Sequence record: PQ327946.1 | Length of the DNA stretch: 64,000 nucleotides | Source of the DNA: a phage | Reading direction: 5' to 3' (one strand) | Shown: in pieces, positions 1-64,000 of the stretch | Layout of the letters: every line of letters starts with the position of its first letter | Numbering within the stretch: position 1 is the stretch's first letter | Notes under the pieces: model-generated | Databases searched by the model: none | The model's input: the letters and a program-made list of their open reading frames with translations, nothing else | What the model was told of the DNA's origin: nothing | Translations under genes and position numbers: made by a program

Positions 1-411
1 ACAGTGAGTGGTAATACTAGTTCCGCTGGTGCGCACCAACACGCGCGTTCAGGCCCTCAGATGCAAGGCGGCGTACCCACTAGCATATTCCGTGATGGAT
101 ACAATAGTGCGGGTCCAAACGGCAACGCTAAAATCACTGGAACCGTGAGCGGTGCTACTGCATCGTCGAATATGGCCAAAACTTCTTCAGATGGTGCCCA
201 CACCCATAGTTGGTCTGGTACTACTAGCGCCACAGGTAACCATTCGCATACGGTAGGTATTGGCGCTCATACTCACACTGTAGGTATAGGTGCTCATACC
301 CACACGGTAGCTATTGGTTCGCACGGTCATACTATCACTGTAAATAGTACAGGTAATACAGAAAACACAGTTAAAAACGTTGCTTTTAACTATATCGTTC
401 GTTTAGCATAA
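1..411 (+). CDS. 37: Long tail fibre distal subunit gp37, C-terminal fragment (5' end outside window)
   Basis: ORF running off the window start; repeated His-x-His motifs (GAHTHTV, GSHGHTI) typical of the T4 gp37 needle/tip; followed immediately by gp38. Confidence 0.8.
   Translation, partial: TVSGNTSSAGAHQHARSGPQMQGGVPTSIFRDGYNSAGPNGNAKITGTVSGATASSNMAKTSSDGAHTHSWSGTTSATGNHSHTVGIGAHTHTVGIGAHTHTVAIGSHGHTITVNSTGNTENTVKNVAFNYIVRLA
211..330 (+). repeat. In-frame tandem coding repeat for HxH motif (IGAHTHTVG x2, then IGSHGHTI)
   Basis: Near-identical nucleotide units ggtattggcgctcatactcacactgta / ggtataggtgctcatacccacacggta read directly. Confidence 0.7.
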
Positions 412-440
412 GGAGAAGGGACTTCTGTCCCTTTTATAAT

Positions 441-992
441 ATGAAACTCTATCACTATTATTTTGACACTAAAGAATTTTACAAAGAAGAAAATTATAAA
501 CCATTAAAAGGCGTAGGATTTCCGGCTCATTCGACACCAAAAAAACCTTTAGACCCTAAAGAAGGCTATGCTATTGTATTTGATGAACGCGAACAAGAAT
601 GGGTATATGTTGAAGACCATCGTGGAAAAACAGTATGGACTTATGATAAGCAAAAAATTGTTATTGACACTCCAGGTGCTCTTCAAAATGTTACTACAGA
701 AGAACCTGGTGAATTTGACATTTGGACCGGTGACGGGTGGAAGGAAGATGAAGCATATAAACGCGTAGTTCAACGTGATAAGAAAATTCATGAACTCTAT
801 AAATTATTCAGTGTTTTAAGTTCTCTTATTGACGCAGAGGTTGCTAATAGAGAAGAAAAACGAAAATTTAAAGAGCTCAAAAAATTCTTTGCCCTTTTAG
901 AAAAACACGAACATCTTGGCGGTGAATTCCCTAAATTCCCTGACCTTGAAAACAAATCTATTGTCAAAGCGATTATAAATATCTTTAAGTAA
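441..992 (+). CDS. 38: Tail fibre assembly chaperone gp38 (T4 type)
   Basis: 183 aa; N-terminus MKLYHYYFDTKEFYKEENYKP and C-terminal FFALLEKHEHLGGEFP closely match remembered T4 gp38; same length. Confidence 0.85.
   Translation: MKLYHYYFDTKEFYKEENYKPLKGVGFPAHSTPKKPLDPKEGYAIVFDEREQEWVYVEDHRGKTVWTYDKQKIVIDTPGALQNVTTEEPGEFDIWTGDGWKEDEAYKRVVQRDKKIHELYKLFSVLSSLIDAEVANREEKRKFKELKKFFALLEKHEHLGGEFPKFPDLENKSIVKAIINIFK
974..981 (+). promoter_or_regulatory. Late promoter -10 element TATAAATA upstream of t
   Basis: Exact TATAAATA about 20 nt upstream of the AAGGAGG RBS and ATG of holin t. Confidence 0.55.
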
Positions 993-1001
993 GGAGGTAT
1001 T

Positions 1002-1661
1002 ATGGCAACACCAAAAGTATCATTTTCACTTAGTGATATTCTATTTGGGTTGCTAGATCGTATTTTCAAAGATAACGCTACTGGAAAGGTTTTAATGTCC
1101 CGAGTAGCGGTAATTATTCTTTTGTTCCTAATGGCACTAATATGGTACAAAGGAAGTATTTTGCTGGATTATTATGTAAGAGCTAAGTATGATACTTATA
1201 CTGAAATAATCCAAAAAGAACGAGCTTTACGTTTTGAATCTGCGGCTCTAGAACAACTGCAAATAGTTCATATCTCATCTGGTGCAGATTTTAGTGCTGT
1301 GTATTCTTTCAGACCTAAAAACTTAAATTATTTCGTCGACCTTATAGCTTATGAAGGCAAACTACCTAGCACAATTTCTGAAAAGTCCCTTGGCGGATTC
1401 CCTGTGGATAAAACGGCCAATGAATATATAATTCATTTAAGTGGCCGTCATTTCTCATCTAAATCAGAATTTGCATTTTTGCCTACAAAATCTAAGACTG
1501 CCGAACTTTCTTATATGTATAGTTGCCCATACTTTAATTTGGATAACATCTATGCTGGAACTGTGACGATGTATTGGTATAAGGGGAGTAATATACTTGA
1601 GGAAGACCGCTTAGCGGCTATATGCAACCAAGCGGTCCGAATACTAGGAAGGGCTAAATAA
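1002..1661 (+). CDS. t: Holin t
   Basis: 219 aa; strong match to T4 holin T (SDILFG..DRIFKDNATGKVL..; C-terminal ICNQAVRILGRAK); RBS AAGGAGG. Confidence 0.9.
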   Translation: MATPKVSFSLSDILFGLLDRIFKDNATGKVLMSRVAVIILLFLMALIWYKGSILLDYYVRAKYDTYTEIIQKERALRFESAALEQLQIVHISSGADFSAVYSFRPKNLNYFVDLIAYEGKLPSTISEKSLGGFPVDKTANEYIIHLSGRHFSSKSEFAFLPTKSKTAELSYMYSCPYFNLDNIYAGTVTMYWYKGSNILEEDRLAAICNQAVRILGRAK

Positions 1662-1934
1662 TTAGTTGTTAGAATACATCGCTAAATGACGATAAATATT
1701 TTCAAAACCTTCATTGAATTCACTAATCAGTGTTTTCTTTTCTTCGGCAGTTAAATTTGTAATTAGTTTTCTGAACGAATTCTGATTTAGCTGCCGACCA
1801 TCTTTTTTAATTCCAATCTCATTCAAGAATCCGATGAAACTTGCTCGGTCTTCAACAATATCTTCCCTAGAGAATTTAATCAAAATAGAAGCAATAGTAA
1901 TAATTTCACGTACGATTTCAATATCTTTATTCAT
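1662..1934 (-). CDS. asiA: Anti-sigma70 factor AsiA
   Basis: 90 aa; MNKDIEIVREIITIASILIKFSREDIVEDRA matches T4 AsiA in sequence and length; abuts the t stop codon tail-to-tail. Confidence 0.85.
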   Translation of the reverse strand: MNKDIEIVREIITIASILIKFSREDIVEDRASFIGFLNEIGIKKDGRQLNQNSFRKLITNLTAEEKKTLISEFNEGFENIYRHLAMYSNN

Positions 1935-2131
1935 AACGTTTTATTCATTCCACTTAGTTGGTATGGATATAGTACCATTATCAGTGTTGATTGTAAATGG
2001 CTTTTTCTACGCTTTTAACGTAATTGGTATAGTCTTCCTGTTCATACGAGTGTAAGGCCAAGAACTGAACTAATAGTTCATTATAGACTAAAGCCTCACG
2101 CTCACGTTCGGCCTCTACTACGTTCTGAAGA

Positions 2132-2431
2132 TTATGACTCATATCGTTCCTTATAACTATCAATATAGTCCTGTATGTCGAAGAATGATATTTCATATTC
2201 TAGGGCATTAAGAGCCCGTTCTTCAGTATAGTCAGAACCAAAGACGATAGTGATTTCGCCAGGCTTCATGTGATTGAAATCAACACTAAAAGGAATACGA
2301 GAACATACTTCGTCTGCCATATCTGCAACAACACTACGATATACTTCTCGGTTAACCTGATAAAGCTCTGCAAGTTCTTCACAACGAATAACAAGTTCAG
2401 TGGCAGGATTTTCTTTGATTTTAGTAAACAT
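2132..2431 (-). CDS. Small highly acidic protein, possible Arn-like DNA mimic
   Basis: 99 aa, strongly acidic; lies in the asiA-motA interval where T4 carries arn; assignment is positional only. Confidence 0.3.
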   Translation of the reverse strand: MFTKIKENPATELVIRCEELAELYQVNREVYRSVVADMADEVCSRIPFSVDFNHMKPGEITIVFGSDYTEERALNALEYEISFFDIQDYIDSYKERYES

Positions 2432-2505
2432 AGTCTTTACCCTTATGTTTTTGTTTGCGTTTAGATTGAAGTTCTGATTTCTTCTTGTCCTTATGAACAG
2501 AAGCC

Positions 2506-2733
2506 TTATTGAAATCGTGTTTTGCTACAAGATTGTTCATAATGATTTATAACCTCATTTAAACATTTATCGGTAAAAGAAAACTTTTTAGCCACAGAAC
2601 ATTCGATAATGTGCTCTTTCAAATCTTTAGAGTCGGTATATCCCATCTCAGTAATAAAGTGGCGAATTAAAGCTTTATTCTTATCATTAACAGAATTAAA
2701 ATAATCTGCTTTAGAATCAATTATTCTCATCAT
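2506..2733 (-). CDS. Hypothetical protein (75 aa)
   Basis: ORF in the compact same-strand early gene array. Confidence 0.4.
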   Translation of the reverse strand: MMRIIDSKADYFNSVNDKNKALIRHFITEMGYTDSKDLKEHIIECSVAKKFSFTDKCLNEVINHYEQSCSKTRFQ

Positions 2734-2998
2734 CTAATTTCCTTAATTGATATTGCAACGAGCTAATAATTTCTTCGTTCATTTTAATATACATGTCACG
2801 CAAGAAAGGTTTTAACCCATCACGAATAATTGCTAATGTATCACCTTTACATAAATTAACCAAATAAGGATGGTCTAAAGCGTCCCAACCAGGCTGATTA
2901 GCATACATACCATAGTTTTCTTCCATCATATGATTAAGACGTTTGATATCTTGGATACGTGATTCAATAGCATCTTTCTGGAGTTGTTTAATATTCAT
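2717..2998 (-). CDS. Hypothetical protein (93 aa)
   Basis: ORF packed between neighbours with short overlaps. Confidence 0.45.
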   Translation of the reverse strand: MNIKQLQKDAIESRIQDIKRLNHMMEENYGMYANQPGWDALDHPYLVNLCKGDTLAIIRDGLKPFLRDMYIKMNEEIISSLQYQLRKLDDENN

Positions 2999-3459
2999 TA
3001 ATAAAGGTCCTCTGAATAAAGTTCTTTCTCACTTCCGCCACGTTCAATACGTACCTGTCCAGCATACGTTGCAATAATCATTGCTTCTTCACGAGTCCAG
3101 TAATTAGAGTATTGGTCGATAAAGCCTTGGTCGTCACCACAAACTTGTTGCGAGACTAATTGAGGGCCAACTATATCAAGTACTTCAGCCATATCTTTAG
3201 AGTAATGACGAACTCCAGGAATAACCAGAGTTCCACCACTCTTCAATTTAAACCTATTAGCTGCACATACTATAACACGTTGAACTTTTTGGTCATTATT
3301 CCAATAGCACGTTTGCCAACAGATTTCAGGAACTTCATTCATTATATCATCAGCAGAATAATTATAACCGTAGGACTGGAATTTTTCTGCTAGACTTTCA
3401 GGGGTCTCACGAGACAAGGCCAAATCTAATAGCTCTAAACGTTCTTTAAATGATTTCAT
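2998..3459 (-). CDS. Hypothetical protein (153 aa)
   Basis: ORF with stop/start overlap to neighbours; motA.1-like position. Confidence 0.5.
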
Positions 3460-3800
3460 TTAAACCATTCCTTAATACGTTGCCAAATAGATTTTTGTGC
3501 TTGTTTATTTACACCAATCGAACGAATAACCGGTTGTGACTGCTGATATTCTTTATAATCTTCTTTATAGATTTCGTAAGCTGCATCAACAAATGAACTG
3601 ATCGCTGCCATAAAGTTTTTACGTATACCGCCAGGAGCTACTCCATTAGGGAATTCAGAATTTTCGCGAATAATTAAATATAACCCAGCTTTAACTTTAA
3701 CTATAGTTCCAAGATAAGCCCCGTGGTACCAAATATCCCATCCTTCCTGAGTAGGTTCTGCACATTTACGAAGTTCGTTAATAATATTCAGCTTATTCAT
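3456..3800 (-). CDS. Hypothetical protein (114 aa)
   Basis: ORF immediately downstream of motA on the same strand. Confidence 0.5.
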
Positions 3801-3810
3801 TATGTATTCC

Positions 3811-4443
3811 TCACAGTACGTTAGTTACAAGGGTAATGATTTCTTTGGACACATTAGGGAAGTCAATGTAAGTATATTTACCACCGATCTTAATCTTAAC
3901 ATCATTTTCAAGAGAAGTAAACAGCTTTGATTCAGTTTCTGACATGTTGTATGCAAATATTCTAAGACAACCATCTCGACGAATTTCGATCTGACGAATA
4001 CCTAGAACTCGTTTTGCAAATCGAACTTCCAAGTTACTACGGTTTTCACCAATTTCTTTAACTTCAACTTTATCTTTAATATTTTCAAAAACAAAGTTTG
4101 CTAATTCATGCATTTCGGGAGTAACTCCACGTGCTTTTCTAGTGTTACGTTTCTGAAGAAGTTCTGGAGCATTTTCTTGGGCAAAGAGGTCTGCAGCTTT
4201 TTGGATAATATCCATTGCTTCGCCTGTTGCTATAAGTCCATCACCAGATTTTTCGACTAAACCTTTCTTAATCAATACACCAATGTTAGAGTTGACAACC
4301 GATGCATTGTATTCCGCTTCCAGAGCTTCACGGACATTGGCAGCAGTGGTGAAGTTGTTCTTAATGATATAAACCATTATTGCAGCAGTTTTTTCATTCA
4401 GAGCGTTTTCAGAAGCTTTGATGATGTAAGCAACTTTAGACAT
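3811..4443 (-). CDS. motA: Middle-transcription activator MotA
   Basis: 210 aa; MSKVAYIIKAS..NSNIGVLIKKGLVEKSGDGLI..QENAPELL matches T4 MotA. Confidence 0.85.
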   Translation of the reverse strand: MSKVAYIIKASENALNEKTAAIMVYIIKNNFTTAANVREALEAEYNASVVNSNIGVLIKKGLVEKSGDGLIATGEAMDIIQKAADLFAQENAPELLQKRNTRKARGVTPEMHELANFVFENIKDKVEVKEIGENRSNLEVRFAKRVLGIRQIEIRRDGCLRIFAYNMSETESKLFTSLENDVKIKIGGKYTYIDFPNVSKEIITLVTNVL

Positions 4444-4472
4444 TTTATTTCTCCAATTTGGTTGTTTTGTTT

Positions 4473-4511
4473 TGATAGGTCTATAATATCATGTTTGAAG
4501 CACATGTAAAC
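4473..4511 (-). promoter_or_regulatory. Early sigma70-type promoter (-35 GTTTAC, -10 TATTAT) upstream of motA
   Basis: Minus strand reads GTTTAC-N17-TATTAT-AGACCTATC; member of the repeated gataggtctataata cassette. Confidence 0.45.
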
Positions 4512-4531
4512 TGTTTTGTGAGAAAAAATGC

Positions 4532-4552
4532 ACAAAAAGGAGCCGAAGCTCC
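4532..4552 (-). terminator. Intrinsic terminator hairpin (GGAGC-UUCG-GCUCC + U tract) after gene 52
   Basis: + strand aaaaaggagccgaagctcc; on the minus transcript a GC stem with UUCG loop followed by UUUUU. Confidence 0.55.
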
Positions 4553-4629
4553 CTAATCATGTTTGTCCAACCAGTACAGCCAAATCACTAGTGCAGCTAT
4601 TGCACCGAGAAATCCTAAGGCTAGGGCAC

Positions 4630-5955
4630 TCAAAGTGCCTCCAAGTCTTTAGTGTACTCTGTCACAACATCAGTAGACTTCCAATACTCATTTTCTTCTT
4701 TCTTAGCTTTAGCTTCTTCTGCCAGTTTACGTGCTTCGTCGGAAGTGATATGGAAGATGTTAAGACCTACCAGTTTATCGACATACTCTTTATACATTTC
4801 GATTTGTGCTAGCTCTTCAGTCAAAGCTTTACGAGTCTTGCCCTGAATCACAATTTCGCCACTGATAACTTTTTTGATGAAGTGTGCCTTAGCAAAAGCA
4901 AGTTTAAATGCTTTTTCAGATTCAAGGATTTTGTTGTCAATACGTTTCTGAACGTAAGTCTTACGGACTTCAACAAAATCTTTGATTAAGTCCACTACAT
5001 TATCATAGACTGCTAATTTACCCTTTTCATTAATCACTGTGATGTTTTGTGAACGACGTTCGATGAGACTAAAATCTTTCATGATTTTTTCATGACGTAG
5101 CTCTTCATCATCAGGAAGCGAGTACTCTTTACGGAACTTCACCTTAAACCCAAAGCCGTGTTCACCGCAATCATCTTCCCATGAGATTAGACCTTTGTCT
5201 TCCAACGGGTCAAGAACCTTACTCACATACGTTTCGCGGTCGAATTTATATGGGATTTCAGTTATCTGCATTTGAGTGCGAGATGTGAACTTATATGTTC
5301 CGTGAATCTCATAACGCCCATCAACTTCATGTACTTCACCACGGAATTCCGGGAATTCAACTTTTGGCTTAGTGACATTTTTACCTTGAAGAGCTTGTAA
5401 TACAGCCTTTTTGACTGATTTAAAACTATGAGGCAGAATATTTGTTGCGTAACCGGTTGCAATACCAGAGACACCATTCAAAAGAACTGTCGGAATAATA
5501 GGAAGATAGAATTTTGGTGGAATGTGTTCTTTATCTTCATGAGCTGGAGCATATTCAGTATCTTTATATACGTTATAGAAATTTTTACTTACACGAGCAA
5601 AAATATAACGAGATGCTGCAGCTTTTTGGACTGTTCGAGAACCAAAGTTGCCTTGGCCATCTAACAGTGGATAGTTGTTGTTCCATGTGTTAGCCATCAA
5701 TGCACCTGCATCTTGTGCAGAAGATTCACCATGGTGATAACCTAAATCTGCAACACCACCTGCAATTGACGCAAGTTTATGAAATTTTTCTTTATTGCCA
5801 CGAGCCAAATCTAACGCACGATGAACCACAAAACGTTGAACCGGCTTAAATCCATCAATCATGTTTGGGATTGCACGGTTTTCAACGGTGTACATCGCGT
5901 ATGCTAAGGCTTCGTTATCAATAATACTTTTTAGATTACGAGAATTCAATTGCAT
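4630..5955 (-). CDS. 52: DNA topoisomerase II medium subunit gp52 (GyrA-like)
   Basis: 441 aa; gyrase A-type segments (KPVQRFVVHRALDL, active-site region ..SRYIFAR..); T4 gp52 is of similar length. Confidence 0.85.
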   Translation of the reverse strand: MQLNSRNLKSIIDNEALAYAMYTVENRAIPNMIDGFKPVQRFVVHRALDLARGNKEKFHKLASIAGGVADLGYHHGESSAQDAGALMANTWNNNYPLLDGQGNFGSRTVQKAAASRYIFARVSKNFYNVYKDTEYAPAHEDKEHIPPKFYLPIIPTVLLNGVSGIATGYATNILPHSFKSVKKAVLQALQGKNVTKPKVEFPEFRGEVHEVDGRYEIHGTYKFTSRTQMQITEIPYKFDRETYVSKVLDPLEDKGLISWEDDCGEHGFGFKVKFRKEYSLPDDEELRHEKIMKDFSLIERRSQNITVINEKGKLAVYDNVVDLIKDFVEVRKTYVQKRIDNKILESEKAFKLAFAKAHFIKKVISGEIVIQGKTRKALTEELAQIEMYKEYVDKLVGLNIFHITSDEARKLAEEAKAKKEENEYWKSTDVVTEYTKDLEAL

Positions 5956-5959
5956 ATTT

Positions 5960-6100
5960 TCACCATATTAATGAACGAATAGCCATTATAACATCTGAAA
6001 TGAAAAGCACTACTTGGATTAGCCCAAACATCACACCATAGTACAGAACCGTAAGCAACAACAAGAGCCCGAAGGCTCCTGCTAAGATTTTCTTAATCAT
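5960..6100 (-). CDS. Small hydrophobic membrane protein (about 46 aa), ac/52.1 region
   Basis: Hand-translated: MIKKILAGAFGLLLLLTVLYYGVMFGLIQVVLF..; below the ORF-track size cut-off; coordinates approximate. Confidence 0.35.
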   Translation of the reverse strand: MIKKILAGAFGLLLLLTVLYYGVMFGLIQVVLFISDVIMAIRSLIW

Positions 6101-6246
6101 TACTCGCCTTTTAATACGTTAAAAAGAGCTAAGACCGCTAAGGTACCTTGTGACACCGCCTGTTGAAATACTGATGTTTCGCCTGTAACTAAAGTGTTAA
6201 TGAATAAAAACGACCAACACAACAATGCAATAATCCATGTTACCAT
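6100..6246 (-). CDS. Small hydrophobic membrane protein (about 48 aa), ac/stp region
   Basis: Hand-translated: MVTWIIALLCWSFLFINTLVTGE..; stop overlaps the next start (TAATG); coordinates approximate. Confidence 0.35.
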   Translation of the reverse strand: MVTWIIALLCWSFLFINTLVTGETSVFQQAVSQGTLAVLALFNVLKGE

Positions 6247-6298
6247 TTTAATTACCTCAAAAATAAATTAAAGGCCCAACTTAATAGGCCTGTATAAA

Positions 6299-6745
6299 TT
6301 AGTAACTCTGCAGAATGAATTTGAAATTATCAGCCAGAAGACGGTTCATTTCAGTGAGTGTTTGATATTCTGATGTATGGTTGCGAGTGAATGCCAGAGC
6401 CAATTGTCCTTTACCATAACCGGTAGTCAGGGGTTTCATGTTCTTAGCTGCAACAAAGATTACATCATATTCAATATTGTTAGTGCCCATAGTACGGGCT
6501 AGTTGCGAACGGCCTTGACGAATGTGAGAAAGAATTGCATCCAACCCTTGTTTAGAACGTTGACGTCCTACAAAGAATCGTGCTGCTACTTGACGCCAAT
6601 CAGATGAACCTTTAACAAAGAAGTAAAAACCTTCACGAGAACGAAACTCTTTAGAAACTTCAGAACCGTATTCGCCATTACGAACTACTGCAACAACTTC
6701 ACCGCCAACTGCCAGAAGGTCTTTACGAGTTAAATATTTGGACAT
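6299..6745 (-). CDS. ndd: Probable nucleoid disruption protein Ndd
   Basis: 148 aa ORF at the position and of the size expected for T4 ndd (between ac and denB); no motif check possible. Confidence 0.45.
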
Positions 6746-6788
6746 GCTAATTTCCTCAATTGATTAATGTTTTTGTAATCCATGAGAG

Positions 6789-6818
6789 CATTATACTCTG
6801 CTCTCAAGAGTTTGTACA
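6789..6818 (-). promoter_or_regulatory. Early promoter cassette (repeat family ttatactctgctctcaagagtttgta)
   Basis: Minus strand gives TTGTACAAAC..CTCTTGAGAGCAGAG-TATAAT; a second copy is at 51228-51257. Confidence 0.4.
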
Positions 6819-6821
6819 ATT

Positions 6822-7022
6822 TTATTCGGCTATATCAGAACGTTCAAAAAGCTCTTCAACAGTTAAACATTCAGTGTCATCTTCAATAAAGAATCGAGTC
6901 CAACACGTCGGGGCGATACAGTTATGGGTTTGTCCGGCGATAGAAGCTACACGAATAAGCTGCTGACCATTATTCAGAACAAATTTTTCACCAATTTCAA
7001 CATCTTTAAAAAGCTTAGCCAT
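6822..7022 (-). CDS. Hypothetical protein (66 aa)
   Basis: Small ORF in the ndd-denB interval. Confidence 0.35.
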   Translation of the reverse strand: MAKLFKDVEIGEKFVLNNGQQLIRVASIAGQTHNCIAPTCWTRFFIEDDTECLTVEELFERSDIAE

Positions 7023-7035
7023 TTTGTGTTCCTCA

Positions 7036-7075
7036 TGTTTCAGTAGGACTACTATACCATAATCCTACCTTGTTG
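7036..7075 (-). promoter_or_regulatory. Early promoter cassette with dyad (taggactactata..aatccta + gtaaac)
   Basis: Repeat family gataggactactata; -35 GTTTAC on the minus strand. Confidence 0.4.
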
Positions 7076-7272
7076 TAAACAATTAAATTACATTAAAATA
7101 TGTTAAAGCCAACCATGATCCAGTGAACGAACATGCGATGTAAAAACCCGTATCACAAATTGTTCTTAGTACAATAATAAGTGCATTTTTCATAAGTACC
7201 TCAATACAATTGAAAATACTATACAAATCATAGGGATACTAAGCAACCATATTCCGATCCACATTTTAGAGC

Positions 7273-7536
7273 TCATATCTCAACTTCCGCGAGTTCCATA
7301 TATCCTTTGTTGATAACCTCTTTAAGGTCTTTAGAAAGAATAACACTAAAATGGTCGTTCATATGTCCATTAACCAGACGAGTTATTTCGGCTTCAGATG
7401 ACATATAAGGCACGTCTGAGTCCCAATGAGATAGACCCAAATGGGTATAAATCATCCCTTCGTCATCTGCAGTGTTGTACATTGAAACAAATTCGCCTGT
7501 TACTTTATGTTTTGCGTAGAAAAATTTAAATTTCAT
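7273..7536 (-). CDS. Hypothetical protein (87 aa)
   Basis: ORF with upstream promoter cassette at 7551-7590. Confidence 0.45.
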   Translation of the reverse strand: MKFKFFYAKHKVTGEFVSMYNTADDEGMIYTHLGLSHWDSDVPYMSSEAEITRLVNGHMNDHFSVILSKDLKEVINKGYMELAEVEI

Positions 7537-7550
7537 GATGTTATCCTCTT

Positions 7551-7590
7551 TTAGATAGGACTACTATATCATAGTCCTACTTAGTTGTAA
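7551..7590 (-). promoter_or_regulatory. Early promoter: GTTTAC-N18-TATAGT with 8-bp inverted repeat TAGGACTA/TAGTCCTA flanking the -10
   Basis: Read directly on the minus strand: gtGTTTACaactaagTAGGACTAtgaTATAGTAGTCCTAtc. Confidence 0.45.
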
Positions 7591-7604
7591 ACACTTTTAT
7601 GAAA

Positions 7605-8162
7605 TTAAAGTTGAAGATACCACCCGTTGTAGTTGCTCTTGCGGACGATTTTCTTTAGGTCTTCATGGTCTCCCACGAACTTTATAGAATAAGAGAAGAC
7701 GTCAGGTGAGGTTTCTTTGACATCTAATATAATAATGCAATCTGCGACTCGATGGTTCAAGAAGGGCCCTATGTTGATTCCGTTGCCACCTGGATAATCA
7801 CCACTGTATCCTGTGGTAACAGAAATCCATTTAGAATCTATCTGGTGTGTCTTGACTTCTACACGAATTCCACAATACTTGGGGTGGGCTAACACGTCCC
7901 ATGCATACGTGTACGGGTCTTCTACGTCTTCAATACCTTTATTAACATATCCGTCTAGCCAATTTGCTACTACATACTCTGCAAAGACCGCAACCTTACA
8001 ACGTCGAACTACATCTTCTTTGTTTTGGTCAGGATTTTGGCTCAGGGAATACCGAGCAGTGTCAGCAATCTTCACCTTCATTTCACTAGTCAAAAACTCA
8101 TTCGACAGGATAAATGTCGGAAGATTCTTCAGTCTCAACAGTCCCAAGTTCGTCTTTACCAT
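7605..8162 (-). CDS. denB: Endonuclease IV DenB
   Basis: ORF adjacent to rIIB as in T4; starting at the internal ATG (MVKTNLG, good RBS) gives 185 aa, the T4 DenB length. Confidence 0.6.
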   Translation of the reverse strand: MVKTNLGLLRLKNLPTFILSNEFLTSEMKVKIADTARYSLSQNPDQNKEDVVRRCKVAVFAEYVVANWLDGYVNKGIEDVEDPYTYAWDVLAHPKYCGIRVEVKTHQIDSKWISVTTGYSGDYPGGNGINIGPFLNHRVADCIIILDVKETSPDVFSYSIKFVGDHEDLKKIVRKSNYNGWYLQL

Positions 8163-8385
8163 AGATACCTCTGATGTGTAGTTCGCCAAAATAAATGCGG
8201 TCACCTTCTTCAAGATATTCTGCATCTACCGGTGGGATTTCAATAACAACTTCGTCGCATTCTAACCAACCATAGTGTGCATCGCCAGGATGTTTTACCA
8301 ATTTAGCACAATAAACTGATTTACACTTATGATGACCACGAAGATTAGCAATTTTGGATTCTGATACGTCAAATGGATGAATCAT
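8098..8385 (-). CDS. Hypothetical protein (about 95 aa), denB.1-like position
   Basis: Track ORF starts at a TTG inside the terminator hairpin; internal ATG (MIHPFDV) with RBS is more plausible; overlaps the denB start. Confidence 0.35.
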   Translation of the reverse strand: MIHPFDVSESKIANLRGHHKCKSVYCAKLVKHPGDAHYGWLECDEVVIEIPPVDAEYLEEGDRIYFGELHIRGIYGKDELGTVETEESSDIYPVE

Positions 8386-8397
8386 AATTACCCCTAA

Positions 8398-8422
8398 AGA
8401 AAAAAAGGGGACCGAAGTCCCC
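8398..8422 (-). terminator. Intrinsic terminator (GGGGAC-UUCG-GUCCCC + U7) after rIIB
   Basis: + strand aaaaaaaggggaccgaagtcccc. Confidence 0.6.
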
Positions 8423-8427
8423 AATTA

Positions 8428-9375
8428 TTATTCTGCAAATAATTCAGTAACGTCTGAAATTACTTCATAACGACAAGTACGCATCTTAGCATCGCCATAG
8501 TCAACTGGGATGGACACAACATCACGTGGATGAACTTTAACCTTAACAACTTTATCTGAGCTAGAACCAAAGTAACGAATATACGATTTAGCGCAAACAT
8601 GTAGACCACGGGAGCAGGTTTGTGTATCATCATCGTTAACACGAGTACGAGGCATTGAAACAACTTTACCTGGTGAGTTATCAAATGTACCGCTATAGCA
8701 ATCTAAATAATCTTTACGAACTACTTTCCACGCGTAGAAATGCCCATCTTCAGTGATTTCAATATCATTTGCAACCAAGAAGTCGAATAAACGTTGTACA
8801 GCTTTTTCGCTTGGGTTTTCTAACAGGTTTTCAAGGAACGGTAGATAGAATTTAAAGTCTTCGCCTTTTTCCATAGAATCAATAATACGATTAACCAGGC
8901 CAGAACGAATCTCTATACCTTGATAAAATAAACTACCACCTTCAATAACAACATTACCGTCAACAAACTTACTAATAGCTTTCTTGATGTTAATAAGTTC
9001 GACAGCTTTACTAAGGTTTCCTGCGACCAGATTAGCTTTAATTTCTTCAAAATTTGCATGACTTGATGGAGTCGCATTGTATGCTACGCGTCCTTCAATA
9101 ATTGAAATAAATTTAGATGACGCGTTCCATACGATTTCAGGACGATGTCCGCCGATAATAGGTTCATCATTTTCTGGAACTTCTTCGATTACATAAGAGG
9201 CATCGTTTGCTTCAGGGACAACGCCTTCTGCTTTAAAATTCTTAACAATCTTACGAAGAGTATCTGTTGAAATGTCGAAGTAATCGGCAATTTCTTTACG
9301 AGTCCATTTGCCTGATTCAACCAGGCCGTAAGCTTCTAACTGTTCTTCTTGGGACAAGCATTTAATATTGTACAT
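8428..9375 (-). CDS. rIIB: rIIB membrane-associated protein
   Basis: 315 aa, immediately downstream of rIIA on the same strand; T4 rIIB is about 312 aa. Confidence 0.8.
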   Translation of the reverse strand: MYNIKCLSQEEQLEAYGLVESGKWTRKEIADYFDISTDTLRKIVKNFKAEGVVPEANDASYVIEEVPENDEPIIGGHRPEIVWNASSKFISIIEGRVAYNATPSSHANFEEIKANLVAGNLSKAVELINIKKAISKFVDGNVVIEGGSLFYQGIEIRSGLVNRIIDSMEKGEDFKFYLPFLENLLENPSEKAVQRLFDFLVANDIEITEDGHFYAWKVVRKDYLDCYSGTFDNSPGKVVSMPRTRVNDDDTQTCSRGLHVCAKSYIRYFGSSSDKVVKVKVHPRDVVSIPVDYGDAKMRTCRYEVISDVTELFAE

Positions 9376-9384
9376 AATGTTTCC

Positions 9385-11598
9385 TTATTTGGCCGCTTCC
9401 ACGGCCTTCATGAATTTAACGATTTGAGCGACCTGTTCTTTGGAAAGAGTACCACGTCGTCCCATGTATTCTGACACAATATGATAATTGGTTTCGAATT
9501 CAATAACCATTTTATCATCATTATCGTAAGCATTATCTTTAAGCTTATCGAAAATTTTAGCACACAATTCTAACTTCTTATTCAGTTCTCTGTTGGTAGC
9601 ACCTGAGAATCGATTCCATCCCCAACGATTATTTACTGTTGAAAGTTTTGCAAAATCTTTACTGATTTCTTTGTTCTTAGAGCTAAAATACTTACTAAGG
9701 AAGTTAAGCTCTTCATTACGAGTAATATGATTCAAATAAGGCTGGGCTCTACGACTTGGTGATACATACTCATCATAATCCACTTTATCAATTAGCATAA
9801 TATAGTCATTAATTGATTTTTCAAACAAACATTCTACTTCACCAAGTTTACGAACTTTCTTAGCAATCTGTGGACGGACTACAGTGAACTCTTTAATACC
9901 TGACAAATCAGCAATACGAGTCAAGAAACTAGAATCATAGTTCAACCAACCTTTATTTGCGTCAAGACATTCAGCGTTAAAACGATTACGAATTACAACA
10001 TAACCTTGGATTTCATCAGCTTTACCGGCCGGAATAAAGAGATCTTCTGATACCCAAACATCGTTTTCATTCTTAAAGAACCGATGAGCACTTGGGGATT
10101 TAGGACGAGGCCCATTAGAACGAGTCTTGACTTCAATCCATGGCTTAACGATTTGTAAAAGCTCTGAAGTCTTGTACATGTTAATGTTGTCGCCATCAAA
10201 GATAACTTTAAGACGTTCCAGAAGTTTCATTGCATCTTCGTCTGTAGGGTCAACGAATAGTACGCTTTTACCAAAACCGCGTGGAACTTTACCGTTTAAT
10301 TTAACCTCGTCTTTAGACATTTCAATTGAATTAAGAGCTCGCATTAATGGAACGCGTCCCTTAACGTCGTCAATAACAATTTCAACGTTTTTAATGTTAA
10401 TGCCAATCAGACTGTTAATTGAAATGGTTGATGATGAGCTACCACTTTCACGAATACGACGAAGACGAGGGTCTTCAATGATATCGTATACGACGCCAAG
10501 ATTACACCACTCAGGCCCCATTTTAAAACGTTTGTACAACTCGGAATAAGTTAGTTGTTCTTTAGAGTATTTCAGTGATTCAATATTAGACCCAGCCTTT
10601 TCCATGTATTTACGAGCGGTATAGCCAAGAGAATCAATTTCACGGAACACATGATGTGGGTATTTACAATCAATCCATTTCTTAGAATCTTCAGCGAACA
10701 ATTTAGCATCGATTTCTGCAACGCGTTTATGGATATTTGCTACTGTACGTTTATCAAATGACAATGCTTCACGAGACGGGGCTACATCTAGTTCACCCAT
10801 AGGGAATTTAATATAAGCTGTAGTGCATCGCGTCATCATCCATGTTTGTTCTTTAATAACACTTCCGATTGGATATACAATACCACCATAAACAGCCATG
10901 ATATTACCACGTTCACCCCATGGAGCTTCCTTGGCCAAATATACATCATCGAATTCCGGGAAGTATTTGATATCTTTAACACCACGAACTTCTGCAATAT
11001 CGCCGAGAGGACGCATAACATAAGCAATTTCGGATGCGAACTTTTCAAAATCTTCTGGGTTAACAGGCACAACTACTTCAACGCCGGTCCGGTCATCAGG
11101 ACCCATCTTATCTACGAAGGTTGGCTTAATTTGTGGGCCTGTGTCATCTTGGTAGATTACGTAACCACGAACTTCACCATTGTGATAAGACGTAAGGTTA
11201 AACGTATCAGTATATGCTAATGGAGCTTTAGAGCCGAGCCCGAATCCACCAATGAAATCGTTACTTGATGTTTTAGTTGAAGCAAAATATGAGTTATAGA
11301 TTCCTGGCTCTTCATCATTACCTCGAATGGTGAAATCACTCATACCAGGACCAAAGTCTCGAACTACAAAACGTGGGTCTAAACGACCTGGAGCCTGAAC
11401 AATAAACTTATCAGTGCAACCATTAAGAATTTGACCATCGATACAGTTTGTGATTAATTCGCGTACACAAGCCAATTCTTTGTTTGTATAAAGGTCATTA
11501 GACAAAATCTTATAAACTTTGCTATTGCCTTGAATAGTAAATGCTGTGCTCTTACCGCCTGAACCAATAATCGTTTCTTTAGCCGTTTCAATAATCAT
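9385..11598 (-). CDS. rIIA: rIIA protein (GHKL ATPase-like N-terminal domain)
   Basis: 737 aa; N-terminal ELITNCIDG and DFGPGMS motifs; size and synteny match T4 rIIA. Confidence 0.85.
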   Translation of the reverse strand: MIIETAKETIIGSGGKSTAFTIQGNSKVYKILSNDLYTNKELACVRELITNCIDGQILNGCTDKFIVQAPGRLDPRFVVRDFGPGMSDFTIRGNDEEPGIYNSYFASTKTSSNDFIGGFGLGSKAPLAYTDTFNLTSYHNGEVRGYVIYQDDTGPQIKPTFVDKMGPDDRTGVEVVVPVNPEDFEKFASEIAYVMRPLGDIAEVRGVKDIKYFPEFDDVYLAKEAPWGERGNIMAVYGGIVYPIGSVIKEQTWMMTRCTTAYIKFPMGELDVAPSREALSFDKRTVANIHKRVAEIDAKLFAEDSKKWIDCKYPHHVFREIDSLGYTARKYMEKAGSNIESLKYSKEQLTYSELYKRFKMGPEWCNLGVVYDIIEDPRLRRIRESGSSSSTISINSLIGINIKNVEIVIDDVKGRVPLMRALNSIEMSKDEVKLNGKVPRGFGKSVLFVDPTDEDAMKLLERLKVIFDGDNINMYKTSELLQIVKPWIEVKTRSNGPRPKSPSAHRFFKNENDVWVSEDLFIPAGKADEIQGYVVIRNRFNAECLDANKGWLNYDSSFLTRIADLSGIKEFTVVRPQIAKKVRKLGEVECLFEKSINDYIMLIDKVDYDEYVSPSRRAQPYLNHITRNEELNFLSKYFSSKNKEISKDFAKLSTVNNRWGWNRFSGATNRELNKKLELCAKIFDKLKDNAYDNDDKMVIEFETNYHIVSEYMGRRGTLSKEQVAQIVKFMKAVEAAK

Positions 11599-11610
11599 AT
11601 TTTTCTCTCA

Positions 11611-11811
11611 TCACAAGTTACGTTTAAAAATTTCTGCTACTTCAAGAAGTTCTTCTTTAGTAGCTGTATCGGTTTGTATTTTATATCGAATTTCCTTAAA
11701 GCGTTCTTTAAAGGCTTCAGCTGATTCGATATCAAAAAATCTTTGGATAAGCCGGAATTCCCGGAGCACAGCTTTATCAAAAAGTTCCAAGTCCACGTTA
11801 TATGTTCTCAT
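11611..11811 (-). CDS. Hypothetical protein rIIA.1-like (66 aa)
   Basis: Small ORF directly upstream of rIIA as in T4. Confidence 0.5.
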   Translation of the reverse strand: MRTYNVDLELFDKAVLREFRLIQRFFDIESAEAFKERFKEIRYKIQTDTATKEELLEVAEIFKRNL

Positions 11812-11903
11812 AATATTCTCTTCAGTAGATTCCTAGGGCACTATTACTAAAGACCATATAATCTATCATCTTATGTGTAATAGTGCCTCAGGCTATTCAG
11901 GAT

Positions 11904-13004
11904 TTATGCTGTGAAGATTTTATCCCACATCGCAACAACTGCATCTCGGTTATACTTCTTCCATACTGCTTCAGCACGTTTAACTCGAGCTTCGTATGTA
12001 TCAGTGAATTCTAATACAGCTTTTGTGTAAAGCGCAACTACTTCTTTCTTAGGAGTAGAGGAATCAATTTCTACACGCACAGTATCTGGGTCGTATTCAA
12101 ATGTCGCATGAGGATAATCCTTAAAAACTAACTGGATTACAGGGACACCTTTAGAGATGGCTTCAATAGAACTATTCTCTACTGTACCTGTGTCAGGACA
12201 AGTATTAATAAGTGCTTTAGCTGTTTTAAGACGTTCCATGATTTCACTGTGTGGAGCATCAATAATAACAGGATATTTAGCTGGTGGTGCCCATTTGCTT
12301 GGACAGTATCCTACACCATTTTCGCCTAGTGCTTTAATTGCTTCAAGAGCAACATCAGTGCGACGCATTTTAGTGTCATAACGTTGTGCACTAATAATCA
12401 GATCAGTCGCCGGAAGAACTTCAGGTTTCTCATTCAAACAAATAACCGGATAATCTTCGGCTTCAAACAACGGATTTGCTCGCCAATAATCATAATCAAT
12501 TTTGTCAGTCAGACCTGAAGTCATATAACAATATTTGCGTTCAAATTCACGGAAGGCTTTAGTAGGAGCATAACTCTTACCACCATTCTTATGAATTTGA
12601 ATAGTCTGGTCCCAAATTTGAACAATGCCACGAGATACTGGTTCAAATGGTGTTGCCATAAAATTCTTATGAACTTTAGAGAGACCTGCGTCTTTAATTG
12701 CCTGAACGGTTAGTTTAGTCGGTTCCATAGTAACAACAAAATCGTATTCATGGATGCCGGCTAGTTCAACAATCTTACGAGCCATAGTATAACTCATACC
12801 TAGACTGAATTTAGTCAGATGACCAACAGGATGGTGTGTAACTTTCCAGTCACCAAACGTGTCATTATCAAAGCCGATATAATCAATATCAGCACCGATG
12901 GACACAAGATATTTCAACACATTTAAATGTACTGCTTCAAGGCCACCTTGTACACGGTCAGGATTAAATGGGACTGCGCGAGATGGGATAAACATAACTT
13001 TCAT
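11904..13004 (-). CDS. GT-B fold glycosyltransferase, candidate DNA (5-hmC) glycosyl/arabinosyl transferase
   Basis: 366 aa; C-terminal motif VENSSIEAISKGVPVIQ resembles the GT4/GT-B donor-binding signature; sits between rIIA.1 and 39 where T4 has gene 60. Confidence 0.55.
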   Translation of the reverse strand: MKVMFIPSRAVPFNPDRVQGGLEAVHLNVLKYLVSIGADIDYIGFDNDTFGDWKVTHHPVGHLTKFSLGMSYTMARKIVELAGIHEYDFVVTMEPTKLTVQAIKDAGLSKVHKNFMATPFEPVSRGIVQIWDQTIQIHKNGGKSYAPTKAFREFERKYCYMTSGLTDKIDYDYWRANPLFEAEDYPVICLNEKPEVLPATDLIISAQRYDTKMRRTDVALEAIKALGENGVGYCPSKWAPPAKYPVIIDAPHSEIMERLKTAKALINTCPDTGTVENSSIEAISKGVPVIQLVFKDYPHATFEYDPDTVRVEIDSSTPKKEVVALYTKAVLEFTDTYEARVKRAEAVWKKYNRDAVVAMWDKIFTA

Positions 13005-13020
13005 AATTAAGCCTTATTAA

Positions 13021-13048
13021 AATTAAAATGAAGCTCCCGAAGGAGCTT
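13021..13048 (-). terminator. Terminator hairpin (AAGCUCC-UUCG-GGAGCUU) overlapping the gene 39 stop
   Basis: + strand aagctcccgaaggagctt, then a U-rich run on the minus strand. Confidence 0.5.
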
Positions 13049-14864
13049 AGGACATCCATTCTTTACGAAGTTCAGAATCATCACCCAACAACATTTCAAA
13101 GAGTTCTTTCCAATTTTCAGGAAGTTTAACTACGTCGTACACAGGGTTCTGAATCATTTCACGATATTCTGACTTTTCAAGGGAGCCCAATCCCTTGATG
13201 TATCGAATACTATGCTTAGGAAGTGTATCTTTAGCTTCTTCATACTCAGCTACAGTATAAAACCATTTTTGAGTTTTGCCAATTTGTGCAATAATTACAG
13301 GCGTTTTAACAAAGCGAATACGTCCTTGTTCAAACAATTCAGGCCAATTACTAAAGAAAGCAAGCAAAGCCGGATAAATACTTCCAAGACCGTCATGATC
13401 GGCATCGGTCATAATTGCAATATTACGATAGTTCGTATTCTCTGCCTTTTCACCAAGAATAAGACCTGTGATAGCACAGATATCGAAGAGCTCTTTGTTC
13501 TTCATCATATCAGCATATGACATACCCCAGCTATTCATCACCTTACCACGTAATGGGAATCCGCCGTGTAGTTCACGGTCACGAACATCAATGAGATAAC
13601 CAATTGCCGAATCACCTTCTGTTAAAAACAATGTCGTATCTGCATCTTTACCACATTGGTTAGCTTTAATATGCTTATGAACCTTAGCTTTAGTTGCCTT
13701 TTTAGCTGCTTTAGTTTCTGCGGCCTTTTCTGCTGCCAATTTACGAGCTAATGCTGCTTCAACAATAGGCATAATCAAGGCTTCATTTTTAAGAAGTGCC
13801 TGAGCAATTTTCTTAGCATCTAATTGGATATGATTACGAATATCACCATACGTTGACGTTAAACGTTCTTTAGTCTGAGAATCAAAACGCATGTTGCTCA
13901 TGTCTCTAATAAACATCAACAATGTGAGACATTCTTTAACACGAGCTTTAGTGACTTCAATACCCTTATATTTCTTTTTAATGCCGGGCAAAAGATGTTC
14001 GCAGATATCATCCATTACACATTCAACATGATGACCACCATTTTTAGTATGGATGTTATTCACATAAGTTAAATGACGGAAGCCGTCTGGTGATGTTGTG
14101 AATGCTATAGAGACTTTATCATTTTCTTGAATGATGTTATCTTCACCAAATTGTTTAGCAAATCGTTTAAAATTACCATCAACCTTTTTACCATTAAATG
14201 TGAACTTGATATCAGGATAAACGACTGCCAATGTTTGAAGTCGGTCTAAAGTAATATCTAAATAAATTTGAGATAAATTATGCTCTTCAAATGAAGAGAA
14301 ATCAGGAGTGAAGATTACTTTGGTGCCTTTACCTTTAGATTTCTTAGAAGACCATGATTTGTTTTCCATTCCGTTTGAACAGTTAACAGTGATTTCATTT
14401 TCGCCATCTGACGTGATGCCTGTAAACAACGTAGAGAAGATATTAGTTAAACTACTCCCGACGCCGTTCATACCACCAGTCTTGCGTTCAGAGTCATCAC
14501 CAAAGTTACCACCAGCCTTTGGAATAGTCCAGGCTGCTACAGGCCCAGGAATTTGTTCACCTGTTTGGTCGGTAACTAAACCTTGAGGAATACCACGTCC
14601 GTTATCTTCCACTGAGACTTGATTATTTTTAATTTGCACATCAATTTTATTTGCAAACTTAAATGATGTACGAATAGCTTCATCAACCGAGTTGTCAATA
14701 ATCTCATCGATTAATTTAACCAGACCAGGAACATATTCAACTTGTTGATATTTACCAAACAAAAAACGCTCGTGGGCTTCTTTGGCCGAAGAACCAATAT
14801 ACATGCCACTTCGTTTCTTAATATGTTCTACATCTGACAATACCTTAATTTCATTTTTAATCAT
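13047..14864 (-). CDS. 39: DNA topoisomerase II large subunit gp39 (GyrB-like), uninterrupted form
   Basis: 605 aa; GyrB ATPase and Toprim segments; matches the unsplit 39 of T2/T6-type phages, not the T4 39+60 split. Confidence 0.85.
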   Translation of the reverse strand: MIKNEIKVLSDVEHIKKRSGMYIGSSAKEAHERFLFGKYQQVEYVPGLVKLIDEIIDNSVDEAIRTSFKFANKIDVQIKNNQVSVEDNGRGIPQGLVTDQTGEQIPGPVAAWTIPKAGGNFGDDSERKTGGMNGVGSSLTNIFSTLFTGITSDGENEITVNCSNGMENKSWSSKKSKGKGTKVIFTPDFSSFEEHNLSQIYLDITLDRLQTLAVVYPDIKFTFNGKKVDGNFKRFAKQFGEDNIIQENDKVSIAFTTSPDGFRHLTYVNNIHTKNGGHHVECVMDDICEHLLPGIKKKYKGIEVTKARVKECLTLLMFIRDMSNMRFDSQTKERLTSTYGDIRNHIQLDAKKIAQALLKNEALIMPIVEAALARKLAAEKAAETKAAKKATKAKVHKHIKANQCGKDADTTLFLTEGDSAIGYLIDVRDRELHGGFPLRGKVMNSWGMSYADMMKNKELFDICAITGLILGEKAENTNYRNIAIMTDADHDGLGSIYPALLAFFSNWPELFEQGRIRFVKTPVIIAQIGKTQKWFYTVAEYEEAKDTLPKHSIRYIKGLGSLEKSEYREMIQNPVYDVVKLPENWKELFEMLLGDDSELRKEWMS

Positions 14865-14869
14865 GTTGT

Positions 14870-14910
14870 CTCCTCGTTATGAAGGTATTCTATCATCCGA
14901 AATCTAAAGC
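14870..14910 (-). promoter_or_regulatory. Candidate MotA-dependent middle promoter (TGCTTTA - N12 - TAGAAT) for gene 39
   Basis: Minus strand TGCTTTAgatttcggatgaTAGAATaccttcataacGAGGAGacaacATG. Confidence 0.45.
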
Positions 14911-14929
14911 AAAAAGGGCCGAAGCCCTT
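14908..14929 (-). terminator. Terminator hairpin (AGGGC-UUCG-GCCCU + U tract)
   Basis: + strand aaaaagggccgaagccctt at the 3' end of the goF-like gene. Confidence 0.5.
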
Positions 14930-15353
14930 ATTTAAATTTAATTTTCTGAAGTGCATCAATTGCAGCCAAACGCCCTTGTTCACTTTTAACTGTAATGACC
15001 ACATCACCTGATACGATCACCGAACCATCAACAAATTCTACAGAGCCTTTTTTGAAATCGACAGCTGTATCCGGTTCCGGAACTTCTTCAAAGAATTTAA
15101 ATTCTGCACCATAAAGCAGAATATCACCTTGCATACTATGAATAGTTCGACCATAATCGCCTACGGCTTCTACAGCAATCACCGAAACACCGTAACCAAT
15201 CATCTCTTCCACAATAAAATCTTTGGACAATAAAGTAGTATGCAGATTAGTATTAAGACGTTTACCAGTCGTATTAAGAAGTCTCAAGAAATTATCTTCC
15301 TGTCCTTTGATAATACGATATTTCTTACCAACTTCAAAACCTTTAAAAGCCAT
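14928..15353 (-). CDS. Hypothetical protein, goF-like position (141 aa)
   Basis: 141 aa ORF immediately upstream of gene 39, where T4 carries goF (also 141 aa); no motif support. Confidence 0.4.
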   Translation of the reverse strand: MAFKGFEVGKKYRIIKGQEDNFLRLLNTTGKRLNTNLHTTLLSKDFIVEEMIGYGVSVIAVEAVGDYGRTIHSMQGDILLYGAEFKFFEEVPEPDTAVDFKKGSVEFVDGSVIVSGDVVITVKSEQGRLAAIDALQKIKFK

Positions 15354-15355
15354 AA

Positions 15356-15535
15356 TTAACCCTTCTTAAGTAAGTCGTAAAAACCACCGTTCACATGTTT
15401 AGGAGCAGAAACCCGACGAGTAGACAGACGATGACATTCAGGGCAAACATCGTTTTCTCGTTCAGAAATTCTTTTAATTTTTTCATATTCATGACCACAA
15501 TCTTCAGATTGACATTTATAGTCGTATAATGGCAT
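15356..15535 (-). CDS. Small zinc-ribbon protein (about 59 aa)
   Basis: Hand-translated MPLYDYKCQSEDCGHEYEKIKRISERENDVCPECHRL..; CxxxxC..CxxC; below the track cut-off; coordinates approximate. Confidence 0.4.
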   Translation of the reverse strand: MPLYDYKCQSEDCGHEYEKIKRISERENDVCPECHRLSTRRVSAPKHVNGGFYDLLKKG

Positions 15536-15537
15536 TA

Positions 15538-15966
15538 TTATTCCTTAAAATGTGCTTTCAACATTTGATACAAAGACCATGCCTGGTCATTATTTTCGAT
15601 AGTAATCGTCATCACAGGAAATTCAGACAATTCACCAAGTTCACCAGAATCTTGCTCTTCAGACGCTTGATACGGATTTTCAACTTCGTCAAAGAACTCT
15701 GCTTCATTCGTGGAGAGCCAGATAAAGTTTTCATCAAGGATATCACCGCCTGTTGCGTATCCAACCGTGCCAGTAGATGTTAAAATTTTAGTAGGACGTC
15801 CGAGATGGTCAACATCTAAAATTTTAAAAGGTTCCATGCCAAGACGTCGTGCATAAATCCCATTATCAGTGTGGTCTTTAATAAACTCTTCTTGGGCACG
15901 TTTATCTATAAATTGGTACCATGAGTTAACGCGGAATTTATTAGCCATTAGTAAGTTTCCTTCCAA
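15538..15966 (-). CDS. Hypothetical protein (142 aa)
   Basis: ORF in the tight same-strand array. Confidence 0.5.
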
Positions 15967-16175
15967 TAAGTTGTACCGTTTTCAGTGATTTCACGGAAGA
16001 TGCCATAGATAGGCATTTCATCACCAAGTTTTTCGTAAACGTAAACCACTTCGGTGTAGCATAAAAATTCGGTCCAGTTTTTCTGTACAACAACTAAATC
16101 AGGATTAAACAGAACATCTTCAAACTCATCAACGTTTGAATCAGTAGTTACGTTTTTAATGATTTGACGTTTCAT
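15948..16175 (-). CDS. Hypothetical protein (about 75 aa)
   Basis: Track ORF trimmed to the internal ATG with GAGGAG RBS, because a promoter cassette occupies its 5' end. Confidence 0.4.
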
Positions 16176-16189
16176 AATATTCTCCTCTT

Positions 16190-16230
16190 GTTTTGATAGG
16201 TCTATAGTATCATAGACCATAGTTGTTGTA
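16190..16230 (-). promoter_or_regulatory. Early promoter cassette (gataggtctatagtatcatagacc + gtacaa)
   Basis: Repeat family with dyad GGTCTAT..ATAGACC around the -10. Confidence 0.4.
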
Positions 16231-16232
16231 CA

Positions 16233-16757
16233 TCATTTTAGCAAAATAAAATCAACTTGTTCTGCCAATGAACGTCTGAACATTAATTGACAACTTCCGA
16301 GGATGAAATCAGGCGCTTCATAGACCGCGATGTAGTATCCTTTAGCTTTCAAGAGTTCAACATCCACCTGGTCATCAAACCATGCATAAACCGCGTCAAC
16401 ACTTTCAAATCCAAAATAGAACCCTTGGGCCCAATCTTCACGCAATTCAAATGTGTGCTCAATTCTATAGTATCTTAAGATATTTTGTTCAAGGAGTTTA
16501 TCTTCATTTACTGTAGGACGATTAGGGACATTATAGTTGTCGCCGTGATGGTAGAAGTTACCTGAGATTATTCCATGTTTATCAAGGAACTCCCATGTTT
16601 CTTCAGAGTTGTCGGTGCCCGACCAACCGTATGGCGAACGAGGTTCTTTATTCCAAGAGGTTTCCCAAATTCTGACGGCTTTACCATCTTCGATAGCAAT
16701 TCCTGGTAATGATTCACGTTGAGTACAAAAACTACGTTCTACGCGGTAAACTAACAT
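16233..16757 (-). CDS. Hypothetical protein (174 aa)
   Basis: ORF. Confidence 0.5.
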   Translation of the reverse strand: MLVYRVERSFCTQRESLPGIAIEDGKAVRIWETSWNKEPRSPYGWSGTDNSEETWEFLDKHGIISGNFYHHGDNYNVPNRPTVNEDKLLEQNILRYYRIEHTFELREDWAQGFYFGFESVDAVYAWFDDQVDVELLKAKGYYIAVYEAPDFILGSCQLMFRRSLAEQVDFILLK

Positions 16758-16816
16758 ATTATTCTCCTCTGGTTGATATGGTTATACTATCAAAACCGGA
16801 GGAGAAGTAAACAACT

Positions 16817-17236
16817 TTATGCAAAAGATGCTGGACAATATTTTTTGATTTGGAACTCAGGAACTACCATGAACTGTCCGGCGAAAACGATGTTATAAAG
16901 CTTAACACCATCTTCTACCCAACGGTCGCTAATAAATCCGGCGATTTGCTTAGTTTTCCACGGTGTTCCATCAGTTGCCGCAGCAATAGTGAATTCATGG
17001 TCTTTTACAACTAAAACAGACCTGCACAGTTTCCATTTGAACACACGTTCTTCTGGCTCAATGAATTGGCTTTTAACATAACCAATGTTACCATCAACGT
17101 CACGAACTTTAACTTCGTTACGTCCAAAAACCGGATCACTCACAGAAAGAACTTCAACCAACTTCCCGGCAACTTTAGAGCGAGAAGCAACAGATACATA
17201 TACGTAATCACCTGTAGAGAGATTTACAATATTCAT
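16817..17236 (-). CDS. Hypothetical protein, tandem paralog A (KOW-like N-terminus)
   Basis: 139 aa; shares ..VASRSKVAGKLVEV.. and C-terminal GFISDRWVEDGVKLYNIVFAGQF with the next gene. Confidence 0.55.
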   Translation of the reverse strand: MNIVNLSTGDYVYVSVASRSKVAGKLVEVLSVSDPVFGRNEVKVRDVDGNIGYVKSQFIEPEERVFKWKLCRSVLVVKDHEFTIAAATDGTPWKTKQIAGFISDRWVEDGVKLYNIVFAGQFMVVPEFQIKKYCPASFA

Positions 17237-17245
17237 AATAATTCC

Positions 17246-17776
17246 TTAAGCTTTACGAGGAGACACATAGCGAGTGATTTCAGATTCTTTAACAACTCGG
17301 AAGTCACCTAAGAATACGATATTGTATAACTTTTCACCATCTTCAACCCATTGGTCACTAATGAAGCCACACATAGTATCAGTTTTGCTTGGATAACCGT
17401 ATTCGTCGATGTAATCAAATTCTTTATCGGTTACAAATTCAACGCCTTTACACAAGGCCCATTTGAACTGTACATTAGGCTCAGTGGATTCACATACGTA
17501 TCCATCACGTGATTCAACTTCTTCAACAGAAGAAAAGTGTGCAGGTGCAACTTCTTCGCTTGAAGCAAATTGGACTCGTATATGTTTTTCCAGGAATTTA
17601 GGACTTACGTAAGCATACTGGGCATCTTGTCCGCCAAAACTGGGCATGATTCGAACTTTAACTTCTTTAACAAGTCCCATGCCGTTAGTACGAAGCCCTG
17701 CGACTTCAACCAGACGACCTGCAGCTTTAGAACGAGAAGCAGGAGATACACGAAGGATTTCACCAATAGTAATCAT
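17246..17776 (-). CDS. Hypothetical protein, tandem paralog B
   Basis: Start moved to the ATG (MITIGEIL) with RBS; ..SPASRSKAAGRLVEV.. and GFISDQWVEDGEKLYNIVFLGDF. Confidence 0.55.
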   Translation of the reverse strand: MITIGEILRVSPASRSKAAGRLVEVAGLRTNGMGLVKEVKVRIMPSFGGQDAQYAYVSPKFLEKHIRVQFASSEEVAPAHFSSVEEVESRDGYVCESTEPNVQFKWALCKGVEFVTDKEFDYIDEYGYPSKTDTMCGFISDQWVEDGEKLYNIVFLGDFRVVKESEITRYVSPRKA

Positions 17777-17806
17777 ATTTTTTCTCTCTTTGTTTAAGTT
17801 GAATTC

Positions 17807-17836
17807 ATTATACTCCAACCATCCTTGGTTGTAAAC
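17807..17836 (-). promoter_or_regulatory. Early promoter cassette GTTTAC-AACCAAGGATGGTTGGAG-TATAAT (repeat copy 1 of 3)
   Basis: + strand attatactccaaccatccttggttgtaaac. Confidence 0.5.
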
Positions 17837-17841
17837 TGGTT

Positions 17842-18519
17842 TTATCGCTGTTTTACACTTAACGGATCAGGATTCTCAGGGACATCTTCAAGGCCAAGCG
17901 CATAACGCTGGGCATATTTTAACATCAAAATATCTTTAGCACAATCATGAATACTATCATGGGCAACGAATCCTTTTAGCGTACCCATTGGTAATGGACA
18001 CATACTTAATCCTCGTGTCAACGAGTAAGCTTCGATTGCCGTACGAATATCGCGTTGAGCCCAGAATTTAACCGGTTCTAATTTATCAGTATCAATCTCT
18101 GGTTCAGGAACACCTTCATCACGATAGAGGTCACGAATCAAATCGACCAATATCGGGAAGTCAAAGCTCATACCACGGCACCACATCTGTGATTTCCATT
18201 GGTCGACTTTATTAGCTCGGCAATAATCTAAAAAGATTTTAATGCCTTCAAGCGTAGTGACATCGTCTTCAGACGGAGCCAAGTTTTTACGCGCTTCAGC
18301 CGATTGTTCTTTCCACCATTTCATAGTGGATTTAGCGAAAACTCGCTTCCCTTTCTGAGAAGCTAAATTAAATTTAATTCGTTTACCTCGTTGAACAAGT
18401 TCTTCAAATGATTCAACAACTTCAGGGTCGGAATTATATGCAATAACCGCAAGGTCAATAACAGCTGCTTTTGATGTATTGCCGAATGTTTCAAAATCTA
18501 TAATAACATCAGTGCTCAT
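17842..18519 (-). CDS. dexA: Exonuclease A DexA (DEDD 3'-5' exonuclease)
   Basis: 225 aa; N-terminal IIDFETFG exonuclease motif; upstream of dda as in T4. Confidence 0.7.
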   Translation of the reverse strand: MSTDVIIDFETFGNTSKAAVIDLAVIAYNSDPEVVESFEELVQRGKRIKFNLASQKGKRVFAKSTMKWWKEQSAEARKNLAPSEDDVTTLEGIKIFLDYCRANKVDQWKSQMWCRGMSFDFPILVDLIRDLYRDEGVPEPEIDTDKLEPVKFWAQRDIRTAIEAYSLTRGLSMCPLPMGTLKGFVAHDSIHDCAKDILMLKYAQRYALGLEDVPENPDPLSVKQR

Positions 18520-18528
18520 AATTTTCTC

Positions 18529-19842
18529 TCAAATAAAATGGACGTCAAAACGACCACGAGTTGTGCCGACATACAATAACTGTTTAGCTAATTCTGAATC
18601 AGCGTAATGGATACACGGTGTATAAACAAAGGCCGTGTCAACAGACATACCCTGGGCCTTATGGAAGGTTGATACTGGTAGTGCCTTCACCTTAGTGAAC
18701 ATACGTTTAGCATCCCAGAATTCGCTCCATGGGGCTTTACCACCTTTATTCCAAAATTTGTATGTTTCTGCGGTCTTAGCCAAAAACAAATTGAATTTAT
18801 AAAGCTCTTCTTCAGAAGAAATAACCTTTATATCTTCGCGGATGTATTCTTCATCATCCCCATATGTTTCTACTGTAAGATTCCAGTATCGTATCATATA
18901 TTCGCCTGAAACACCACGTGCTTTAACGAATGTAGACGTTTCTACAGCATCTCGAATACGAACGAATTGACCATTATTAAAAAGCATTTCGGTAATATTT
19001 TTACCATCTAGCTTATATGTCTTAGTAAATGGCTCCTGTAGAACAATGACTTCGTCTTTAATAAATGGTTTTTCTGTTTCAAGAAGTTTTCGGCGAATAA
19101 TTGAATTTAACTTGTCCACCGACTTATTTGTGAATGCCATCATTCGATTTTCGAAAAGGTCTTCAGGAGTTTTAACAACGTTAAAATAGTTCATCATATA
19201 CGATTTAAGGTCTGTATATCCGTGAACACCGTGCCCATCAACTACTTTATCGTAGATCCATTTGCCGTTACGAATATCAGTCGCAACATCAATAATTGGT
19301 GCATTGCTACGTTTAACTTCTGTAAGGTTGCATTGCACGAAGTCTTTGTGAGTGAAGAAAGGACTTAGATACGCAGTTGATTCGCCTGGGTCTACCGGAC
19401 GAATCTGGCATCTGTCGCCGATTCCAATTACTGTACACCATTTAGGGATACTAGCTAACATTATTTTAAACAGAGAACGGTCGCACATTGACGCTTCATC
19501 AAATAGCAGTACACGGCACAAGGCTAAGTCGGGAACCTTTTTCTGTTCAAACAATACGTTTTCTTCGTATGTAGTTGGGTTGATTTTAAGAATGCTATGA
19601 ATAGTCGATGCTTCTTGACCAGCGAGTTTGCTTAGAACCTTTTTAGCAGCATGTGTAGGGGCTGCTAAAATAATACCTGATTCTCCAGAAGAAATAAGGG
19701 CTTCAACGATGAATCTAGTAAGGGTTGTTTTACCTGTACCAGCAGGCCCATTAATAGTTACGTGATGTTTCTTTTCTTTAATAGCGTTCATAACAACGTT
19801 GAAGGCGTTTTTCTGGCCTTCAGTCAAATCATCAAATGTCAT
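18529..19842 (-). CDS. dda: Dda DNA helicase (SF1)
   Basis: 437 aa; Walker A INGPAGTGKTTL, Walker B LLFDEASM; size matches T4 Dda. Confidence 0.85.
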   Translation of the reverse strand: MTFDDLTEGQKNAFNVVMNAIKEKKHHVTINGPAGTGKTTLTRFIVEALISSGESGIILAAPTHAAKKVLSKLAGQEASTIHSILKINPTTYEENVLFEQKKVPDLALCRVLLFDEASMCDRSLFKIMLASIPKWCTVIGIGDRCQIRPVDPGESTAYLSPFFTHKDFVQCNLTEVKRSNAPIIDVATDIRNGKWIYDKVVDGHGVHGYTDLKSYMMNYFNVVKTPEDLFENRMMAFTNKSVDKLNSIIRRKLLETEKPFIKDEVIVLQEPFTKTYKLDGKNITEMLFNNGQFVRIRDAVETSTFVKARGVSGEYMIRYWNLTVETYGDDEEYIREDIKVISSEEELYKFNLFLAKTAETYKFWNKGGKAPWSEFWDAKRMFTKVKALPVSTFHKAQGMSVDTAFVYTPCIHYADSELAKQLLYVGTTRGRFDVHFI

Positions 19843-20150
19843 CGTAAAGTCCCTGCAATTGGAATACTAACAATACGGCCTGTATCCAGGATTCGTTGAT
19901 ACAATTTTTGCGTCTCCGCATCTAGTTTAATGCGTTTCATTTCAAGCTTATTAAACCAGAACTTACGCGGAGTTTCGACCATTCTTAGAACTCCCATTTT
20001 TAAATCTGTTTTATACTGTGTTTTCAAAGTATCGAAAACTTTATCTGCAATATCCTTTCTAAAAAATACTGCAGGACGATGCTCATCAAGTGGAACTGGG
20101 ACAGTAAATCCTTCCATATCTCGATAAACTATTGCATATACATAAACCAT
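19839..20150 (-). CDS. Hypothetical protein dda.1-like (103 aa)
   Basis: ORF overlapping the dda start by 4 nt. Confidence 0.5.
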   Translation of the reverse strand: MVYVYAIVYRDMEGFTVPVPLDEHRPAVFFRKDIADKVFDTLKTQYKTDLKMGVLRMVETPRKFWFNKLEMKRIKLDAETQKLYQRILDTGRIVSIPIAGTLR

Positions 20151-20152
20151 AA

Positions 20153-20899
20153 TTAACCTTTAATCAGTTGGAATAATGATGCGCTAAGTGGTAAGCCACG
20201 TTTCAATTTTAATTTACCAATGAAACCAATCTTTTCAAAACGTTGCAGACCTTTGATAACTTTATCATATGTATCGAAAAGCGATTCAGCGTCAGTTAAT
20301 TTAGTTTTAGTTTTCCAGTCAGAGCCTTTAAGAAGAACGTTGAGTTTAGTAAGTTCATGGCCTTCTGCTTGATGCGAGCCATTAATGCGTGCTTTCAAAG
20401 CAACAATTTTAAGTTTAGATTCGTTAGATAAAGGTTGATTTTTCATCATGTTCGCCATATGCTTAACACGATTTTCACGTTTTGCTCGGATTTTTAAAAT
20501 AGTACCATAAACCTTTTTAATTTGGGCCCATTTCTTCTCGTCGAGATTAAGTTTCTCTACTTTACGAGCAGAAGGATTAGCGATACGTCTTGCAATGGCA
20601 TCACGTTTCTCAATAAGTTCTTCTAATGTTAAATCAGAACGAGCTGTGTTATATTTTTTCTTAACTGGGATAACATTACCTTTAATGTAGCCGATATCGT
20701 TATTAAAACGTTCTAAGGATAATTTCTCACCTTCAATAGAGTTATTGAAAGATTCACCTGAGTAAGCGCAGACCTTTTGATCAAGAATGTTTTTAAGGTA
20801 ATTAAAGTCTAAGTTAAAATCCTTAGAGCGTCTCTTCGCAGAAGCTCTGGTGTGGTCAAGACGACGATTGATTTTGTTAATTTTATTATTTGATAACAT
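20153..20899 (-). CDS. Basic protein, possibly Srd-like
   Basis: 248 aa Lys/Arg-rich ORF between dda and modA, where T4 carries srd; positional only. Confidence 0.35.
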   Translation of the reverse strand: MLSNNKINKINRRLDHTRASAKRRSKDFNLDFNYLKNILDQKVCAYSGESFNNSIEGEKLSLERFNNDIGYIKGNVIPVKKKYNTARSDLTLEELIEKRDAIARRIANPSARKVEKLNLDEKKWAQIKKVYGTILKIRAKRENRVKHMANMMKNQPLSNESKLKIVALKARINGSHQAEGHELTKLNVLLKGSDWKTKTKLTDAESLFDTYDKVIKGLQRFEKIGFIGKLKLKRGLPLSASLFQLIKG

Positions 20900-21052
20900 A
20901 ATATTTTCCTCTGTCTTACGGACGTTAGGTCATTTAGCTGATATGTCCTATAATATCATGCCCTCAGGTAGTGTACACTCTTTTTTCGTAAAATGCTTTA
21001 ATTTTTTATGTGTTATAATGGTTCTGAGTTCCATCCGGTTATTCCAATCCAG

Positions 21053-21661
21053 TCAGTAACCGACAATAGACAGATTCCAGATTGTATAACTTCCATCTTG
21101 AATAATAGAATCTACACGCAGTGTAGTCCCTATAGGGAGCATAAATTCACATTCGTCAGATATAAGTCTAGCATTAGACCGTCTTGTCGCTTCAGGGAAA
21201 GCTCCATTGAACTCACAAGATGGCGCAGCCAGAATCATGTTAAGCATATGTTCACGGAAGTTGAAAGCAAATGGTGCATCTTTGATGCAGAACATATTAA
21301 ATGTTCCGTAAAAATTATACGAAGCGAAGTTACGTGCTACACTGAACACTGGGCTGAAGCTCATTACTCTGTCAAATTTAATAATACTACCAACGCCTTT
21401 ATCATCGAGTGTGGCCATAGTTTTCTTAGAGATTCCACGATACATTGTCTCAGGAACAGAAGACGTCCAATTTCTACGAACAATTGCACTTAAATCTTGT
21501 TGGATGCTATCAGGCTTGTTTTCCATACACTGCCACAGTACACTTTGTTCAATGTCGCTGAATTGCTCATCGATTTTGTACTGAAGTTCATCCTGATAGT
21601 CTGGGCATTGAGCACGACGAACCATTTCTTCAATTTCACATTCATTATACGGCATAAACAT
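21053..21661 (-). CDS. modA: ADP-ribosyltransferase ModA/ModB-like
   Basis: 202 aa; R-S-ExE triad (YRGIS, MSFSP, ECEFMLP) typical of ART toxins and T4 ModA/ModB. Confidence 0.65.
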   Translation of the reverse strand: MFMPYNECEIEEMVRRAQCPDYQDELQYKIDEQFSDIEQSVLWQCMENKPDSIQQDLSAIVRRNWTSSVPETMYRGISKKTMATLDDKGVGSIIKFDRVMSFSPVFSVARNFASYNFYGTFNMFCIKDAPFAFNFREHMLNMILAAPSCEFNGAFPEATRRSNARLISDECEFMLPIGTTLRVDSIIQDGSYTIWNLSIVGY

Positions 21662-22189
21662 TTAGGTTTCTCCTGTGGTTGATAAAAGTATAGTATCATC
21701 GTCAGTAGAGTTTGTACACTAAAAATTCAACATTTTTAAATGAATGATTTTGTTAGGTATTCGCGTTCTTGAAGTTCAGATTGACATGTCATGATAGACC
21801 TCCATTTAAAGATAAGCCTATCATAACACGAGAGGAGGGAATGTAAACTACTTTTTAAGCTTTCCTACTAAAGGACCATCAGGGCCAGGTTGTTCTAACA
21901 TGAATAAGGATGCTTTAAAAAGCAATGTCAACCCTTTCACCATTCGATACCATGTCTCAAAGTCTTTTTCCTTGATTTCTAGTAAGAATTTCTCTTTAAA
22001 TTTCTCTTTCATTTCCAAGGACTCCATGGTGGAGGGTCGTCATAATAAGAGGCAAGGTCTTTCAGGGCTTCAACAGGTAAACTAAAGCCATGTCGTTGTA
22101 TAATACTATCTAGTTCATCAACAAGTTCACTACGATGCACTTTAGGAGCCTCAACTTCAGGCTCATCAAACATACTCATCAAGTCCATA

Positions 22190-22654
22190 TTATTCACCGA
22201 GATAAAAACTAACAGGTTCAGAGAATGTTTCTAGTGCTACACCTTTTGTCTTAAAAAATTTCCAAATAGCTCGTTGCAAATGGGTTAAATCTGCTAATGA
22301 TGTAATAAAGTATTTTTTAGCAAAATACTTATGGTCTCGCTTTTCAAACAGGTCTAAACGCTTTTCAGGATTCACATAAACTGCATTTTCCGTAGATTCA
22401 TAACCTAAGTCCTTTATGCCTTCTTCAAGACTAAACGGAGAATTTTTAGAATGAGTAATAGCTCCAACTCGCTCTACACGAATTTTGTAACCTTTAGGAA
22501 TCTGCAATTTGCAGAATTCTTCTACGATATATTGCGGATTATTTAGACTTTTGTTAATGAGAATAGCTATTTCTAGTGGAGTCTTATCTTCTACTGGTAT
22601 ATGTTTAAACGACTTGGCTTCAAGCAAATACATTTTAAATAACATAGCATCCAT
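22190..22654 (-). CDS. Hypothetical protein (154 aa)
   Basis: ORF. Confidence 0.5.
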   Translation of the reverse strand: MDAMLFKMYLLEAKSFKHIPVEDKTPLEIAILINKSLNNPQYIVEEFCKLQIPKGYKIRVERVGAITHSKNSPFSLEEGIKDLGYESTENAVYVNPEKRLDLFEKRDHKYFAKKYFITSLADLTHLQRAIWKFFKTKGVALETFSEPVSFYLGE

Positions 22655-22860
22655 TATAATTTCCTCGATGGTTCACCCATATAAAGTTTTACAATACGTT
22701 CGCCTTCATCTTCGATGAGCTTCTCTTCGTGTTTCTGGAATTCTTTAGCCATATTCTCTTCAAGAACATCCAGCCAATCTTCTGGACCGACACCATCGTC
22801 CCAGCTTTTAAACCATTTAACTATCTTGTTCATTCGCAGCTCCCTGAGCTTGAACCACAA
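22654..22860 (-). CDS. Hypothetical protein (68 aa)
   Basis: ORF. Confidence 0.4.
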   Translation of the reverse strand: MWFKLRELRMNKIVKWFKSWDDGVGPEDWLDVLEENMAKEFQKHEEKLIEDEGERIVKLYMGEPSRKL

Positions 22861-23153
22861 TCAGAATAACTTGACCCGGAATCACCAGGCCAAGACGATA
22901 CGTATGAATGATTATAATCGGAAGAGCTTGAAGCATTAACCTGTTTTGTTTTTGGACGAACAACTTCTTCCATCATTCCGTCACCGATATATTCCCAACT
23001 TTTTTCGTGTGTATCAGGAATCGGCATCATACCTTCGCCTGGTTTAACAGCAAACAACTTCTTCAGCATCGTAAGCATTAATTGTTCCTCGAACAAAACG
23101 AACACCACCGTCATCCCAACGGATTTCGGCATTAAATTTGACGTCTTCACCAT
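22830..23153 (-). CDS. Hypothetical Ser/Gly-rich protein (107 aa), doubtful
   Basis: Weak RBS; low-complexity C-terminus; overlaps 23044-23271 in another frame. Confidence 0.25.
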   Translation of the reverse strand: MVKTSNLMPKSVGMTVVFVLFEEQLMLTMLKKLFAVKPGEGMMPIPDTHEKSWEYIGDGMMEEVVRPKTKQVNASSSSDYNHSYVSSWPGDSGSSYSDCGSSSGSCE

Positions 23154-23271
23154 CCATCATGAACGAGTGTACGACTACGTCATCATAATATCCAAGGCCG
23201 TATTTCAACGAAACTTCTTGAGCAATCAAAGCACCTAATGTGTTATTAGGTTTAATCCAACGATTTAACAT
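23044..23271 (-). CDS. Hypothetical protein (about 75 aa)
   Basis: Internal ATG (MLNRW) preceded by AGAGGAG RBS; promoter-like gtaaac just upstream. Confidence 0.4.
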   Translation of the reverse strand: MLNRWIKPNNTLGALIAQEVSLKYGLGYYDDVVVHSFMMDGEDVKFNAEIRWDDGGVRFVRGTINAYDAEEVVCC

Positions 23272-23335
23272 ATTGTTCTCCTCTTGAGTAAGTAAGAATA
23301 TCTTAACACAGTTTTTAGTGGTTGTAAACTGTAGA

Positions 23336-23363
23336 AACAAAAAAGGAATCCCGAAGGATTCCT
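23336..23363 (-). terminator. Terminator hairpin (AAGGAAUCC-UUCG-GGAUUCCUU + U tract) after soc
   Basis: + strand aaaaaggaatcccgaaggattcctt. Confidence 0.6.
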
Positions 23364-23371
23364 TAAATTAT

Positions 23372-23608
23372 TTAACCGCTTACTGGTGTAGGCGTGAACA
23401 TTGCTGCGTTCTTGGTCTTCCAGTCAGCAGCATCAGTTACTACCGTTGTATAAGCAGCTTTTTCAGACGGGAAAGTCTGATAATGAGAATCTGCAATCCG
23501 ATGTTCGTTTGAATAAATCTCAAACGGTACAGAAACTTCCATACCTTTAACTTCTTTGCCTTCACCTGCAGGATGCGTAAAGGTTTTGATGTTTACATAA
23601 CCACCCAT
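23372..23608 (-). CDS. soc: Small outer capsid protein Soc
   Basis: 78 aa; GYVNIKTF..HYQTFPSEKAAYTTV matches T4 Soc. Confidence 0.85.
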   Translation of the reverse strand: MGGYVNIKTFTHPAGEGKEVKGMEVSVPFEIYSNEHRIADSHYQTFPSEKAAYTTVVTDAADWKTKNAAMFTPTPVSG

Positions 23609-23642
23609 AATTAACTCCTTTGTTGTTTAATTACAGGTGTAT

Positions 23643-23650
23643 TTATAACT
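23643..23650 (-). promoter_or_regulatory. Late promoter TATAAATA for soc
   Basis: + strand tatttata about 35 nt upstream of the soc ATG. Confidence 0.5.
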
Positions 23651-23653
23651 TAA

Positions 23654-24175
23654 TTAGTAACCATTATCCTGGCGTTCAAAGTTGTGTTGGTTTTTCAGGT
23701 AATACAGTTTGAAGATTTCTTCAGCAGAAAGTCCTAGACCTTGGAACATATTTAGAACGAAATGCAGAATATCAATCATCTCGAATTTAATTTCAAGCTG
23801 GTCTTCAGGAGACAGTTCATCGATACGACGATTTCGATATTCAGCATGCTGGGCCTTCCACGGCTTCCATACAGAGCTAGCGGCCTTTTCACCATTGCTC
23901 ATACCACCAAGTGAAGTCAGCAGTTCACGGAATTCATCATCAATATAATCTTTCTGATTACGCAGCCAATCAACAACATCACCAGCAGTAGCCAATTCAT
24001 CAGGATGTTTGTTATGTTCAGGCTTGTCATTTGCCAGACGAACCTGTAAAGATTTCTGCATATCAAGCATTACCTGCAGAGGGTCTTTATCTTCGTGAAT
24101 CAGAGCATTAAAATAAGCTTCTTCTGCTTTATCAACACCAGAAATAAGTTGTGAGCATTCGTTAAAGTGCGCCAT
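23654..24175 (-). CDS. 56: dCTP pyrophosphatase gp56 (MazG-like)
   Basis: Start set at MAHFNECSQL to match the T4 gp56 N-terminus; MazG-like core ..ELATAGDVVDW.. Confidence 0.75.
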   Translation of the reverse strand: MAHFNECSQLISGVDKAEEAYFNALIHEDKDPLQVMLDMQKSLQVRLANDKPEHNKHPDELATAGDVVDWLRNQKDYIDDEFRELLTSLGGMSNGEKAASSVWKPWKAQHAEYRNRRIDELSPEDQLEIKFEMIDILHFVLNMFQGLGLSAEEIFKLYYLKNQHNFERQDNGY

Positions 24176-24265
24176 TATTTTTCCTTTCAATTCAGTATAA
24201 GAGAAGTTAATTCTAACATTAATTTTATAAAGCGTAATAAATAATAAGGTAACTAAGGAGATATT

Positions 24266-24463
24266 ATGTTTAAACTTCCATCGTTAATCAACGCTATTAA
24301 AGGCAATAAAAAGAAAACTGCTATCGCTGCAATAGTTGTAGGTGGCATTATTTCATGGAACTTCGGTATTGCGCCATTGTTAGTTGCCCATGGTGTTATG
24401 GTTCCTTCTGTTCCATTAGATACTGTAGTTGATTTGGCCTTTGCTATTATAGGGCTTGTTTAA
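24266..24463 (+). CDS. Small membrane protein (65 aa) on the opposite strand
   Basis: RBS AAGGAGATATT then ATG; hydrophobic segments; convergent with gene 61. Confidence 0.45.
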   Translation: MFKLPSLINAIKGNKKKTAIAAIVVGGIISWNFGIAPLLVAHGVMVPSVPLDTVVDLAFAIIGLV

Positions 24464-25482
24464 ATCTTAGAATAACGAGATAATCTCATTTTAGCATGCA
24501 ACCCACTTGAAATATTCTGTTTCATATATTCTAAAATTTCTTGTGGTGTTGCATTTTCTTTCATTACCATATCATTCACATCCTTTGATCTCCATGGAGC
24601 TCGGTCCCAGAACATGACACGTTCGCCTGCATCTACTAATCGCTTCATACGAGCTATAGTATCCGGATGCCTAGGTTCATTATCCATCACCCATACCCGA
24701 CGTTCTTTAAATGGTACCACATCTAAATCTATTGAGCCGCCTGTAATAGCGATTGCATTGGGTATGAATAAACTATCAATAGGGCCTTCCATTACCCAGA
24801 CGTCTCCTTCCTTAACACGTTCAACACCATAAATTTTTGTTGCAGACTCAAACGCTTTAATAGTGATATATTTCTGAGGAGCATCTTTACGAAGTGCACG
24901 TCCTTGGAATGACTCGGCCTTCCCGTCTTTATTAAAAATAGGAATCACTAAACGTGGTTCTGGAATCTCTTTCTTATACGTACCAGGTTGAATCTTGTTG
25001 ACCAATTTGGGCCATTCTAATGTGAACCATAATCTGTTCCATGATTCTTTAGGAATGCATCGAGACTTAACATATTTCACAATAGGATGCTCTTCAGGCA
25101 GCTTGTCCAGACGAGAACAAGACGGCAAAGAATTTATAGTCTTTTTCTCCGGTTCTGGTTTATGTTCAGGAACCTTTTCAATCTTTGGTTCCATTCTAGC
25201 TTTTTCTTTACGAACTTCCATTAGATATTCGCGGTAAAGCTCTTCATCATACTCTTTTAAGTATCCGGAAATCGTATTATGATATTGACAGTTATAGCAA
25301 TGCACATTACCTGGAGTACCGCCATAATACCAACCGCGAGCTTTCATTGCATCTGTCTGGGAGTCGCCACAAACTGGACAACGAAATGTTAATTTAAATG
25401 TGCTTGAATTATTGATTTGTCTAAAACGAGGTAGGTGAGAAAACGCACGATAAGCAAATTCATTATCTATCCATTCAGCCAT
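24460..25482 (-). CDS. 61: DNA primase gp61
   Basis: 340 aa; N-terminal zinc ribbon CPVCGDS..CYNC; Toprim-like region; size matches T4 gp61. Confidence 0.85.
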   Translation of the reverse strand: MAEWIDNEFAYRAFSHLPRFRQINNSSTFKLTFRCPVCGDSQTDAMKARGWYYGGTPGNVHCYNCQYHNTISGYLKEYDEELYREYLMEVRKEKARMEPKIEKVPEHKPEPEKKTINSLPSCSRLDKLPEEHPIVKYVKSRCIPKESWNRLWFTLEWPKLVNKIQPGTYKKEIPEPRLVIPIFNKDGKAESFQGRALRKDAPQKYITIKAFESATKIYGVERVKEGDVWVMEGPIDSLFIPNAIAITGGSIDLDVVPFKERRVWVMDNEPRHPDTIARMKRLVDAGERVMFWDRAPWRSKDVNDMVMKENATPQEILEYMKQNISSGLHAKMRLSRYSKI

Positions 25483-25521
25483 AGTATTCTCCAGAGGCCT
25501 TAAATTAATAAGGCCATCATA

Positions 25522-26016
25522 TCACAACTTATTAATATTTACTTTAATTCGCTTTCTTTTCTTGGAAGGAATTTGTTCTGGACCTTTATTTACGACTGCA
25601 CCTGTAGTTGTTCCTGATGCAATAGCTTGAGGACTACCGCCTGAATCACCAGCAACCATATCCTCAAATAAAGGGAGTTCTTTAAATATTTCTTTCTGTT
25701 GTTCTTCTGTAATGTTATAGCGTGAAGCTACAGCACTCCAGGCAGACATCATTGAGGCCATTCCATTAAGACCTGGAACAGTGCTCATCATTCGCTTCAT
25801 TGAACGAACTGAAGCATGAAAAGGTGTATACGCAGCTTTCTCTTCGGGAGTAGAAGGACGTTTAAGAACACTTCCACGTTCATCGATGATTTTGGCTTCG
25901 TATGCTTTCCATTCGGTAAAAGGTTTTTGCATTAGTCGAATAAACTTATATGCATAAACAGAATCTATTGCAGTGTTAATAATACCCATAGGTACCTCCT
26001 GAGTATATTTAATCAA
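25522..26016 (-). CDS. Hypothetical protein 61.1-like (164 aa)
   Basis: ORF. Confidence 0.5.
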   Translation of the reverse strand: MIKYTQEVPMGIINTAIDSVYAYKFIRLMQKPFTEWKAYEAKIIDERGSVLKRPSTPEEKAAYTPFHASVRSMKRMMSTVPGLNGMASMMSAWSAVASRYNITEEQQKEIFKELPLFEDMVAGDSGGSPQAIASGTTTGAVVNKGPEQIPSKKRKRIKVNINKL

Positions 26017-26206
26017 TTACAAAGATTGCTTTGTCACCATTTATATCTGTGACTTCATATGTAGTGCCTTCATACTGTGGAATATTCCAAATTACACCAT
26101 CATTAGCTTTTACGCTAATATGGTATTGGTGTTTTGAAACAACTTCATAATCTTCAAAACTTGTAAAAACACTAATTTTAGAACCAGTGCAAATTGCAGT
26201 AGTCAT
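26009..26206 (-). CDS. Hypothetical protein (65 aa)
   Basis: ORF. Confidence 0.4.
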   Translation of the reverse strand: MTTAICTGSKISVFTSFEDYEVVSKHQYHISVKANDGVIWNIPQYEGTTYEVTDINGDKAIFVID

Positions 26207-26207
26207 T

Positions 26208-26867
26208 TTAACCTCGATTCATAAATGCATTAAATATTTGGTCATCAACAGAAATTTCTAATTCGACTTCAATTGTTTCAGCCTTTTCTTCAGGCGGTAA
26301 TTCGTATCCACACACTACAATTTTTTCATCGATATCAAAATATACAGAAGCAATACGATTAATGTTACTTTCAGTTAAGTCTAAATCAACATCAACATCT
26401 TTTTGACCTACACTTAAAGGATAACTAATACGGGTTATTTTATTATCTTTAACAAAGAGTCCACCAACATACTCTGTACTACGTTTGAAGTTTACACGTT
26501 TCCGAATTGAAAGATACGATACATCTTTACCGTGAGCTCGGCTCATAGGACATAATGAATAGCTAGAATAAGAGATGTCAAATCCTACACCTTCAATATG
26601 AGCCAACGCGTCGTGATTAAACCAATTATAATCATATGCCAAATCCATTATATTGTAATATGTGAAAGGCACCGGATTAACATCATACGTTGTACCTTTA
26701 AAATCTGCCCAGGCAACGATTTCGTTATCTTTAACAATTACAAAAATTACACCAATATGGTATCCGTTATTATTTTCATTCGGCGTTATATTATAACATT
26801 GTGCATTAGGAAATTTACCATATTTAAATGGCGCGTTTTTGTGCATGTAATAAATCATATTATTCAC
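26208..26867 (-). CDS. Hypothetical protein (219 aa)
   Basis: ORF. Confidence 0.5.
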   Translation of the reverse strand: MNNMIYYMHKNAPFKYGKFPNAQCYNITPNENNNGYHIGVIFVIVKDNEIVAWADFKGTTYDVNPVPFTYYNIMDLAYDYNWFNHDALAHIEGVGFDISYSSYSLCPMSRAHGKDVSYLSIRKRVNFKRSTEYVGGLFVKDNKITRISYPLSVGQKDVDVDLDLTESNINRIASVYFDIDEKIVVCGYELPPEEKAETIEVELEISVDDQIFNAFMNRG

Positions 26868-27153
26868 CTGTGATTTCGGTTACGATATCTTTGTTATCGA
26901 AATTAGGGTCACAATACAAAACATAGTTGTACTGCATGATACCGCCAGACTTAAGTTGTCCAACAACTTTATTAACCATATTAGGACGGTCTCGTTTAGT
27001 GATGTTCATGATATCAGAGAAGATTTGTTGTTCAACATCTTCTTGATTTGCAGTCATTGACCACTCACAGAGGTCTTTATCATAACCTGCTGTAACTGGA
27101 GCTGGTGCACATGATACTGCAAGTAAGATTGCTGCCAATGATAACTTTTTCAT
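26860..27153 (-). CDS. sp: Spackle-like periplasmic protein (signal peptide)
   Basis: 97 aa with N-terminal signal peptide MKKLSLAAILLAVSCAPAP; same length and genomic position as T4 Sp (61.3). Confidence 0.55.
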   Translation of the reverse strand: MKKLSLAAILLAVSCAPAPVTAGYDKDLCEWSMTANQEDVEQQIFSDIMNITKRDRPNMVNKVVGQLKSGGIMQYNYVLYCDPNFDNKDIVTEITGE

Positions 27154-27164
27154 TTTAACTCCTT

Positions 27165-27210
27165 AGTTGATTTGATAGGACTACTATACTATAGTCCATC
27201 TATAATGTAA
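27165..27210 (-). promoter_or_regulatory. Early promoter cassette (gataggactactatactatagtcc + gtaaac)
   Basis: Third copy of the TAGGACTA dyad promoter family. Confidence 0.4.
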
Positions 27211-27216
27211 ACAAGT

Positions 27217-27465
27217 TTATTCTTTTTCGCGAATAATAATTACTTGTTGAGGCTGCTGAGCAGATTTCTTTTCGGCAACGATAGACCAAATTAAAGTTCC
27301 AATCCAACCAACCATCGTCCAGTTAAAGAGTAAAGATACAAAGAAGATTGCTGTTGTGCTTTTTGTGCCACGAATAAGTGCGATTACCCAAGGCAACATG
27401 TAAATGATGATTGAACCAATACCTGCGATTAAAACTGCTACTGAACTAGCTACGAATAATTCCAT
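27217..27465 (-). CDS. Small integral membrane protein (82 aa)
   Basis: Two predicted hydrophobic helices. Confidence 0.5.
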   Translation of the reverse strand: MELFVASSVAVLIAGIGSIIIYMLPWVIALIRGTKSTTAIFFVSLLFNWTMVGWIGTLIWSIVAEKKSAQQPQQVIIIREKE

Positions 27466-27526
27466 GTTAATTTCCTCTTAATTTGTTATGTTTATAATAT
27501 CTTGTTTTAACTTTGGTGTAAACCAA

Positions 27527-27895
27527 TTAATTAAATTTGTTTAAACGTTCAATACACTGGACGTAGTTATTCGCGATTTGTTTCTGGGTAGGCTCTTTAC
27601 CAGTTGTTTCAACATAGCGAATGAATGCGATTTCAGTAGCCTGTAGACAATGTTCTTTAACGCGTTGTTCTTTTGATAATGCTACAGTATCAGAGTCACG
27701 ATAACGTTGAGCATGGGCATCAGCTTGAATCATTCGATTACCTACAGTAACCGGGTCTTCCACTTCAACTTTAGGTTGGTCATACTGTTTAACATTCGGA
27801 TTGTAAATCAGTTGGCCAACGTTATTAGGGATAAAGCCATGGGCACCACATCCGGTTAATCCAAATACCACTGCTAAAGCGATTAATTTTTTCAT
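27527..27895 (-). CDS. Putative lipoprotein (122 aa)
   Basis: Signal peptide with lipobox LTGC. Confidence 0.5.
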   Translation of the reverse strand: MKKLIALAVVFGLTGCGAHGFIPNNVGQLIYNPNVKQYDQPKVEVEDPVTVGNRMIQADAHAQRYRDSDTVALSKEQRVKEHCLQATEIAFIRYVETTGKEPTQKQIANNYVQCIERLNKFN

Positions 27896-27955
27896 TTCAA
27901 TTTCCTCTGTAGTTGATAAAAAGATAGTAACACAGTATGCGATGCTTGTAAACAG

Positions 27956-28213
27956 TTATTTTAAACTTTTGCGAAATTTGCGTTTTTCTTGACGAATCTG
28001 TCGTTTAGTCGGACGTACAGCAAATTTAACGAAGTCCACTTTGCCGTGTGGAAACTTTTCAGATGCTTCACAGTCCATCATTAGTTCCCATCCTTCCAGA
28101 ATAAGAGCTTTCCATTGTGTAGTTGATGCAAATTCGTATGTTGATGGTTTAAACACAGTTGAATACATATTATCCTCTGAAATCAGCTTCAAAAACTTTC
28201 TCGTCATTAACAA
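27956..28213 (-). CDS. Small protein with basic C-terminal tail (VRPTKRQIR motif)
   Basis: 85 aa; paralogous to 56954-57151 through the shared motif F.VRPTKRQ[IL]R. Confidence 0.5.
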   Translation of the reverse strand: MLMTRKFLKLISEDNMYSTVFKPSTYEFASTTQWKALILEGWELMMDCEASEKFPHGKVDFVKFAVRPTKRQIRQEKRKFRKSLK

Positions 28214-28382
28214 ATGCTTTAACTAATGCTTTGTTCACTTCAGCAAGTTGTACCGTAACCCACTCGATTTCTTCACGGTCACCTGATAACATGATATCTT
28301 TAGTGAACATCTCGCCGCTTTTAAACCAACCGATAAAAGTAACTTTAGTTAATTTGCTCATATTTCCTCGCAAAATGCCCAT
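28170..28382 (-). CDS. Hypothetical protein (70 aa)
   Basis: ORF. Confidence 0.4.
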   Translation of the reverse strand: MGILRGNMSKLTKVTFIGWFKSGEMFTKDIMLSGDREEIEWVTVQLAEVNKALVKAFVNDEKVFEADFRG

Positions 28383-28675
28383 TCAGCGTGATAAACTGTA
28401 GCACCTTTAGTATTATTCATTTGAACTACGTCTACCGGAGAAATTACTCGATAGAGACGTGGTTCACCTCCGTAAGAGCGTGCTGCTCGTCCTGCATAAA
28501 TCTTTGCTAAACCGATATCTTCGGTAAAGAATACACGGTCCAAGTTTTTCTTACGTCCAGTTTCAGACAGAACTCCTGTTTCCTCAGGAGGACAAAGCAT
28601 GTTTTCGATGTTAGCTGAACTACTTGAACCGTGATAAAAAATCTTAAATTCTGCTTTACAATCGATGGTTTTCAT
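28358..28675 (-). CDS. Hypothetical protein (105 aa)
   Basis: ORF. Confidence 0.45.
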   Translation of the reverse strand: MKTIDCKAEFKIFYHGSSSSANIENMLCPPEETGVLSETGRKKNLDRVFFTEDIGLAKIYAGRAARSYGGEPRLYRVISPVDVVQMNNTKGATVYHAEWAFCEEI

Positions 28676-28682
28676 TTTGTTC

Positions 28683-28715
28683 TCCAGTAGTTGATAGGTC
28701 TATAATAACACAACT
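28683..28715 (-). promoter_or_regulatory. Early promoter cassette (agttgataggtctataataacac)
   Basis: Repeat family gataggtctataata. Confidence 0.35.
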
Positions 28716-28730
28716 ACTGGAGAAGTAAAC

Positions 28731-29144
28731 TTAAAAACGTAATTTAGATACATCTGCGTTGATTTCGTTTTGGTTTGCGTCGTATGCAATTAAACGAACA
28801 GCTTTAGATGGGTCATTCAATGCATAGAAATGATGGAACATTGCTCGAACGATATCACCATTTACGAGTTCTACCTGGATAGGAGAACCTTTTTCGAGTT
28901 GGAAATGTTCATAAGCTTTGATGGTTCGCAGATAATCAAGTTTTTGATTTCCGGCTCCAACAATTTGTACGATACGTTTGCCCATGTTTTCCATACGAGA
29001 TACAATAGTTTTAGGAGCAAGAATAACGTAGGTTGCCAGCGGAGAAACTACTTCAACAGTTGTGTTTTCGGTGATTGCAGTAAAAATTGCTTGAGACATA
29101 TTCATAATGTTTTCCTCTTGGTTGGTGTAAGTACATCGTATCAT
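28731..29144 (-). CDS. Hypothetical protein (137 aa)
   Basis: ORF. Confidence 0.5.
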   Translation of the reverse strand: MIRCTYTNQEENIMNMSQAIFTAITENTTVEVVSPLATYVILAPKTIVSRMENMGKRIVQIVGAGNQKLDYLRTIKAYEHFQLEKGSPIQVELVNGDIVRAMFHHFYALNDPSKAVRLIAYDANQNEINADVSKLRF

Positions 29145-29162
29145 GCCTAGAGGAAGATGTAA

Positions 29163-29192
29163 ACCCCGAAAGGAGACCGAAGTCTCCTTTTT
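29163..29192 (-). terminator. Hairpin (GGAGAC-UUCG-GUCUCC) after gene 41
   Basis: + strand ccccgaaaggagaccgaagtctccttttt; palindromic stem with T-runs on both sides. Confidence 0.45.
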
Positions 29193-29193
29193 A

Positions 29194-30636
29194 TTAAAAT
29201 TTTAACTCATTGGCTAAGCTATCTAGGTCAGCACGGGTTGTTTTGGCTTTACCTACGCGTTCCGTACGATTCACCTCTGCCTGACGCATCTGAGCACCTG
29301 CGTTTTCATTTACTGTGTTAGGTGTGTTCATGCCTTCTTGCTCAATCTCAACCCATTTCTGGTTGCCTTTACGTACACCCATCAGGAATTTATTCCACTT
29401 ATTCTTATCACCGTATCGTGATTTGATTTGTTTGATAAGTTGTTGTTCAGCTTGTGCAAGTTCTTCGGTTTCAATTACGGCCAACATGAAATCCGCCGTT
29501 GCTGGTAAACCTGCTGATTCTGCAATATCGCTCATGTTCATATCCGAAGCATCCCATGCTGCGCGTCCTACTTGAGCGGCAGTCCATAGAACTGTTTCAG
29601 ATTCTACTGCTAATGCACGAAGTTCTTCTGCGATAGCTTTAACTAATGTGTAGCTATTTTCAGTGTAAACTCTGATACGACAAGACCCACAAATACCTAA
29701 GTAATCAACCATGATTACAGATGGCACAAAGTTCTTCTTGAGTTTCAATTCATTAAGCAATGCACGGAATGTATTAGCATTAGCTCCACCAGTAGGATAC
29801 TGTTTAACTACTAAACGTCCTAATGTGGATTTTGAACGCCATTTTTCCATCTTGGCTTTATATTCAGCATAAGATACGTTACCATCATCGATATCATCAA
29901 GTGATACGTCAAGCATGTTTGCATCTATACGCTTAGCACAAACTTCTTCAGCCATTTCCATAGAAATATAAAGAACATTATGGCCCGTTTGAAGATAATC
30001 TGCAGCAAGTGAACAAAGGCCTAAAGATTTACCAACGTTAACACCAGCCATTAAAACATTCAGTGTACCGGTTTCAGCACCACCTTTAGTGATTTTATTC
30101 AGAATGTTTAATTTGAACGGGACCTTACGTGCTTTGTTCAGATAAGAAAGCCAGCGTGCTTCATAGTCTTCCATCCAGTCATGTCCAACATAACTATCGA
30201 ACGAAATTGAAAGTGCTTGACGCATAATATCAGGAATAGCTCCTACGTCAGGCATTTTCTTGTTACGTTGTTCTGGAGGTAGTTCAGCATTAGACTGAAT
30301 CTCAATGATTTTGGACGTAGCATTATACATCGCTTTTTGCTGGACATATTTCTCAGTTTCTTTAACTAACCATTCGTGGTCTTCAGGAGTATCAGCCAAT
30401 TTTTCAATTAGGTCTGAAGTTCCTTTATATTCGGCTTCAGTTAAAGAACTGTTATCTAAAGCCACCTTTAATGCATTGATAGATGGCATTGCATTATATT
30501 CGTTAACGTGGCTCTTTATAATTTTAAAGACGTTTTTTGCCGGTCCACGCTCAAAATACTCAGAATCCATATAAGGCCAGACCTTAGAAAAATAAGCCTG
30601 GTCGTATACTAGATGAGACAAAATAATTTCTACCAC
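29194..30636 (-). CDS. 41: Replicative DNA helicase gp41 (DnaB-like)
   Basis: 480 aa; MVEIILSHLVYDQAYFSKVWPYMDSEYF.. and Walker A GVNVGKSLG match T4 gp41. Confidence 0.9.
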   Translation of the reverse strand: MVEIILSHLVYDQAYFSKVWPYMDSEYFERGPAKNVFKIIKSHVNEYNAMPSINALKVALDNSSLTEAEYKGTSDLIEKLADTPEDHEWLVKETEKYVQQKAMYNATSKIIEIQSNAELPPEQRNKKMPDVGAIPDIMRQALSISFDSYVGHDWMEDYEARWLSYLNKARKVPFKLNILNKITKGGAETGTLNVLMAGVNVGKSLGLCSLAADYLQTGHNVLYISMEMAEEVCAKRIDANMLDVSLDDIDDGNVSYAEYKAKMEKWRSKSTLGRLVVKQYPTGGANANTFRALLNELKLKKNFVPSVIMVDYLGICGSCRIRVYTENSYTLVKAIAEELRALAVESETVLWTAAQVGRAAWDASDMNMSDIAESAGLPATADFMLAVIETEELAQAEQQLIKQIKSRYGDKNKWNKFLMGVRKGNQKWVEIEQEGMNTPNTVNENAGAQMRQAEVNRTERVGKAKTTRADLDSLANELKF

Positions 30637-30645
30637 GATAACTCC

Positions 30646-31008
30646 TTAAAAGAATTTAAATTTTTTCTTGGTTCGTTCATTAAAAGCTTGTTGTACTTGC
30701 ATTGTAACACATTTTTCAACGTGTGGTGCAAGTTCTGCTTTTCTGTCCTGGTCAAGAACTGCAAAGTCCATTACGATTTTACCATCAACCCAGTCTAGTT
30801 TTGTAATATAGACTATATGATGGGAACCGTCTTCAAGTGTAATCAGAATCTCTTGAATGACATTTTCCATTGCTGAACGGATAATTTTAAGAGATTCATT
30901 AAACACTCGTTCTTTGCGAATGTCTTCCCCTTCCGAAGAAGGGGATTCATCAACGATTTCTAGATTTAAATCATCGAGATTATTCATCGAAATCTTCCAT
31001 TTCGTCAA
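30646..31008 (-). CDS. 40: gp40-like protein
   Basis: 120 aa ORF between 41 and uvsX as in T4. Confidence 0.6.
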   Translation of the reverse strand: MTKWKISMNNLDDLNLEIVDESPSSEGEDIRKERVFNESLKIIRSAMENVIQEILITLEDGSHHIVYITKLDWVDGKIVMDFAVLDQDRKAELAPHVEKCVTMQVQQAFNERTKKKFKFF

Positions 31009-32152
31009 GGTCGTTTTCTATATCTGCTGCAGACGGAGCATCAGAAGTTTTAACCGGAACTTTAGTTGTTGCTTTGCAATTAATAAGGTCATTAACAGCG
31101 TCATCAACTTCTTTAATAGAAGAGATAGCACCTAATTTATATTTAGTTTCAATTGCATCTCGGAAAGGTTTGTGTTTAAACAAAGGTCCCCAGAATTCTA
31201 CACAATCAGTAGCTTTAGCACGCCATGATTTCTCTTCACGAATCATTTCGCCTGTTTCTTCGTCAAGGAATTCACGAGCATACCACCCGGCTTTAGGCTT
31301 AACTACAAAACCGATTTCAGTTGCCATTTCTAACAAGCCACTGAATGGGTCAATACCACCATCGAAATTAACCGTGATCGGGAAAGTAGATTTTTCTTTA
31401 ACGGTGCGAGATTTTTCTGCTTTCAACGTGAAGTCATAACCGGTCAATTCTGTACCTTCTTTAACCTGACGTTTAGAGATAAAGAATACAGTGTTAGCAG
31501 AGTAAAGAATACCTGTACCACCACCCATAATCTCTTTAGGATATAGTCCGCCGATTTCCATTGCTGTATGGTTGATTGCAACACATGGAATATCTTTAAT
31601 AGTCAGATAAGGAGTCACAATGCGGAACAGAGATTTAAGTGCCTTAGCACGAGACATATCACCTACAACTTTCTCGTTCAACGCATCTTCGGTTTCTTTC
31701 TTAGATGCAGTATTACCGATTGAATCGATAAAGATAATAACTTTATCACCGCGTTCAATCGCGTCAAGCTGATTAGTCATATCAACTTTAAGTTGTTCGA
31801 CAGATTGAATCGGAGTATGAACTACACGGTCTAAATCAACACCCATTGAACGAAAATAAGATTCTGAAGCACCAAATTCTGAATCATAGAACAAACAGAT
31901 TGCATCTTTATATTTCTTCATATATGCTGCAACCATGGTCAGTCCAAACAACGTTTTAAAGTGTTTAGAAGGAGCAGCAAAAATAGTTAAGCCTGATTGC
32001 AACCCGGCATTCAGTGCACCACCTAATGCAATATTCAACATCGGAATACGAGTAGGGACTTCATCACGATTATTAAACAGCTTAGACTTAGTCAAGTCTG
32101 CAGTCATTTTAGAAGTAGAAGCTTTAATCAGACGAGATTTTAAATCAGACAT
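30980..32152 (-). CDS. uvsX: Recombinase UvsX (RecA-like)
   Basis: 390 aa; MSDLKSRLIKASTSK.. and RecA core match T4 UvsX. Confidence 0.9.
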   Translation of the reverse strand: MSDLKSRLIKASTSKMTADLTKSKLFNNRDEVPTRIPMLNIALGGALNAGLQSGLTIFAAPSKHFKTLFGLTMVAAYMKKYKDAICLFYDSEFGASESYFRSMGVDLDRVVHTPIQSVEQLKVDMTNQLDAIERGDKVIIFIDSIGNTASKKETEDALNEKVVGDMSRAKALKSLFRIVTPYLTIKDIPCVAINHTAMEIGGLYPKEIMGGGTGILYSANTVFFISKRQVKEGTELTGYDFTLKAEKSRTVKEKSTFPITVNFDGGIDPFSGLLEMATEIGFVVKPKAGWYAREFLDEETGEMIREEKSWRAKATDCVEFWGPLFKHKPFRDAIETKYKLGAISSIKEVDDAVNDLINCKATTKVPVKTSDAPSAADIENDLDEMEDFDE

Positions 32153-32252
32153 TGTATTTTTCCATAGGCATCATTATATTTTACTCATGTTTAAAAGATA
32201 AGACGATTATATACTAAGGGTTATACAGCATTTAAAAACTTTAAACAGGCTC

Positions 32253-32801
32253 TTAACGAGCCCATTTGATAATTTCTGTAATCAAATTATTACGTTCGCT
32301 TGCATTAAATCCTATAACTTTGTTAGCACCATCATGATTAAGTAATTGATACGTTTGGATTTCGTTATGAATTGCAAACTCTTCAAAATATGAAATGACT
32401 GTATTAAAACCGAATGAAGACAAAGTAATAAGGTCGTCTTCAAAACTTTCAGTCATTTCGTTACGTGTTAAAATAATTGTGAACACATCATGGTTTTGGC
32501 AAAGACGAACATAATCCTGTTCATAAACGTCAAGAACCGAGTCCGCATCTTGTCGAATACGTCCATAAACCCAGTTACTAATATATCCACGGTCTAACAG
32601 ATAAATCTTAGTAGGGTCTAAATAATTCAACATCGTTTCGAAACAGCCAACTTCATTTCGAGACTTAACATCGAAACGTCCATCAACTGTTCGTTTAAGG
32701 AAATCAATCTTTACATATCTTTCACTAATTTCCATTATGTCATTAATGAAAGTTGTTTTACCAGCATTATCCGGGCCATCTACTAAAATAATTTTAGCCA
32801 T
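32253..32801 (-). CDS. P-loop nucleoside/nucleotide kinase-like protein
   Basis: 182 aa; Walker A GPDNAGKTT and LLDRGYISNWVYG (dNK/thymidylate-kinase-like DR motif); occupies the locus where T4 has beta-gt. Confidence 0.45.
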   Translation of the reverse strand: MAKIILVDGPDNAGKTTFINDIMEISERYVKIDFLKRTVDGRFDVKSRNEVGCFETMLNYLDPTKIYLLDRGYISNWVYGRIRQDADSVLDVYEQDYVRLCQNHDVFTIILTRNEMTESFEDDLITLSSFGFNTVISYFEEFAIHNEIQTYQLLNHDGANKVIGFNASERNNLITEIIKWAR

Positions 32802-32802
32802 T

Positions 32803-33702
32803 TTATTCCTCGATTACGACATCTTCATATTTAGGTATATTATACGGTGAAGAAATTAAAGCGTTAAAGTAGATGAACTCACCAAGACCTGGATGGAATA
32901 CTTCTTCAGGATTTTCGAAATATTGAATCTTCGGACGTCCTTTAAGAATTTGATAGTACTCAGTTTTAGTTGGATTAAAAATTCGAATCAGCGCTTCTTC
33001 AGGATACTTATTTCTGTCGAAACTATTATTTGGATCAGTTATATAAAGCGGTTGACCTAATTGAATTGCGCATTCAACCACTTGTTCAAAACGATAGCAC
33101 GGGTCACTAATTCGAAATGGATGAAAAATACCATCTAGATGAATAGGAGCCAAATCACCTACAAGACGCTGCATGATGGAAGGACGTATAACTTTCTGCG
33201 TTACGATAATCTTATTACCATCCGCACCAGCGTTAACCAGCACTTCCTTTTGACGTTCATTCAACACAGTAGTTTGAAGTGAACGATTAACCGACAACAT
33301 GTCGGTTTTTAAGAATTCGTCAATATAAAAACGCGGTTTATTAGGGTCTGCGGTGATATTGAAATTGAATTCTACATCAAAAGCACCATCATATCCAGTG
33401 ATATCTGTTATTAGAAAATCACAATCATAATAAGCAATTAATGAATCAACCACAAATTCATTTTCAGACCAGAAATATTTACGAGTGTTATACGCGTTAT
33501 CTTTATACCATAATGGAACAAACTTAAATTCTGGGAAAAGACGTTCACATTCTTTAATATCAGATGCATTACGTGGATATGTAATCACATCACCTGGATT
33601 AGCACGGTGCAAATGAAGTTGGAAGTTGCCATCCTTAAGGATAGCATACTGTCCAGTTTCATAAGACCGCATACTCAAGATAGGTACGCGGAAAATAGCC
33701 AT
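32803..33702 (-). CDS. Hypothetical protein (299 aa), candidate DNA-modification enzyme
   Basis: No recognisable motif; directly coupled (ATGA overlap) to gene 42 where T4 has beta-glucosyltransferase. Confidence 0.45.
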   Translation of the reverse strand: MAIFRVPILSMRSYETGQYAILKDGNFQLHLHRANPGDVITYPRNASDIKECERLFPEFKFVPLWYKDNAYNTRKYFWSENEFVVDSLIAYYDCDFLITDITGYDGAFDVEFNFNITADPNKPRFYIDEFLKTDMLSVNRSLQTTVLNERQKEVLVNAGADGNKIIVTQKVIRPSIMQRLVGDLAPIHLDGIFHPFRISDPCYRFEQVVECAIQLGQPLYITDPNNSFDRNKYPEEALIRIFNPTKTEYYQILKGRPKIQYFENPEEVFHPGLGEFIYFNALISSPYNIPKYEDVVIEE

Positions 33703-34418
33703 TAGTCAAGGAATCCTTTAACATAATCAAAATCACGTTCAAACACATGGGCACTTACCATGGTATGAGTATAATCACCAACTTCTACACCACATTCGTT
33801 AGCGATATAATGAAGTAATTTTCCTTGGAGATAAAAATCCAACTGCATAACAACAGCACAGTTCTGAGAACGCATATGGCAGTGGGTATAAAGCTTACCA
33901 TCACGAATATAATAAGTCACCGAGTCAGTACATGGATATTCAAGCGTTTCGTCCGAATCAAGCAAAGCCTGATCAGAACTTTCTAGAATTTGGAACACAA
34001 CTCTTCGGGAGTTAGGCTTCTCTTTAAGTTCTTTTAGAAGAGCTGGTAATTGGGCCGCAATGCGAGGACCATAGAAAGTGTTGAAGTTCGCCGGCAAAAC
34101 ATCTGATTTTGGTTTAGAAATAAATTTAGCGACATTAGGATATGCCTTAAACGCTTCTTCTGCGTCAGTACCACCAGAAATCATAAACTTCCAGAAGTCT
34201 TCGGCATATTCATAAGAGATGCGGTTAATACGTGGGTCGGTCATTTTGAATGATGATGGAGTGTCAACAACTACTGTCATAGACCCAATTTCATTACAAC
34301 GTCCAATACGAGAATCAGTTACGAATTCCGGGTTTTCTAAAATTTCACGATTGACTGCTTTAAATGCGGTTTGAAAATCTGCGGCTTTGATATATTTCAT
34401 TGTGTTATGTTTTCCCAT
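33702..34418 (-). CDS. 42: dCMP hydroxymethylase gp42 / thymidylate-synthase-family enzyme
   Basis: 238 aa; TS-family catalytic EYPCTD and SAHVFERDF motifs; position between uvsX and 43 as T4 gene 42. Confidence 0.6.
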   Translation of the reverse strand: MGKHNTMKYIKAADFQTAFKAVNREILENPEFVTDSRIGRCNEIGSMTVVVDTPSSFKMTDPRINRISYEYAEDFWKFMISGGTDAEEAFKAYPNVAKFISKPKSDVLPANFNTFYGPRIAAQLPALLKELKEKPNSRRVVFQILESSDQALLDSDETLEYPCTDSVTYYIRDGKLYTHCHMRSQNCAVVMQLDFYLQGKLLHYIANECGVEVGDYTHTMVSAHVFERDFDYVKGFLD

Positions 34419-34696
34419 GTTTACCTCAATACAATTTATTATATACTCAATTCGTAAAGCTTATTTGAATTTCTTGACAATGTTGATATAACGTAAAGCT
34501 TCAGCATCGATACTTCCAAGAACACTATGAAGAAATGCATCAGCGTAGTATTCCAATTAAACAGGTTCTTTAATCACTTTAGCCGCTTTAGTTTCAAACA
34601 GGCCCATCAGGGCCTTTTTAAGAATTTGTTCGATGCTGTTAATTTTCATAGTCAAAATCTCTTCGTTAAGTTGGTGGTTAAAAGTTTTTCTAGAAA

Positions 34697-35857
34697 TCAT
34701 TCTGGGTACCTCAAAGCGTCGTCAGAGTTAGTTATATCAATAATAGATATAGAATTTTCTGATAACCCATTTTTAGATAACTGACGTTTATAATATCTTT
34801 CACAATATGTACACGTCGTCCCGCAGATTTCATTAGCACAATCGAAATCTGGATGTTTGAACCACCTTTTTTCTAAAAAGCCATCTAACAAAGAGGTTTC
34901 AATATTTACCGTATGTGAAAACTCGGTCTCATTTTCAAGAGTGAAAATGGTCTCTAAAGGCTTCCACAATTCCAACAAATTACCTTCAAATTTTTCGGAA
35001 GCATAAGCTTCAAGAACTTTCAAAATGTAGTCTGTGCTACCTGTACGTCCTGAAACTTTGAATTGAGTGATACCAATATCATTATAAAGTTTCAAATCTT
35101 GAGGACGAACAAAACGAGTTCTCAACCAGTTAAATGGGTCTGTATCACGAGCTTTAATACAGTGCTGCATTGGATACCCATTTAAGGATTTGGCATCATC
35201 TACTGTAACATCGGTGCTATGGAAAATATAGCAAGAGTCACGATAACTACAATGTGTTGTATACCCTTTACCAGCATTAGAACAGAACTCATTTACAAGA
35301 ACTTCAAATATTATATTGTTCTTATTACAAAACTCTGCTGCACGCTTCAGGAAAGAAACTGAACGGTTCTTATGAATTCCGCAGCAGACCTTTTTGATAT
35401 TATATTGGTCATGCAAGTATTTGATTTGAGTTACAGCATCGACATGTAGAATTGTTGAAACTTCAATCTCAATGTCTTTATTGACTTCACGAACAATTTC
35501 CATAACAACAGGGTTAGCGATAGTAATACGCCATACGCCTATTGACCAAAGATACTGAACATAATCCTGAATAGCTTTCTTCTTCCACTCAACTAGTTCT
35601 CTTTTTGAACCAGGATTTATCGTGTTGAGTGTATAGTTAAAGCAAATACCTAATTCGTTACAACGTTTAACGTAGTCTTCTAACATCTTTTTGTCAACGT
35701 CAGGAAGCCTAAAATCAGGTCTGGCTGCTACAAAAGCCATTTCTCTTGTAGAGCCATATACTTCGTTTATCAAGCTATTAGGATAGGTTTTATTGAGCTC
35801 TACGATTTTATCAAGAAGAGCTAAATCAAAATTCGTTCCGATTTTAAAAGTATTCAT
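34697..35857 (-). CDS. U32-peptidase-like Cys-rich protein
   Basis: 386 aa; FNYTLNT and EVLVNEFCSNAGKGYTTHCSY resemble the U32 signature; C-terminal cluster CANEICGTTCTYC; family assignment tentative. Confidence 0.35.
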   Translation of the reverse strand: MNTFKIGTNFDLALLDKIVELNKTYPNSLINEVYGSTREMAFVAARPDFRLPDVDKKMLEDYVKRCNELGICFNYTLNTINPGSKRELVEWKKKAIQDYVQYLWSIGVWRITIANPVVMEIVREVNKDIEIEVSTILHVDAVTQIKYLHDQYNIKKVCCGIHKNRSVSFLKRAAEFCNKNNIIFEVLVNEFCSNAGKGYTTHCSYRDSCYIFHSTDVTVDDAKSLNGYPMQHCIKARDTDPFNWLRTRFVRPQDLKLYNDIGITQFKVSGRTGSTDYILKVLEAYASEKFEGNLLELWKPLETIFTLENETEFSHTVNIETSLLDGFLEKRWFKHPDFDCANEICGTTCTYCERYYKRQLSKNGLSENSISIIDITNSDDALRYPE

Positions 35858-35914
35858 TTTTTTTGCATCCCACGTTAATTGATGCGATGGTTTTTGCAGG
35901 TCTTACTTAAATTA

Positions 35915-36301
35915 TTATAGATTCGGTTTATATGATTTAAATGTTTCGAATTCGCCTTTATTCATAAGAGCTTTGAATTCGTCAGGACGCATAGCTTTGT
36001 CGTCGATAATCCAATCATATACTGGTTTATGTGTTAGCAAATTATGGTACTTCAATCCAATGTTTGCCAAGTTCTGAATCAGACTTGGGAGAATGTCAAT
36101 TGCTATACGACCAGGACCGACTGACTTCATACCGCGAGCAGTGTAAAGCGTTATGGTATGCCCTGCATCATACAGGGCATTAATGGCAGATACCATTTCG
36201 ACGTCTGGTTTGAAGTTCACGTAATCACGATTGTTATTCCACTCTGTTATACAATCATCGACATCAAAACAAAGATTAAGCATGTTTTCTACACGGTGCA
36301 T
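35915..36301 (-). CDS. HAD-superfamily phosphatase (KdsC-like)
   Basis: Motif I LCFDVDDCIT near the N-terminus; start set at the ATG overlapping the upstream stop (TAATG). Confidence 0.5.
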   Translation of the reverse strand: MHRVENMLNLCFDVDDCITEWNNNRDYVNFKPDVEMVSAINALYDAGHTITLYTARGMKSVGPGRIAIDILPSLIQNLANIGLKYHNLLTHKPVYDWIIDDKAMRPDEFKALMNKGEFETFKSYKPNL

Positions 36302-37986
36302 TAGATTCGTTCCCATTGATGAGTGATATCGCCACCGATTGGACGATAAGAAACACCAGTTTCTTTATCAGTTAGTACCCATTTACCAGGATTTTTTGTA
36401 ATCAGAGTAGCCGTTACAGGTTCTGCTACATCATAACTAATAGTGCCGTCCTGAAGTACACGGCCCATGTTACGTAATTGCTTAGTCAGAAGTTCCATAC
36501 CTTTATAATATGCGGCTACCGCTTTAAGTGGATTATTCTTGAAATAACCACCTAATGCAATCCAGATAATTGCTACAGCCAAATGATGATACTCATTAAA
36601 CGAACTCATCTTTCCATATTTGTAAACTAATGGATTGATGTTAATAGTCACATTACAAGTTGTTTCATCAATAGTAAACTGACCCCAGGTCGGATTAGCG
36701 TTGAATTCATCATAACCTGAAACAGCATAAAGCACTTTAGCTTCATCATACAATTTTGGCCCATAAATCTTGGTTTCACCAAAATATCCACGAGGGTCGA
36801 TAAACTTGACTTCACCATTATCAGTAATCATAGTATTACTGAAGTTCGGGTCACCATGAATAACAGAGTACTGTCCCTGAGAACGGTTATGATAACGAAT
36901 AAGGTGTTCTAAAGCTTGTTTCAGCATTGGCTTCAGACGCCCAATCTTAGTGTAGTTCACATGTGTGATTTTACCAAATGAATCAATCAATGGTTGAATA
37001 CTTTCACAACGATCAATAACTTTCGTATAGAATTCTTTAGTGAAATCACGACGAACAGTTTCAGGACTTACAAAATAAGTGTCTGTGCTGAATTTCAGTG
37101 CGTCTAAAATTGCATCAACAATTTGTGGACGAGCAAGACTCGATTTGGATTTAATATATTCAAATGCTGGCTTACCTTTAATGCGTTCCATTTCAAAGTT
37201 ATTTTCATTAACAGAAACTAACTGAGGAACTGAATCTGATTTCACTTTAAGATACCATGAAATCTCATCTTTCTGAAGAGCTCGTCCCTGTTCGGTTAAT
37301 GCGAATTTAGTTACAGTTTCTTCACCAATTTCAACTGCATTAAAACTACGATTAAGTTCACGAACTTCATGAGCTTTTTCAAGTTTAGGCATATCACCTA
37401 AATCAATTAGATTCATAAGCTCTGATTTATTGAATGCGCTGCCGTAAAGGAATTCTACGAAATCACGTCCTTTGCAGTATTCATGAATTTCCTCATCAGT
37501 AGAACCCATATAGAATTCCCAGTCTTTGAACTGATAAATTCCTACAACATTACCACCTGTTGAACCTACGTTAGTGATATTTTCGCCGTCGAAATTATAT
37601 CGACATTCGTCACCCTTAACATAGATTGCGTTAACATTCCAAGACCATGAACCAAAATCAGGAATAATATCACACCAGTTAACAATTACATTATGACCGT
37701 CTAAATCTTTGTGTAATTTAGCAAGAGCATAAGCAGAACCGTACGCTTCATCAACTGTACGAATAGTCACATTGAACCCTTCTTGCTCACAATAAACTCG
37801 AACAGTTTCAGCAAATTTTGAATGAACTACTACAATAATTTCATCTGCGCCAAGGTCAGAATAAATTGTATACAAATTGCTCAGAATAGTGTCTTGTTTA
37901 TAGTTAACAAGCACCTTAGGAATATGATGCGTTATTGGATACAAACGAGTTGCCAGTCCAGCACCAAGAATAACAGCTTTTTTCAT
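36301..37986 (-). CDS. Bifunctional sugar-1-phosphate nucleotidyltransferase / sugar kinase
   Basis: 561 aa; N-terminal AVILGAGLATRL nucleotidyltransferase glycine loop; C-terminal VIHGDPNFSNTMI..FIDPRG of APH/choline-kinase-type kinases. Confidence 0.6.
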   Translation of the reverse strand: MKKAVILGAGLATRLYPITHHIPKVLVNYKQDTILSNLYTIYSDLGADEIIVVVHSKFAETVRVYCEQEGFNVTIRTVDEAYGSAYALAKLHKDLDGHNVIVNWCDIIPDFGSWSWNVNAIYVKGDECRYNFDGENITNVGSTGGNVVGIYQFKDWEFYMGSTDEEIHEYCKGRDFVEFLYGSAFNKSELMNLIDLGDMPKLEKAHEVRELNRSFNAVEIGEETVTKFALTEQGRALQKDEISWYLKVKSDSVPQLVSVNENNFEMERIKGKPAFEYIKSKSSLARPQIVDAILDALKFSTDTYFVSPETVRRDFTKEFYTKVIDRCESIQPLIDSFGKITHVNYTKIGRLKPMLKQALEHLIRYHNRSQGQYSVIHGDPNFSNTMITDNGEVKFIDPRGYFGETKIYGPKLYDEAKVLYAVSGYDEFNANPTWGQFTIDETTCNVTININPLVYKYGKMSSFNEYHHLAVAIIWIALGGYFKNNPLKAVAAYYKGMELLTKQLRNMGRVLQDGTISYDVAEPVTATLITKNPGKWVLTDKETGVSYRPIGGDITHQWERI

Positions 37987-38027
37987 GTTGTGGTCCTCAT
38001 TGGTAAGTAGGAGTATTGTACACTATT

Positions 38028-38171
38028 CTAGTTAAAGCATTCATACTTTGCTTGTAGTCCAATCATAATCCATCCGATTATAAGAGTCGGAATCATTACT
38101 GGAGCCGTTAAGCTCCAGTAGATAGTCATGACAAGCATCAATAGTAAAAGTCCTATTGTTATTGCTTTCAT
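38028..38171 (-). CDS. Small membrane protein (about 47 aa)
   Basis: Hand-translated MKAITIGLLLLMLVMTIYWSL..; ATGA overlap with the SIS gene stop; coordinates approximate. Confidence 0.3.
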   Translation of the reverse strand: MKAITIGLLLLMLVMTIYWSLTAPVMIPTLIIGWIMIGLQAKYECFN

Positions 38172-38803
38172 TGTTCGCCTCGTAACATGGCACCTAGTGC
38201 ACCGCCAGGGTGGAACTTAAGGAAGTCATTAGAGGTAAATCCACGTTCAGACGAAAGGTTGATAGCAAACGTATCGATAAGCGCTAACAACAATGTAGTG
38301 GACATAGTCGGAGCCAGAGAATTCTCATCAACCTCTACTGCGATGCCTGTACAGAACGTATAATCAAAAAGAGCTTCGTATTCTTGTGGAATGTCTGGGT
38401 TACAATGCAACAGAATCTGTTTGACGTTCGGACGAATCATTTTAAGATGCTTAGCCACGCCTATCATTTCTTCAGTTTTACCAGAACGACTAATATGAAT
38501 CAACACATCATTAGGCGCAATGAATCCTGCATCACCGTGAGAATAATGCCCGGTGTTCAAGTACATACTCGGGATACCGAGTGAAGCAAATGTCTCAGAA
38601 GCTTTAGTTGCGATATTAGCGTTCTTACCAACACCTGTAATAATTACACGACTTTCATAATTACTAAGTCCTGGGCGTCGAAGAGTTTCTAGAATAGCAT
38701 TATAACGAGCAGGGTTTTGACTAATTACTTTGGCCATAGCGGCCAAAGAAGAAGCTTGTTTTATGATTGCGTCAATAGCGATAGTAATAGGAGTAGTTTT
38801 CAT
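38168..38803 (-). CDS. SIS-domain sugar-phosphate isomerase (arabinose-5-phosphate isomerase KdsD/KpsF-like, no CBS domains)
   Basis: 211 aa; ITGVGKNANIATKASETFASLGIPSMYLNTGHYSHGDAG matches the KdsD/GmhA SIS core pattern. Confidence 0.6.
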   Translation of the reverse strand: MKTTPITIAIDAIIKQASSLAAMAKVISQNPARYNAILETLRRPGLSNYESRVIITGVGKNANIATKASETFASLGIPSMYLNTGHYSHGDAGFIAPNDVLIHISRSGKTEEMIGVAKHLKMIRPNVKQILLHCNPDIPQEYEALFDYTFCTGIAVEVDENSLAPTMSTTLLLALIDTFAINLSSERGFTSNDFLKFHPGGALGAMLRGEQ

Positions 38804-38843
38804 ATTTCTCTCATTTAATTAGTTTACCGTCCATGGCATTATA

Positions 38844-41555
38844 TCAAAAATCGAACATATCGAACAGAGATGCTTTCTTCTCGTAATCGAGTTTCGCTGC
38901 TGATGTGAATCCTTCAAGTGGTTTAATAAATGTCTTCTCAAGGAGAACAGTGTAGTCCATCCAATGAAGTACGTCGTCTTTAATTAAATCTGTGATTTCA
39001 GTACCAGAAGGCCATGCGATACATTTATCACCGAATGGGTTTCCTTCACGTAAAGGCAGAACATATACTTTTTCACCTTCTACAACTTGCGGTGCATCGA
39101 TATTACCTTTGATAGCACGGTTATACGTCAGAATTCCACGAATATGGAATGGGCATTTGGGACCAGGGAATCCACCTACATCATATTTAGCAATGTTATT
39201 CGCAGAAGATACCGACGCGATGCTAATATAATTCAATTGACGGAATTCTTTTTCAAACTCTTTAAAATATTCTTGTAATGATTCTTCACCTTCTTGAAGC
39301 ATACGACGAATACATTCTTTAAGAGCTTTCTGTACTGCTTTAGGAGTCGAAGATTTCTGAGTCTCTAGACCCATGATTTTGAGTTTAGGCTCAGCATAAC
39401 GAGTACCTTCCATATCCCACACGTTTAATGCATAACGTTTCTTACCAGTCCAGAATCCACCAATACCTTTAGAACCGAGTGGAGGCCCGGCGATAGCTTC
39501 TCGGTCCATGAACATTAAGTGTTGTTTATTGTTCATGTATTCACACATTTCACGGAAACCTCTATCAATAGCTGGTTCCATACGTTCACGTGCAAACTTA
39601 TCTAAGAAGTCTACCCAATGGTTGGTATCACGGAATTTAGATTCACCAACCTTATCGATAATTTTATCAGCAGATACGTAAATAGAGTCTGTATCACCAT
39701 AAAGAACGAAAGCTTCACCTTCTGTACCACAAACTTCATTCAGATATTCATTAACTTTACGTTCAATCCACTGTAAAGCCATTTGACCAAATGTTGTGAT
39801 TGCAGTAGCATTACGCAAATCGTAATAACGGAACCAAACGTTTCCAAGTGCACCATAAAGCGAGTTGATGAGCAATTTACGGTTAATCTGTGCAGTCATA
39901 CCTGCAACTTCAGTACGTTGAGCTCTAAACAACATTTCATTAAGAGATTTAGCAGACAACTTTTTAATCTTTTCTTTAATCTCATCACTGAAGTCGAAAC
40001 GATAATCAACATCTAATGGTTCGTCAACAGAAAGATTAGGATTATGCAATGCCTCTTTAATTATTTCACCATTACGTTGAGCCGCAAGCATATAACCTTT
40101 ATGTTCTTTACGTTGATTAAAGACTTTAGTGATTTCAGTTGGAACAACACCGTCACGGTCTTTATAATACATCATGCCGTTAGGAGAACAACTGTACACA
40201 TCAGAAGGACGTTCAGCAACAGCGTTAATATAATCATGCAATGGAGCTACTTTAAACGTTCCTGCTATTGTTTCCGGGCTAATATTCACTTGGCGAATAA
40301 TACTTGGATACAGAGATGTAAGGTCGAAACTCATTACATATTTGTATCGATTTGGAATAGGTTCCTTAACAAAAGCGCCGGGATAAGGTTGAACCGGGTG
40401 AGAACGACCTTGTGGAATCACCTTGTTCTGCTCTTTAAGGCTATTAAAAATAATAGCATCCCATGTTTTAATTGGGCTAAACACGGATTGAATCTGTATC
40501 TTAGCATAATAACCCATGTCCAAACTCAAGTTGATGAACTGACGCTTAGCATCAATTTGCAATACACGATACACGTCGATAATGTTATAAGAAATATATC
40601 GTTGGTGATTGCTTTCACGAAGCTTAGAAATAGGGCCGTCATATTTCAGTTTACCAACGTTCAATTCAAATTCTGAAATGTAATCCAGAGAATACGACGG
40701 TTGATTGGTAAAAGAGAATTTTTTGTAAAGGTCAATGTAATCAAGAACAGAGATACCGAATAATGTAATGATTTCACGAGAACCATACATGTTTTCGATA
40801 ACTTTAACACGAGTTTTACGATGTGGTGATAAACGTTTCGCAGTAGATTCGCCAAAAATATTCTTGATTCGGTTATACACATATGGAATATCAAATGACT
40901 CAACGTTCCATCCAGTCAAAATGACAGGAGTTTTCTGTTGCCAGAAATTGAGATATTCCATCAATAATTCTTTTTCGTTATCGAACGGCATATAAATGAT
41001 TTTATCGATAATTTCGGATGGAACTTCATCACCACCTTGTTCTTGAAGCTTAGCCGCAATTTCGATAGACCATTCTTCTACATTACCATATGGAGAATTC
41101 AATAGATCAAATACGTAGAACCTGTCGTCAATTGAGTCATAATGGGTGATAGCATCAATCGGATGTTTTGCTTGTGACGGCTCAGGGAACCCATCCGGAG
41201 ATGTTACTTCGATGTCGAAGTTAGCCACACGAATTTTTGTATGATCGTATTTGATTTCATAGTTATAAGTGTCAGACAAATACGCCAATTTGAAATCGTC
41301 CATGCCAAGTGCTTCAAGACCGATATCTTCCATGCGTTTAATCCATTGGGAGGCATCACGCATATTGGCGAACAACTTACGAGTACACGGCTTACCGTAG
41401 ATATCGAAATATTTCGTAGCCTGACTTTCCGGACAATGAGCAAACAGTGATGGTTTATATTCTACTTCACGAGTACGTTCACGGCCATTAGAATCGATGT
41501 AACGTTCAAAAATTGAATCACCAATCTGTTCAACCGTTAAGTAAAATTCTTTCAT
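38844..41555 (-). CDS. 43: DNA polymerase gp43 (family B)
   Basis: 903 aa; exonuclease FDIE motif; polymerase motifs DxxSLYPS and YGDTDS; size matches T4 gp43. Confidence 0.9.
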   Translation of the reverse strand: MKEFYLTVEQIGDSIFERYIDSNGRERTREVEYKPSLFAHCPESQATKYFDIYGKPCTRKLFANMRDASQWIKRMEDIGLEALGMDDFKLAYLSDTYNYEIKYDHTKIRVANFDIEVTSPDGFPEPSQAKHPIDAITHYDSIDDRFYVFDLLNSPYGNVEEWSIEIAAKLQEQGGDEVPSEIIDKIIYMPFDNEKELLMEYLNFWQQKTPVILTGWNVESFDIPYVYNRIKNIFGESTAKRLSPHRKTRVKVIENMYGSREIITLFGISVLDYIDLYKKFSFTNQPSYSLDYISEFELNVGKLKYDGPISKLRESNHQRYISYNIIDVYRVLQIDAKRQFINLSLDMGYYAKIQIQSVFSPIKTWDAIIFNSLKEQNKVIPQGRSHPVQPYPGAFVKEPIPNRYKYVMSFDLTSLYPSIIRQVNISPETIAGTFKVAPLHDYINAVAERPSDVYSCSPNGMMYYKDRDGVVPTEITKVFNQRKEHKGYMLAAQRNGEIIKEALHNPNLSVDEPLDVDYRFDFSDEIKEKIKKLSAKSLNEMLFRAQRTEVAGMTAQINRKLLINSLYGALGNVWFRYYDLRNATAITTFGQMALQWIERKVNEYLNEVCGTEGEAFVLYGDTDSIYVSADKIIDKVGESKFRDTNHWVDFLDKFARERMEPAIDRGFREMCEYMNNKQHLMFMDREAIAGPPLGSKGIGGFWTGKKRYALNVWDMEGTRYAEPKLKIMGLETQKSSTPKAVQKALKECIRRMLQEGEESLQEYFKEFEKEFRQLNYISIASVSSANNIAKYDVGGFPGPKCPFHIRGILTYNRAIKGNIDAPQVVEGEKVYVLPLREGNPFGDKCIAWPSGTEITDLIKDDVLHWMDYTVLLEKTFIKPLEGFTSAAKLDYEKKASLFDMFDF

Positions 41556-41616
41556 TTAATTTCCTTTAGACGAGTTATTGTCTTTTGTTTGTTGATGAAC
41601 TTATTATACTCCAAAT

Positions 41617-41636
41617 GGGACCGAAGTCCCATTGCT
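41617..41636 (-). terminator. Hairpin (AUGGGAC-UUCG-GUCCCAU) between regA and 43
   Basis: + strand atgggaccgaagtcccat; short U tract; could also be an RNA stability or operator element. Confidence 0.4.
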
Positions 41637-42014
41637 TTAATTACCAATTGTATATTTTGCTTTCAAAGTCCAGTCATCTTTCTGTTTAAAAGAGATAACA
41701 CGGAAGTTATTAGTCAGGCCAAACAGATCTTCACGAGCAGAGTCTTCAATAACAATCAATCCCCATTCTTCAAGCAACTGAGCAATCGAATCACGTCGCT
41801 GATAGTCTTCACCGTCAATATCAACCTGACGTCCGTCCATACGCAACATTTCTTTAAAGTGGACGATATAGTACTTACCTTGCTTTTGGAGGATATGACA
41901 AGACTGGTAAAGGACTTTATCTTTGTTATTAGCGATGCCCATACGAGTCAGAGTCTCTTTGACTTTCAGAAAATCTTCAGGGTTCTTCAATTTAATTTCA
42001 ATCATTTTTACCAT
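41637..42014 (-). CDS. regA: Translational repressor RegA
   Basis: 125 aa; ..[46 protein letters not shown] matches T4 RegA. Confidence 0.9.
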
Positions 42015-42571
42015 TCCAATGCTAATTTTTTAAATTGTTTTTGTTCTTTCACATTTTTTGTAACTTCTTTGAGAAACTCATCAGTGACCATGGCCTTCAG
42101 TTCTTTAAGGACTATTGGCAACTTGTTATTTTTTTCAAGGAGCCGCTTATACTCAGTAGCATCATTCATGTTGATTGTGTAATGTTTCATCAACAGTTTG
42201 ATAACTAGTAACTCTGAAGTGTCTTCGACTAGTTTAGCCCATTTAGAGAATCGACGACCACGTGGAATTGCCGCCATCATATAGTTGAAGTGCGCTTCAT
42301 CACTTAATTCAGAACCGACTAAGTTCATCATGTAAACGGCTGGCATACATTCTGGAAACTGGGATAATGAGTTCTCAACCATAAATTTTGAGTAGTCGAC
42401 CTGAGCAATTGACATAGATTTCTTTTCATTAATAGCATTAATGATTTTAAAGAATTCATTCTCAGGTTTTTCTTTAAACATATCAGCACATTTTTGAATC
42501 GCATCAGCGTCATTAGACTTCCATGCAATTTGGTGCTCGTTAAGCCGGACGTCATCATCGAATAAGTTCAT
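42008..42571 (-). CDS. 62: Clamp loader small subunit gp62
   Basis: 187 aa, same as T4 gp62; between 44 and regA. Confidence 0.8.
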
Positions 42572-42572
42572 A

Positions 42573-43535
42573 TTATTTCCAAGTCAGTTCGCAGGTCAGT
42601 TGAAGAAGCATATACATAACATGTAATTCAATATTACTTGCTAATCCATGAAACTTATTGTTTTCGCCTGCAATTTCATAAAGCGAAATAATACTTTTAC
42701 CAGGTGCAACTTGGTCATAACATTCTGAAACTAATTTATCGATGAACCATGAATAATCTGCGGCATATTTTGGAGCTAATGCACGAAGCTGTTTGATATC
42801 TTTGTTCTTCATTGCTTCGATAACATCAGAGACTGTGCCACGGTCATTAGTTACGATAGACAAAATACCCGCATCAAGAACACCTTTAGACGAGTACTGG
42901 TCTAATTGACCAATTGTGCGACGAAAGTCTGGGAAGTTCTTTTTAACCAGAGCTGCAACAACTTTCATATCAGCGATTTCGATATTTTCATTCTTACAGA
43001 TTTCAACCATACGATGAATCATTTTCTTCATCATCGAGATTTTATCTTCTTCGGTTGGACGCCCGAATTCGATAACTCGACAACGACTACGTAATGGTTC
43101 AATAATTCCATCGATGTTGTTAGCAGTAATAATAATAGAACAGTTACTAGAGAATTCTTCCATGAATGTACGAAGGTGACGTTGTGATTCGGCGAGGCCA
43201 CTACGGTCAAATTCATCGATAACAATAACTTTCGGCTTGCCTTCCATTGAGACTGAACGAGCGAATGCGGTTAACGGTCCGCGTACAAAATCAATCTTAC
43301 AATCAGAACCGTTGACGAACATCATTTCAGCGTTGATATCATTACACAATGCTTTTGCTACGGTTGTTTTACCTGTACCAGGAGAAGGAGAGTGCAAAAT
43401 AATATGAGGAAGTTTTCCTTTAGATACTAAAGACTTGAATGTTTCATGGTCATACGCTGGCAGAATACATTCGTCAATGGAAGAAGGACGATATTTCTGT
43501 TCTAGAATGTGTTCTTTGTGATTGATAGTAATCAT
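42573..43535 (-). CDS. 44: Clamp loader ATPase gp44 (AAA+)
   Basis: 320 aa; Walker [11 protein letters not shown], Walker B VIVIDEFD. Confidence 0.85.
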
Positions 43536-43610
43536 GTAATTTTCCTCATTATCATTAAACTGGAGGATTTCTCCTCCATAATAGTACTACATTAAACGTA
43601 AAGCTTTGAC

Positions 43611-44297
43611 TTAGAAGTCGTGAGTAGAATCGGCTTCCATCGCAATAACATAACTTACTTGAGGGCTTTCAAACTTGGCTGCAACTTTATCACCAGCTCC
43701 CCACAACATTACTTTATAATTACCCGGCTGAATTTTCATATTAGCCATATTGATTACGAAGTTAAAGTTGTTAGAACCATCATAATCGGTAAGAGTCAAA
43801 GAATACTTAGGACGAGTTAGTCCGGAATCTTCAACTTTATTATAGCCATTGATAACAATTTTACCATCTTTATTTGTAATAGCAATTGTATCAATCTGAA
43901 GACCACGTGAAACTCGAAGCAATTGTTGAAGGTCTTCAGCTTTAATTTCAGTAATCACAGAAGCCACTGGGAATTGAATTGGCTTATTAGGAAAAACAAT
44001 GGTGCTCTTGTCAGCGGCAGGCCAATAAACCGTGGAACGTGTATCTGCAATTTTAATATTGCCATCGGTGTGCATTGAAATTTCAGCATCATCAGACACT
44101 AGACTCAAAATGCTTAAGAAGCTATTCAAATCATAAAGTGCTACGTCAAAATCAATTTCATCAGAGATATTTGCTTCCGCATAAGTGGTGCCATTAACTG
44201 CACGAGTCATAATAAATTTACCTTGACTCAGCAGAATACCGGAGTTAATAGAGGCAAAGTTTTTCAGAATAGCGATAGTATCTTTAGACAGTTTCAT
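43611..44297 (-). CDS. 45: Sliding clamp gp45
   Basis: Start set at ATG MKLSKDTIAILKNF (228 aa, the T4 gp45 length); the track ORF begins at an upstream TTG. Confidence 0.9.
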   Translation of the reverse strand: MKLSKDTIAILKNFASINSGILLSQGKFIMTRAVNGTTYAEANISDEIDFDVALYDLNSFLSILSLVSDDAEISMHTDGNIKIADTRSTVYWPAADKSTIVFPNKPIQFPVASVITEIKAEDLQQLLRVSRGLQIDTIAITNKDGKIVINGYNKVEDSGLTRPKYSLTLTDYDGSNNFNFVINMANMKIQPGNYKVMLWGAGDKVAAKFESPQVSYVIAMEADSTHDF

Positions 44298-44337
44298 TTT
44301 ATTTCCTTTCAAGACAATTCAAAGTTTAACAAATTTA

Positions 44338-44754
44338 TTATGCAGCAACCATTTGCTTTTTAATAGCTTCAGGCAGTGATTCAATATATTCTGGAATTTT
44401 AGAAGCAACAATTTCGCCAGCTGCAATTAGTTGTTCGTCGGCATCAACACAATAGAAATCTTCCAGACGTTCAGAACCATCTTTATCAAGAACGATTTTT
44501 CCGCCGGCTTCAATAGAATCTTTATAGTGCTTACGCATCAGATGAATCCACATATCAGATACATCATTATCAATAAAACCATAAATCATAAAACGAGTTT
44601 CTTGTGGCAAAGATTGGAGTTTTTTAGCACTTGCGTCATCACAATGCAGGACCCATGCTTTACGAACACGATTATGGTTATGTGGGTTAGCGTCAGTACG
44701 GATAGAAGTAACTTTCAGATCAGCAGCAGTGAAACCTTTAGCAGTAGTAAACAT
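44338..44754 (-). CDS. rpbA: RNA polymerase binding protein RpbA
   Basis: 138 aa ORF directly upstream of gene 45 as in T4. Confidence 0.6.
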   Translation of the reverse strand: MFTTAKGFTAADLKVTSIRTDANPHNHNRVRKAWVLHCDDASAKKLQSLPQETRFMIYGFIDNDVSDMWIHLMRKHYKDSIEAGGKIVLDKDGSERLEDFYCVDADEQLIAAGEIVASKIPEYIESLPEAIKKQMVAA

Positions 44755-44766
44755 ATTATTTCTCTC

Positions 44767-44958
44767 TTATTCGTAGAAGTCGGTAACTGTCCATGCGGAA
44801 TTGCGATTAGACATTATTTTATTATACTCATCTTTAAAAGCAGATTTGAGCATTTGTTCGGTAACAATATGTTCTTCACCTGAAAACGTATTGGTCAAAA
44901 CATATTTTTTAATTTCAGGGACAACGAGAAGATGTTGCCCGGTTGAATACTCCGCCAT
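44767..44958 (-). CDS. Hypothetical protein (63 aa)
   Basis: ORF. Confidence 0.45.
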   Translation of the reverse strand: MAEYSTGQHLLVVPEIKKYVLTNTFSGEEHIVTEQMLKSAFKDEYNKIMSNRNSAWTVTDFYE

Positions 44959-44982
44959 TATAAATCTCCGTGTTTAAAGCAA

Positions 44983-44990
44983 TATAAATA
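44983..44990 (+). promoter_or_regulatory. Late-promoter-like TATAAATA upstream of the HNH endonuclease gene
   Basis: Exact TATAAATA on the + strand about 45 nt before the ATG at 45036. Confidence 0.4.
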
Positions 44991-45035
44991 GGTTTATCAA
45001 TTTATCTGTTGCTGTATCAAATAAGGATTTAGTAA

Positions 45036-45752
45036 ATGAATTATAACTCAATATACGAAAAGCTTATCGCCAATGCTAAATCAAGAAGTTTAGATGGTTA
45101 TACAGAACGTCATCACATTATACCACAATGTTTAGGTGGAAGTGATGATGCTTTAAACTTAGTAGACTTAACACCGGAAGAACATTATTTGGCACATCAA
45201 CTGTTGGTCAAAATCCATCCAGATAATGCCTCTTTAATATATGCCGCTCGTATGATGACAATATCATCTCCTAAAGCAGATAGAAGCAAAAACAAATTAT
45301 TTGGATGGCTTCGACGTAAGAATCAAGAAGTTCAAAAGAACAAAGAATTCACTGCTGAAACCCGTAAGAAAATGTCTGAAGCCGCTTTAAAGAGACCAAA
45401 GATTACCTGTCCACATTGTAATAAATCTGGATACGTTTCTAACATGCGTCGTTGGCATTTCGACAACTGTAAGCATGGACCCAACAAGTGTGTACATACT
45501 ATACCTGAATCACAAAAGCAAAAAATAAAAGACGGGTTAAAGAATGTGGTTCACACTATAGTCCAATGCCGGTATTGTAACATGGAAGGTATAAAGTGTG
45601 TTATAGCAGCACATGAAAAATTCTGTAAATCAAATCCCAATAGAAAGAAAAAAGAGGACAAGAAAATTCAGTGTCCTCATTGTGATAAAATAGGAATCCC
45701 TGCTAATATGTATCGTTGGCATTTTGATAATTGTAAACACAAGCCTCATTAA
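45036..45752 (+). CDS. HNH homing endonuclease with two C-terminal zinc-finger repeats
   Basis: 238 aa; HNH core ERHHIIPQCLGGSDDALNLVDLTPEEHYLAH; duplicated CPHCNKSGYVSNMRRWHFDNCKH / CPHCDKIGIPANMYRWHFDNCKH. Confidence 0.8.
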   Translation: MNYNSIYEKLIANAKSRSLDGYTERHHIIPQCLGGSDDALNLVDLTPEEHYLAHQLLVKIHPDNASLIYAARMMTISSPKADRSKNKLFGWLRRKNQEVQKNKEFTAETRKKMSEAALKRPKITCPHCNKSGYVSNMRRWHFDNCKHGPNKCVHTIPESQKQKIKDGLKNVVHTIVQCRYCNMEGIKCVIAAHEKFCKSNPNRKKKEDKKIQCPHCDKIGIPANMYRWHFDNCKHKPH

Positions 45753-47437
45753 GAGGCTTTCATTACAGTAAATCGTCCAACTTTGCTCATTTGAAGATGT
45801 TGTCCATAACGTTGAGGGTCATGGTCTCTATGAGAGATAATGAACACGTTAGTATTTTGTAAACTGCCAAGGATGGTATCTATAGCCTTAACAGCCTCAG
45901 AATCAACAGCTCCATCAAAAACCTCATCAAGAATCAACGTGTTGATTTTAACACCAGAAACCTTTTCGGCAATATCTCGCCATGTAAACAACAATGCGAT
46001 ATCGATACGTGCCTTTTCACCTTGACTAAATGAAGCATAACTGAACTCTTCACGACCACGTGATTTTATAGATTCATTGAATTCTTCATCAATAGAAAAC
46101 ACGTAATCAGCTTCCATGATTTTAAGATAATGGTTAATCTGCTTGTTGAACAGAGGCACATATTTTTTAATGATAGCACCTTTAATACCAGAATCTTTTA
46201 ACATATCTGTGATAATACCACGATGGTATTTTTCAAGAACGATATCTGATTTTGTTTTAATGATTTTATCAAGTTCTTTTTGAAGCAAAGCTATCTCATC
46301 GGCATGGTCGATAAATTCTGCTGAGGCTTGTTCTATTGCGGCTTTAACTTTCTTAGCTTTATCAATAGTGGCAATCATTGCTTGTTTCTTGGTACGAATA
46401 TCAGATGCAAGGTCCTGTTTAGTCTTAACATTAGCTCTATATTCGTCCACTAGGACACTCAGATTATCTCTGTGACATGTAAGTTGCTCGAATGAGTGAT
46501 TACATTCGTGAAGCTTATCGGTAATCTTAGAGACAATAGGGTCACCCTGGTGCAACTGTGACGCACAAGTAGGACATGTGCCACCGTCATGATACATCTT
46601 AATAACTTTGTTATATGAGTCGATTTTAGATTTAATCAAGAATGCTTCTTGTCCGATCTTGTTGAATGCCTCAGTAGGGTCTTCATCAAGAACGATATTA
46701 AGTAGTCGCTCATTAGCTTCTTCGATTTCTGCTTTTAATGAACGAGCTTCTTTGGCTAGGTCATCATACATATTCTGTAGACGCGCTACATTATCACCAG
46801 ATAATTTCTTTTGACGTTCGATATTCTCGTTATAAATCTTAATTTGTTGGATAACACCATCTTTCTTGGCATCGAGAACTTGTCCCTGGGAATTAAGTTC
46901 TCGAACTTGAGACTTATTGATTTTATCCATTTCAGCGAGTGTGCCGACTTCTAAAAGGTCTTCGACAAGTTTTCTACGAGCAGGGGTGCTAAGAGCCATG
47001 AAAGGGGTATACCCTGCCGTCCCAAGCACAACGATTTGTTTAAAAGACGCGTATGACATTCCGATGCTACGTTCAAATTCTTCTTGGAAGTCACGACTGC
47101 TGGCAGATTCATCGAGACGAACACCGTCAACGGAGATTTCGAAAATATTGGGCTTTTGGCCACGTTTAATGAAGTATTTTTTACCATCGAATTCCATCCA
47201 AAGCTCAACTAAGAGCTCTTTCTTGTTCGTGCTATTAATGATTTGCCCTTTCTTAACATCACGAAATGGTTTACCGAAAAGTCCGAAAGTAATGGCTTCT
47301 AACATCGTAGATTTACCACCACCATTTTTACCAGTGATTAATGTCTTTTGGACTTTATCTAATTGGATGTCAATAGGATTCCCACCTACCGACATGATGT
47401 TTTGATAACGAACACGATTTAATTTAAATGATTTCAT
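45749..47437 (-). CDS. 46: Recombination nuclease subunit gp46 (Rad50/SbcC-like ATPase)
   Basis: 562 aa; Walker A TGKNGGGKST, coiled-coil middle, zinc hook CPTC, signature/Walker B region LILDEVFDG. Confidence 0.85.
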   Translation of the reverse strand: MKSFKLNRVRYQNIMSVGGNPIDIQLDKVQKTLITGKNGGGKSTMLEAITFGLFGKPFRDVKKGQIINSTNKKELLVELWMEFDGKKYFIKRGQKPNIFEISVDGVRLDESASSRDFQEEFERSIGMSYASFKQIVVLGTAGYTPFMALSTPARRKLVEDLLEVGTLAEMDKINKSQVRELNSQGQVLDAKKDGVIQQIKIYNENIERQKKLSGDNVARLQNMYDDLAKEARSLKAEIEEANERLLNIVLDEDPTEAFNKIGQEAFLIKSKIDSYNKVIKMYHDGGTCPTCASQLHQGDPIVSKITDKLHECNHSFEQLTCHRDNLSVLVDEYRANVKTKQDLASDIRTKKQAMIATIDKAKKVKAAIEQASAEFIDHADEIALLQKELDKIIKTKSDIVLEKYHRGIITDMLKDSGIKGAIIKKYVPLFNKQINHYLKIMEADYVFSIDEEFNESIKSRGREEFSYASFSQGEKARIDIALLFTWRDIAEKVSGVKINTLILDEVFDGAVDSEAVKAIDTILGSLQNTNVFIISHRDHDPQRYGQHLQMSKVGRFTVMKAS

Positions 47438-47688
47438 ATGTATTCTCTTCGAATGAAGTCCTCTACATATTTTAACATGTCATCTCTATCAGCAAAATAT
47501 TCATCTAGTTCTGCATACATAACAACACCTGGTGCGTACTCACAGGTAACATACATTGTTCCAAAGAAACGAGGAGTTGATTCCTCGTAATTCTCAGTCC
47601 ATTCAACGATACCAATATAACCGTCACCAATACTAAATTCATGACGATGGATTTCATAATCAGTCTTCGTCATTATACGCGTCCTCAA
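47434..47688 (-). CDS. Hypothetical protein (84 aa)
   Basis: ORF between 47 and 46. Confidence 0.5.
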   Translation of the reverse strand: MRTRIMTKTDYEIHRHEFSIGDGYIGIVEWTENYEESTPRFFGTMYVTCEYAPGVVMYAELDEYFADRDDMLKYVEDFIRREYI

Positions 47689-47917
47689 TACATGCTTCAG
47701 CCATTTTAAGAATAGAACCAGGAGTATCGTTGTCCATTATATTAAAGCTAAATTCAATAGCCCAGTCGGTGCAGACATGAACTGCTTTAACTTCATTGCC
47801 TTCAACGCGTAATGGCTCAATCCAATACTTGATAGCGTTCTCAAATCCATCATCGTCTTTAACGTCCATTTCAACTTCAAGTCCAAGCCCAGCATTGTTA
47901 AATTCATCTAAAGTCAT
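47660..47917 (-). CDS. Hypothetical protein (85 aa)
   Basis: ORF. Confidence 0.45.
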   Translation of the reverse strand: MTLDEFNNAGLGLEVEMDVKDDDGFENAIKYWIEPLRVEGNEVKAVHVCTDWAIEFSFNIMDNDTPGSILKMAEACIEDAYNDED

Positions 47918-48933
47918 TGTGTTGCCTCAATATAAAGTTCGTTGGAATATTTGACCAGCGCTTCTCTGTCTTCGTCTGAGATATCTGGAATCGCGTCAAT
48001 ATATTCTTTAATGATATCTTGAAGTGATTTAATCTCGATTTCCTGGTCGTCATCAGATTCAACACTGTTATCAACTTTAGAAACCATACGAAGAGAGTGA
48101 ACTACTTTTTCAAGTTCAGATTCAAACTTAGTCAACTCTGAATCAATTTCTGATACTATAACACGTATGGCTAGATTAGTATAATCAGAATAATTGATTT
48201 TGCCTTTAAACGGATAAGTGATTCGTCGATGCCATGTTGTTTCATTAGGAATAAATTCCATACGTTCAACATCAGTGTCAAATACCCAGAATCCGCGTGG
48301 GTCGTTCTCATCACCTGCAGTAAGTGTCCACGGTGTCCCAATATATTTGACGTTAGCAGCTTCAGAGATTGTGTGGAAGTGGCCGGACCAGACTTGTTTA
48401 TAGGTCTTTAAGAAATCAGGTTCAAGCCCATGAGACTTCATTCCTTTATAGAAATAAAAGCCGTTCAGTTCCCAGTGACCAACACAATACGCCGCGGAAG
48501 AAGTCTTGATGTGCTCTAAGATTTCACCTGTATTTTCTTCACACATCCATGGAATGATATCAATCAGACATCCGTCAAAATCTACAGTAGTTGGATGTTC
48601 GTAAATAGTAAAGTTTTCAAATTGAGTTAACAATTCAGAAACAGTGTTAGGTGTTATTGTATTCTTAAACGCCATGTCATGGTTTCCTATCGTGACATGA
48701 ACGTGAATGCCTGCTTTAGAAATCATATCAACGATTTCACGATTGAATTCCATCGTACGATGTGTAATTGCTTTACGGACGTCAAACCAATCACCGTACT
48801 GAATCCAAGTTTTAATCCCGTGTTTCTTAGAGTATTCAATTGCTTGACGAATACCATCACGTTGAATATCTTGAACCCATGGGTCGTCTTGTTTGACTCC
48901 GATATGGAAGTCGCCTAAGTGCAAAATTTTCAT
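47914..48933 (-). CDS. 47: Recombination nuclease subunit gp47 (Mre11/SbcD-like phosphoesterase)
   Basis: 339 aa; MKILHLGDFHIG and GNHD calcineurin-like motifs; T4 gp47 is 339 aa. Confidence 0.9.
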   Translation of the reverse strand: MKILHLGDFHIGVKQDDPWVQDIQRDGIRQAIEYSKKHGIKTWIQYGDWFDVRKAITHRTMEFNREIVDMISKAGIHVHVTIGNHDMAFKNTITPNTVSELLTQFENFTIYEHPTTVDFDGCLIDIIPWMCEENTGEILEHIKTSSAAYCVGHWELNGFYFYKGMKSHGLEPDFLKTYKQVWSGHFHTISEAANVKYIGTPWTLTAGDENDPRGFWVFDTDVERMEFIPNETTWHRRITYPFKGKINYSDYTNLAIRVIVSEIDSELTKFESELEKVVHSLRMVSKVDNSVESDDDQEIEIKSLQDIIKEYIDAIPDISDEDREALVKYSNELYIEATQ

Positions 48934-48947
48934 ATTATTTCCTCATT

Positions 48948-48980
48948 AGTTAATTCATTCTATCATCCGTTTATAAAGCA
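48948..48980 (-). promoter_or_regulatory. Candidate MotA-dependent middle promoter (TGCTTTA - N12 - TAGAAT) for gene 47
   Basis: Minus strand TGCTTTAtaaacggatgaTAGAATgaattaac..ATG. Confidence 0.45.
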
Positions 48981-48985
48981 AAAAA

Positions 48986-49003
48986 GGAACTCCGAAGAGT
49001 TCC
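48986..49003 (-). terminator. Terminator hairpin (GGAACUC-UUCG-GAGUUCC + U6)
   Basis: + strand aaaaaaggaactccgaagagttcc, overlapping the stop of the small upstream ORF. Confidence 0.55.
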
Positions 49004-49176
49004 TATCCACATAGTACACCGTACAGAGGCTCATTTGAACTTTTAAATCGAATGGGCTTGTATGTAATAGTTCCTTCGGCTTTAGCTTTATCATAAGACT
49101 CTTTAAAACGTCTCATTCTTTCTGCTTTGCCTTTACGGATTTTATCGAAATTTTCAGAAGTCTGGGTGTTCGTCAT
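49003..49176 (-). CDS. Small hypothetical protein (about 57 aa)
   Basis: Hand-translated MTNTQTSENFDKIRKGKAERMRRFKESYDKAKAEG..; coordinates approximate. Confidence 0.3.
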   Translation of the reverse strand: MTNTQTSENFDKIRKGKAERMRRFKESYDKAKAEGTITYKPIRFKSSNEPLYGVLCG

Positions 49177-49215
49177 GCATAATCACCTCTCAGAAAATAC
49201 CTAAATCGATTTCTC

Positions 49216-49437
49216 TCATCGTTTCCACCATTTCTTAACTTGAAATGAATCAACCCACACGAGTTGTTTTGGGTCTGCCTTTACAATAGGTGGACAAATT
49301 TCTGTAATAGAACTGTCGTGATATTCCTTTTCAGAGATTTTAACACAAAGAGGACCTCCCAATTTAATGGAGAATCCTGCGTTCAGATTAAGACGTTTAA
49401 ACTTTGTTTGAACTAGCGCCATTAATGATGTCCTCAA
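49216..49437 (-). CDS. Hypothetical protein (73 aa)
   Basis: ORF. Confidence 0.4.
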   Translation of the reverse strand: MRTSLMALVQTKFKRLNLNAGFSIKLGGPLCVKISEKEYHDSSITEICPPIVKADPKQLVWVDSFQVKKWWKR

Positions 49438-49720
49438 TAGCCTGACGAGTAGTAATCCACTGGATTTTAATTAACTTGTCATTATATGGTTGTCGTAGAA
49501 TATCCCGAGATTTCTTAATAGCATATTCATAAGCTTCGAAGTTGTTTTGAATTGCTGCTTCTTGAGCATGAGCATAAAGACGGTTTAGTTCAAAACGATT
49601 CTTTTTAAGAATCTTTTCGGATTTTTTACGTGCTTCAGCTTCATTTTTCTTTTGGATTTCTTGTAGCATTTTAGCTACTGCATCTTCTGCTTCTTTATTT
49701 TCAATAATCTCGGTAGTCAT
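49397..49720 (-). CDS. Hypothetical protein (107 aa)
   Basis: ORF. Confidence 0.45.
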   Translation of the reverse strand: MTTEIIENKEAEDAVAKMLQEIQKKNEAEARKKSEKILKKNRFELNRLYAHAQEAAIQNNFEAYEYAIKKSRDILRQPYNDKLIKIQWITTRQAIEDIINGASSNKV

Positions 49721-49721
49721 A

Positions 49722-50015
49722 TTATCTCATTAAATTAAAATAAAAACGTCCATCCTCTTCAATACAGAACTCATACTCAACCGGAGTCCCATTTATCGAA
49801 AATGACACGTCATGTGGGTTCAAAGGGTCGATGTCAAAATTAATTTTAAATTCACGACCCAACAGTTTTACCAAATAAGGGATTGCTTCGTCAAAAGGTT
49901 CTTCTAAGTAGTTAGAGATGTCAATTGTCATCCTCATATAAAAAATCCAAACTAGGCGAATCGCTAACAACTTCCTTCTTTTCAGCCCCAGGAGCTTTAT
50001 AAGCGGATTCTTCAT
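49722..50015 (-). CDS. Hypothetical protein (97 aa), overlaps the 3' end of gene 55 out of frame
   Basis: ORF; the overlap of about 95 nt makes it uncertain. Confidence 0.3.
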
Positions 50016-50478
50016 AATGCGTCATTTTATCGTAGATGTCTTGAATAAACGTTTCATCTACCAACGCTACCATATCATCGTCATGACTGTCGTAGACATT
50101 ATGAACGAAGTAACTATATTTCTTTGCAACTTCCTTACGTTCTTTTTTGATACGTTGGACAAAAGCATTAAAACAAGCTCGAGTTATGTATGCATGTGGG
50201 TTATTGTACTTAGTTTCGTCGAAATTATGAAGTCCCTTAATAGAGGCTTCAATCCCATCTGCAATCATCTCCTGCTTCCAAGACTGGGTATATCCTGAAA
50301 AGTTGAAACGTTTGGACAGGCCTTCGGCGATAAGCATAATTGCTAAACCGATGGTATCATTCTGACGAATAATTTTGTTTGGGTCTTTATTATTTAAGAG
50401 CTCCTTTTTCCACTCGATTATAGCGGCGAGAAGCTCTTTATTATTCACATAGTTATTTTTAGGTTTTTGTTCAGTCAT
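49921..50478 (-). CDS. 55: Late sigma factor gp55
   Basis: Start set at [19 protein letters not shown] (185 aa); near-identical to remembered T4 gp55. Confidence 0.9.
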
Positions 50479-50494
50479 AAGTACCTCTTGGCTC

Positions 50495-50530
50495 AATTCA
50501 TAGGTCTATTATATCATAATATTTAGAGAC
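50495..50530 (-). promoter_or_regulatory. Promoter-like cassette (cataggtctattatatcataa..agacctatc)
   Basis: Member of the gataggtctataata family, upstream of gene 55. Confidence 0.3.
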
Positions 50531-50633
50531 CTATCTTAAAGCACGAGATACTATCAAAGATACGTAACTTTCATAAAGTTGTCGACTTAAAATTCACCAA
50601 ACTTTTCTTCGGTTATAGCGATTCAAGATAGTT

Positions 50634-50861
50634 TCATTCTATTTCCTTTGCTGCAAATAAGGCAGCATCCAACGAATCAAATTGGTCAACGAAATCAATA
50701 TTCAACGCATCGTCAACCGTAGCATATAACCACCATTGTTTGAATTCGTATTCAAGAATAAATCCGGGACCTTCAATCTGAGGAAGACCTAGGCTATTTG
50801 TACCAACTTCGTAACCAGCTAGACGCAGGTCATTAATCAAAGTTTCTGTTAATACGCTCAT
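50634..50861 (-). CDS. Hypothetical protein (75 aa)
   Basis: ORF. Confidence 0.45.
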   Translation of the reverse strand: MSVLTETLINDLRLAGYEVGTNSLGLPQIEGPGFILEYEFKQWWLYATVDDALNIDFVDQFDSLDAALFAAKEIE

Positions 50862-51220
50862 TTTACCGCCTTAACAATTTTCAAGTCAGCGAATTTTTTC
50901 TTACGTTGATTTTTCATACGACGGATAGTTTTTTCAGAGATTTCATGTTTCTGATAAGCTTTAGATTCAACACCAAATGCAGCAACGTCAAATTCAGAAA
51001 GAATATATTGTACTAGAATTTCGCGAATAGAATTACGTCCAATTTTCTGGTCGTGTTTTTGCATGATTTCATAAAGACGGAATTCCCACGCGTCAAGAAC
51101 TTGAGGAGTAACAATATTGCCGGATTCAAGAAGAGCAACAACTTTATCGAAAGCGAAAGAATTAACTACGTTTTTGATTTTAGTAGACATATTATTTTCC
51201 TCGGTTATTTTATTATCCAA
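50858..51220 (-). CDS. Hypothetical protein (120 aa)
   Basis: ORF with upstream promoter cassette at 51228-51257. Confidence 0.5.
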   Translation of the reverse strand: MDNKITEENNMSTKIKNVVNSFAFDKVVALLESGNIVTPQVLDAWEFRLYEIMQKHDQKIGRNSIREILVQYILSEFDVAAFGVESKAYQKHEISEKTIRRMKNQRKKKFADLKIVKAVK

Positions 51221-51227
51221 TGATAGA

Positions 51228-51257
51228 ATTATACTCTGCTCTCAAGAGTTTGTATAC
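51228..51257 (-). promoter_or_regulatory. Early promoter cassette (second copy of ttatactctgctctcaagagtttgta)
   Basis: 26/27-nt identity with 6789-6818. Confidence 0.4.
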
Positions 51258-51258
51258 T

Positions 51259-51498
51259 CTATTTTTTAAGCATGAAAAGTAAGTAATTTGTATCACGTGG
51301 AGTAATATCAACACCCATATCAAAGATGCCTTTATAGATTGGGTATTTGTTTTCGGTTGTATCGAAGCTGAAACTATTTCCATCACATCTAACAGTAATA
51401 GCATCTGTTAAAATGTCATACTCAATCCTAACAATTGAATCCCCAATTTTAACGTCGAGGTGTTTTTTGAATTTGATAAAATCTAATTCTTGTTCCAT
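51259..51498 (-). CDS. Hypothetical protein (79 aa)
   Basis: ORF. Confidence 0.4.
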   Translation of the reverse strand: MEQELDFIKFKKHLDVKIGDSIVRIEYDILTDAITVRCDGNSFSFDTTENKYPIYKGIFDMGVDITPRDTNYLLFMLKK

Positions 51499-51561
51499 GA
51501 TATTTTCCTCATTTTAAGACGATAGGAAGATAATAACATGTCTTCCTATCGTTGTACATTA

Positions 51562-51774
51562 TTAACCGAACTTTTTAGCGCCTTTCCAGCCTTCGTACAT
51601 AACTGCGCAAGTCAGTAGTACAGCGTGCTGGCATTCTTTGTATTTGTAAATCCAGAACCAACGTAAAAAGTCTTCATCATCAACACCGTTGAGTTTCATA
51701 TTGGCAAAGAATTCGGCACGTTCTTCACGAAGTTGCCATGACACAATATTTTCAGGATTCATTTTGTGTTCCAC
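51562..51774 (-). CDS. Hypothetical protein (70 aa)
   Basis: ORF. Confidence 0.4.
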   Translation of the reverse strand: MEHKMNPENIVSWQLREERAEFFANMKLNGVDDEDFLRWFWIYKYKECQHAVLLTCAVMYEGWKGAKKFG

Positions 51775-51986
51775 GCCCCATTTTCATCGATGAACTTAAT
51801 CCAGTCATTTACAGACCATTTAGTTGTATCACCCTTTGGATTAGCATTTAAAGTATATAATCCCTGCTTAAAAAGCATTCGTTTGATATTCATAATTTCC
51901 TCAACTGTAACGATAACATTCGTTAGCTTTACGTTTGGCTTCAGTATGAGAAGTATTATAATCATACTCTTCTTTACTGTAAACAT
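51759..51986 (-). CDS. Hypothetical protein (75 aa)
   Basis: ORF. Confidence 0.4.
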   Translation of the reverse strand: MFTVKKSMIIILLILKPNVKLTNVIVTVEEIMNIKRMLFKQGLYTLNANPKGDTTKWSVNDWIKFIDENGAWNTK

Positions 51987-52221
51987 CTTTTTTCAACTTA
52001 CGAACTTCTTTGCGGAGTTGTCGATTCATTTCATTCTTGACTTCAGAATCAACGCCTTTCATACGTTTCCATTTATCTGAGCGGAAGATGTTTTCAACCA
52101 TGTCTTTGTGGCTAACACCGTCAGGAGCTTTACGCTTACCAAAATAGTCGTAATCGCGAACTTTCAAATCTTTACGACGATATGTTTTACCCATAAGTAC
52201 CTCAGAGGTTGATTGATACAA
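51901..52221 (-). CDS. Hypothetical basic protein (106 aa)
   Basis: ORF; overlaps its neighbour. Confidence 0.35.
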   Translation of the reverse strand: MYQSTSEVLMGKTYRRKDLKVRDYDYFGKRKAPDGVSHKDMVENIFRSDKWKRMKGVDSEVKNEMNRQLRKEVRKLKKDVYSKEEYDYNTSHTEAKRKANECYRYS

Positions 52222-52453
52222 TGCGTTTGATAAAATTCACTTCACTTACTGAAAGGTGGTCTTTAAGACCGATTGATTCTAAACGCTGAGTAAGCGTCAA
52301 CATTGGGATATAGTCCCAATGTGTTTTAGACGTTTGATAAGTACGGACGCCATTAGCAATTTCAACGTTCAAATCGGAAATGGTAATGAATATCAGACGT
52401 TCGTTGTTTACATTAAGAGTTAGAACAACTTTCTTTGAATCTAAACCAATCAT
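52202..52453 (-). CDS. Hypothetical protein (83 aa)
   Basis: ORF. Confidence 0.4.
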   Translation of the reverse strand: MIGLDSKKVVLTLNVNNERLIFITISDLNVEIANGVRTYQTSKTHWDYIPMLTLTQRLESIGLKDHLSVSEVNFIKRIVSINL

Positions 52454-52752
52454 GGCTTAATTTCCTTCGCAATTGAACAGAAGATACCACGGTCACAAAG
52501 CATTTCACCAATTTCTGGATATTTGATCGAACGGTACCAAACATCCAGGCTTGAAACTCTGGTTATCTGTACTGCACTACCGTTGACAGAATAGTACTGG
52601 TCGACCTTAATTTCTTTATCTTCAATTGTCATTTTATTTTCCTCTATAGTAGATGGTTTAATCTTAACACATCTATTGAGGATGTAAACTGTTTTATGAA
52701 AATATTTTCGATTTGAGAGGGGCACAAGGAGATAGTGAAGTGAAGATTCCAA
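52450..52752 (-). CDS. Hypothetical protein (100 aa)
   Basis: ORF. Confidence 0.4.
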   Translation of the reverse strand: MESSLHYLLVPLSNRKYFHKTVYILNRCVKIKPSTIEENKMTIEDKEIKVDQYYSVNGSAVQITRVSSLDVWYRSIKYPEIGEMLCDRGIFCSIAKEIKP

Positions 52753-52797
52753 TGGATTATATTAGAAATGAGATAAAGAAGACCAGGCGGCACCTGG

Positions 52798-53169
52798 TCA
52801 ATCTTCTATGATATCAGAGTCATATCCTAATGAAATCAAGGACTTTTTAAACTCTGCGATATTCCTTTGTTTCTTATCATTTAAAAATATGACAGGATAA
52901 CGAATATTAAGTGAAGTGAATCCTGCACGTTTAGCAAGAGATACGATTAAAGGACGGTCATATTCAATCTTACCATTATTAGTGAGGACTTTATAAAATG
53001 TATAAGGAGCATTGAGCTCCTTTAAAAGTTTTGTAACAGTATAACATCCCGGACAACGTCCTACTTCTTCAGGGATGCCATAGATTTCAATCTTGTTCTT
53101 TAAGTTCGAGTTTTGTTCCACGAGAAATAATTCCTTGGTAAGCCCAATATGGCGGGTTAACAGAATCAT
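52798..53169 (-). CDS. nrdH: Glutaredoxin-like protein NrdH (start uncertain)
   Basis: CPGC redox motif in KIEIYGIPEEVGRCPGCY; no in-frame ATG close to the fold start, so a GTG start near 53133 is possible. Confidence 0.55.
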   Translation of the reverse strand: MILLTRHIGLTKELFLVEQNSNLKNKIEIYGIPEEVGRCPGCYTVTKLLKELNAPYTFYKVLTNNGKIEYDRPLIVSLAKRAGFTSLNIRYPVIFLNDKKQRNIAEFKKSLISLGYDSDIIED

Positions 53170-53404
53170 CACCGGAGTTTTCTTCAGGAAAATAAACCTG
53201 GATAACAAATCCGGATTCATCAAAGGTAAAATAAACCGTAGGCAGTTCACCTAACAATTCGGCACGAGCATTAATTTCTTCGAGATCTCGTTCACGTCCA
53301 GCCCAAAAACTAGGATTTAGATCACATTCGTAAAAATAATAGTCATTACCGAACATATCAAACCCCTTCCAACTCTCTACCACATACTGCTCAAAACTAA
53401 TCAT
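53087..53404 (-). CDS. Hypothetical protein (105 aa)
   Basis: ORF. Confidence 0.45.
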   Translation of the reverse strand: MISFEQYVVESWKGFDMFGNDYYFYECDLNPSFWAGRERDLEEINARAELLGELPTVYFTFDESGFVIQVYFPEENSGDDSVNPPYWAYQGIISRGTKLELKEQD

Positions 53405-53406
53405 AA

Positions 53407-53622
53407 TTAAGCCTTTTTATCAAGAACAGAATTCAGTTTATTAGTAATTTTGTCCAAACGTTCATTGAATTCGCTGGAGGATAATCCCTTTTCCGGAGAA
53501 ATTAAACTAATCAAGAAAAATACAACAGTAAAAGGAATAAGAAAAATAGCTCCAACTGCCATAAACAAAAAGAACGTTACAGTTGTAAGAAAATCAGCTA
53601 AACCTTTACGAAATTTATACAT
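53407..53622 (-). CDS. Small membrane protein (71 aa)
   Basis: Hydrophobic core FLFMAVGAIFLIPFTVVFFLISLI. Confidence 0.45.
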   Translation of the reverse strand: MYKFRKGLADFLTTVTFFLFMAVGAIFLIPFTVVFFLISLISPEKGLSSSEFNERLDKITNKLNSVLDKKA

Positions 53623-53732
53623 ATTTACCCTTAATTAACTAAGCATTGATAAACACCAAACTATACTGCGAATAAAATTCTGGACCAAAACGAAAAATCA
53701 TATCATTTATAGTATCCATAATGTAATTCAAT

Positions 53733-54203
53733 TTAATCATGTTTCCACACCCCATCGGTATTTGACCAAAGTCGCTGATTATCTGATCCTCGCCACATCT
53801 TTTTAGTCGGAAGATTTTTCTCATACTTCCCATCAATAATAACATCAACATATTTAAGCATTTCTAGTTGTTTAATATCTTCAAACTTATATCCTGTCCA
53901 CAACCAAATGCTTTTATTGGGATAAAGATTTTTTACTGTTTGAGCAATGCGATGAATAACATCTCGGTTATCAGGATAGAGAGGATCTCCTCCGGTTATA
54001 GTTAATCCTTCTATATAATCATTATTCAAACATTCAATCAATTGTTCTAGTGTTTCACCAGTGAATGGAATACCATTTCTAGCGTTCCATGTTGATTTAT
54101 TATAACACCCTTCGCATTTATGCAAACAACCTGTAACGAAAAGAACGACCCTGCAACCAGGGCCATTCACAAAATCGCAAGGATAAAATCTATCATAATT
54201 CAT
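53733..54203 (-). CDS. nrdG: Anaerobic ribonucleotide reductase activating protein NrdG (radical SAM)
   Basis: 156 aa; CxxxCxxC in CLHKCEGCYN; immediately downstream of nrdD. Confidence 0.85.
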   Translation of the reverse strand: MNYDRFYPCDFVNGPGCRVVLFVTGCLHKCEGCYNKSTWNARNGIPFTGETLEQLIECLNNDYIEGLTITGGDPLYPDNRDVIHRIAQTVKNLYPNKSIWLWTGYKFEDIKQLEMLKYVDVIIDGKYEKNLPTKKMWRGSDNQRLWSNTDGVWKHD

Positions 54204-56017
54204 TGGTGTTTAACCCTATGCATGATTTCTTTATTTTTACCGAGATTAAATCCGCGTTCGTTCGGATTTCCCAAATAACCACATGTTCTTCTTATGGTGT
54301 TCATCTTTTTAGGATCACTTTCTCCACAAACTGAACAAACAAATCCGTTTTCAGTAGGAGTCATTTCATGAGTACTTCCACATGTAAAACATTTATCTAC
54401 TGGCATATTAACACCAAAATAATCTAAATGTTGTGCAGCATAATCCCAGACAGCCTCAAGACCTTTTAAGTTATTTTTCATATCTGGAAGTTCAACATAA
54501 GAAATGTGACCGCCTGTTGCAATGAAATGATATGGGGCTTCGCGAGAAATCTTTTCAAATGGAGTAATATTTTCTTCTACTGAAACGTGGAAACTGTTAG
54601 TGTACCAGCCTTTATCGGTAACATCTTTTACACTTCCATATTTCTCAGTATCAAGTTTACAGAAGCGATAGCACAGGTTTTCAGCAGGAGTAGAATACAG
54701 GCTAAAAGCAAAACCGGTTCTTTCAGTCCACTGCTTAAGACGAGCATTCATTTTAGTTAAAATTTCCTGTCCAATATCACGTCCGACAAGAATATTCAAT
54801 TCGTGAATACCAATGTATCCTAGGGACACTGAACTTCTGCCGTTTTTAAATAACTCAATTATATCGTCATCAGGTTTAAGACGAACCCCGAATGCACCTT
54901 CTTGGTAAAGAATAGGAGCAACAGTAGCTTTAACTCCTTTTAAGGAACTAATTCTGCACATCAATGCTTCAAAACATAAATCCATTCGTTCATTGAATAA
55001 TTCAACAAATTTCTGTTCATTGAACTGTGTTCCAATATAAGAATCTAACGCAATACGAGGAAGATTCAGTGTTACAACACCAAGATTATTACGTCCATCA
55101 AGAATTTCATTACCAGTCGAATCTTTCCATACGCTCAAGAAACTACGACAGCCCATTGGAGAAACAGGAACAGATGAACCAGTGATAGCTTTATTATTCT
55201 TAACTGAAATAATATCAGGATACATTCTTTTGCTTGCACACTCTAGAGCAAGCTGCTTAATATCATAATTCGGATCGTCTTTATAAAGATTAACACCTTC
55301 TTCAACGAACATAACAAGTTTAGGGAAAATAGGAGTTATCCCATCGCGACCAAGACCTTTAATACGATTTTTCAGAATTGCTTTCTGAATCATTCGTTCA
55401 GTCCAGTCAGTTCCAGTACCAAATGTAATTGTCACAAAAGGCGTTTGTCCGTTTGAACTAAAGAGAGTATTTACTTCATATTCATAAGCTTGGAATGCAT
55501 CGTATACGTCTTTTTCTGTTTTAGATTGGGCATAATTCAGCGCATCAGCGATTTGCCATTTTTCTGCATCTTCAATATGTTTTGCGTAGGTGCGTTTAAC
55601 ATAAGGAGAAAGGACTTTATCTACATTCGCAAATGTAGTTCCACCGTATTGATGGGAAGCAACCTGCGCAGTAATTTGTGCCATAATTGCAGTAGCAACA
55701 CCAATCGATTTAGGCGTTTCAATTTGAGCATTGCCTAATTTAAATCCATTCTCAAGCATCCCCTTTAAATCGACTAAACAGCAATTAGTAAATGGAAGAG
55801 CAGGAGAATAATCAATATCATGCATGTGGATAATTCCACTTTCGTGTGCTTTCATAATAAAAGACGGGACCATATTTTTGGCAATGTGCTTAGACACAAT
55901 ACCAGCCATAAGGTCCCGTTGAGTTGGAAAAACACGAGAATCTTTATTAGCATTCTCGTTCAAAAGATCTTTATTAGTTTTATGAATTAATCCTTCAATT
56001 TCTTTTTCAATTTTCAT
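54200..56017 (-). CDS. nrdD: Anaerobic ribonucleoside-triphosphate reductase NrdD, intron-free
   Basis: 605 aa; C-terminal glycyl-radical motif RRTCGYLG and zinc-ribbon Cys; single continuous ORF. Confidence 0.9.
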   Translation of the reverse strand: MKIEKEIEGLIHKTNKDLLNENANKDSRVFPTQRDLMAGIVSKHIAKNMVPSFIMKAHESGIIHMHDIDYSPALPFTNCCLVDLKGMLENGFKLGNAQIETPKSIGVATAIMAQITAQVASHQYGGTTFANVDKVLSPYVKRTYAKHIEDAEKWQIADALNYAQSKTEKDVYDAFQAYEYEVNTLFSSNGQTPFVTITFGTGTDWTERMIQKAILKNRIKGLGRDGITPIFPKLVMFVEEGVNLYKDDPNYDIKQLALECASKRMYPDIISVKNNKAITGSSVPVSPMGCRSFLSVWKDSTGNEILDGRNNLGVVTLNLPRIALDSYIGTQFNEQKFVELFNERMDLCFEALMCRISSLKGVKATVAPILYQEGAFGVRLKPDDDIIELFKNGRSSVSLGYIGIHELNILVGRDIGQEILTKMNARLKQWTERTGFAFSLYSTPAENLCYRFCKLDTEKYGSVKDVTDKGWYTNSFHVSVEENITPFEKISREAPYHFIATGGHISYVELPDMKNNLKGLEAVWDYAAQHLDYFGVNMPVDKCFTCGSTHEMTPTENGFVCSVCGESDPKKMNTIRRTCGYLGNPNERGFNLGKNKEIMHRVKHQ

Positions 56018-56487
56018 TTTAAACTCTTTCTAAGCTGCTTTTTGAATGAAGCTATTAATTGTGTTTTGGTATCAGATTCATTATATTCAAATCCTCTTTG
56101 AAGCATCTCGGCCATCATTTCCTCTTTACCTAGTCTTGAGAACTCTTTAGTTTTGTCTGGAACAAAATTAGGATGGATATTATTATCAGAATAATCTTGT
56201 TTCAAATAAGCAAGAAGAGCTTCAAGCCATTCTAAGTAGTCAACGTTTTGTCCTTTCAAACCGGAACGGTTGAACTTATGCTTCATTTGACCTTCTGCTG
56301 CGTTGCACAGATTACAGAGTAAACCACGAACTCTACCTGCTTTTGGCCCGTTTAATTCGTGGTCGTGGTCAAGATGGTTACCTTGAACATCAGGGTCTAA
56401 TTCACGGTGGCAAATAGGACACTTACCATTCTGTGCATCATAAAATTTTTGTTTTTCTTCTTTATATTTTGCGCCTGATAATAACAT
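56014..56487 (-). CDS. 49: Endonuclease VII gp49 (Holliday junction resolvase)
   Basis: 157 aa; near-identical to remembered T4 endo VII (..GKCPICHREL..HLDHDHELNGPKAG..). Confidence 0.9.
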   Translation of the reverse strand: MLLSGAKYKEEKQKFYDAQNGKCPICHRELDPDVQGNHLDHDHELNGPKAGRVRGLLCNLCNAAEGQMKHKFNRSGLKGQNVDYLEWLEALLAYLKQDYSDNNIHPNFVPDKTKEFSRLGKEEMMAEMLQRGFEYNESDTKTQLIASFKKQLRKSLK

Positions 56488-56517
56488 AATAAACCCTTAC
56501 CTTAAATAGATAAGGGT

Positions 56518-56525
56518 ATTTATAA
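56518..56525 (-). promoter_or_regulatory. Late promoter TATAAATA for gene 49
   Basis: + strand tatttata about 30 nt upstream of the gene 49 ATG. Confidence 0.5.
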
Positions 56526-56526
56526 T

Positions 56527-56952
56527 TTAGTAAACGTTATAAAAGTCTCGATGAAAACGTCTTTCTAAATATTCAATGTATTCCGCTGCGGCTTGCATCA
56601 GATTACCTTCATAACCGTCATTATTTTCTTGGGCGGCTAATTTAGCTAGAGCATAAGAAATACGTTCACCTTCGAATTTGCCAACACAAACTACTTGGTC
56701 AATTTCTTCGAGTTCATCTATTGAATGGGATTCCCAGAAGCACCAAAGAGAAGTATCACGGTCATAGATGCAAAGTTTATCACCTGTGTTCAACATCACT
56801 TCGTTAATGCCATGGCCGCCATAACCACCTTCGGTAGTAGTACCAATTACCTTGATGAGTGTTCCTTTCTTTAATTCAGGAAACTTGACTTGTAGTTCTT
56901 CATCTTCTTTAACAATCTTGAACCATTTACCGCGAGTTTCAGAAATATTCAT
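56527..56952 (-). CDS. Hypothetical protein, pin-like position (about 141 aa)
   Basis: Start set at internal ATG MNISETRGKW; the T4 neighbour of gene 49 is pin; positional only. Confidence 0.35.
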   Translation of the reverse strand: MNISETRGKWFKIVKEDEELQVKFPELKKGTLIKVIGTTTEGGYGGHGINEVMLNTGDKLCIYDRDTSLWCFWESHSIDELEEIDQVVCVGKFEGERISYALAKLAAQENNDGYEGNLMQAAAEYIEYLERRFHRDFYNVY

Positions 56953-56953
56953 A

Positions 56954-57151
56954 TCAATATTCTCTATAAAAGTTACGATGAGAACGTTTAGCTTTGCGAA
57001 GCTGACGTTTAGTAGGACGAACTGTAAATGGTTGTCCAGAGAAAAAATTCGGATCGGTTTTAATAAGCAAATACCAATCATGCTTGCCATTTTTTAATAA
57101 ACGGTACAATAATTTAACTTGCATAATAATCTCTTCCCATTTCCATATCAA
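56954..57151 (-). CDS. Small protein with basic C-terminal tail (VRPTKRQLR motif)
   Basis: 65 aa; paralog of 27956-28213. Confidence 0.5.
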   Translation of the reverse strand: MIWKWEEIIMQVKLLYRLLKNGKHDWYLLIKTDPNFFSGQPFTVRPTKRQLRKAKRSHRNFYREY

Positions 57152-57252
57152 TTAATTCATTTATTGAAGGTTCATCATAACACGTTTCTTCGTCATTGTA
57201 AACTGTTTCGACGTCTGGCTCGACTGTCTCCCATCGAGCCGAATACCACGGT

Positions 57253-57609
57253 TTAACCCCGGAGTTTATTGAGCTCTTCATAATCAATCCAGGATTCTAG
57301 CCCTGAAGGCAGGTCACATTCAATGTTCCACAGAAGCTCTTCAATGGCTTGCAGGCGATTATATTCTTCAACGGTAATGGTAACCATTGGTGCAACCGGT
57401 TCTGCCTTTTTAACCATCATATCGTTCATCAGGACGTAAAGGTCATCACGAACGACAGTGTCGTTCCAACCCCATGATTTGGCTTCGTAAGCTAATGATG
57501 AAGGGAGCACATTTAAAACTTCAATAATAGTTGGAGCATCAGGACCAAGTTCATTGGCACAAACTTCGTATACATCTTGGAAATCTTTAAGATTTAATGA
57601 ATATGTCAT
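57253..57609 (-). CDS. Hypothetical acidic protein (118 aa)
   Basis: ORF. Confidence 0.5.
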   Translation of the reverse strand: MTYSLNLKDFQDVYEVCANELGPDAPTIIEVLNVLPSSLAYEAKSWGWNDTVVRDDLYVLMNDMMVKKAEPVAPMVTITVEEYNRLQAIEELLWNIECDLPSGLESWIDYEELNKLRG

Positions 57610-57869
57610 TTAAAATATTCTCGCAGTTGGTCAAATCCACCAATATGACTTCCGTCAGGAGCAAACACTTGAGGCATAGTCAATCCGATTTGTGATTCAC
57701 GTCCAAGCTTAACCAGAAGCTCAGCAATTTTCTCATCATCAAAAACACCTTTTTCCGGCATAACATTAATGAATTCGAATGGCTGTTTCTTAACGGTCAG
57801 CAATCGTTTCGCATTATCGCAATAAATGCATTTATGAATAGTAGAGTCATAACCATACACTTTAAACAT
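57606..57869 (-). CDS. nrdC: Thioredoxin NrdC
   Basis: Start set at ATG MFKVYGYD; CIYC active site; near-identical to remembered T4 NrdC. Confidence 0.9.
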   Translation of the reverse strand: MFKVYGYDSTIHKCIYCDNAKRLLTVKKQPFEFINVMPEKGVFDDEKIAELLVKLGRESQIGLTMPQVFAPDGSHIGGFDQLREYFK

Positions 57870-58275
57870 TATTTTTCCTTTCATCGATTAAATATGCAAT
57901 GCCAAATACAATACATGTAATAAAACCTGTGATACAGATAGAAACCAACAACACTGTACCAAAGAACCAAATCAAGTTATCTTTAGTAGTTTGTTTGATA
58001 TCCATCTCACGAATTTCTATAGCTATCGTATCACCTTTATTCAGAAGCGTATAAAACGATGGCGATACACGCCTGTCAAAAACTCGTCCTTGCTCATCTT
58101 TATAGACTGCAATAAATTCTAATTTAGAATATTTTCCTGTAGATTGGCCTGAGATTAATTCCACTACCTCCACAGGAATTACTTTAGTTTCCATGTAAGT
58201 ATTCTGGCTGTTCCAAATGAATGGAATGATGGCAAAAACTAAAGCTGCAATAAAGCAACGAAGGCTATATCTCAT
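57862..58275 (-). CDS. Membrane protein (137 aa)
   Basis: N- and C-terminal hydrophobic helices. Confidence 0.5.
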   Translation of the reverse strand: MRYSLRCFIAALVFAIIPFIWNSQNTYMETKVIPVEVVELISGQSTGKYSKLEFIAVYKDEQGRVFDRRVSPSFYTLLNKGDTIAIEIREMDIKQTTKDNLIWFFGTVLLVSICITGFITCIVFGIAYLIDERKNNV

Positions 58276-58580
58276 TATAATGTTCTCTCAAATTTGTGGA
58301 AGCATTTACGGCATTTCAATTTCAAGTTATCAGTGGTCCAGTTAACCAGTTGGACTTGGATAGTTCCACATTCCGGACATGGATGTTTTGCTGCCGATTT
58401 GGCAGCATTTTCACGTCGTTCAACCATTTTCATTATTTCGTTCCATGCCGGAGGAACGAACTCTTCTTCACCGTGGATTTTATCTCGCTGAACAAATTCA
58501 ATCTTTGAACTATCGTCAATAAACTTAACCAAGCCATGATTAGTGCTCATATCAATATCCTCTAAAAGACGTAGTTTCAT
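58275..58580 (-). CDS. Zinc-ribbon protein (101 aa)
   Basis: CPECG..CRKC motif. Confidence 0.5.
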   Translation of the reverse strand: MKLRLLEDIDMSTNHGLVKFIDDSSKIEFVQRDKIHGEEEFVPPAWNEIMKMVERRENAAKSAAKHPCPECGTIQVQLVNWTTDNLKLKCRKCFHKFERTL

Positions 58581-59524
58581 TATAACACCTCAATGGCATT
58601 TCGTAAGCCATCCGCTTTCGCATTCAGAGCTTTTAACGATTTAGTTTGTTCTGCAATCTGGGCTTCGACTTCTTTCAGACGAGATTTGAGATATTCGCGT
58701 TCTTCTCTTAAGTTATCAACTTTTTCTGCTTTAGGCTCTTTAATAGGCTTATACTCATTAGGGTTCTTCAACTTAATTTGAATGCGAGAACTGTATAACA
58801 TTGAACCGTTATCTTCGGTTTCGCTGAACATTTCAACAACATCCATAGTCTGTAATATCATACGAAGTTTATAAGACAGCGAACTAACGGTTTTGTTGCG
58901 CTTATTAATTTCTTCGGCTTTCATGGTACCGAGATTACGTGAGTAGTAATAAGGAACCTGGATATCAATTGACAATGATGCGTTACCATTACCAGTTGGT
59001 TTGAATACTGCAGTAACCCAATCTTTAACATGAACTTTATTTGTACGACCGTCGCCGCCTGTGAATAATTTACGTGAATGTTTAAAAAGCATATTCACTT
59101 GGTTATTGAATTCACAAGCAAATTTATCAGCAAATTTAGTTTCAGGAATGGTAGATAACCAATCAGCTAAATAGGTCTTTTTAACATCGTTAACAATAGT
59201 AAATTCAACCAAATCGGTTATAGATGTCGCAGTTTTAATGAATCTCGGCTTCATAAAGTTTTTAATGTTATCGCGAGCTACAGTAGAAGATAACATACGA
59301 GAACGTTTAAACCATTGAAGCAAATTGCCCAACGAATGAGAATAAGCGTTCTGTGTATCTTTACAGATATGATTTTCTTGACCTGTGTATGTACCAAAAT
59401 CGCGAAGAATACCACTTACTACAACTCGGTGTGGAACATCAAATCCTAATGAACCGGAAGCACGTTGGGCATGAACGTTAGCGATAAGACCTGCAAAATA
59501 ATCAACATAATGTGAACGTGTCAT
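58580..59524 (-). CDS. Hypothetical protein with C-terminal coiled coil (314 aa)
   Basis: Globular N-domain plus heptad-rich tail ..LREEREYLKSRLKEVEAQIAEQTKSLKALNAK.. Confidence 0.55.
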   Translation of the reverse strand: MTRSHYVDYFAGLIANVHAQRASGSLGFDVPHRVVVSGILRDFGTYTGQENHICKDTQNAYSHSLGNLLQWFKRSRMLSSTVARDNIKNFMKPRFIKTATSITDLVEFTIVNDVKKTYLADWLSTIPETKFADKFACEFNNQVNMLFKHSRKLFTGGDGRTNKVHVKDWVTAVFKPTGNGNASLSIDIQVPYYYSRNLGTMKAEEINKRNKTVSSLSYKLRMILQTMDVVEMFSETEDNGSMLYSSRIQIKLKNPNEYKPIKEPKAEKVDNLREEREYLKSRLKEVEAQIAEQTKSLKALNAKADGLRNAIEVL

Positions 59525-59552
59525 AATATTTTCCTCTCGTTAAGATAGAAAG

Positions 59553-59583
59553 ATTATACTCCAACCATCCTTGGTTGTAAACT
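59553..59583 (-). promoter_or_regulatory. Early promoter cassette GTTTAC-AACCAAGGATGGTTGGAG-TATAAT (copy 2)
   Basis: + strand attatactccaaccatccttggttgtaaac. Confidence 0.5.
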
Positions 59584-59586
59584 GAT

Positions 59587-60519
59587 TTATGATTTTAATG
59601 CATTCATTGCGTTAAAAAGTTTAGAGTACTGCAACTGGAGCTTGGTAACTACTTGTTGAGCATCACGAAGCTTAGCTTGTGCTTTGTCAAGTTCAACAGA
59701 CAGTTGGTCCACAGTGCCTTTGATTTGATTATAATAGTAATCTTCGGCAGGAAGAAGACCGTTAGAGATTTCCAGTTTAGTCGACGGTGTGCCGTTAAAC
59801 ATAACAGGTTGTGCTGAAGCTGCATTAATCTTACCGATAGTTGGGGCGACAATAATTGACGCTTCGAACGTTGCATTTTCCTTTTTAAGATTTTGATAGT
59901 ATTCAGAGTCTTTGTGCCACCATGGCGCAGGAACCTTTTTACCAATAGATACACGAGCCTGGATAGCGATATGGCCCTTATTCTTGATAGGGTTGATAAT
60001 ATTAAGCTCACGAGAATAAATTGCTTTAATCTGGTGAATATTATCACCTAGCACTTCCAACGCTTGGTGGAATACACGAGCAACGTTATCATTCTTAGGT
60101 TTATACGTAAGAGTGAACTCGTTCTCACTGATAACCATGATTTCCAACTTATCGTAAGTATATTTCAAATGTTTCATGTTAATTGCTTGAGGACGAATAC
60201 GAGAAGCAATGGCCATCAGATTGTTAAGGTTATTCCGGAACTGCTTAGCGAAATATTGTCCTTCATCGCCAATACAAAAATTACGAAGTTTCTGTTTGGC
60301 TAATAAACGGCTGAACTCACCATTTTTAATGAACTCTTTAACGGGTGTGTTAGTAACGCATTCAAATTGAGTAAACTTACGAGAAGTAATCCCATAATAT
60401 GAACAGATTTCCTCAATCTCTTCAGGAGTCTTTACAGGCATACGGATAGGATTAGGACCTGGGGTATATGCGTTCGAGGTAAATTCTTTGATAAGTTCTC
60501 TACGTGTAATAGAAGCCAT
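59587..60519 (-). CDS. Hypothetical protein with C-terminal coiled coil (310 aa)
   Basis: C-terminal ..QLSVELDKAQAKLRDAQQVVTKLQLQYSKL.. Confidence 0.55.
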   Translation of the reverse strand: MASITRRELIKEFTSNAYTPGPNPIRMPVKTPEEIEEICSYYGITSRKFTQFECVTNTPVKEFIKNGEFSRLLAKQKLRNFCIGDEGQYFAKQFRNNLNNLMAIASRIRPQAINMKHLKYTYDKLEIMVISENEFTLTYKPKNDNVARVFHQALEVLGDNIHQIKAIYSRELNIINPIKNKGHIAIQARVSIGKKVPAPWWHKDSEYYQNLKKENATFEASIIVAPTIGKINAASAQPVMFNGTPSTKLEISNGLLPAEDYYYNQIKGTVDQLSVELDKAQAKLRDAQQVVTKLQLQYSKLFNAMNALKS

Positions 60520-60544
60520 TTTATATTCCTCATGTTGAAAAATT

Positions 60545-60575
60545 TATTATACTCCAACCATCCTTGGTTGTACAT
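60545..60575 (-). promoter_or_regulatory. Early promoter cassette (copy 3, -35 variant TGTACA)
   Basis: + strand attatactccaaccatccttggttgtaca. Confidence 0.45.
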
Positions 60576-61570
60576 CATTCCTTAAGAAGTTTTACTACTT
60601 GAATAAGATTAGCTCGTTCTGTTTTATTTTTACCGTTTAAGCCTGCTAATCGTGAGATTTCATCATCAGTCTGTTGAATAGTTACATTAAGTTCGTTAAT
60701 CAAAGCTTCAAAGTATTTGATTTGCTCAGCATGTTTTGATTCAAATTTTTGAACCGGAATAACGTCTTGGTTTAGTTCATCAATAAGGTCTTTAAGAGCA
60801 TCTTCTTGGTTGATATCATATTCAACTTCTTTTATTTCTTCAACGAGCTCGTCTTTATATCTAACGTCTTTTAGTCCTGGTGCTGGTCCTGAAATCTCTT
60901 CTTTAAGAGTACAAACATATCCAATACGGTATCCAATACCGTCTCGCTTGATAACAACTTCGTCAATAAATCCACAATGTTTAAGACCGGAGCCGATTAG
61001 GTCAAAATATCCTTGACGTCGTCCTTCAAACGTTACACGAACTACTAAGACAGTTTTACCTGCAACCTTTTGAAGCTCACATTTATAAAAGTCTGTTGAA
61101 CCTGAATAACGTGGATGAGTTTTAAAGTTCATCTGACGATCTAGGCCCATTTGTAAGCGTGCTGATACGGCCATAAAACGTGTTTGGTTCTCGTTAAGAT
61201 GAGCAACAATCCATTTCAAAGGCATTTTACACTGTTCACGACCGAACAAATCAGTACGTCCTAGATTACGCAGGATGTTGTTAGAGTTAATCATCGACAG
61301 AACGTTAAGTTTATTCAGCGCGCTGAAGATTCCATCGGCCATTGATTTTCCGTAACCTTTACACGCTTTAATAAGCGCTCGCGGTAGATTAGTATAGATT
61401 TCAGACGGCATATGAAAATCAAATTTACTAGTCAGTAATTGATGAACTTGGATAGCAATTTGCTCATAATTAAGTGCTCTGCGATCATTATGGTCTTTAA
61501 ACCACACTTTAATCTGTGAAGCACATAAACCGTTAATTTCATGTTTTACCGCATCAGATGTAATGCTCAT
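60575..61570 (-). CDS. Hypothetical protein with C-terminal coiled coil (331 aa)
   Basis: C-terminal ..QKFESKHAEQIKYFEALINELNVTIQQTDDEISRL.. Confidence 0.55.
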   Translation of the reverse strand: MSITSDAVKHEINGLCASQIKVWFKDHNDRRALNYEQIAIQVHQLLTSKFDFHMPSEIYTNLPRALIKACKGYGKSMADGIFSALNKLNVLSMINSNNILRNLGRTDLFGREQCKMPLKWIVAHLNENQTRFMAVSARLQMGLDRQMNFKTHPRYSGSTDFYKCELQKVAGKTVLVVRVTFEGRRQGYFDLIGSGLKHCGFIDEVVIKRDGIGYRIGYVCTLKEEISGPAPGLKDVRYKDELVEEIKEVEYDINQEDALKDLIDELNQDVIPVQKFESKHAEQIKYFEALINELNVTIQQTDDEISRLAGLNGKNKTERANLIQVVKLLKE

Positions 61571-61632
61571 AACTATTTCCTCAGATTGAATTGGAACTCA
61601 AAACCATTATAACCCGTCCTTGGGTAAAGCGT

Positions 61633-62160
61633 TTATGCGTGAACCGTCTTTAAACGTTCTTCAAATTTCCGAAGAGTACTAATACGTTCTGCTTTCTGTT
61701 TTGTATAGTTTGCAATACGTTCTGAAGTGAGAGCGTATCGTTCGTTTACTGTTTCTTTCATGAAGTCAGGGATTTCACGAGAAGCTTTAATTTCATCAAA
61801 CTTATCGAGTACTGCCTGGTCTTCAGCGATTAAATTTTCGTACATCTCGATATCTTTCTTGATAAACTCGATATCTTCCTGGGTTACTTTGGATAAACGA
61901 GATGCTTTATCCTTTTTGTACTGCTCGTTAGTTTCACGAGACCAGAATAATGTACGTTTTTTGTTAGTGTTTTTGTAGACTTCCACAATTCCAACTGAAT
62001 CGATGATAGCAATCCAATTCCAGCGAGATTTGAAAATCTGACCTCCGTCCACGGTAATCTCGTTACCATAAGCAACGTCATTAAAGAACTTGCTTTGTGC
62101 TTCAGATTTAAATTTACCGTCGTTATAATTTACCAGGTTGAAAATATCTTTAGCGTTCAT
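61633..62160 (-). CDS. Hypothetical protein (175 aa)
   Basis: GGAGG RBS and promoter cassette upstream. Confidence 0.55.
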   Translation of the reverse strand: MNAKDIFNLVNYNDGKFKSEAQSKFFNDVAYGNEITVDGGQIFKSRWNWIAIIDSVGIVEVYKNTNKKRTLFWSRETNEQYKKDKASRLSKVTQEDIEFIKKDIEMYENLIAEDQAVLDKFDEIKASREIPDFMKETVNERYALTSERIANYTKQKAERISTLRKFEERLKTVHA

Positions 62161-62169
62161 GTTTTACCT

Positions 62170-62215
62170 CCAGTAGTTGATAGGTCTATAATAACATAAC
62201 CATAGACCTTGTAAA
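62170..62215 (-). promoter_or_regulatory. Early promoter GTTTAC-N17-TATTAT-AGACCTATC-..GGAGG
   Basis: Minus strand GTTTACaaggtctatggttatgtTATTATagacctatcaactactGGAGGtaaaacATG. Confidence 0.5.
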
Positions 62216-62218
62216 CAA

Positions 62219-62506
62219 CTAAAAGAAACTTTTTTCGGTATTTTTTCCACTGAACCAAACCGATTTCGGAATTTTCTGTAATTTTTCAGATTTAAGTTTC
62301 TCTTCCTGTTCTTTCTTATATGCATCCTTGTCGTACTGGAACAACTCTAAGGCATTCTTTTGTAGACGGTCTAAGGTAATTAAGGCTTTAGTTTTTCCTT
62401 TCAAGGAAGAGTCCTGGCGAACCTCCTCGCTATATTGCATCGTAGAACTAACCATACGATGAGCATAGAGTTCTACTGCGGCTTTAATTTTTTGCATAAA
62501 ATCCAT
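62219..62506 (-). CDS. Hypothetical protein (95 aa)
   Basis: ORF. Confidence 0.45.
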   Translation of the reverse strand: MDFMQKIKAAVELYAHRMVSSTMQYSEEVRQDSSLKGKTKALITLDRLQKNALELFQYDKDAYKKEQEEKLKSEKLQKIPKSVWFSGKNTEKSFF

Positions 62507-62644
62507 AACATATCCTCTTTGATTTGTACATCATTATTTTTAAATATTTCTATGCCCTCAGTAGGTTCCTGGTGTCCTTCTTTGAGGTAAGCCATATGAT
62601 TATTCATCTTTATGGCTTTTGTTACCTCAGAACTTCCTATAAGC

Positions 62645-63646
62645 TTATTTCAGTAAAGTTACTTCAGAGATTTCCTCCCAACCATCTTTATCAGTTGAAA
62701 TAAAATCTGCTACGTAAAGAGCCGTACGTAATGATACATTGCGAAGACGAGATACGTTAGCCTTCATCCAGGACAATGCTTTATACGTTTCTGCATCCGT
62801 CAGACCACGTTTCTGCATCATGTCAGTAGATAATATTACATCTTCAACTCGAACCATAATCTCTTCATTAGAGTGTACTCCAAGGTCGAGATACACTGAA
62901 CGAGATACTAAAGCTTGAAGGTGTGGGGCAAGTTTCGAACCGCGTTCTAACTCTTTATCGATATCAACGTTTGTAATGAAAACGATAGTACCTTCAAACT
63001 CAAATTCTTTATCAATACCCTTATCATCGAGATAAGATGACGCAGTGCTCCAACAAACTTTGCGTTTATCTCCAGTATCTAATGCTGCTTTAAGAAGGTT
63101 CAAGATGTCCATATCTGAGAATACGTCAACGTCGTCGATTAAGAGAACGCTGTCTGCATCACGGTTGAGCCAAAGTTGTTCGTAAAGGCCGATACCAGAG
63201 ATTTTACCATTAATGCTTTTGTATTTGATGAAACCATTATCATTAGCGTTATTAAGTGCTTTATCCAGAGAATACGTCTTACCAATACCAGCTGCACCTG
63301 AAATAATGAGTGAACGAATTTTACCATCGATAATGCCATTCGTCATCATGTTCATTACTTTAAAGCGTTTGTTGATACGAGTTTTCATATCTTCAGTGCT
63401 TTCAACGACTGCAACTGGTGATGTCTCAACTCCTTCCATTACGATGTCTGATTTGAAGACCCATACTCCACGTTCAGAACCGTCAATCATAACGAAGATT
63501 TTACCATCACCTAAGTGGGAACATTCAGGATTAAGCTTTGCCGGGAACCAGGTCTTTGTGGCAACATAAGAACCAGAGATTTCGTTATTACGATAGATAC
63601 CTTTTTTGATTTGAACGTTGAACATTTTATTCTCCAATTTACTCAT
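62645..63646 (-). CDS. P-loop NTPase (AAA-like)
   Basis: 333 aa; Walker A ISGAAGIGKTYS, Walker B VLLIDDVDVF. Confidence 0.6.
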   Translation of the reverse strand: MSKLENKMFNVQIKKGIYRNNEISGSYVATKTWFPAKLNPECSHLGDGKIFVMIDGSERGVWVFKSDIVMEGVETSPVAVVESTEDMKTRINKRFKVMNMMTNGIIDGKIRSLIISGAAGIGKTYSLDKALNNANDNGFIKYKSINGKISGIGLYEQLWLNRDADSVLLIDDVDVFSDMDILNLLKAALDTGDKRKVCWSTASSYLDDKGIDKEFEFEGTIVFITNVDIDKELERGSKLAPHLQALVSRSVYLDLGVHSNEEIMVRVEDVILSTDMMQKRGLTDAETYKALSWMKANVSRLRNVSLRTALYVADFISTDKDGWEEISEVTLLK

Positions 63647-63651
63647 TTCGT

Positions 63652-63690
63652 TTCGATAGGTCTATAATAACATATCCTAAAAGCATGTAC
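63652..63690 (-). promoter_or_regulatory. Early promoter cassette (ttcgataggtctataataacat..gtacac)
   Basis: gataggtctataata family. Confidence 0.35.
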
Positions 63691-63720
63691 ACCACTTTTT
63701 AAAAATATTTTATCCCCCTA

Positions 63721-63738
63721 AAGGGCCTTCAGGCCCTT
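63721..63738 (-). terminator. Hairpin AAGGGCC-(UGAA)-GGCCCUU after the last ORF
   Basis: + strand aagggccttcaggccctt. Confidence 0.4.
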
Positions 63739-63739
63739 A

Positions 63740-63985
63740 TCATTTATAGTACGAATTGTGGTTTTCTAAGTAAACTTGTTCAAGGAAGTCATCCCAGAAA
63801 CTCATATCTACTTTTTGCTGCATACCATTCTTAGCGGCTTGTTCTGACGCATGTTCTACCTGGTCAACAATATCTTCCAGGAATTCTTGTACAGTTTTAA
63901 ACGTATGTTTACCAAGCTTAACATCGAGAATAAATGGAGCATCTTGAAGCGGGTAAACCAGGTCGCCGGTTTTGTAAATTTCCAA
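63740..63985 (-). CDS. Hypothetical protein (81 aa)
   Basis: ORF. Confidence 0.45.
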   Translation of the reverse strand: MEIYKTGDLVYPLQDAPFILDVKLGKHTFKTVQEFLEDIVDQVEHASEQAAKNGMQQKVDMSFWDDFLEQVYLENHNSYYK

Positions 63986-64000
63986 TAATTGAAGTCCACC

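Follow-up and report, generated by a model that had tools for sequence, protein, structure and literature searches.

The 366-aa protein encoded at 11904..13004 on the minus strand of the window (the whole 64,000-nucleotide stretch of phage DNA analysed here, sequence record PQ327946.1) is very probably a UDP-arabinofuranose (UDP-Araf)-dependent DNA arabinosyltransferase of the 5-hydroxycytosine (5hoC) pathway. We refer to it as GT2, and to a second GT-B-fold protein of the same phage as GT1. It is likely that GT1 attaches the first arabinose and that GT2 adds a second arabinofuranose to this base-proximal sugar. This order of the two enzymes is what we infer; gene identity, fold, phyletic pattern and the UDP bound by a protein 99% identical to GT2 are direct observations. 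GT2 itself is already known from earlier work (Thomas 2018, Mahler 2025, He 2026, Lee 2026 and the structures 9iqz/9ir0).

With arabinosylated 5hoC, the DNA of Mosigvirus and related phages is protected against restriction enzymes, DNA glycosylases and some CRISPR-Cas systems. How many arabinoses it carries appears to alter which defences still work, a point of relevance to choosing or engineering therapeutic phages. In this context, GT2 would be the determinant that separates di-arabinosylated Mosigviruses from their mono-arabinosylated relatives. Relative to the original prediction, the annotation is corrected in that the base is read as 5hoC and not hydroxymethylcytosine (hmC), the phage carries two candidate transferases and not one, and GT2 is most likely the second-step enzyme.

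The gene and its neighbourhood

The flagged gene and its immediate surroundings contain the following features.

11611..11811, minus strand: rIIA.1, downstream neighbour of GT2 (98.5% identity to RB69 rIIA.1)
11904..13004, minus strand: GT2, ortholog of RB69 ORF003c/gp3; a GT-B protein and very probable DNA arabinosyltransferase, proposed to be the second-arabinose (chain-extending) enzyme
13031..13048, minus strand: hairpin with a UUCG tetraloop and a tail rich in T, located between the stop of gene 39 and the start of GT2
13047..14864, minus strand: gene 39, unsplit topoisomerase II large subunit (gene 39 fused with gene 60), 605 aa, upstream neighbour

The open reading frame begins with ATG and lies, as originally described, between rIIA.1 and an unsplit gene 39. 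It is a real gene rather than a chance reading frame, because PHROG 8302 aligns to it from end to end (E=1e-222, profile positions 1-366 covered) and tblastn gives matches in 212 phage records. Its product shares 363/366 residues with RB69p003 (NP_861693.1; 99.2% identity over 366/366), and the three substitutions (T56N, V231A and T327I) are conservative-looking. Identity, location and companion cluster all place GT2 in the RB69 ORF003c/gp3 orthologous group.

The gene order is that of RB69 (rIIA.1, then GT2 and the unsplit gene 39), with rIIA at 9385-11598, downstream of rIIA.1 and 93% identical to RB69 rIIA. In T4, the interval from rIIA.1 to gene 39 holds genes 60, 60.1 and mobA, and describing the position of GT2 as the slot where T4 has gene 60 was accurate. 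Gene 39 of the window is unsplit, since T4 gp39 (1-473, 79% identity) and then T4 gp60 (27-159, 87%) align consecutively on one protein, which is 95.9% identical to RB69 gp39. The hairpin (AAGCTCC-TTCG-GGAGCTT) was picked up by a scan for terminator-like sequences, and we infer from its form that it may act like a terminator or a stabiliser. Promoter-scan matches around GT2 were no more numerous than in shuffled sequence.

The source phage is a Mosigvirus (RB69-like). Between 9 and 16 kb the window shows 97-98% nucleotide identity to many Mosigvirus genomes (AV117, ST0, APCEc01, mar005P1 and HY126 included), its DNA polymerase is 100% identical to that of RB69, and the cluster between uvsX and DNA polymerase is 98-100% identical to its RB69 counterpart.

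Fold and donor-binding residues

GT2 is a GT-B-fold glycosyltransferase. This part of the original prediction was right because a 99%-identical protein has been solved: a profile search of PDB sequences returned one match, 9iqz/9ir0 (E=3e-189), where 9iqz is the ‘phage HY126 glycosyltransferase’ and 9ir0 the same protein with UDP (~99% identical to GT2; released 2025-07-16). The two Rossmann-like domains with a nucleotide-sugar site in the cleft, which define the GT-B superfamily, are present. The AlphaFold2 model of GT2 is weak (pLDDT 62, from a five-sequence alignment), and evidence for the fold therefore comes mainly from this PDB entry.

A donor-binding motif of GT4 type had also been proposed (VENSSIEAISKGVPVIQ, residues 275-291 of GT2), and here the picture is mixed. 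The structural side of the resemblance held, since the next-best folds in Foldseek are the GT4-type enzymes PimA and BshA (E about 1e-8). The profile side did not. GT2 matches no Pfam family even at E<=10 (Glycos_transf_1 and Glyco_trans_1_4 included) and no NCBIfam model, so that it falls outside CAZy GT4/Pfam Glycos_transf_1 (PF00534, PF13692) as defined by profiles. Ten members of the GT2 family searched against Pfam gave sub-threshold matches only (GT4-conflict 0.0028, Glyco_trans_1_4 0.013, Glycos_transf_1 0.048). The stretch itself reads T274-V-E276-N-S-S-I-E281-A-I-S-K-G286-V-P288-V289, in which E281 is invariant and E276 nearly so. This gives an E276-x4-E281 spacing, compared with the canonical E-x7-E, and the x7 position is taken by G273.

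Residues invariant across the family include G20, R208, R214, E281, G286, P288 and V289 (G286-x-P288-V289), and they appear, judging by sequence, to occupy positions where GT-B enzymes bind their donor. G20, E281 and the corresponding arginine (numbered Arg-207) had previously been mapped onto T4 alpha-GT (Thomas et al. 2018, PMC6024577).

The modification cluster and the modified base

The genes for the base and its sugar lie together, at higher window coordinates.

32253..32801, minus strand: P-loop nucleotide (dTMP-kinase-like) kinase, RB69 gp45 (98.4% to RB69p045; weak dTMP-kinase match)
32803..33702, minus strand: GT1, the second GT-B-fold protein, RB69 gp46:47 and DLP3 gp79; candidate base-proximal arabinosyltransferase
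33702..34418, minus strand: thymidylate-synthase homolog, 5-hydroxy-dCMP (5hodCMP) synthase, RB69 gp48 (Pfam Thymidylat_synt; 99.6% to RB69p048)
34697..35857, minus strand: Peptidase-U32-like protein, RB69 gp50 (Pfam PF01136; 99.2% to RB69p050)
35915..36316, minus strand: HAD-type sugar phosphatase, RB69 gp51, AfhF-like (NCBIfam capsule-biosynthesis phosphatase, E=4e-13; 99.2% to RB69p051)
36301..37986, minus strand: bifunctional nucleotidyltransferase and kinase, RB69 gp52:53, AfhE-like (Pfam NTP_transferase and weak kinase-type matches; 99% to RB69 p052+p053)
38168..38803, minus strand: SIS-domain arabinose-5-phosphate isomerase, RB69 gp55 (Pfam SIS; 99% to RB69p055)

These companion genes (5hodCMP synthase, GT1 and the UDP-arabinose genes, at 32.3-38.8 kb) are 98-100% identical to RB69 gp45-gp55, and the product at 36301..37986 is assigned to making UDP-arabinofuranose. 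GT2 was said to be physically separate from the sugar-activation genes, and it does lie about 20 kb away. GT1 was missed at that stage because the module had been drawn as 34.7-38.8 kb, omitting the three genes at 32.25-34.4 kb. The protein has 299 aa, with 99% identity to RB69 p046+p047 and 45.6% to DLP3 gp79. A Pfam scan of GT1 gave no match; its AlphaFold2 model (pLDDT 94.6) matches MshA (3c4q), other GT-B folds and UDP-GlcNAc 2-epimerases in Foldseek, from which a GT-B fold is predicted.

The original prediction took hmC-DNA as the acceptor, and this has to be revised. The synthase of the window is only 26% identical to T4 gp42, compared with 99.6% to RB69 gp48, and reads RSQN where T4 gp42 reads RSND (Asn for Asp). 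This D169N change is a diagnostic signature, and RB69 gp48 and DLP3 gp80 have been shown experimentally to be 5-hydroxy-dCMP synthases (Lee et al. 2026, PMC13326640). In the same work, the arabinose in RB69 and DLP3 DNA is ether-linked to 5-hydroxycytosine, not to hydroxymethylcytosine. Since the synthase is near-identical to RB69 gp48 and carries the diagnostic Asn, its sequence identifies the modified base as 5hoC rather than hmC. The HY126 ortholog of this synthase has been solved (9iqc/9ir2/9iqu).

Distribution of the two transferases and arabinose number

Of 50,697 phage records searched with tblastn, 212 contain the GT2 family, with the same count at cut-offs of 1e-5 and 1 (i.e. with no weak tail); 156 of the 212 match at >=95% identity. 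The records belong to Escherichia/Shigella Mosigvirus-type phages (>=95% identity, one copy) and to Acinetobacter-type T4-like phages. The latter comprise 56 records (55 named Acinetobacter and one labelled Tegunavirus sp. BRC001), with about 42% identity and matches at two places per record. A scan of IMG/VR for the family showed no lineages beyond Mosigvirus and Acinetobacter. The family is very small: an exhaustive HMMER search of 1.84 billion representatives returned 11 members at 50% clustering. Word-indexed searches with GT2 reached 5-6 clusters, and the mid-distance members P0007-P0010 were not among them. GT1 forms 138 clusters at 90% identity.

GT1 is found in 349 phage records and the NTP-transferase/kinase (UDP-Ara synthase) in 374. 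Beyond the lineages of GT2, these records come from Klebsiella, Serratia, Enterobacter, Proteus, Yersinia, Edwardsiella, Erwinia, Pectobacterium, Providencia, Dhakavirus and Shewanella Thanatos, and no GT2 homolog is present in these added lineages even at E<=1. The distribution of GT2 is thus strictly nested within that of the arabinose module. As for GT1, it is present in every phage lineage with the module (mono-arabinosylated Thanatos included) and, in all lineages examined, keeps its synteny with the 5hodCMP synthase. The Thanatos-1 cluster contains GT1 and no second transferase, and the cluster of Dhakavirus MX01 contains GT1 only. Thanatos TH1_065 (378 aa, beside the kinase) was considered as a hidden GT2 relative and rejected, as it is the U32-peptidase-like gene. 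In DLP1 and DLP3, two GT2 homologs are immediate neighbours of the kinase-GT1-synthase-phosphatase-NTP-transferase-isomerase cluster.

Lee et al. 2026 (PMC13326640) report mono- and di-arabinosylation for the DNA of RB69, tri-arabinosylation for that of DLP3 and mono-arabinosylation for that of Thanatos, and Mosigvirus NP has a mono:di ratio of 1:4 (Durham-collection paper, PMC13390438). Set beside our copy numbers, these reports give the following.

Thanatos: 0 GT2-family copies, 1 arabinose
RB69 and NP: 1 GT2-family copy, 2 arabinoses (mono- plus di-)
DLP3: 2 GT2-family copies, 3 arabinoses

That is, arabinose count tracks GT2-family copy number (our counts with PMC13326640 and PMC13390438), and GT2 is accessory by its phyletic pattern. 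Co-occurrence with the arabinose module had been proposed as a check on a role in a DNA-sugar pathway, and both came out well: the module is present in all phages with the GT2 family, and the homologs of Acinetobacter phages are located within it. Less well supported was the view of GT2 as the best candidate for placing the sugar on the base, as GT1 is conserved in all arabinosylating lineages and GT2 is restricted to those with two or three arabinoses.

A base-proximal role for GT2 is also the view of Thomas et al. 2018, and would leave GT1 to do something else (e.g. add the second sugar). Several observations speak for it: the GT2 ortholog was the only RB69 transferase candidate found by HMM methods in 2018 (PMC6024577); the HY126 group crystallised the GT2 ortholog with UDP and not GT1 (for which no structure exists), which could mean that they regarded the GT2 ortholog as the main transferase; and single-enzyme assays showed no GT1 activity on 5hoC-DNA (PMC13326640). 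Yet well over 100 phage records have GT1 and the UDP-Ara synthase but no GT2 homolog, mono-arabinosylated Thanatos has GT1 only, and GT1 keeps its place beside the synthase from lineage to lineage. The two transferases would need to have swapped roles between lineages, and we consider this explanation rather unlikely.

The association with arabinosylating phages might instead be a coincidence, with GT2 glycosylating not DNA but, for example, a protein or a glycan of the host envelope. The enzymes nearest to it in structure modify lipids, small molecules and glycans, and its gene is 20 kb away from the module in Mosigviruses. Strict nesting within arabinosylating phages, the location inside the cluster in Acinetobacter phages and the activity of homologs on DNA in vitro (PMC13326640) nevertheless make such a role highly improbable.

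Homolog biochemistry and the proposed pathway

RB69 ORF003c was proposed as an arabinosyltransferase in 2018 (Thomas et al., PMC6024577). More direct evidence comes from DLP3, whose gp77 and gp76 are 42.6% and 40.3% identical to GT2 over the full length (57.5% to each other). In vitro, gp76 and gp77 extend RB69 DNA by a third arabinose with UDP-Araf as donor; each is inactive alone, and they are active only jointly (PMC13326640). On 5hoC-DNA, none of the DLP3 transferases showed activity by itself, and the first sugar may be attached at either the DNA or the nucleotide level (PMC13326640). In the scheme of the authors, RB69 gp46:47 would act first and gp3 is named ‘beta-arabinosyltransferase 2’, the second-step assignment of gp3 being explicitly a proposal (Lee et al. 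2026, PMC13326640). The HY126 pathway is the subject of He et al. 2026 (Nat Chem Biol), which is evidently the source of 9iqz/9ir0 and 9iqc/9ir2/9iqu. According to a paper citing Mahler et al. 2025, deletion of an Aat in Mosigvirus Bas46 leaves a viable phage that is now sensitive to a defence system. In the literature covered, neither RB69 gp3 nor a Mosigvirus ortholog has been assayed directly, and the step given to the enzyme by He et al. 2026 or by Mahler et al. 2025 may be a different one.

Based on these data, the pathway can be pictured as a series of steps. First, the thymidylate-synthase homolog would convert dCMP to 5-hydroxy-dCMP, which replaces C in DNA, and the cluster at 32.3-38.8 kb would supply UDP-arabinofuranose. 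GT1 (32803-33702) would then put the first arabinose on the cytosine 5-hydroxyl. Finally, GT2, acting as a soluble, UDP-sugar-dependent GT-B DNA glycosyltransferase, would use UDP-Araf to extend the first sugar by a second arabinofuranose. The expected outcome is di-arabinosylated 5-hydroxycytosine, which would make up the majority of Mosigvirus cytosines. We favour the second step for GT2 because copy number tracks sugar count and because its homologs act on arabinosylated DNA with UDP-Araf.

The mutual dependence of DLP3 gp76 and gp77 (PMC13326640) raises the possibility that GT2 works only within a complex (a homo-oligomer or together with GT1), where it would contribute acceptor recognition or processivity rather than independent catalysis. 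The example chain of the PDB entry carries the label H, a hint that the asymmetric unit contains many copies. Mosigviruses, on the other hand, carry a single copy of the family, and GT2 looks catalytically competent, with the GT-B donor-binding residues all conserved and UDP bound in 9ir0. We regard dependence on a complex as improbable.

Reportedly, ‘additional Aat’ enzymes yield double and triple arabinosylation (Mahler et al. 2025). The relation between copy number and arabinose count is largely anticipated by papers of 2025-26. A broader idea is that the GT2 family forms a ‘glycan-extension’ class, in which copy numbers of 0, 1 and 2 give 1, 2 and 3 arabinoses and distant relatives extend glycans on other hypermodified bases (e.g. 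thymidine). This is a speculative extension that we think unlikely. It draws on one distant relative of GT2, P0015, with marginal homology (E=5e-4), whose metagenomic cluster contains a 5-hmdU DNA kinase, an amino-acid:DNA transferase and an inositol-1-phosphate-synthase-like gene (L011). Going by its gene content, this cluster could be a marker of sugar-bearing thymidine hypermodification, and only this thymidine-cluster link would be new.

Comparison with known systems

GT4-type retaining GT-B enzymes (PimA 2gej, BshA 3mbo, MshA, PglA and tll1591) share about 10-15% identity with GT2. GT2 differs from them in having no Pfam GT4 match, in its apparent E-x4-E spacing and in its proposed acceptor, a sugar on DNA.

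The T4 alpha- and beta-glucosyltransferases (a-gt and b-gt) are analogous in that a modified cytosine is glycosylated post-replicatively from a UDP-sugar by an enzyme of GT-B fold, and HHpred has linked RB69 ORF003c to them (Thomas et al. 2018, PMC6024577). The likeness, which the original prediction had put forward for checking, did not hold up at the level of homology. In profile-to-sequence hhalign, GT2 shows no relationship to T4 a-gt (probability 0.3%), to T4 b-gt (0.4%) or to the GT1 family, and neither T4 enzyme is among the top 50-60 structural matches of GT2. The T4 enzymes place glucose on 5hmC, whereas the GT2 pathway places arabinofuranose and its base is predicted to be 5hoC; the 5hmC acceptor from a gp42-type dCMP hydroxymethylase that characterizes the a-gt/b-gt family is absent from the phage of the window. 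In addition, the slot that b-gt occupies beside gene 42 in T4 is filled in the window by GT1, not GT2. Given its likely sugar-hydroxyl acceptor, GT2 is functionally closer to the second, gentiobiosyl-forming transferase of T2/T6.

Within the arabinosylation pathway, DLP3 gp77/gp76 (Lazarusvirus arabinosyltransferases 2/3) are homologs of GT2 that act on already arabinosylated DNA. They are tandem paralogs inside the cluster of a tri-arabinosylating phage, whereas the phage of the window, of di-arabinosylated type, has one GT2 gene only, 20 kb away from its cluster. The closest comparison is RB69 ORF003c/gp3, which is the same gene as GT2 in the same position and with the same companion cluster, and from which it shows no material difference.

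Cluster limits and intact reading frames

The original prediction confined the sugar-activation module to 34.7-38.8 kb. A kinase-like gene (32253-32801), the 5hodCMP synthase (33702-34418) and GT1, the candidate base-proximal arabinosyltransferase (32803-33702, minus strand), fall outside these limits. GT1 is a protein of 299 aa for which structure prediction returned a GT-B-like enzyme fold (pLDDT 94.6), and scans of its sequence against Pfam and NCBIfam gave no match.

GT1 is the unbroken version of RB69 gp46:47; that is, it occupies a single ORF in the window versus two in the RB69 reference, NC_004928 (p046/p047; 24597-25497). The same holds for the NTP-transferase/kinase, which is intact here (36301-37986) and split in NC_004928 (p052/p053; 28094-29780). 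Both RB69 splits have been regarded as sequencing errors (PMC13326640), and the single ORFs in the window agree with this view. Elsewhere, the DNA polymerase (38844-41555) shares 100% amino-acid identity with RB69 gp43, and rIIA (9385-11598) is only 93% identical to its RB69 counterpart. Across the window, divergence from RB69 is mosaic.

Hairpins and repeat around the transferase

Terminator-like sites are enriched in the stretch holding the GT-B transferase and gene 39 (6 observed vs 1.8 expected from shuffles). The scan for such sites included two stable hairpins with a UUCG/TTCG tetraloop and a T-rich tail:

13031-13048, minus strand: hairpin immediately past the gene 39 stop, 27 nt ahead of the transferase start
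14914-14929, both strands: hairpin upstream of gene 39

An inverted repeat of about 11 nt (GGCACTATTAC ... TAATAGTGCC; 11830-11895) was also read from the sequence; it falls within the 92 nt that separate the stop of the transferase from the start of rIIA.1.

Distant relatives and related clusters

An exhaustive search placed P0015 as the most distant relative of the transferase family (20% identity, E=5e-4). It is encoded on a metagenomic contig:

10001-11110 of the contig (Logan SRR24908209): P0015 gene

Its neighbours there include a 5-hmdU DNA kinase domain (PF18723), an amino-acid:DNA transferase (PF18724), two AdoMet_dc-like genes, an inositol-1-phosphate-synthase-like gene and a WYL protein. 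The locus resembles a cluster for thymidine hypermodification with a glycosyltransferase in addition.

OZ038340.1 ('Tegunavirus sp. BRC001') is the sole phage record labelled Tegunavirus to carry the transferase family. Its NTP-transferase/kinase scores as those of Acinetobacter phages Minot and PhT2 do (~54% identity), so the Tegunavirus label looks doubtful.

The arabinosylation clusters themselves can be compared through one further gene:

34697-35857, minus strand: peptidase-U32-like protein (counterpart at 9462-10598 of the Shewanella phage Thanatos cluster)

No such protein was seen in the arabinosylation clusters of Dhakavirus MX01 and Acinetobacter DLP1/DLP3 that were inspected; those of Mosigvirus and Shewanella Thanatos both keep it.

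Follow-up and report, generated by a model that had tools for sequence, protein, structure and literature searches.

An unsplit gene 39 for the DNA topoisomerase II large subunit in an RB69-like coliphage

In phage T4, the large subunit of DNA topoisomerase II is divided between genes 39 and 60, with a ribosomal hop over 50 nt in gene 60 and an associated mobile insertion. Published work describes MobA and the bypass as one mobile cassette, ~1.1 kb in length, that was inserted independently in six clades, each of which has cassette-free relatives at 96-99% identity, and views this cassette as a recent mobile insertion (bioRxiv 10.1101/2022.08.31.505936). The topoisomerases II of phages T2 and T6 are two-subunit enzymes (PMC11461880). 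A gene 39 that looks continuous raises the question of whether anything of the T4 arrangement is left in it, and of what occupies the place next to it. We asked this of a phage DNA of 64,000 nucleotides (sequence record PQ327946.1), referred to here as the window. The original prediction had proposed that its gene 39 is a continuous GyrB-like ORF of 605 aa in the ancestral, uninterrupted arrangement, that gene 60 and the translational bypass element are absent, and that the neighbouring slot holds a glycosyltransferase instead.

The phage has many close relatives. The 4 kb around gene 39 were 98-99.3% identical to numerous coliphages, including S143_2, F2, PNJ-9, HY126, ST0 and APCEc01, and the first 25 kb of the window were 97.9% identical to phage ST0. 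Most of the close relatives are placed with RB69 in Mosigvirus. The genes, all on the minus strand, follow the order rIIB, rIIA, rIIA.1, a 366-aa ORF, 39, a 141-aa ORF and 39.2, with dexA and dda further on; through 39.2, this order is the same as in RB69 (rIIA, rIIA.1, ORF003c, 39, ORF005c, 39.2). The gene rIIA.1 (11611..11811, minus strand; Pfam T4_RIIA1, E 3.7e-30) forms the downstream flank, and reference annotations place it beside gene 39 in T2/T6 and beside gene 60 in T4. RB69 gene 39 (RB69p004, NP_861694) is the same gene with the same length and neighbours and 96% protein identity, and the Mosigvirus-type orthologues, found in about 150 phages (ST0, F2, APCEc01, HY126 and ATK48 among them), show only point differences, with identity of up to 99.8% in ATK48. 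The RB69 reference gp39 departs from the protein of the window at aa 14-46. Small indels in codons 14-46 of that reference gene are absent in the window, F2 and T2, and are probably sequencing errors in an old record.

Gene 39 was found as one ORF at 13047..14864 on the minus strand, starting with ATG, encoding 605 aa and having its sole stop codon at the end. The coordinates, the length and the GyrB-like description given beforehand were all correct, as judged from the ORF, Pfam and PHROG. PHROG 543 ("DNA topoisomerase II large subunit") spans the protein from end to end (E 6e-287), and the topoisomerase II chain of T6 (PDB 8ylu_C) is matched by residues 1-605 over its residues 1-604 with 1162 bits. 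The gene is thus a complete, unsplit gene for the large (ATPase/TOPRIM) subunit. Pfam HATPase_c (aa 47-189, E 3.5e-11) marks a GHKL ATPase domain at 14298..14726 (minus strand) with the ATP-binding motifs N-box EIIDNSVDE (54-62), G1 DNGRGIP (87-93) and G2 GGMNGVG (130-136), and DNA_gyraseB (aa 249-385, E 3e-14) marks a transducer domain at 13710..14120 (minus strand) with its QTK loop at 330-332. Motif search and alignment placed the TOPRIM core at 13389..13619 (minus strand), from EGDSA (aa 416-420) to DADHDG (aa 487-492), so that the complete set of TOPRIM acidic motifs (EGDSA and DxDxD type) stands on a single polypeptide. TOPRIM_C matched aa 520-604 with 27.2 bits, slightly below the Pfam curated cut-off of 29. 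The N-box, G1, G2, QTK loop, PLRGK, EGDSA and DADHDG were invariant in the five phages compared (window, RB69, T2, T6 and T4), and the dN/dS of gene 39 against T6 was 0.06, with synonymous sites saturated. The window also encodes the DNA-cleavage (GyrA-like) subunit gp52, of 441 aa, at 4630..5955 on the minus strand (PHROG 551, E 2e-217).

The alignments locate precisely where T4 differs. In a global alignment with T4 gp39+gp60, from which the 50-nt gap had been removed, 490 of the 605 residues were identical (81% over the shared residues of this homologous enzyme), and the sole gap corresponded to ~71 T4-specific residues at the split, namely the C-terminal extension of gp39 and the N-terminal extension of gp60. 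The protein of the window is collinear with T4 gp39(1-473) followed by gp60(~32-160), and the artificially fused T4 gp39-gp60 chain 8yo3 was matched in two stretches. In the five-way alignment, identity to the window was 96% for RB69 gp39, 82% for T2/T6 gp39 and 81% for T4. The window, RB69, T2 and T6 were mutually gapless over the entire TOPRIM region; only T4 was interrupted, the ~71 additional residues being unique to it. T2 and T6 gp39 resemble the window in being unsplit at 605 aa and in sharing the same catalytic motifs, and T6 gp39 is represented by the cryo-EM structures 8ylu and related entries (PMC11461880).

Both T4 sites have their equivalents inside the TOPRIM core. The position of the 39/60 split lies between Ala474 and Glu475 (13440..13445, minus strand), where the window is continuous without extension residues. 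A T4-type split at aa ~466-473 with extension peptides is absent, as the single ORF has no residues added relative to T2/T6. The part equivalent to gene 60 is the 3' part of gene 39 (aa 475-605 and the stop codon, including the TOPRIM_C region; 13047..13442, minus strand), as indicated by the alignment with T4 gp60 ~32-160 and by a match of the gp60-type family PHROG 7229 at aa 452-605. At the hop site, aa 485-496 are encoded by ATG ACC GAT GCC GAT CAT GAC GGT CTT GGA AGT ATT (M-T-D-A-D-H-D-G-L-G-S-I), compared with ...GAT CAC GAT GGA [TAG CCTTCGGGCTA...50 nt...GGA] TTA GGT TCT in T4. The equivalent of the T4 take-off GGA is the Gly492 codon GGT (13389..13391, minus strand), which is followed directly in frame by CTT GGA AGT (Leu-Gly-Ser), with neither a stop codon nor a 50-nt gap. 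The same glycine codon is GGT in T2 and T6 and GGC in RB69. Two positive controls for the bypass, T4 (GGA-TAG...GGA) and Thanatos-1 (GGT-TAG...GGT), have the stop codon and the landing codon. The T4 nascent-peptide signal KKYKLQNNVRRSIKSSS is absent from the window, as it falls wholly within the T4-only insertion in the five-way alignment.

The T4 insert of 1.1 kb comprises a C-terminal extension of gp39 of ~43 aa, mobA (a pseudogene in the laboratory strain), 60.1 and an N-terminal extension of gp60 of ~30 aa, in addition to the GGA-UAG take-off, the 50-nt gap and the GGA landing site. None of these features occurs in the window. When the full 64 kb were searched by blastn-short with the 1,108-nt T4 split insert and with the 50-nt gap, all matches were 9-20 nt long and at chance level. 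No HNH (Mob-family) ORF was found between the two halves, as no ORF interrupts 13047-14864 and the T4 insert has no match in the window. An Rfam scan of 11500-15600 (E<=1) gave nothing in the locus, with a single chance-level snoRNA match (E 0.9). With a single ORF, a GGT codon without a stop and no cassette sequence in 64 kb, the proposed absence of gene 60 and of a bypass element holds.

How common is this state? By tblastn, the subunit was found in 2,205 phage records and stood in one piece, defined as one contiguous place covering at least 80% of the subunit, in 2,007 of them, including distant phages of Aeromonas, Vibrio and Campylobacter. Among 60 records sampled evenly down the ranking, only T4 (three pieces) and Shewanella phage Thanatos-1 (two pieces) were interrupted. 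A T4-type cassette, recognized by the T4 insert at ≥95% identity, was present in ~43 records; a small number of phages of Salmonella, Proteus and Acinetobacter, and also Thanatos-1, have divergent ones. Hence, the unsplit gene 39 is the majority state among sequenced phages and the usual one in almost all T4-like phages, and the split-and-hop of T4 is the rare exception. Within the clade of the window, the 5' two-thirds of gene 39 were found at ≥95% identity in 147 records, and a 161-nt segment across the split and hop sites was uninterrupted at ≥95% in 155; judged by these matching counts (147 and 155) rather than by record-by-record inspection, no sequenced member of the clade (~147 Mosigvirus, 97-99% identical) appears to be split. 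An unsplit gene 39 is already known from the literature (bioRxiv 10.1101/2022.08.31.505936; PMC11461880) and from the RB69 reference annotation, which states that the large Topo II subunit is split by an insertion in T4.

The neighbouring gene, at 11904..13004 on the minus strand, encodes a 366-aa glycosyltransferase of the GT-B/GT4-like type and is the orthologue of RB69 ORF003c (gp3), with 363 of 366 residues identical and the same position between rIIA.1 and 39. Pfam gave no match to this ORF even at E 10, and its PHROG carries the label "unknown function". It was named solely through a PDB sequence search (363/366 to 9iqz/9ir0, GT4-like) and the literature, and by this match it has the GT-B (GT4-like) fold. 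The original call of a glycosyltransferase was right although Pfam is blind to the ORF. Nothing material differs between this protein and RB69 ORF003c/gp3 (PDB 9iqz, 9ir0). The GT-B functional residues G20 and E281 are present, and positions 207 and 208 are Gln and Arg, as in RB69. ORF003c had been proposed as the RB69 arabinosyltransferase, with Gly20, Arg207 and Glu281 as flagged residues (Thomas et al., 2018; PMC6024577); the arginine at 208 probably corresponds to their Arg207 through a numbering offset in that paper. A 2026 paper in NAR revised the modified base of RB69 to di-arabinosylated 5-hydroxycytosine, and gp3 was proposed to be the second, beta-arabinosyltransferase (PMC13326640). 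By its sequence, the 366-aa ORF is likewise a putative second DNA arabinosyltransferase. The window holds pathway genes for 5-hydroxy-dCMP and for the NDP-arabinose donor. These genes of cytosine arabinosylation, at 32-39 kb next to the gene 43 polymerase, include a thymidylate-synthase-like gene (33702-34418), a U32-like gene (34697-35857), an NTP-transferase gene of the RB69 gp52:53 type (36301-37986) and a SIS-domain isomerase gene (38168-38803).

Is this glycosyltransferase where gene 60 or mobA would be, as a functional or positional replacement? On the map, T4 mobA-60.1-60 and the glycosyltransferase gene do share a position, with the first (5') 1.4 kb of gene 39 on one side and rIIA.1 on the other. 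However, the homologue of gene 60 is present in the window as aa 475-605 of gene 39, and in T2/T6 nothing but an empty spacer of 54 nt separates the unsplit gene 39 from rIIA.1, gene 60 and a glycosyltransferase both being absent; in T4, this slot has no such gene either. Clade-mates have other insertions at these borders (phi25-307 a homing endonuclease, JK45 a 136-aa ORF), no homology of the glycosyltransferase to gp60, gp60.1 or MobA was found, and the gene belongs to the cytosine-arabinosylation pathway whose other members stand at 32-39 kb (PMC13326640). A replacement is extremely unlikely on this evidence, and the alignments already refute it. What stands between 39 and rIIA.1 is an additional, clade-specific gene for a glycosyltransferase, which has no relation to the splitting of the topoisomerase. 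The predicted neighbour is real, but the word "instead" misleads, as codons ~475-605 of gene 39 are the gene 60 homologue and T2/T6 have neither.

Between the two genes, a hairpin scan detected a UUCG-tetraloop hairpin (AAGCTCC-TTCG-GGAGCTT; 13031..13048, minus strand) that overlaps the gene 39 stop codon; the ribosome-binding site and start codon (ATG) of the glycosyltransferase gene come next. The hairpin may serve in mRNA stability or termination. Terminator-like hairpins were enriched (8 observed, 2.3 expected), and two UUCG hairpins flank gene 39. A scan for sigma-70 promoters was uninformative because it found 14 sites where 14.2 were expected. Homing endonucleases occur around this gene in related phages. 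The final two codons of gene 39 are the insertion point of a Mob-family HNH/NUMOD3 endonuclease in the clade-mate phi25-307 and in 27 further records, where gene 39 is left whole. This endonuclease belongs to PHROG 655, the family of MobA, and has an N-terminus with 61% identity to the intact MobA of phage G50. The window is without a 3'-terminal HNH/NUMOD3 endonuclease of this type. In Thanatos-1, gene 39 contains both a MobA-family gene and a bypass of the form GGT-TAG...GGT; the cytosines of this phage bear a pentose, arabinose (PMC13326640).

From the continuity of the ORF, its collinearity with T2/T6, the conserved motifs, the absence of the cassette and the distribution in databases, 13047..14864 is almost certainly an intact T-even-type topoisomerase II large-subunit gene of an RB69-like coliphage, which the cassette never invaded or in which it left no scar. 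Nothing contradicts the reading of gene 39 as intact and unsplit. A single gp39 polypeptide carries the ATPase domain of the GHKL type, the transducer and all of TOPRIM, and gp39 with gp52 (4630..5955) would form a two-subunit type IIA enzyme as in T2/T6, as opposed to the three subunits of T4. In T4 and a few other lineages, the MobA cassette divides the TOPRIM-coding region, adds extension peptides and brings the 50-nt bypass along. Because gene 39 is free of this cassette, it would need no recoding and would be translated conventionally. Relaxation and decatenation activity of gp39+gp52 may be expected from the 82% identity to the active T6 gp39 (PMC11461880). The glycosyltransferase downstream (the RB69 ORF003c orthologue) is specific to this arabinosyl-5-hydroxycytosine clade.

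Whether the unsplit state is original or regained bears on the claim that it is ancestral. One could suppose that the MobA/bypass cassette was once present in an ancestor of the clade and was precisely removed when the gene recombined with an uninvaded allele, which would make the present gene derived. Decay and loss of the cassette are known, as clades without the endonuclease and the bypass keep extension peptides, including in fused ORFs (bioRxiv 10.1101/2022.08.31.505936), and this clade has active Mob-type endonucleases near gene 39, as the 3' end in phi25-307 and the 27 other records illustrates. However, no scar is visible in the window: aa 466-492 agree with T2/T6 in length and in type of sequence, and neither extension residues nor a shortened stretch of the HomR type occur. 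No cassette-bearing member occurs among the ~147 genomes of the clade, nor does any Mosigvirus clade figure among the carriers in the preprint (bioRxiv 10.1101/2022.08.31.505936). We consider such a restoration very unlikely. The wide distribution of the unsplit gene and the missing extension-peptide scar suggest by parsimony that the arrangement is ancestral, in line with the accepted view and with the original prediction, and that gene 39 was never invaded rather than precisely restored. An artefact of assembly or sequencing, by which a real interruption or frameshift was collapsed into a falsely continuous gene 39, would not be without precedent: old T4-like references have errors, such as the indels of the RB69 gene 39, and other RB69 ORFs have been reported split through sequencing errors (PMC13326640). 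Yet the same uninterrupted ORF recurs at 97-99.8% identity in more than 140 independently sequenced genomes and is collinear with the biochemically and structurally characterised T6 gp39, which reduces the chance of an artefact to practically nothing.

A last proposal concerns the clade as a whole, which might be refractory to the MobA/bypass cassette, through divergence of the target or through isolation linked to its di-arabinosyl-5-hydroxycytosine DNA. This would account for the finding of 0 carriers in ~150 members despite E. coli hosts being common to them and the T4-type carriers. Across the deleted/HomR region, about one position in five differs between the window and T2 in the alignment. 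The modification as a block is weakened by Thanatos-1, which is arabinosyl-modified and cassette-bearing (PMC13326640). Since that phage is arabinosylated and nevertheless has a MobA-family gene and a bypass, arabinosylation as such does not exclude the cassette. Overall, we regard a refractory clade as unlikely.

With gene 39 read as intact and free of the cassette, the phage would have the standard two-subunit T-even topoisomerase II, made without translational recoding, a result that matters little by itself. In annotations, the gene should go by 39 or "60plus39", and no gene 60 should be listed. Current interest lies more with the adjacent glycosyltransferase, given cytosine arabinosylation and the evasion of host defences, but that protein has already been described and crystallised. 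For the biology of homing, the window represents the uninvaded allele at two Mob-type sites, the intragenic site of MobA and the 3'-terminal site of the phi25-307-like endonuclease, and therefore its gene 39 could be a recipient in homing experiments. If the clade is refractory, this gene 39 would be a natural "resistant allele" for studies of target recognition by MobA.

In the Shigella phage phi25-307, a clade-mate of the window phage, a 265-aa Mob-family HNH/NUMOD3 homing endonuclease (positions 3048-3845 of locus L003, minus strand) has inserted at the very end of gene 39, within its final two codons. Gene 39 of this phage ends in ...TGG ATG CTA GGA TAA, and the original gene 39 end, TGGATGTCCTAA, is found again beyond the element. 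The equivalent position in the window is approximately 13047-13053, where, in contrast to phi25-307, gene 39 carries no 3'-terminal endonuclease. Both the phi25-307 endonuclease and MobA, the homing endonuclease of the T4-type cassette, belong to PHROG 655, and the N-terminal 71 aa of the former share 61% identity with intact MobA. In 28 phage records a near-identical copy adjoins the gene for the large topoisomerase II subunit; one of these, CJY920, has a T4-type MobA cassette as well.

A MobA-family ORF of PHROG 655 splits gene 39 of the Shewanella phage Thanatos-1 (split region at positions 1833-2910 of locus L009). It is followed by a GGT take-off codon, a TAG stop, a GCCTTAGGGC stem-loop and a GGT landing codon, a bypass-like element in which the hop codons are in a GGU version instead of GGA. 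The cytosine of this GGU hop carrier is pentose-modified. The window itself holds an RB69-type cytosine hypermodification cluster (32253-38803) adjoining the DNA polymerase gene 43 (38844-41555). In coordinate order it opens with two ORFs that have no Pfam match (32253-32801 and 32803-33702), the second of which may encode the first arabinosyltransferase. Next come genes resembling those of thymidylate synthase (33702-34418) and a U32 peptidase (34697-35857), then a gene for an NTP-transferase of the RB69 gp52:53 type (36301-37986) and one for a SIS-domain sugar isomerase (38168-38803).

The window gene 39 is flanked by two GC-rich UUCG-tetraloop hairpins, one overlapping its stop codon (13031-13048) and the other in the upstream spacer (14914-14929). 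Terminator-like hairpins are enriched in the 4-kb gene 39 region (eight observed against 2.3 expected), and the flanking pair probably serves in mRNA stabilisation or punctuation. Upstream of the gene, the position of T4 39.1 is filled by a 141-aa homologue of RB69 ORF005c (14928-15353; PHROG 622, "unknown function"), the C-terminal 40 residues of which weakly match the goF-type family PHROG 13003 (E 2e-6).

Compared with the window, F2 and T2, gene 39 of the RB69 reference (NC_004928, positions 5340-5445 of locus L006, corresponding to window gene 39 codons 14-46) differs by short insertions or deletions, +2 nt and +1 nt among them, that scramble the local protein segment and give a product of 606 aa instead of 605. 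These are most likely sequencing errors of an old record, comparable in all likelihood to its ORFs 46/47 and 52/53, which were reported as split (PMC13326640). Finally, in another clade-mate, the Shigella phage JK45, rIIA.1 is separated from the glycosyltransferase gene by an additional ORF of 136 aa (positions 905-1315 of locus L007), for which a Pfam search returned zero matches. Because this ORF sits there, the borders of the glycosyltransferase gene represent a variable insertion spot in the clade.

Follow-up and report, generated by a model that had tools for sequence, protein, structure and literature searches.

The stretch of phage DNA analyzed here (the window; 64,000 nucleotides of record PQ327946.1) is 96-98% identical to RB69-group Mosigvirus genomes, for example ST0, S143_2, and HX01, and represents early-region DNA from a Mosigvirus of the RB69/ST0 type. 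The plus strand carries gp38/t, after which a long minus-strand early region follows. The gene order in this region (asiA-motA-52-ndd-denB-rIIB-rIIA-39-motB-dexA-dda...43...nrdC.x) agrees with that of T4. Short repeated cassettes are located in the ndd-denB, 61-41, motB, and nrdC.x regions, and several of these cassettes precede ORFs that have no T4 match. The focal copy lies at 17807-17836, between dexA and motB.

Four families of repeated cassettes precede minus-strand genes

Four repeat families had been proposed in an initial annotation to recur upstream of minus-strand genes. All four are present, with several coordinates shifted by 1-10 nt. The family A 30-mer, ATTATACTCCAACCATCCTTGGTTGTAAAC, is found exactly at 17807-17836 and 59553-59582, and with 28 of 30 positions conserved at 60546-60575. 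The family B sequence, GATAGGACTACTATA, occurs exactly at 7554 and 27174 and with two mismatches at 7042, whereas that of family C, GATAGGTCTATAATA, has four exact copies (4474, 28693, 62179, and 63655) and a fifth, at 16195, that differs at one position. Family D is represented by the 26-mer TTATACTCTGCTCTCAAGAGTTTGTA, which is exact at 6791 and 51229. In dinucleotide shuffles, the expected number of family A copies is 0, and none is expected by chance for any of the four families. A copy originally placed at 50495 corresponds to a looser variant at 50500-50534.

The families are not bound to particular genes. The ORFs behind the three family A copies (the motB ortholog, an nrdC.3-like ORF, and a novel ORF) are unrelated, and the identity between the copies at 17836 and 59582 ends exactly at the −35 and at the −10. 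The motB gene is found under family A in the window and under family D in T4 and JS98, and family D drives ndd in the window, VR26, and IME281. The same gene can thus lie under different families in different genera. In total, 16 promoter elements were placed; the elements and their associated dyads, all on the minus strand, are as follows.

17807-17836, minus strand: family A early promoter (focal copy), with the motB ortholog (17246-17775) downstream; −35 GTTTAC at 17831-17836, −10 TATAAT at 17807-17812
17816-17831, minus strand: focal family A hairpin CAACCA-AGGA-TGGTTG, within the spacer
17770-17836, minus strand: whole focal cassette, −35 to ATG; recombinant joint relative to ST0
59553-59582, minus strand: family A promoter, with the nrdC.3-like ORF 58580-59524 downstream; 30/30 identical to 17807-17836
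60546-60575, minus strand: family A promoter, with the novel ORF 59587-60519 downstream; degenerate −35 ATGTAC
7556-7592, minus strand: family B promoter, with the novel ORF 7273-7536 downstream; −35 at 7587-7592, −10 TATAGT
7556-7579, minus strand: family B 8-bp dyad TAGGACTA(8)TAGTCCTA bracketing the −10; RNA fold −15.4 kcal/mol, z −2.9
7044-7080, minus strand: family B promoter, with the ndd.1 ortholog (6822-7022) downstream; z −2.9
Promoter at 7080, minus strand: family B dyad TAGGATTA/TAGTCCTA; 7 bp and, on the sense strand, one U.G
27176-27212, minus strand: family B promoter, with the sp (spackle) ortholog 26860-27153 downstream; 6-bp dyad GGACTA/TAGTCC, z −2.1
62161-62216, minus strand: family C promoter, with the nrdC.8 ortholog downstream; dyad AGGTCTAT/ATAGACCT (−28..−21 with −8..−1)
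28676-28730, minus strand: family C promoter, with the novel ORF 28358-28675 downstream; 14-bp spacer-leader/SD helix
16758-16812, minus strand: early promoter, with the motB.2-like ORF 16233-16757 downstream; spacer CTCCTCCGGTT pairs with the SD-containing AACCAGAGGAG
16195-16233, minus strand: family C variant (ATGTAC ... TACTAT AGACCTATC), with the cef ortholog downstream
16199-16218, minus strand: dyad GGTCTAT(6)ATAGACC of the cef-ortholog promoter
4474-4511, minus strand: family C promoter of motA (3811-4443); lacks the AGGTCTAT arm
63655-63692, minus strand: family C promoter (GTGTAC), with the nrdC.10 ortholog downstream; lacks the AGGTCTAT arm, dyad decayed
6790-6819, minus strand: family D promoter (TTGTAC ... 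TATAAT), with ndd (6299-6745) downstream
Promoter at 6819, minus strand: family D dyad GAGAGC(10)GCTCTC, −22..−17 with −6..−1
51228-51257, minus strand: family D promoter (GTATAC), with the gene 55.2 ortholog downstream
50500-50534, minus strand: dyad ATAGGTCT(19)AGACCTAT, with the gene 55 ortholog downstream; MotA-box-like TGCTTTA, no GTTTAC −35

A dyad flanking the spacer or the −10 had been described for each cassette. This arrangement is not seen in all copies. The promoters at 4511 and 63692 lack the AGGTCTAT arm, and the element at 51257 retains the 5′ arm GAGAGC next to a degraded 3′ arm (TCTATC, 4/6). At 4511, upstream of motA, only a weak within-spacer hairpin (CATGT/ACATG) is observed, and a canonical terminator precedes the promoter; a canonical terminator hairpin likewise lies just upstream of 63692. 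The 28730 promoter carries a spacer-SD helix in place of the dyad initially described for family C. Finally, because the element at 50500-50534 contains a MotA-box-like TGCTTTA and no GTTTAC −35, it is probably a middle rather than an early promoter.

The cassettes have the anatomy of T4-type early promoters

Read on the minus strand, the cassettes consist of GTTTAC, a spacer of 17-18 nt, and TATAAT, TATTAT, or TATAGT, followed by a Shine-Dalgarno (SD) sequence and ATG. The −10 is commonly TGn-extended (TGnTAnnnT), the leader that precedes the SD is short, and a few copies carry one-base −35 variants (GTGTAC, GTATAC, TTGTAC, and ATGTAC). In the window, the strict pattern GTTTAC-N16-19-TAnnnT is found 20 times on the minus strand and 2 times on the plus strand. 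When filters for an AT-rich upstream region and a following SD/ATG are added, 18 gene-strand matches remain and the opposite strand has 0, in agreement with the original assignment of sigma70-type promoters to minus-strand genes. With the same filters, the gene strand gives 29 matches in the T4 early regions and 13 in JS98, and the opposite strand gives 0 in both. The T4 RefSeq record has no promoter features, and the T4 promoters were therefore taken from the pattern rather than from annotation. The ortholog of the focal family A element does carry a promoter annotation in NBG1 (MH243438). The −35, spacing, −10, AT-rich UP region, and orientation before SD and ATG are all those of a T4-type early promoter. 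The cassettes are identified as such from these features, and would be read by the host sigma-70 RNA polymerase right after infection.

Inverted repeats within the promoters exceed chance and covary between genera

The dyads of the window are arranged in several ways. The spacer pairs with the −10/discriminator at 7592, 7080, 27212, 62216, 16232, 6819, and 50520, with the leader and SD at 28730 and 16812, and with itself in family A. At 28730, a 14-bp helix connects spacer positions 28711-28724 with leader and SD positions 28680-28693 (duplex energy −23.5, z −6.4). At 16812, spacer and SD pair at 10/11 positions (duplex z −4.0), and the same pairing is present in ST0. The same architecture is observed in T4 and JS98 promoters with quite different sequences. 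Examples from T4 include a 13-bp stem around the −10 of the ipII promoter, the arms GTTGACAAGATTA/TAATCTTGTCAAC at T4 57990, and the regB promoter dyad TTCCTCTTGACTG/CAGTTAAGAGGAG.

The strength of this pairing was evaluated in 60 promoters, namely the 18 window, 29 T4, and 13 JS98 matches to the promoter-plus-SD-ATG pattern. Duplex energies were computed between the −35 plus spacer and the region from −10 to ATG, with swapped partners and shuffled spacers as controls. The mean energy is −11.2 kcal/mol for a promoter's own pair and −7.8 kcal/mol for swapped pairs (p=1e-4), and energies of −14 kcal/mol or lower are reached by 28% of own pairs compared to 4.9% of swaps. Against spacer shuffles, z is below −2 in 40% of the promoters, and 32% of them have their own partner in first or second place among 59. 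In 33/60 promoters, z<−2 is reached by a spacer-downstream dyad or by a hairpin within the promoter. A significant hairpin is absent from the other 27/60, so the stem is not obligatory. In an unbiased profile around +1, the pairing probability peaks modestly at −30..−11 (0.60-0.64 versus 0.51-0.53 in controls), and no significant increase is seen in the number of pairs that span +1 (p=0.09). With −6.9 kcal/mol, the family A hairpin is weak, and its fold in an 81-nt RNA context does not surpass that of shuffles (z −0.3 to −0.8).

Comparison of orthologous promoters indicates that these dyads have been maintained. The family D helix, formed by −22..−16 with −6..+1, was followed through the ndd-denB interval of GenBank phage records that represent seven genera. 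Its arms are GAGAGC/GCTCTC in the window, GGGACC/GGTCCC in T4, GGGGTC/GACCCC in VR26, AGAGCC/GGCTCT in JS98, and CGAGAATC/GGTTCTCG in IME281. In this alignment, 95% of cells pair, compared to 70% in shuffles (0/500) and 40-50% with a slid partner, and 6/7 pairs are altered on both sides across four genera. Pattern scans of IMG/VR for variants of families D and B returned 1 and 8 loci, respectively, nearly all of them non-homologous; the family B pattern used a spacer that was one base short. In ATK47, the annotated terminator is not a dyad; it is the canonical terminator that lies downstream of ndd.

The family A hairpin has the arms CAACCA/TGGTTG in the window, CATCCA/TGGATG in ST0 and JS98, CCACA/TGTGG in T4, and ACACCA/TGGTGT in IME281. 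Among eight sequences that were hand-picked and centred by eye, 92% of cells of this helix pair versus 60% in shuffles (0/500), and 4/6 pairs are altered on both sides. The evidence for the predicted family A hairpin is this covariation. For the motB.2 promoter, the orthologs in window/ST0, T4, and JS98 all pair the spacer with the SD via different sequences. Judged from these alignments, the dyads are maintained by compensatory substitution across genera, with selection acting on the pairing. The view that the dyads are additional to the elements needed for sigma70 recognition is borne out, and their conservation in related phages, which had been named as one test of the initial annotation, is seen for two helices.

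It is exceedingly improbable that the dyads are functionless chance features that were copied along with duplicated founder promoters. Copies within a family are near-identical, such that their dyads do not represent independent events, and the 27 promoters that lack a significant hairpin also speak for this explanation. However, the swap and shuffle controls are strongly exceeded, and independent families and orthologs in at least four genera have different arms at the same positions, with both sides changed.

The focal copy as a recombination joint

In ST0 and NBG1, an extra ORF of ~490 bp (ST0 gp102) lies between dexA and motB and is flanked by two family A promoters. At the same site in the window, this ORF is absent and a single chimeric family A copy is present at 17770-17836. 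Through the −10, this copy matches the dexA-proximal copy of ST0; after the −10, it matches the distal copy. The dexA stop codon is located 5 nt upstream of the focal −35, and no terminator was found between dexA and the focal promoter. At this one dexA-motB junction, where the cassette-bounded indel was examined, the focal copy is by its sequence a recombination joint between two family A cassettes, of the kind known for promoter-early stem-loop (PeSL) elements.

Structure, strand asymmetry, and possible roles of the stems

The 5′ arm always lies in the interval from the −35 to the −10, that is, upstream of +1. A promoter's own transcript, which lacks this arm, cannot form the hairpin, and the dyads cannot be the 5′ leader hairpins that had been suggested. 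Read-through RNA and DNA are the only molecules in which the hairpin can form. Several observations bear on this choice. The sense strand folds more stably than the antisense strand (−11.2 versus −9.9 kcal/mol, Wilcoxon p=0.01), and G.U pairs account for 37/343 pairs of the strong dyads on the sense strand compared to 20/315 on the antisense strand. This asymmetry points modestly to RNA. In addition, the SD is included in ~13-15 of the 24 strong dyads. Read-through RNA is predicted to fold with the SD inside a helix at 28730 (−21.5 kcal/mol) and 16812 (−18.8 kcal/mol), with z of about −4.5, and at 62216 the read-through fold (−21.1 kcal/mol, z −3.65) has an outer helix that pairs the SD. A helix that contains the SD and/or AUG and has its 5′ strand upstream of the start site characterizes a subset of promoters: these three in the window, T4 8218, 53943, 62797, 65413, and 166808, and JS98 7810, 40587, and 47865. 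The stems of families A, B, and D do not have this feature.

In all likelihood, the cassettes are T4-like early promoters in PeSL form whose stems act as structure, mostly in read-through RNA. The composite element of this RB69/ST0-group Mosigvirus consists, in order, of an upstream stop codon, a UP region rich in A and T, GTTTAC, a spacer of 17-18 nt, TGnTAnnnT, a leader that is short and conserved, the SD, and ATG, with an inverted repeat built into the promoter. Since the promoter's own transcript is without the 5′ arm, the stem most probably acts in RNA that arrives from upstream early promoters, where it would fold. When the 3′ arm includes the SD, the hairpin would prevent read-through RNA from being translated for the downstream gene, and expression of a gene gated in this way would be essentially confined to the time at which its own early promoter fires. 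When the 3′ arm ends near +1, or the hairpin lies within the spacer as in family A and the focal copy, our best guess is an insulating boundary structure, which would mark and insulate the cistron boundary as an attenuator or pause site or as a 3′-end barrier. Independently of folding, the near-identical 30-70 bp before unrelated genes would provide short homologies for T4 recombination, by which cassettes may be added, deleted, and exchanged.

Two of the alternatives to action in read-through RNA place the dyads in DNA. Dimeric DNA-binding regulators (MotB-like, an unknown early repressor, or H-NS-like) could bind the dyads as operators and shut off the early promoters, as had been raised at the outset. 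The dyads do bracket or overlap the −10, which is an effective position for a repressor; the mechanism of T4 early promoter shut-off is stated to be unknown (PMC2988021; PMC3014915); and AGGWCTA/TAGWCCT arms recur in several promoters. An operator would nevertheless show a conserved half-site at a fixed spacing and position, and all of these vary. More than 10 unrelated arms are observed (for example GAGAGC, GGGACC, GGGGTC, TAGGACTA, GTTGACAAGATTA, CCTAGAATTGTGA, and CTCCAGTAGTTG), the loops are 4-19 nt long, and the location of the 3′ arm ranges from the spacer to the SD. Because arm sequence, loop length, and 3′ arm position vary in this manner, selection is on pairing rather than on protein recognition. 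Furthermore, orthologous promoters preserve pairing while both arms change together, and one strand shows a preferential tolerance of G.U-type mismatches. As for the recurring TAGWCCTATC, it belongs to the promoter/start-site consensus and is also present where no partner arm exists (4511, 63692, and many JS98 promoters). An operator function is thus very unlikely, and the stems appear to act as nucleic-acid structure rather than as a protein site. The other DNA-based alternative, which is improbable to a lesser degree, is that hairpins or cruciforms form from supercoiled or single-stranded replicating DNA and either present the −10 in a loop or provide a target for nucleases or recombination proteins (e.g., endonuclease VII) that stimulate cassette exchange. 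DNA hairpins are expected to show compensatory covariation to the same extent, most spacer/discriminator dyads hold the −10 in their loop, the crossover at the focal joint is at or beside the −10, and the sense/antisense asymmetry is only modest. Cruciforms, however, would not give better folding or an enrichment of G.U mismatches on the sense strand, and the extension of half of the strong stems to the SD would be meaningless in DNA. Stems of 5-8 AT-rich bp with 8-19 nt loops also extrude poorly, as judged from cruciform energetics. A structure-targeted recombinase was raised as a possibility by the authors of the PeSL study, in which short homology was also described as sufficient for T4 recombination, with no structure required (PMC2839356).

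A third alternative shares the read-through RNA with the preferred reading and assigns a different outcome to it: the stems would be terminators or attenuators of upstream transcripts that insulate the cassettes, as was proposed for the PeSLs of RB49/phi1. One GC-rich phi1 PeSL stem cut lacZ read-through as much as rrnB T1 did (PMC2839356), and promoter-coupled terminators are reported to be common in bacteria (bioRxiv 10.64898/2026.08.19.745784). Canonical upstream terminators are also found before 10/36 promoters without dyads and 3/24 with dyads, a trend that is not significant (p=0.21). The stems themselves are AT-rich and short, and they are not called in a sense-strand terminator scan. 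On average, 1.96 T occur in the 8 nt that follow the 3′ arm, versus a background of 1.93, and five or more T are present in 0/24 cases. Neither the GC-rich stem and U-tract of an intrinsic terminator nor the arrangement of a promoter-coupled terminator, in which the stem serves as the −35 and a T-tract lies in the spacer, is observed. Judged by sequence, a terminator role for these AT-rich stems without U-tracts looks unlikely. Rather than termination, the burial of the SD together with the lack of a U-tract suggests translational gating of read-through RNA. As a tentative generalization, about a quarter of T-even-type early promoters may use the spacer as the anti-Shine-Dalgarno strand of their own gene, such that read-through RNA would be silent, translation would be limited to RNA begun at the gene's own early promoter, and a genome-wide "immediate-early only" gate would result.

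Comparison with known systems

As promoters, the cassettes do not differ from those of T4 and RB69. The T4 early promoter consensus (Liebig & Rueger / Wilkens & Rueger) is reviewed in PMC2988021, and that of RB69, which includes C at −3..−1, has been published (PMC1524935). The features held in common are GTTTAC at −36..−31, the TGn-extended −10, the A-rich UP element, the C-rich −3..−1 of RB69, and the location upstream of early genes and novel ORFs. Reviews of T4 early promoters mention "additional regions of consensus" and do not mention inverted repeats.

On the basis of sequence features, the cassettes are PeSL elements, a kind that is already known and that helps T4-type phages to swap genes. 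PeSLs were described as small cassettes that combine an early promoter with a stem-loop in T4-type phages by Arbiol et al. 2010 (PMC2839356), and were extended to T4/PST with TTTACW-N17-TAYWAT promoters by Comeau et al. 2014 (PMC4122927). As in the published elements, the early promoter has an AT-rich upstream region and is bounded by an upstream stop codon on the 5′ side and by the SD and start codon on the 3′ side. The stem-loop is placed in the −35 to −10 interval, across the −10, or shortly ahead of +1; G-T pairs are permitted, and the copies are concentrated in hyperplastic regions before small or novel ORFs. Recombination between copies yields cassette-bounded indels between close relatives, here between the window and ST0/NBG1 at the focal copy. 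The differences concern the hosts of the elements and the nature of the stems. PeSLs were described for RB49/phi1 (TTGACA promoters and polyG/polyC stems), T4/PST, and KVP40/nt-1, and the RB69 group was not explicit. The window stems are AT-richer and without U-tracts, and about half of the strong ones reach the SD; SD masking is not discussed in PMC2839356, in which the word "translation" is absent. The initial annotation, taken as a whole, was correct about promoters with added conserved dyads; its regulator site and own-leader hairpins do not stand, and it missed the PeSL identity.

The present result is therefore a rediscovery of T4-type early promoters in PeSL form, in which the elements listed above are placed and one recombination joint is explained. 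What has been described least is that the SD is buried in about half of the strong stems and that none has a U-tract. In PMC2839356, PMC4122927, and PMC3014915, the function of the stem is left open or assigned to termination, and a systematic pairing of spacer and SD at early promoters was not found in these papers. If the gating proposal is true, the PeSL stems of T-even phages would be translational insulators rather than terminators, which would explain why inserted gene cassettes leave their neighbours undisturbed. It would also help explain the abrupt stop in synthesis of many T4 early proteins; early promoter shut-off is not fully understood according to reviews.

Promoter-coupled terminators (Fletcher et al. 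2026, 10.64898/2026.08.19.745784) are similar in that a palindrome that overlaps the promoter serves both the upstream and the downstream unit. In those elements, the stem-loop DNA supplies the −35, the spacer is occupied by a T-tract, and 3′ ends lie ~10 bp upstream of the start, whereas the window stems are downstream of the −35 and have no T-tract. In the T4 genes e, soc, 49, and I-TevI, a hairpin that masks the SD carries a late promoter in its 5′ strand (PMC3014915). Like the window subset, these genes have an SD-sequestering helix with its 5′ strand located upstream of the proximal start, such that the read-through transcript is silent and the proximal transcript is open. Their proximal promoters are late (TATAAATA) and silence early read-through, whereas the proximal promoters of the window are early (GTTTAC/TATAAT). 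By analogy, the logic in the window would be reversed in time, with expression only while the early promoters fire.

Conservation and exchange within the early promoter cassettes

In addition to the -35 and -10 elements, many early promoters across three genera share a discriminator and leader, TAYTAT-AGACCTATCAACTACTGGAG. Cassette conservation therefore spans the region from the -35 element to the Shine-Dalgarno (SD) sequence. All transcripts from these promoters would have the predicted 5' end AUCAACUACUG(A)GGAG.

Copies of TAYTAT-AGACCTATCAACTACTGGAG
28676-28701, 62161-62187, 4474-4482, 16195-16203, 63655-63663: window
15413: T4 (L003)
47865, 17961, 18918, 11180: JS98 (L005)

In orthologous promoters of Enterobacter phage fGh-Ecl04 (L017, 1311) and Citrobacter phage Moon (L018, 1382), the same leader, agactagaaatcaactaacggaga, follows different spacers. 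The SD is paired over 10 bp (TCTCCGTTAG) in one promoter of this pair, and a within-spacer hairpin (CCACatggaaGTGG) is found in the other. The stem type can be exchanged while the leader is unchanged.

Within the window, the family A cassettes at 17807-17836 and 59553-59582 are identical at 30 of 30 positions despite lying 41.7 kb apart. The orthologous dexA-proximal copy of ST0, a close relative, differs from the window copy by one base (T to C adjoining the loop). This pattern suggests recent gene conversion between the two distant copies in this genome.

One dyad-bearing element, listed near 50495 as a family C copy in the initial annotation, lies at the following position:

50500-50534, (-): dyad-bearing element upstream of the gene 55 ortholog

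This element lacks the GTTTAC -35 and instead carries a MotA-box-like TGCTTTA, and it is therefore probably a middle promoter. An 8-bp dyad, ATAGGTCT(19)AGACCTAT, is still present.

Terminator-like signals and a candidate RegB site

Read on the antisense (+) strand, the dyads of families B and C (7556-7579 and 16199-16218) are classed as terminator-like because the promoter spacer provides a T-rich tail there. These dyads might halt antisense or late-strand transcription running into the early region. Canonical GC-rich tetraloop terminators precede window promoters without strong internal dyads:

4530-4560, (-): before the motA promoter, GGGAGCTTCGGCTCC-T5
63700-63730, (-): before the nrdC.10 promoter, GGGCCTGAAGGCCC-T3
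29165-29190, (-): before the promoter after gene 41, GGAGACTTCGGTCTCC-T3

Across 60 promoters pooled from the window, T4 and JS98, the inverse relation between an internal dyad and an upstream canonical terminator is a trend only (p = 0.21).

In family A, a GGAG (17813-17816, (-)) directly adjoins the 3' side of the hairpin (TGGTTGGAGUAUAAU), and the copies at 59553 and 60546 have it at the equivalent place. As a candidate RegB site, the GGAG next to this hairpin would be present only in read-through RNA. This tetranucleotide is the sequence cut by the T4 endoribonuclease RegB.

What the first reader, a model, noticed from the sequence alone, without database searches (positions are those of the whole stretch)
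27956..28213. Dispersed paralogous small proteins sharing a basic C-terminal motif VRPTKRQ[IL]R
ORFs at 27956-28213 (85 aa) and 56954-57151 (65 aa) lie about 29 kb apart and end in an almost identical tail (FAVRPTKRQIRQEKRKFRK versus FTVRPTKRQLRKAKRSHRN). The motif looks like a nucleic-acid-binding or targeting peptide reused on different N-terminal domains.
Basis: seen in the sequence. Interest (0 to 1): 0.45.

Follow-up and report, generated by a model that had tools for sequence, protein, structure and literature searches.

The report
TifA anti-toxin gene and its paralog
The two small genes are real relatives of each other: one is TifA, a known phage protein that uses exactly this basic motif to bind RNA and disarm the bacterial ToxN defence toxin. 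The other is a shorter, uncharacterised copy of the same fold next to the Lon-protease inhibitor gene pin.

Summary
The window is an RB69-like T-even phage (Mosigvirus).

**ORF A.** The true gene is 27956-28168(-), 70 aa, starting at an ATG. It is 100% identical to RB69 gp61.4, which is TifA. TifA is the published RNA-binding inhibitor of the type III toxin ToxN.

**The motif.** VRPTKRQIR is the Pro-Thr cap (P53, T54) plus K55, R56 and R59 of TifA's C-terminal basic helix. Mutating exactly these residues abolished RNA binding and ToxN neutralisation (PMC10853763).

**ORF B.** The true gene is 56954-57124(-), 56 aa, starting at an ATG.
- It is not an unrelated domain carrying a reused peptide. 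Both proteins match Pfam DUF7279 along the whole profile.
- Profile-profile alignment gives 98% probability over 46 columns.
- Both fold as three β-strands followed by a PT-capped helix.
- ORF B is a compact version. It lacks the loop around residue 41 that tunes ToxN recognition.
- It is under purifying selection and intact in about 146 Mosigvirus genomes. It lies just upstream of pin.
- I found no paper that describes it. Its function is inferred: RNA binding, possibly counter-defence against a different target.

**Verdict.** The motif function is already known. ORF B is a new, uncharacterised member of a known family. Interest is modest.

The parts
27956..28168 (-). tifA (gp61.4), 70 aa plus stop. 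ToxN inhibitory factor A, an RNA-binding anti-toxin protein.
   Evidence: It is 100% identical to RB69 gp61.4. It hits DUF7279 at 3.5e-20. Function comes from PMC9391042 and PMC10853763. The model shows E2-6, E27-33, E43-49 and H55-69.
27992..28012 (-). Codons P53-R59 of TifA (PTKRQIR): the Pro-Thr helix cap plus K55, R56 and R59. This is the experimentally defined RNA-binding core of the shared motif.
   Evidence: Residue numbering was read from the sequence. The mutagenesis is in PMC10853763. K55, R56 and R59 are invariant, and P53, T54 and Q57 nearly invariant, in a 40-sequence family alignment.
28170..28361 (-). dmd (61.5), immediately upstream and reported as co-operonic with tifA in T4. 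It is the antitoxin against RnlA/LsoA.
   Evidence: RB69 annotation mapped onto the window. The dmd-tifA operon is described in PMC9391042.
56954..57124 (-). ORF B: a 56-aa compact TifA-family (DUF7279) paralog. It corresponds to RB69ORF089c in its intact form.
   Evidence: It hits DUF7279 at 1.1e-14 and PHROG 3272 at 5.8e-27. The AlphaFold model has pLDDT 90.5 with E2-9, E15-24, E27-33 and H39-55. pN/pS is 0.12-0.24. It is intact in 221 of 223 phage records that hold it or a relative.
56996..57016 (-). Codons P37-R43 of ORF B (PTKRQLR), the counterpart of TifA P53-R59.
   Evidence: Alignments A2, A3 and A6 and the hhalign comparison. The helix starts at residue 39 in the model.
57174..57203 (-). 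T4-early-promoter-like site (GTTTACA-N17-TATGAT with an upstream TG) inside gene 49.1, about 50-80 nt upstream of the ORF B start codon. This is a prediction only.
   Evidence: Consensus scan and sequence. The equivalent site is annotated as early-promoter-like in phage SA79RD. The number of promoter-like sites in the scanned region does not exceed chance.
56527..56952 (-). pin (Lon protease inhibitor), immediately downstream of ORF B. In this window its last 9 codons (56530-56556, FHRDFYNVY) are the remnant of a third, deleted TifA-like paralog of the RB69ORF087c type.
   Evidence: DNA alignment with RB69 shows a 168-bp deletion between ACGTTT repeats.

Best explanation
The two ORFs are diverged paralogs of one small phage protein family, TifA / Pfam DUF7279.

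[quoted passage not shown] The shared motif, [FY]x[VT][RK]-P-T-K-R-Q-[IL]-R-x-x-K-R, covers three elements:
- the end of strand 3;
- the Pro-Thr N-cap of the helix;
- the solvent-exposed basic face of the helix, which binds RNA.

**ORF A (shown by others).** ORF A is TifA itself. It is an early gene co-transcribed with dmd. Published experiments show that TifA binds RNA through this helix and, in an RNA-dependent way, binds the endoribonuclease toxin ToxN of the type III toxIN system. The proposed mechanism is that it traps ToxN on abundant RNA such as 16S rRNA, so that phage transcripts survive.

**ORF B: what the data here support.**
- It is a real coding gene under purifying selection.
- It has the same predicted fold and keeps every residue of the RNA-binding core.
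- It has tight hairpins in place of TifA's long beta1-beta2 connection and in place of the beta2-beta3 loop around residue 41 that tunes ToxN recognition.
- It sits directly upstream of pin.

**ORF B: what is inferred.**
- It is probably also an early RNA-binding protein.
- It probably works in the TifA manner, tethering a partner to RNA. Because it lacks the ToxN-specificity loop, the partner is more likely a different RNase-type defence or toxin than the ToxN inhibited by TifA.
- Together with Pin, which blocks Lon-dependent antitoxin degradation, it may form a second small counter-defence cassette.
For: **Identity of the phage and of ORF A**
- The window is 97-99% identical to RB69-like Mosigviruses.
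- ORF A equals RB69 gp61.4 at 70/70 residues.
- gp61.4 was renamed tifA; it inhibits ToxN, and the RB69 protein is the stronger inhibitor (PMC9391042).
- TifA-RB69 binds RNA. P53A/T54A and K55A/R56A/R59A abolish RNA binding, ToxN rescue and co-immunoprecipitation (PMC10853763).

**Homology of A and B beyond the tail**
- Pfam DUF7279 is matched by both over the full model.
- PHROG cross-hits link the two.
- hhalign gives 98% probability over 46 columns.
- The models share the same beta-beta-beta-alpha plan, with pLDDT 90.5 and 80.5.
- Foldseek against BFVD links both models to the same small T4-like phage proteins, for example Merlin A0A0K1LNJ9.

**Conservation of the motif**
- K55, R56 and R59 are invariant, and W27, P53, T54, Q57 and R66 nearly invariant, in 40 family members.

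**ORF B is a real gene**
- pN/pS is 0.12-0.24 at pS 0.2-0.47 in nine of ten pairs among five Mosigvirus sequences. The tenth pair, window vs SHSML-52-1, has too few synonymous changes to be informative (pS 0.04).
- About 146 phage records hold it at 80% identity or more, and 221 of 223 matches are full length.
- It is annotated as a 171-nt CDS in several genomes.

**The duplication is old and maintained at the protein level**
- The 57-nt motif segment is only 39/57 identical between A and B.
- 6 of the 12 same-residue codons differ synonymously.

**Context**
- PinA is treated as an anti-TA Lon inhibitor in a review (PMC10286901).
- The dmd-tifA-adfA region has been called an anti-TA island.
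Against: - Nothing here tests ORF B's RNA binding or any target. Its function is inferred from homology and a predicted structure.
- TifA homologs from other phages, which keep the motif, failed to neutralise any tested ToxN or TenpN. Family membership therefore does not predict ToxN inhibition.
- The RB69 reference sequence carries a frameshift in ORF B (7 A versus 6 A). The gene is therefore dispensable for RB69 in the laboratory, unless that is a sequencing error.
- The related pin-flanking paralog (ORF087c type) has been deleted repeatedly, so these genes are accessory.
- The early promoter is a consensus match only. The scan found no more promoter-like sites than chance.
Confidence: 0.85

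Rival explanations
1. ORF B is a second ToxN inhibitor. In this reading it is a TifA isoform tuned to a different allele of ToxN or to another type III toxin (TenpN or CptN type), giving the phage a wider anti-toxIN range.
For: It has the same family, fold and RNA-binding core. TifA homologs show toxin specificity that is thought to reside in variable loops. The spacing between the conserved Trp and the PT cap varies from about 17 to 29 residues across the family, which fits diversification of a recognition surface.
Against: ORF B lacks the residue-41 loop that modulates ToxN binding and is predicted to approach the ToxN active site. Divergent homologs with the motif did not inhibit any tested ToxN or TenpN. 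No interaction data exist for ORF B.
Confidence: 0.25
2. ORF B is a general small RNA-binding or RNA-chaperone-like protein serving phage gene expression or host shut-off, with no specific defence target.
For: The basic helix is conserved. TifA itself binds RNA, ssDNA and dsDNA without marked sequence specificity. ORF B is the minimal version of the fold, with little surface left for a protein partner.
Against: It is an accessory gene. It is frameshifted in the RB69 reference, and its closest paralog is repeatedly deleted. That pattern is more typical of arms-race genes than of core expression factors. It is absent from T4 itself.
Confidence: 0.2
3. The motif is a portable nucleic-acid-binding or targeting peptide grafted onto unrelated N-terminal domains.
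For: Pairwise BLASTP aligns only the 19-residue tail.
Against: Profile methods align the N-terminal strands as well. The predicted folds are the same. The motif is the structural N-cap plus helix of a single domain.
Confidence: 0.03
4. ORF B is a decaying or non-coding remnant, and the resemblance is a chance or DNA-level repeat.
For: The tail match alone is borderline in an all-against-all search (E=8e-4). RB69 annotates only a 38-aa TTG-start fragment.
Against: There is purifying selection on the ORF B frame. It is full length in 221 of 223 records. The Pfam hit is 1.1e-14. The fold prediction is confident. Synonymous divergence in the motif excludes a recent DNA copy.
Confidence: 0.03

Closest known systems
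TifA (T4 gp61.4 / RB69 gp61.4), ToxN inhibitory factor A (Srikant et al. 2022 eLife, PMC9391042; Guegler et al. 2024 NAR, PMC10853763)
   Same: ORF A is this protein, 70/70 identical to the RB69 version used in the experiments, and sits next to dmd. ORF B shares the Pfam family, the predicted beta3-alpha fold, the PT helix cap, and basic residues at 7 shared helix positions including K, R and R of the mutated triad.
   Different: ORF B is 56 aa against 70-85 aa. It has tight hairpins instead of the long beta1-beta2 connection and instead of the loop carrying residue 41. It lies about 29 kb away next to pin rather than dmd. It is only about 28% identical overall. Its activity against ToxN is untested.
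Pfam PF23945 (DUF7279); PHROG 2375 (TifA type) and PHROG 3272 (ORF B type)
   Same: Both window proteins score well above the Pfam gathering threshold (72.1 and 54.5 bits against 24.5). Each is a full-length member of its PHROG.
   Different: The Pfam entry is a domain of unknown function. The two PHROGs are listed as function unknown and are kept as separate families.
RB69ORF087c-type small proteins downstream of pin (RB69, PP01, IME08; 'RB32 ORF078c-like')
   Same: These are the closest paralogs of ORF B: 36% identity over the full length, E=2e-11. They have the same compact architecture, keep the RPTK core of the motif (RPTKKMIR, with Lys-Met where ORF B has Arg-Gln), and flank pin.
   Different: They lie on the other side of pin and have a three-residue-longer beta2-beta3 connection. 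In this window the gene is deleted, leaving only 9 codons fused to pin.
Dmd (T4 gp61.5) and other phage-encoded antitoxins
   Same: They are small early proteins of T-even phages that neutralise RNase toxins of host TA systems. dmd is the upstream neighbour of tifA.
   Different: Dmd binds RnlA/LsoA directly as a protein antitoxin and is unrelated in sequence. TifA action needs RNA.

Membership tests
TifA / DUF7279 family | Sequence match to the family profile (Pfam PF23945) above the curated threshold | tested here: met
   ORF A scores 72.1 bits (E 3.5e-20). ORF B scores 54.5 bits (E 1.1e-14). The cut-off is 24.5 bits. Both matches cover nearly the whole 53-position model.
TifA / DUF7279 family | [quoted passage not shown] | tested here: met
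   These are predicted models only. ORF B has E2-9, E15-24, E27-33 and H39-55 at pLDDT 90.5. ORF A has E2-6, E27-33, E43-49 and H55-69 at pLDDT 80.5. The published description is quoted.
TifA / DUF7279 family | Conserved Pro-Thr cap followed by a cluster of basic residues (K55, R56, R59 in TifA numbering) | tested here: met
   ORF A has P53, T54, K55, R56 and R59. ORF B has P37, T38, K39, R40 and R43. The triad is invariant in 40 family sequences.
TifA orthologs (functional ToxN inhibitors of T2/T4/T6/RB69) | Position immediately downstream of dmd in the dmd-tifA early operon | tested here: met
   This is met for ORF A only. ORF B does not meet it: it lies between gene 49.1 and pin.
TifA orthologs (functional ToxN inhibitors of T2/T4/T6/RB69) | Extended beta2-beta3 loop carrying residue 41, which modulates ToxN binding | tested here: not met
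   This verdict applies to ORF B. The Trp-to-Pro spacing is 20 residues against 26 in TifA, and the model shows a two-residue turn between strands 2 and 3. ORF A has the loop, with H41, as in RB69.
TifA orthologs (functional ToxN inhibitors of T2/T4/T6/RB69) | Neutralises ToxN and binds RNA | not testable with these tools
   For ORF A this is taken from the literature on the identical RB69 protein. For ORF B there are no data.

The most novel reading that the evidence does not exclude
The compact pin-flanking TifA-like proteins (ORF B / RB69ORF089c type and the ORF087c type) may form a second, unrecognised counter-defence cassette of T-even phages. In this reading they use the same PT-capped RNA-binding helix to trap a different RNase-type defence effector, not the ToxN hit by TifA. 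They would work alongside the Lon inhibitor Pin and turn over rapidly through short-homology deletions. Those deletions have left helix remnants fused to Pin, including in the canonical T4 PinA.
Probability: 0.3. Interest if true: 0.55.

Novelty: new member of a known kind. Interest (0 to 1): 0.3.

Why it matters
**Already answered.** The motif is the RNA-binding helix of TifA, an anti-toxin-antitoxin factor.

**What may be new.**
- RB69-like phages carry up to three TifA-family genes. The papers I could search discuss only the dmd-linked one.
- The compact paralogs keep the RNA-binding core but lack the ToxN-recognition loop. That makes them natural candidates for inhibitors of other RNA-targeting defences.
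- They also amount to a natural minimal-scaffold experiment for how TifA couples RNA binding to toxin recognition.

**A practical point.** The RB69 reference has ORF B frameshifted. Work done only with RB69 would miss any function of this gene.

Tried and rejected
- **PDB fold search.** Foldseek of the ORF B model against the PDB gave no match with E below 0.6. No solved structural relative was found.
- **PADLOC and NCBIfam.** Neither protein hit anything.
- **Third copy in the window.** The only sub-threshold HMM hit, 61682-61765(-) at E 0.22, is a 28-codon fragment (LHERNSKRTIRSHFRTYCKLYKTESRTY). It has no PT cap or beta region and was rejected.
- **Promoter and terminator scan around ORF B.** Counts were not above the shuffled expectation. 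The early-promoter call rests on one good consensus match and on another group's annotation.
- **Literature.** Searches for DUF7279, for ORF089c / ORF087c / ORF078c, and for newer TifA papers found nothing on the paralogs.
- **Word-indexed protein search with ORF B alone.** It found only 2 clusters. A family alignment was needed to reach further.
- **Recent DNA duplication or gene conversion.** Rejected from the codon comparison.
- **The 85-aa and 65-aa TTG-start versions.** Rejected in favour of the ATG starts.
- **The 187-aa ORF 56527-57090.** Its N-terminal extension overlaps ORF B in another frame and is not supported. Pin homologs start at MNISETRG.

Full report
**What the window is.** The region around both ORFs is 97-99% identical to RB69 and other Mosigvirus genomes (T-even phages of E. 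coli and Shigella).
- ORF A lies in the gene run 41, ORF041c, ORF040c, dmd, 61.4, imm.1, imm, sp, all on the minus strand.
- ORF B lies in the run nrdC, ORF092c/091c, 49.1, ORF B, pin, 49, nrdD.

**Checking the observation.** Both ORFs and both quoted tails are in the sequence exactly as described.
- For ORF A, the ATG at 28168 lies one base after the dmd stop codon and follows GAGGA. It gives a 70-aa product identical to RB69 gp61.4.
- For ORF B, the ATG at 57124 gives 56 aa. It overlaps the end of gene 49.1 by 11 nt, as annotated in several Mosigvirus genomes.

On significance, BLASTP aligns only the tail: 12/19 identities, E=8e-7 for one comparison. In an all-against-all search of 495 six-frame ORFs of the window, the pair scores E=8e-4, in the same range as obvious noise pairs. 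The tail match alone would therefore not be conclusive.

**Homology covers the whole protein.**
- Both proteins match Pfam PF23945 (DUF7279) far above threshold. ORF A scores 72.1 bits over residues 18-68; ORF B scores 54.5 bits over residues 7-53. Both span essentially the whole 53-position model.
- Each protein is a full-length member of its own PHROG (2375 and 3272) and cross-hits the other's.
- I built separate alignments of the compact pin-flanking type (A6) and the long TifA type (A7). Comparing them with hhalign gave 98% probability, E=2.5e-13, over 46 columns. ORF B 11-53 aligned with ORF A 21-69, including the conserved Trp of strand 2.
- AlphaFold models built on a 40-44-sequence family alignment give the same plan. 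ORF B has strands 2-9, 15-24 and 27-33 and helix 39-55 (pLDDT 90.5). ORF A has strands 2-6, 27-33 and 43-49 and helix 55-69 (pLDDT 80.5).
- Foldseek against viral predicted structures returns only small proteins of T4-like phages. The two models share hits, for example Citrobacter phage Merlin A0A0K1LNJ9.

The reading 'one peptide on different N-terminal domains' is therefore wrong. These are two copies of one small domain.

**What ORF A is.** RB69 gp61.4 is TifA. T4 gene 61.4 was renamed tifA after T4 evolved to escape the type III toxin-antitoxin system toxIN by amplifying the dmd-tifA locus. The RB69 protein is 56% identical to T4 TifA and is the more potent ToxN inhibitor (PMC9391042).

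A follow-up study reported the following (PMC10853763).
- TifA-RB69 binds RNA with KD 0.36-2.3 uM, and also ssDNA and dsDNA in vitro.
- The AlphaFold model is a three-stranded sheet plus a C-terminal basic helix capped by P53-T54.
- P53A/T54A and K55A/R56A/R59A abolish RNA co-purification, ToxN rescue and co-immunoprecipitation.
- Residue 41, in a variable loop, tunes ToxN binding.
- ToxN, TifA and RNA form a large complex enriched in 16S rRNA.

Counting along the window protein, VRPTKRQIR is V51-R59. In my 40-sequence alignment K55, R56 and R59 are invariant, and W27, P53, T54, Q57 and R66 are nearly so.

**What ORF B is.** It keeps the cap and triad (P37, T38, K39, R40, R43). By my count from the two sequences, it shares basic residues with TifA at seven helix positions.

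It is one of the most compact family members. The Trp-to-Pro spacing is 20 residues, against 26 in T4 and RB69 TifA, with a range of roughly 17-29 across the family. The model shows tight hairpins where TifA has its long beta1-beta2 connection and its residue-41 loop.

Evidence that it is a real gene:
- pN/pS is 0.12-0.24 between diverged Mosigvirus copies with pS 0.2-0.47.
- tblastn finds it at 80% identity or more in about 146 phage records. 221 of 223 matching records cover at least 80% of it in one piece.

The duplication is old and maintained at the protein level. The 57 nt encoding the shared tail are only 39/57 identical, and 6 of the 12 same-residue codons differ synonymously.

The family is small. 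A profile search of 1.84 billion representative proteins found 70 clusters at E of 0.001 or better. One of them (P0090, 942 aa, repetitive) looks spurious; the rest are 55-161 aa, most under 105 aa.

I found no paper that mentions a TifA paralog, DUF7279 or the RB69 ORF names.

**Context of ORF B.**
- A good match to the T4 early promoter consensus (GTTTACA-N17-TATGAT, preceded by TG) lies 50-80 nt upstream, inside gene 49.1. The equivalent site is annotated as early-promoter-like in phage SA79RD. This is a prediction only.
- ORF B's stop codon is one base from the pin start codon.
- PinA inhibits Lon and is cited as an anti-TA strategy, because Lon degrades antitoxins (PMC10286901).
- The dmd-tifA-adfA region has been called an anti-TA island. 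The ORF B-pin pair may be a second such cluster. That is my inference.

**A third paralog and its remnants.** RB69 has another compact family member, ORF087c (59 aa), on the other side of pin. It is 36% identical to ORF B over the full length (E=2e-11). Tequatroviruses such as PP01 and Dhakaviruses such as IME08 carry this type just downstream of pin.
- In this window the gene is gone. A 168-bp deletion relative to RB69, bounded by an ACGTTT repeat, fuses pin in frame to the last nine codons of ORF087c (FHRDFYNVY).
- T4 shows an independent event of the same kind. Relative to PP01 it lacks 137 bp, so canonical T4 PinA (161 aa) ends in MIQQYKRLHQMFYNT, the tail of the lost paralog's helix.
- In Shigella phage SHSML-52-1, pin itself is missing and the ORF B-like gene ends in ...NFYNIY. 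That looks like recombination between the two flanking paralogs.
- The RB69 reference has one extra A in the A-run at window 57090-57095. This is why ORF B is annotated there as a 38-aa TTG-start fragment.

**Mechanism and confidence.**
- For ORF A the mechanism is published: an RNA-dependent trap of ToxN.
- For ORF B I infer RNA binding through the same helix with fairly high confidence.
- A TifA-like counter-defence role against a target other than the ToxN recognised by TifA has lower confidence, about 0.3. The reasons for preferring a different target are the missing specificity loop and the fact that divergent motif-bearing homologs failed on all tested ToxN and TenpN proteins.
- Alternatives are a second ToxN-family inhibitor or a general RNA-binding factor.
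- Chance, recent DNA copying and a modular peptide are all disfavoured.

**Verdict.** The paralog is a new, uncharacterised member of a known family. Interest is modest.

Noticed in passing
window 56527-56556 (-), junction near 56556/56557; compare L002 1128-1340: The window's pin gene is a fusion. A 168-bp deletion relative to RB69, between ACGTTT repeats, removes pin's last three codons and stop codon plus most of RB69ORF087c, a third TifA-like paralog. Pin therefore ends in that gene's last 9 residues, FHRDFYNVY.
   Followed up: yes
L010 (T4 NC_000866 46897-47382) versus L003 (PP01): Canonical T4 PinA (161 aa) ends in MIQQYKRLHQMFYNT, which is the C-terminal helix tail of a TifA-like gene that PP01 still has downstream of pin. 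T4 lacks 137 bp relative to PP01. This is an independent event of the same kind as in the window.
   Followed up: yes
window 57090-57095 (A-run on the minus strand); L002 about 1850-1870: The RB69 reference has 7 A where the window, judging by full-length tblastn coverage, nearly all other records have 6. This frameshifts ORF B, so RB69 annotates only a 38-aa TTG-start ORF089c. It is either a real lab-strain mutation or a sequencing error.
   Followed up: partly
L007 (Shigella phage SHSML-52-1) 701-1113: pin is absent, and the ORF B-like gene has an ORF087c-like C-terminus (...NFYNIY). This suggests that recombination between the two pin-flanking paralogs excised pin. The phiE142 cluster P0001 has a similar ...NFYNVY end.
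   Followed up: partly
window 16820-17245 (-) and 17249-17866 (-): These adjacent ORFs are clear paralogs: 38% identity over 170 aa, E=4e-25, in the all-against-all BLASTP. From memory of T4 gene order they may be the modA/modB ADP-ribosyltransferase pair. This was not tested.
   Followed up: no
window 27924-27953 (-): Directly after the tifA stop codon there is a T4-early-promoter-like sequence (GTTTAC-N18-TACTAT) in front of imm.1. It was seen in the sequence only.
   Followed up: no
phage collection, tifA locus: RB69-type TifA at 95% identity or more occurs in only 69 records, with none between 60% and 95%. The surrounding 1.7-kb region is at least 95% identical in about 142 records, and ORF B occurs in about 146. 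The tifA allele may therefore be swapped in many Mosigviruses.
   Followed up: no
window 14864-15016 (-) and 49219-49470 (-): There is a weak similarity between two small minus-strand ORFs: 41% over 34 aa, E=2e-4. It could be another small paralog pair or noise.
   Followed up: no
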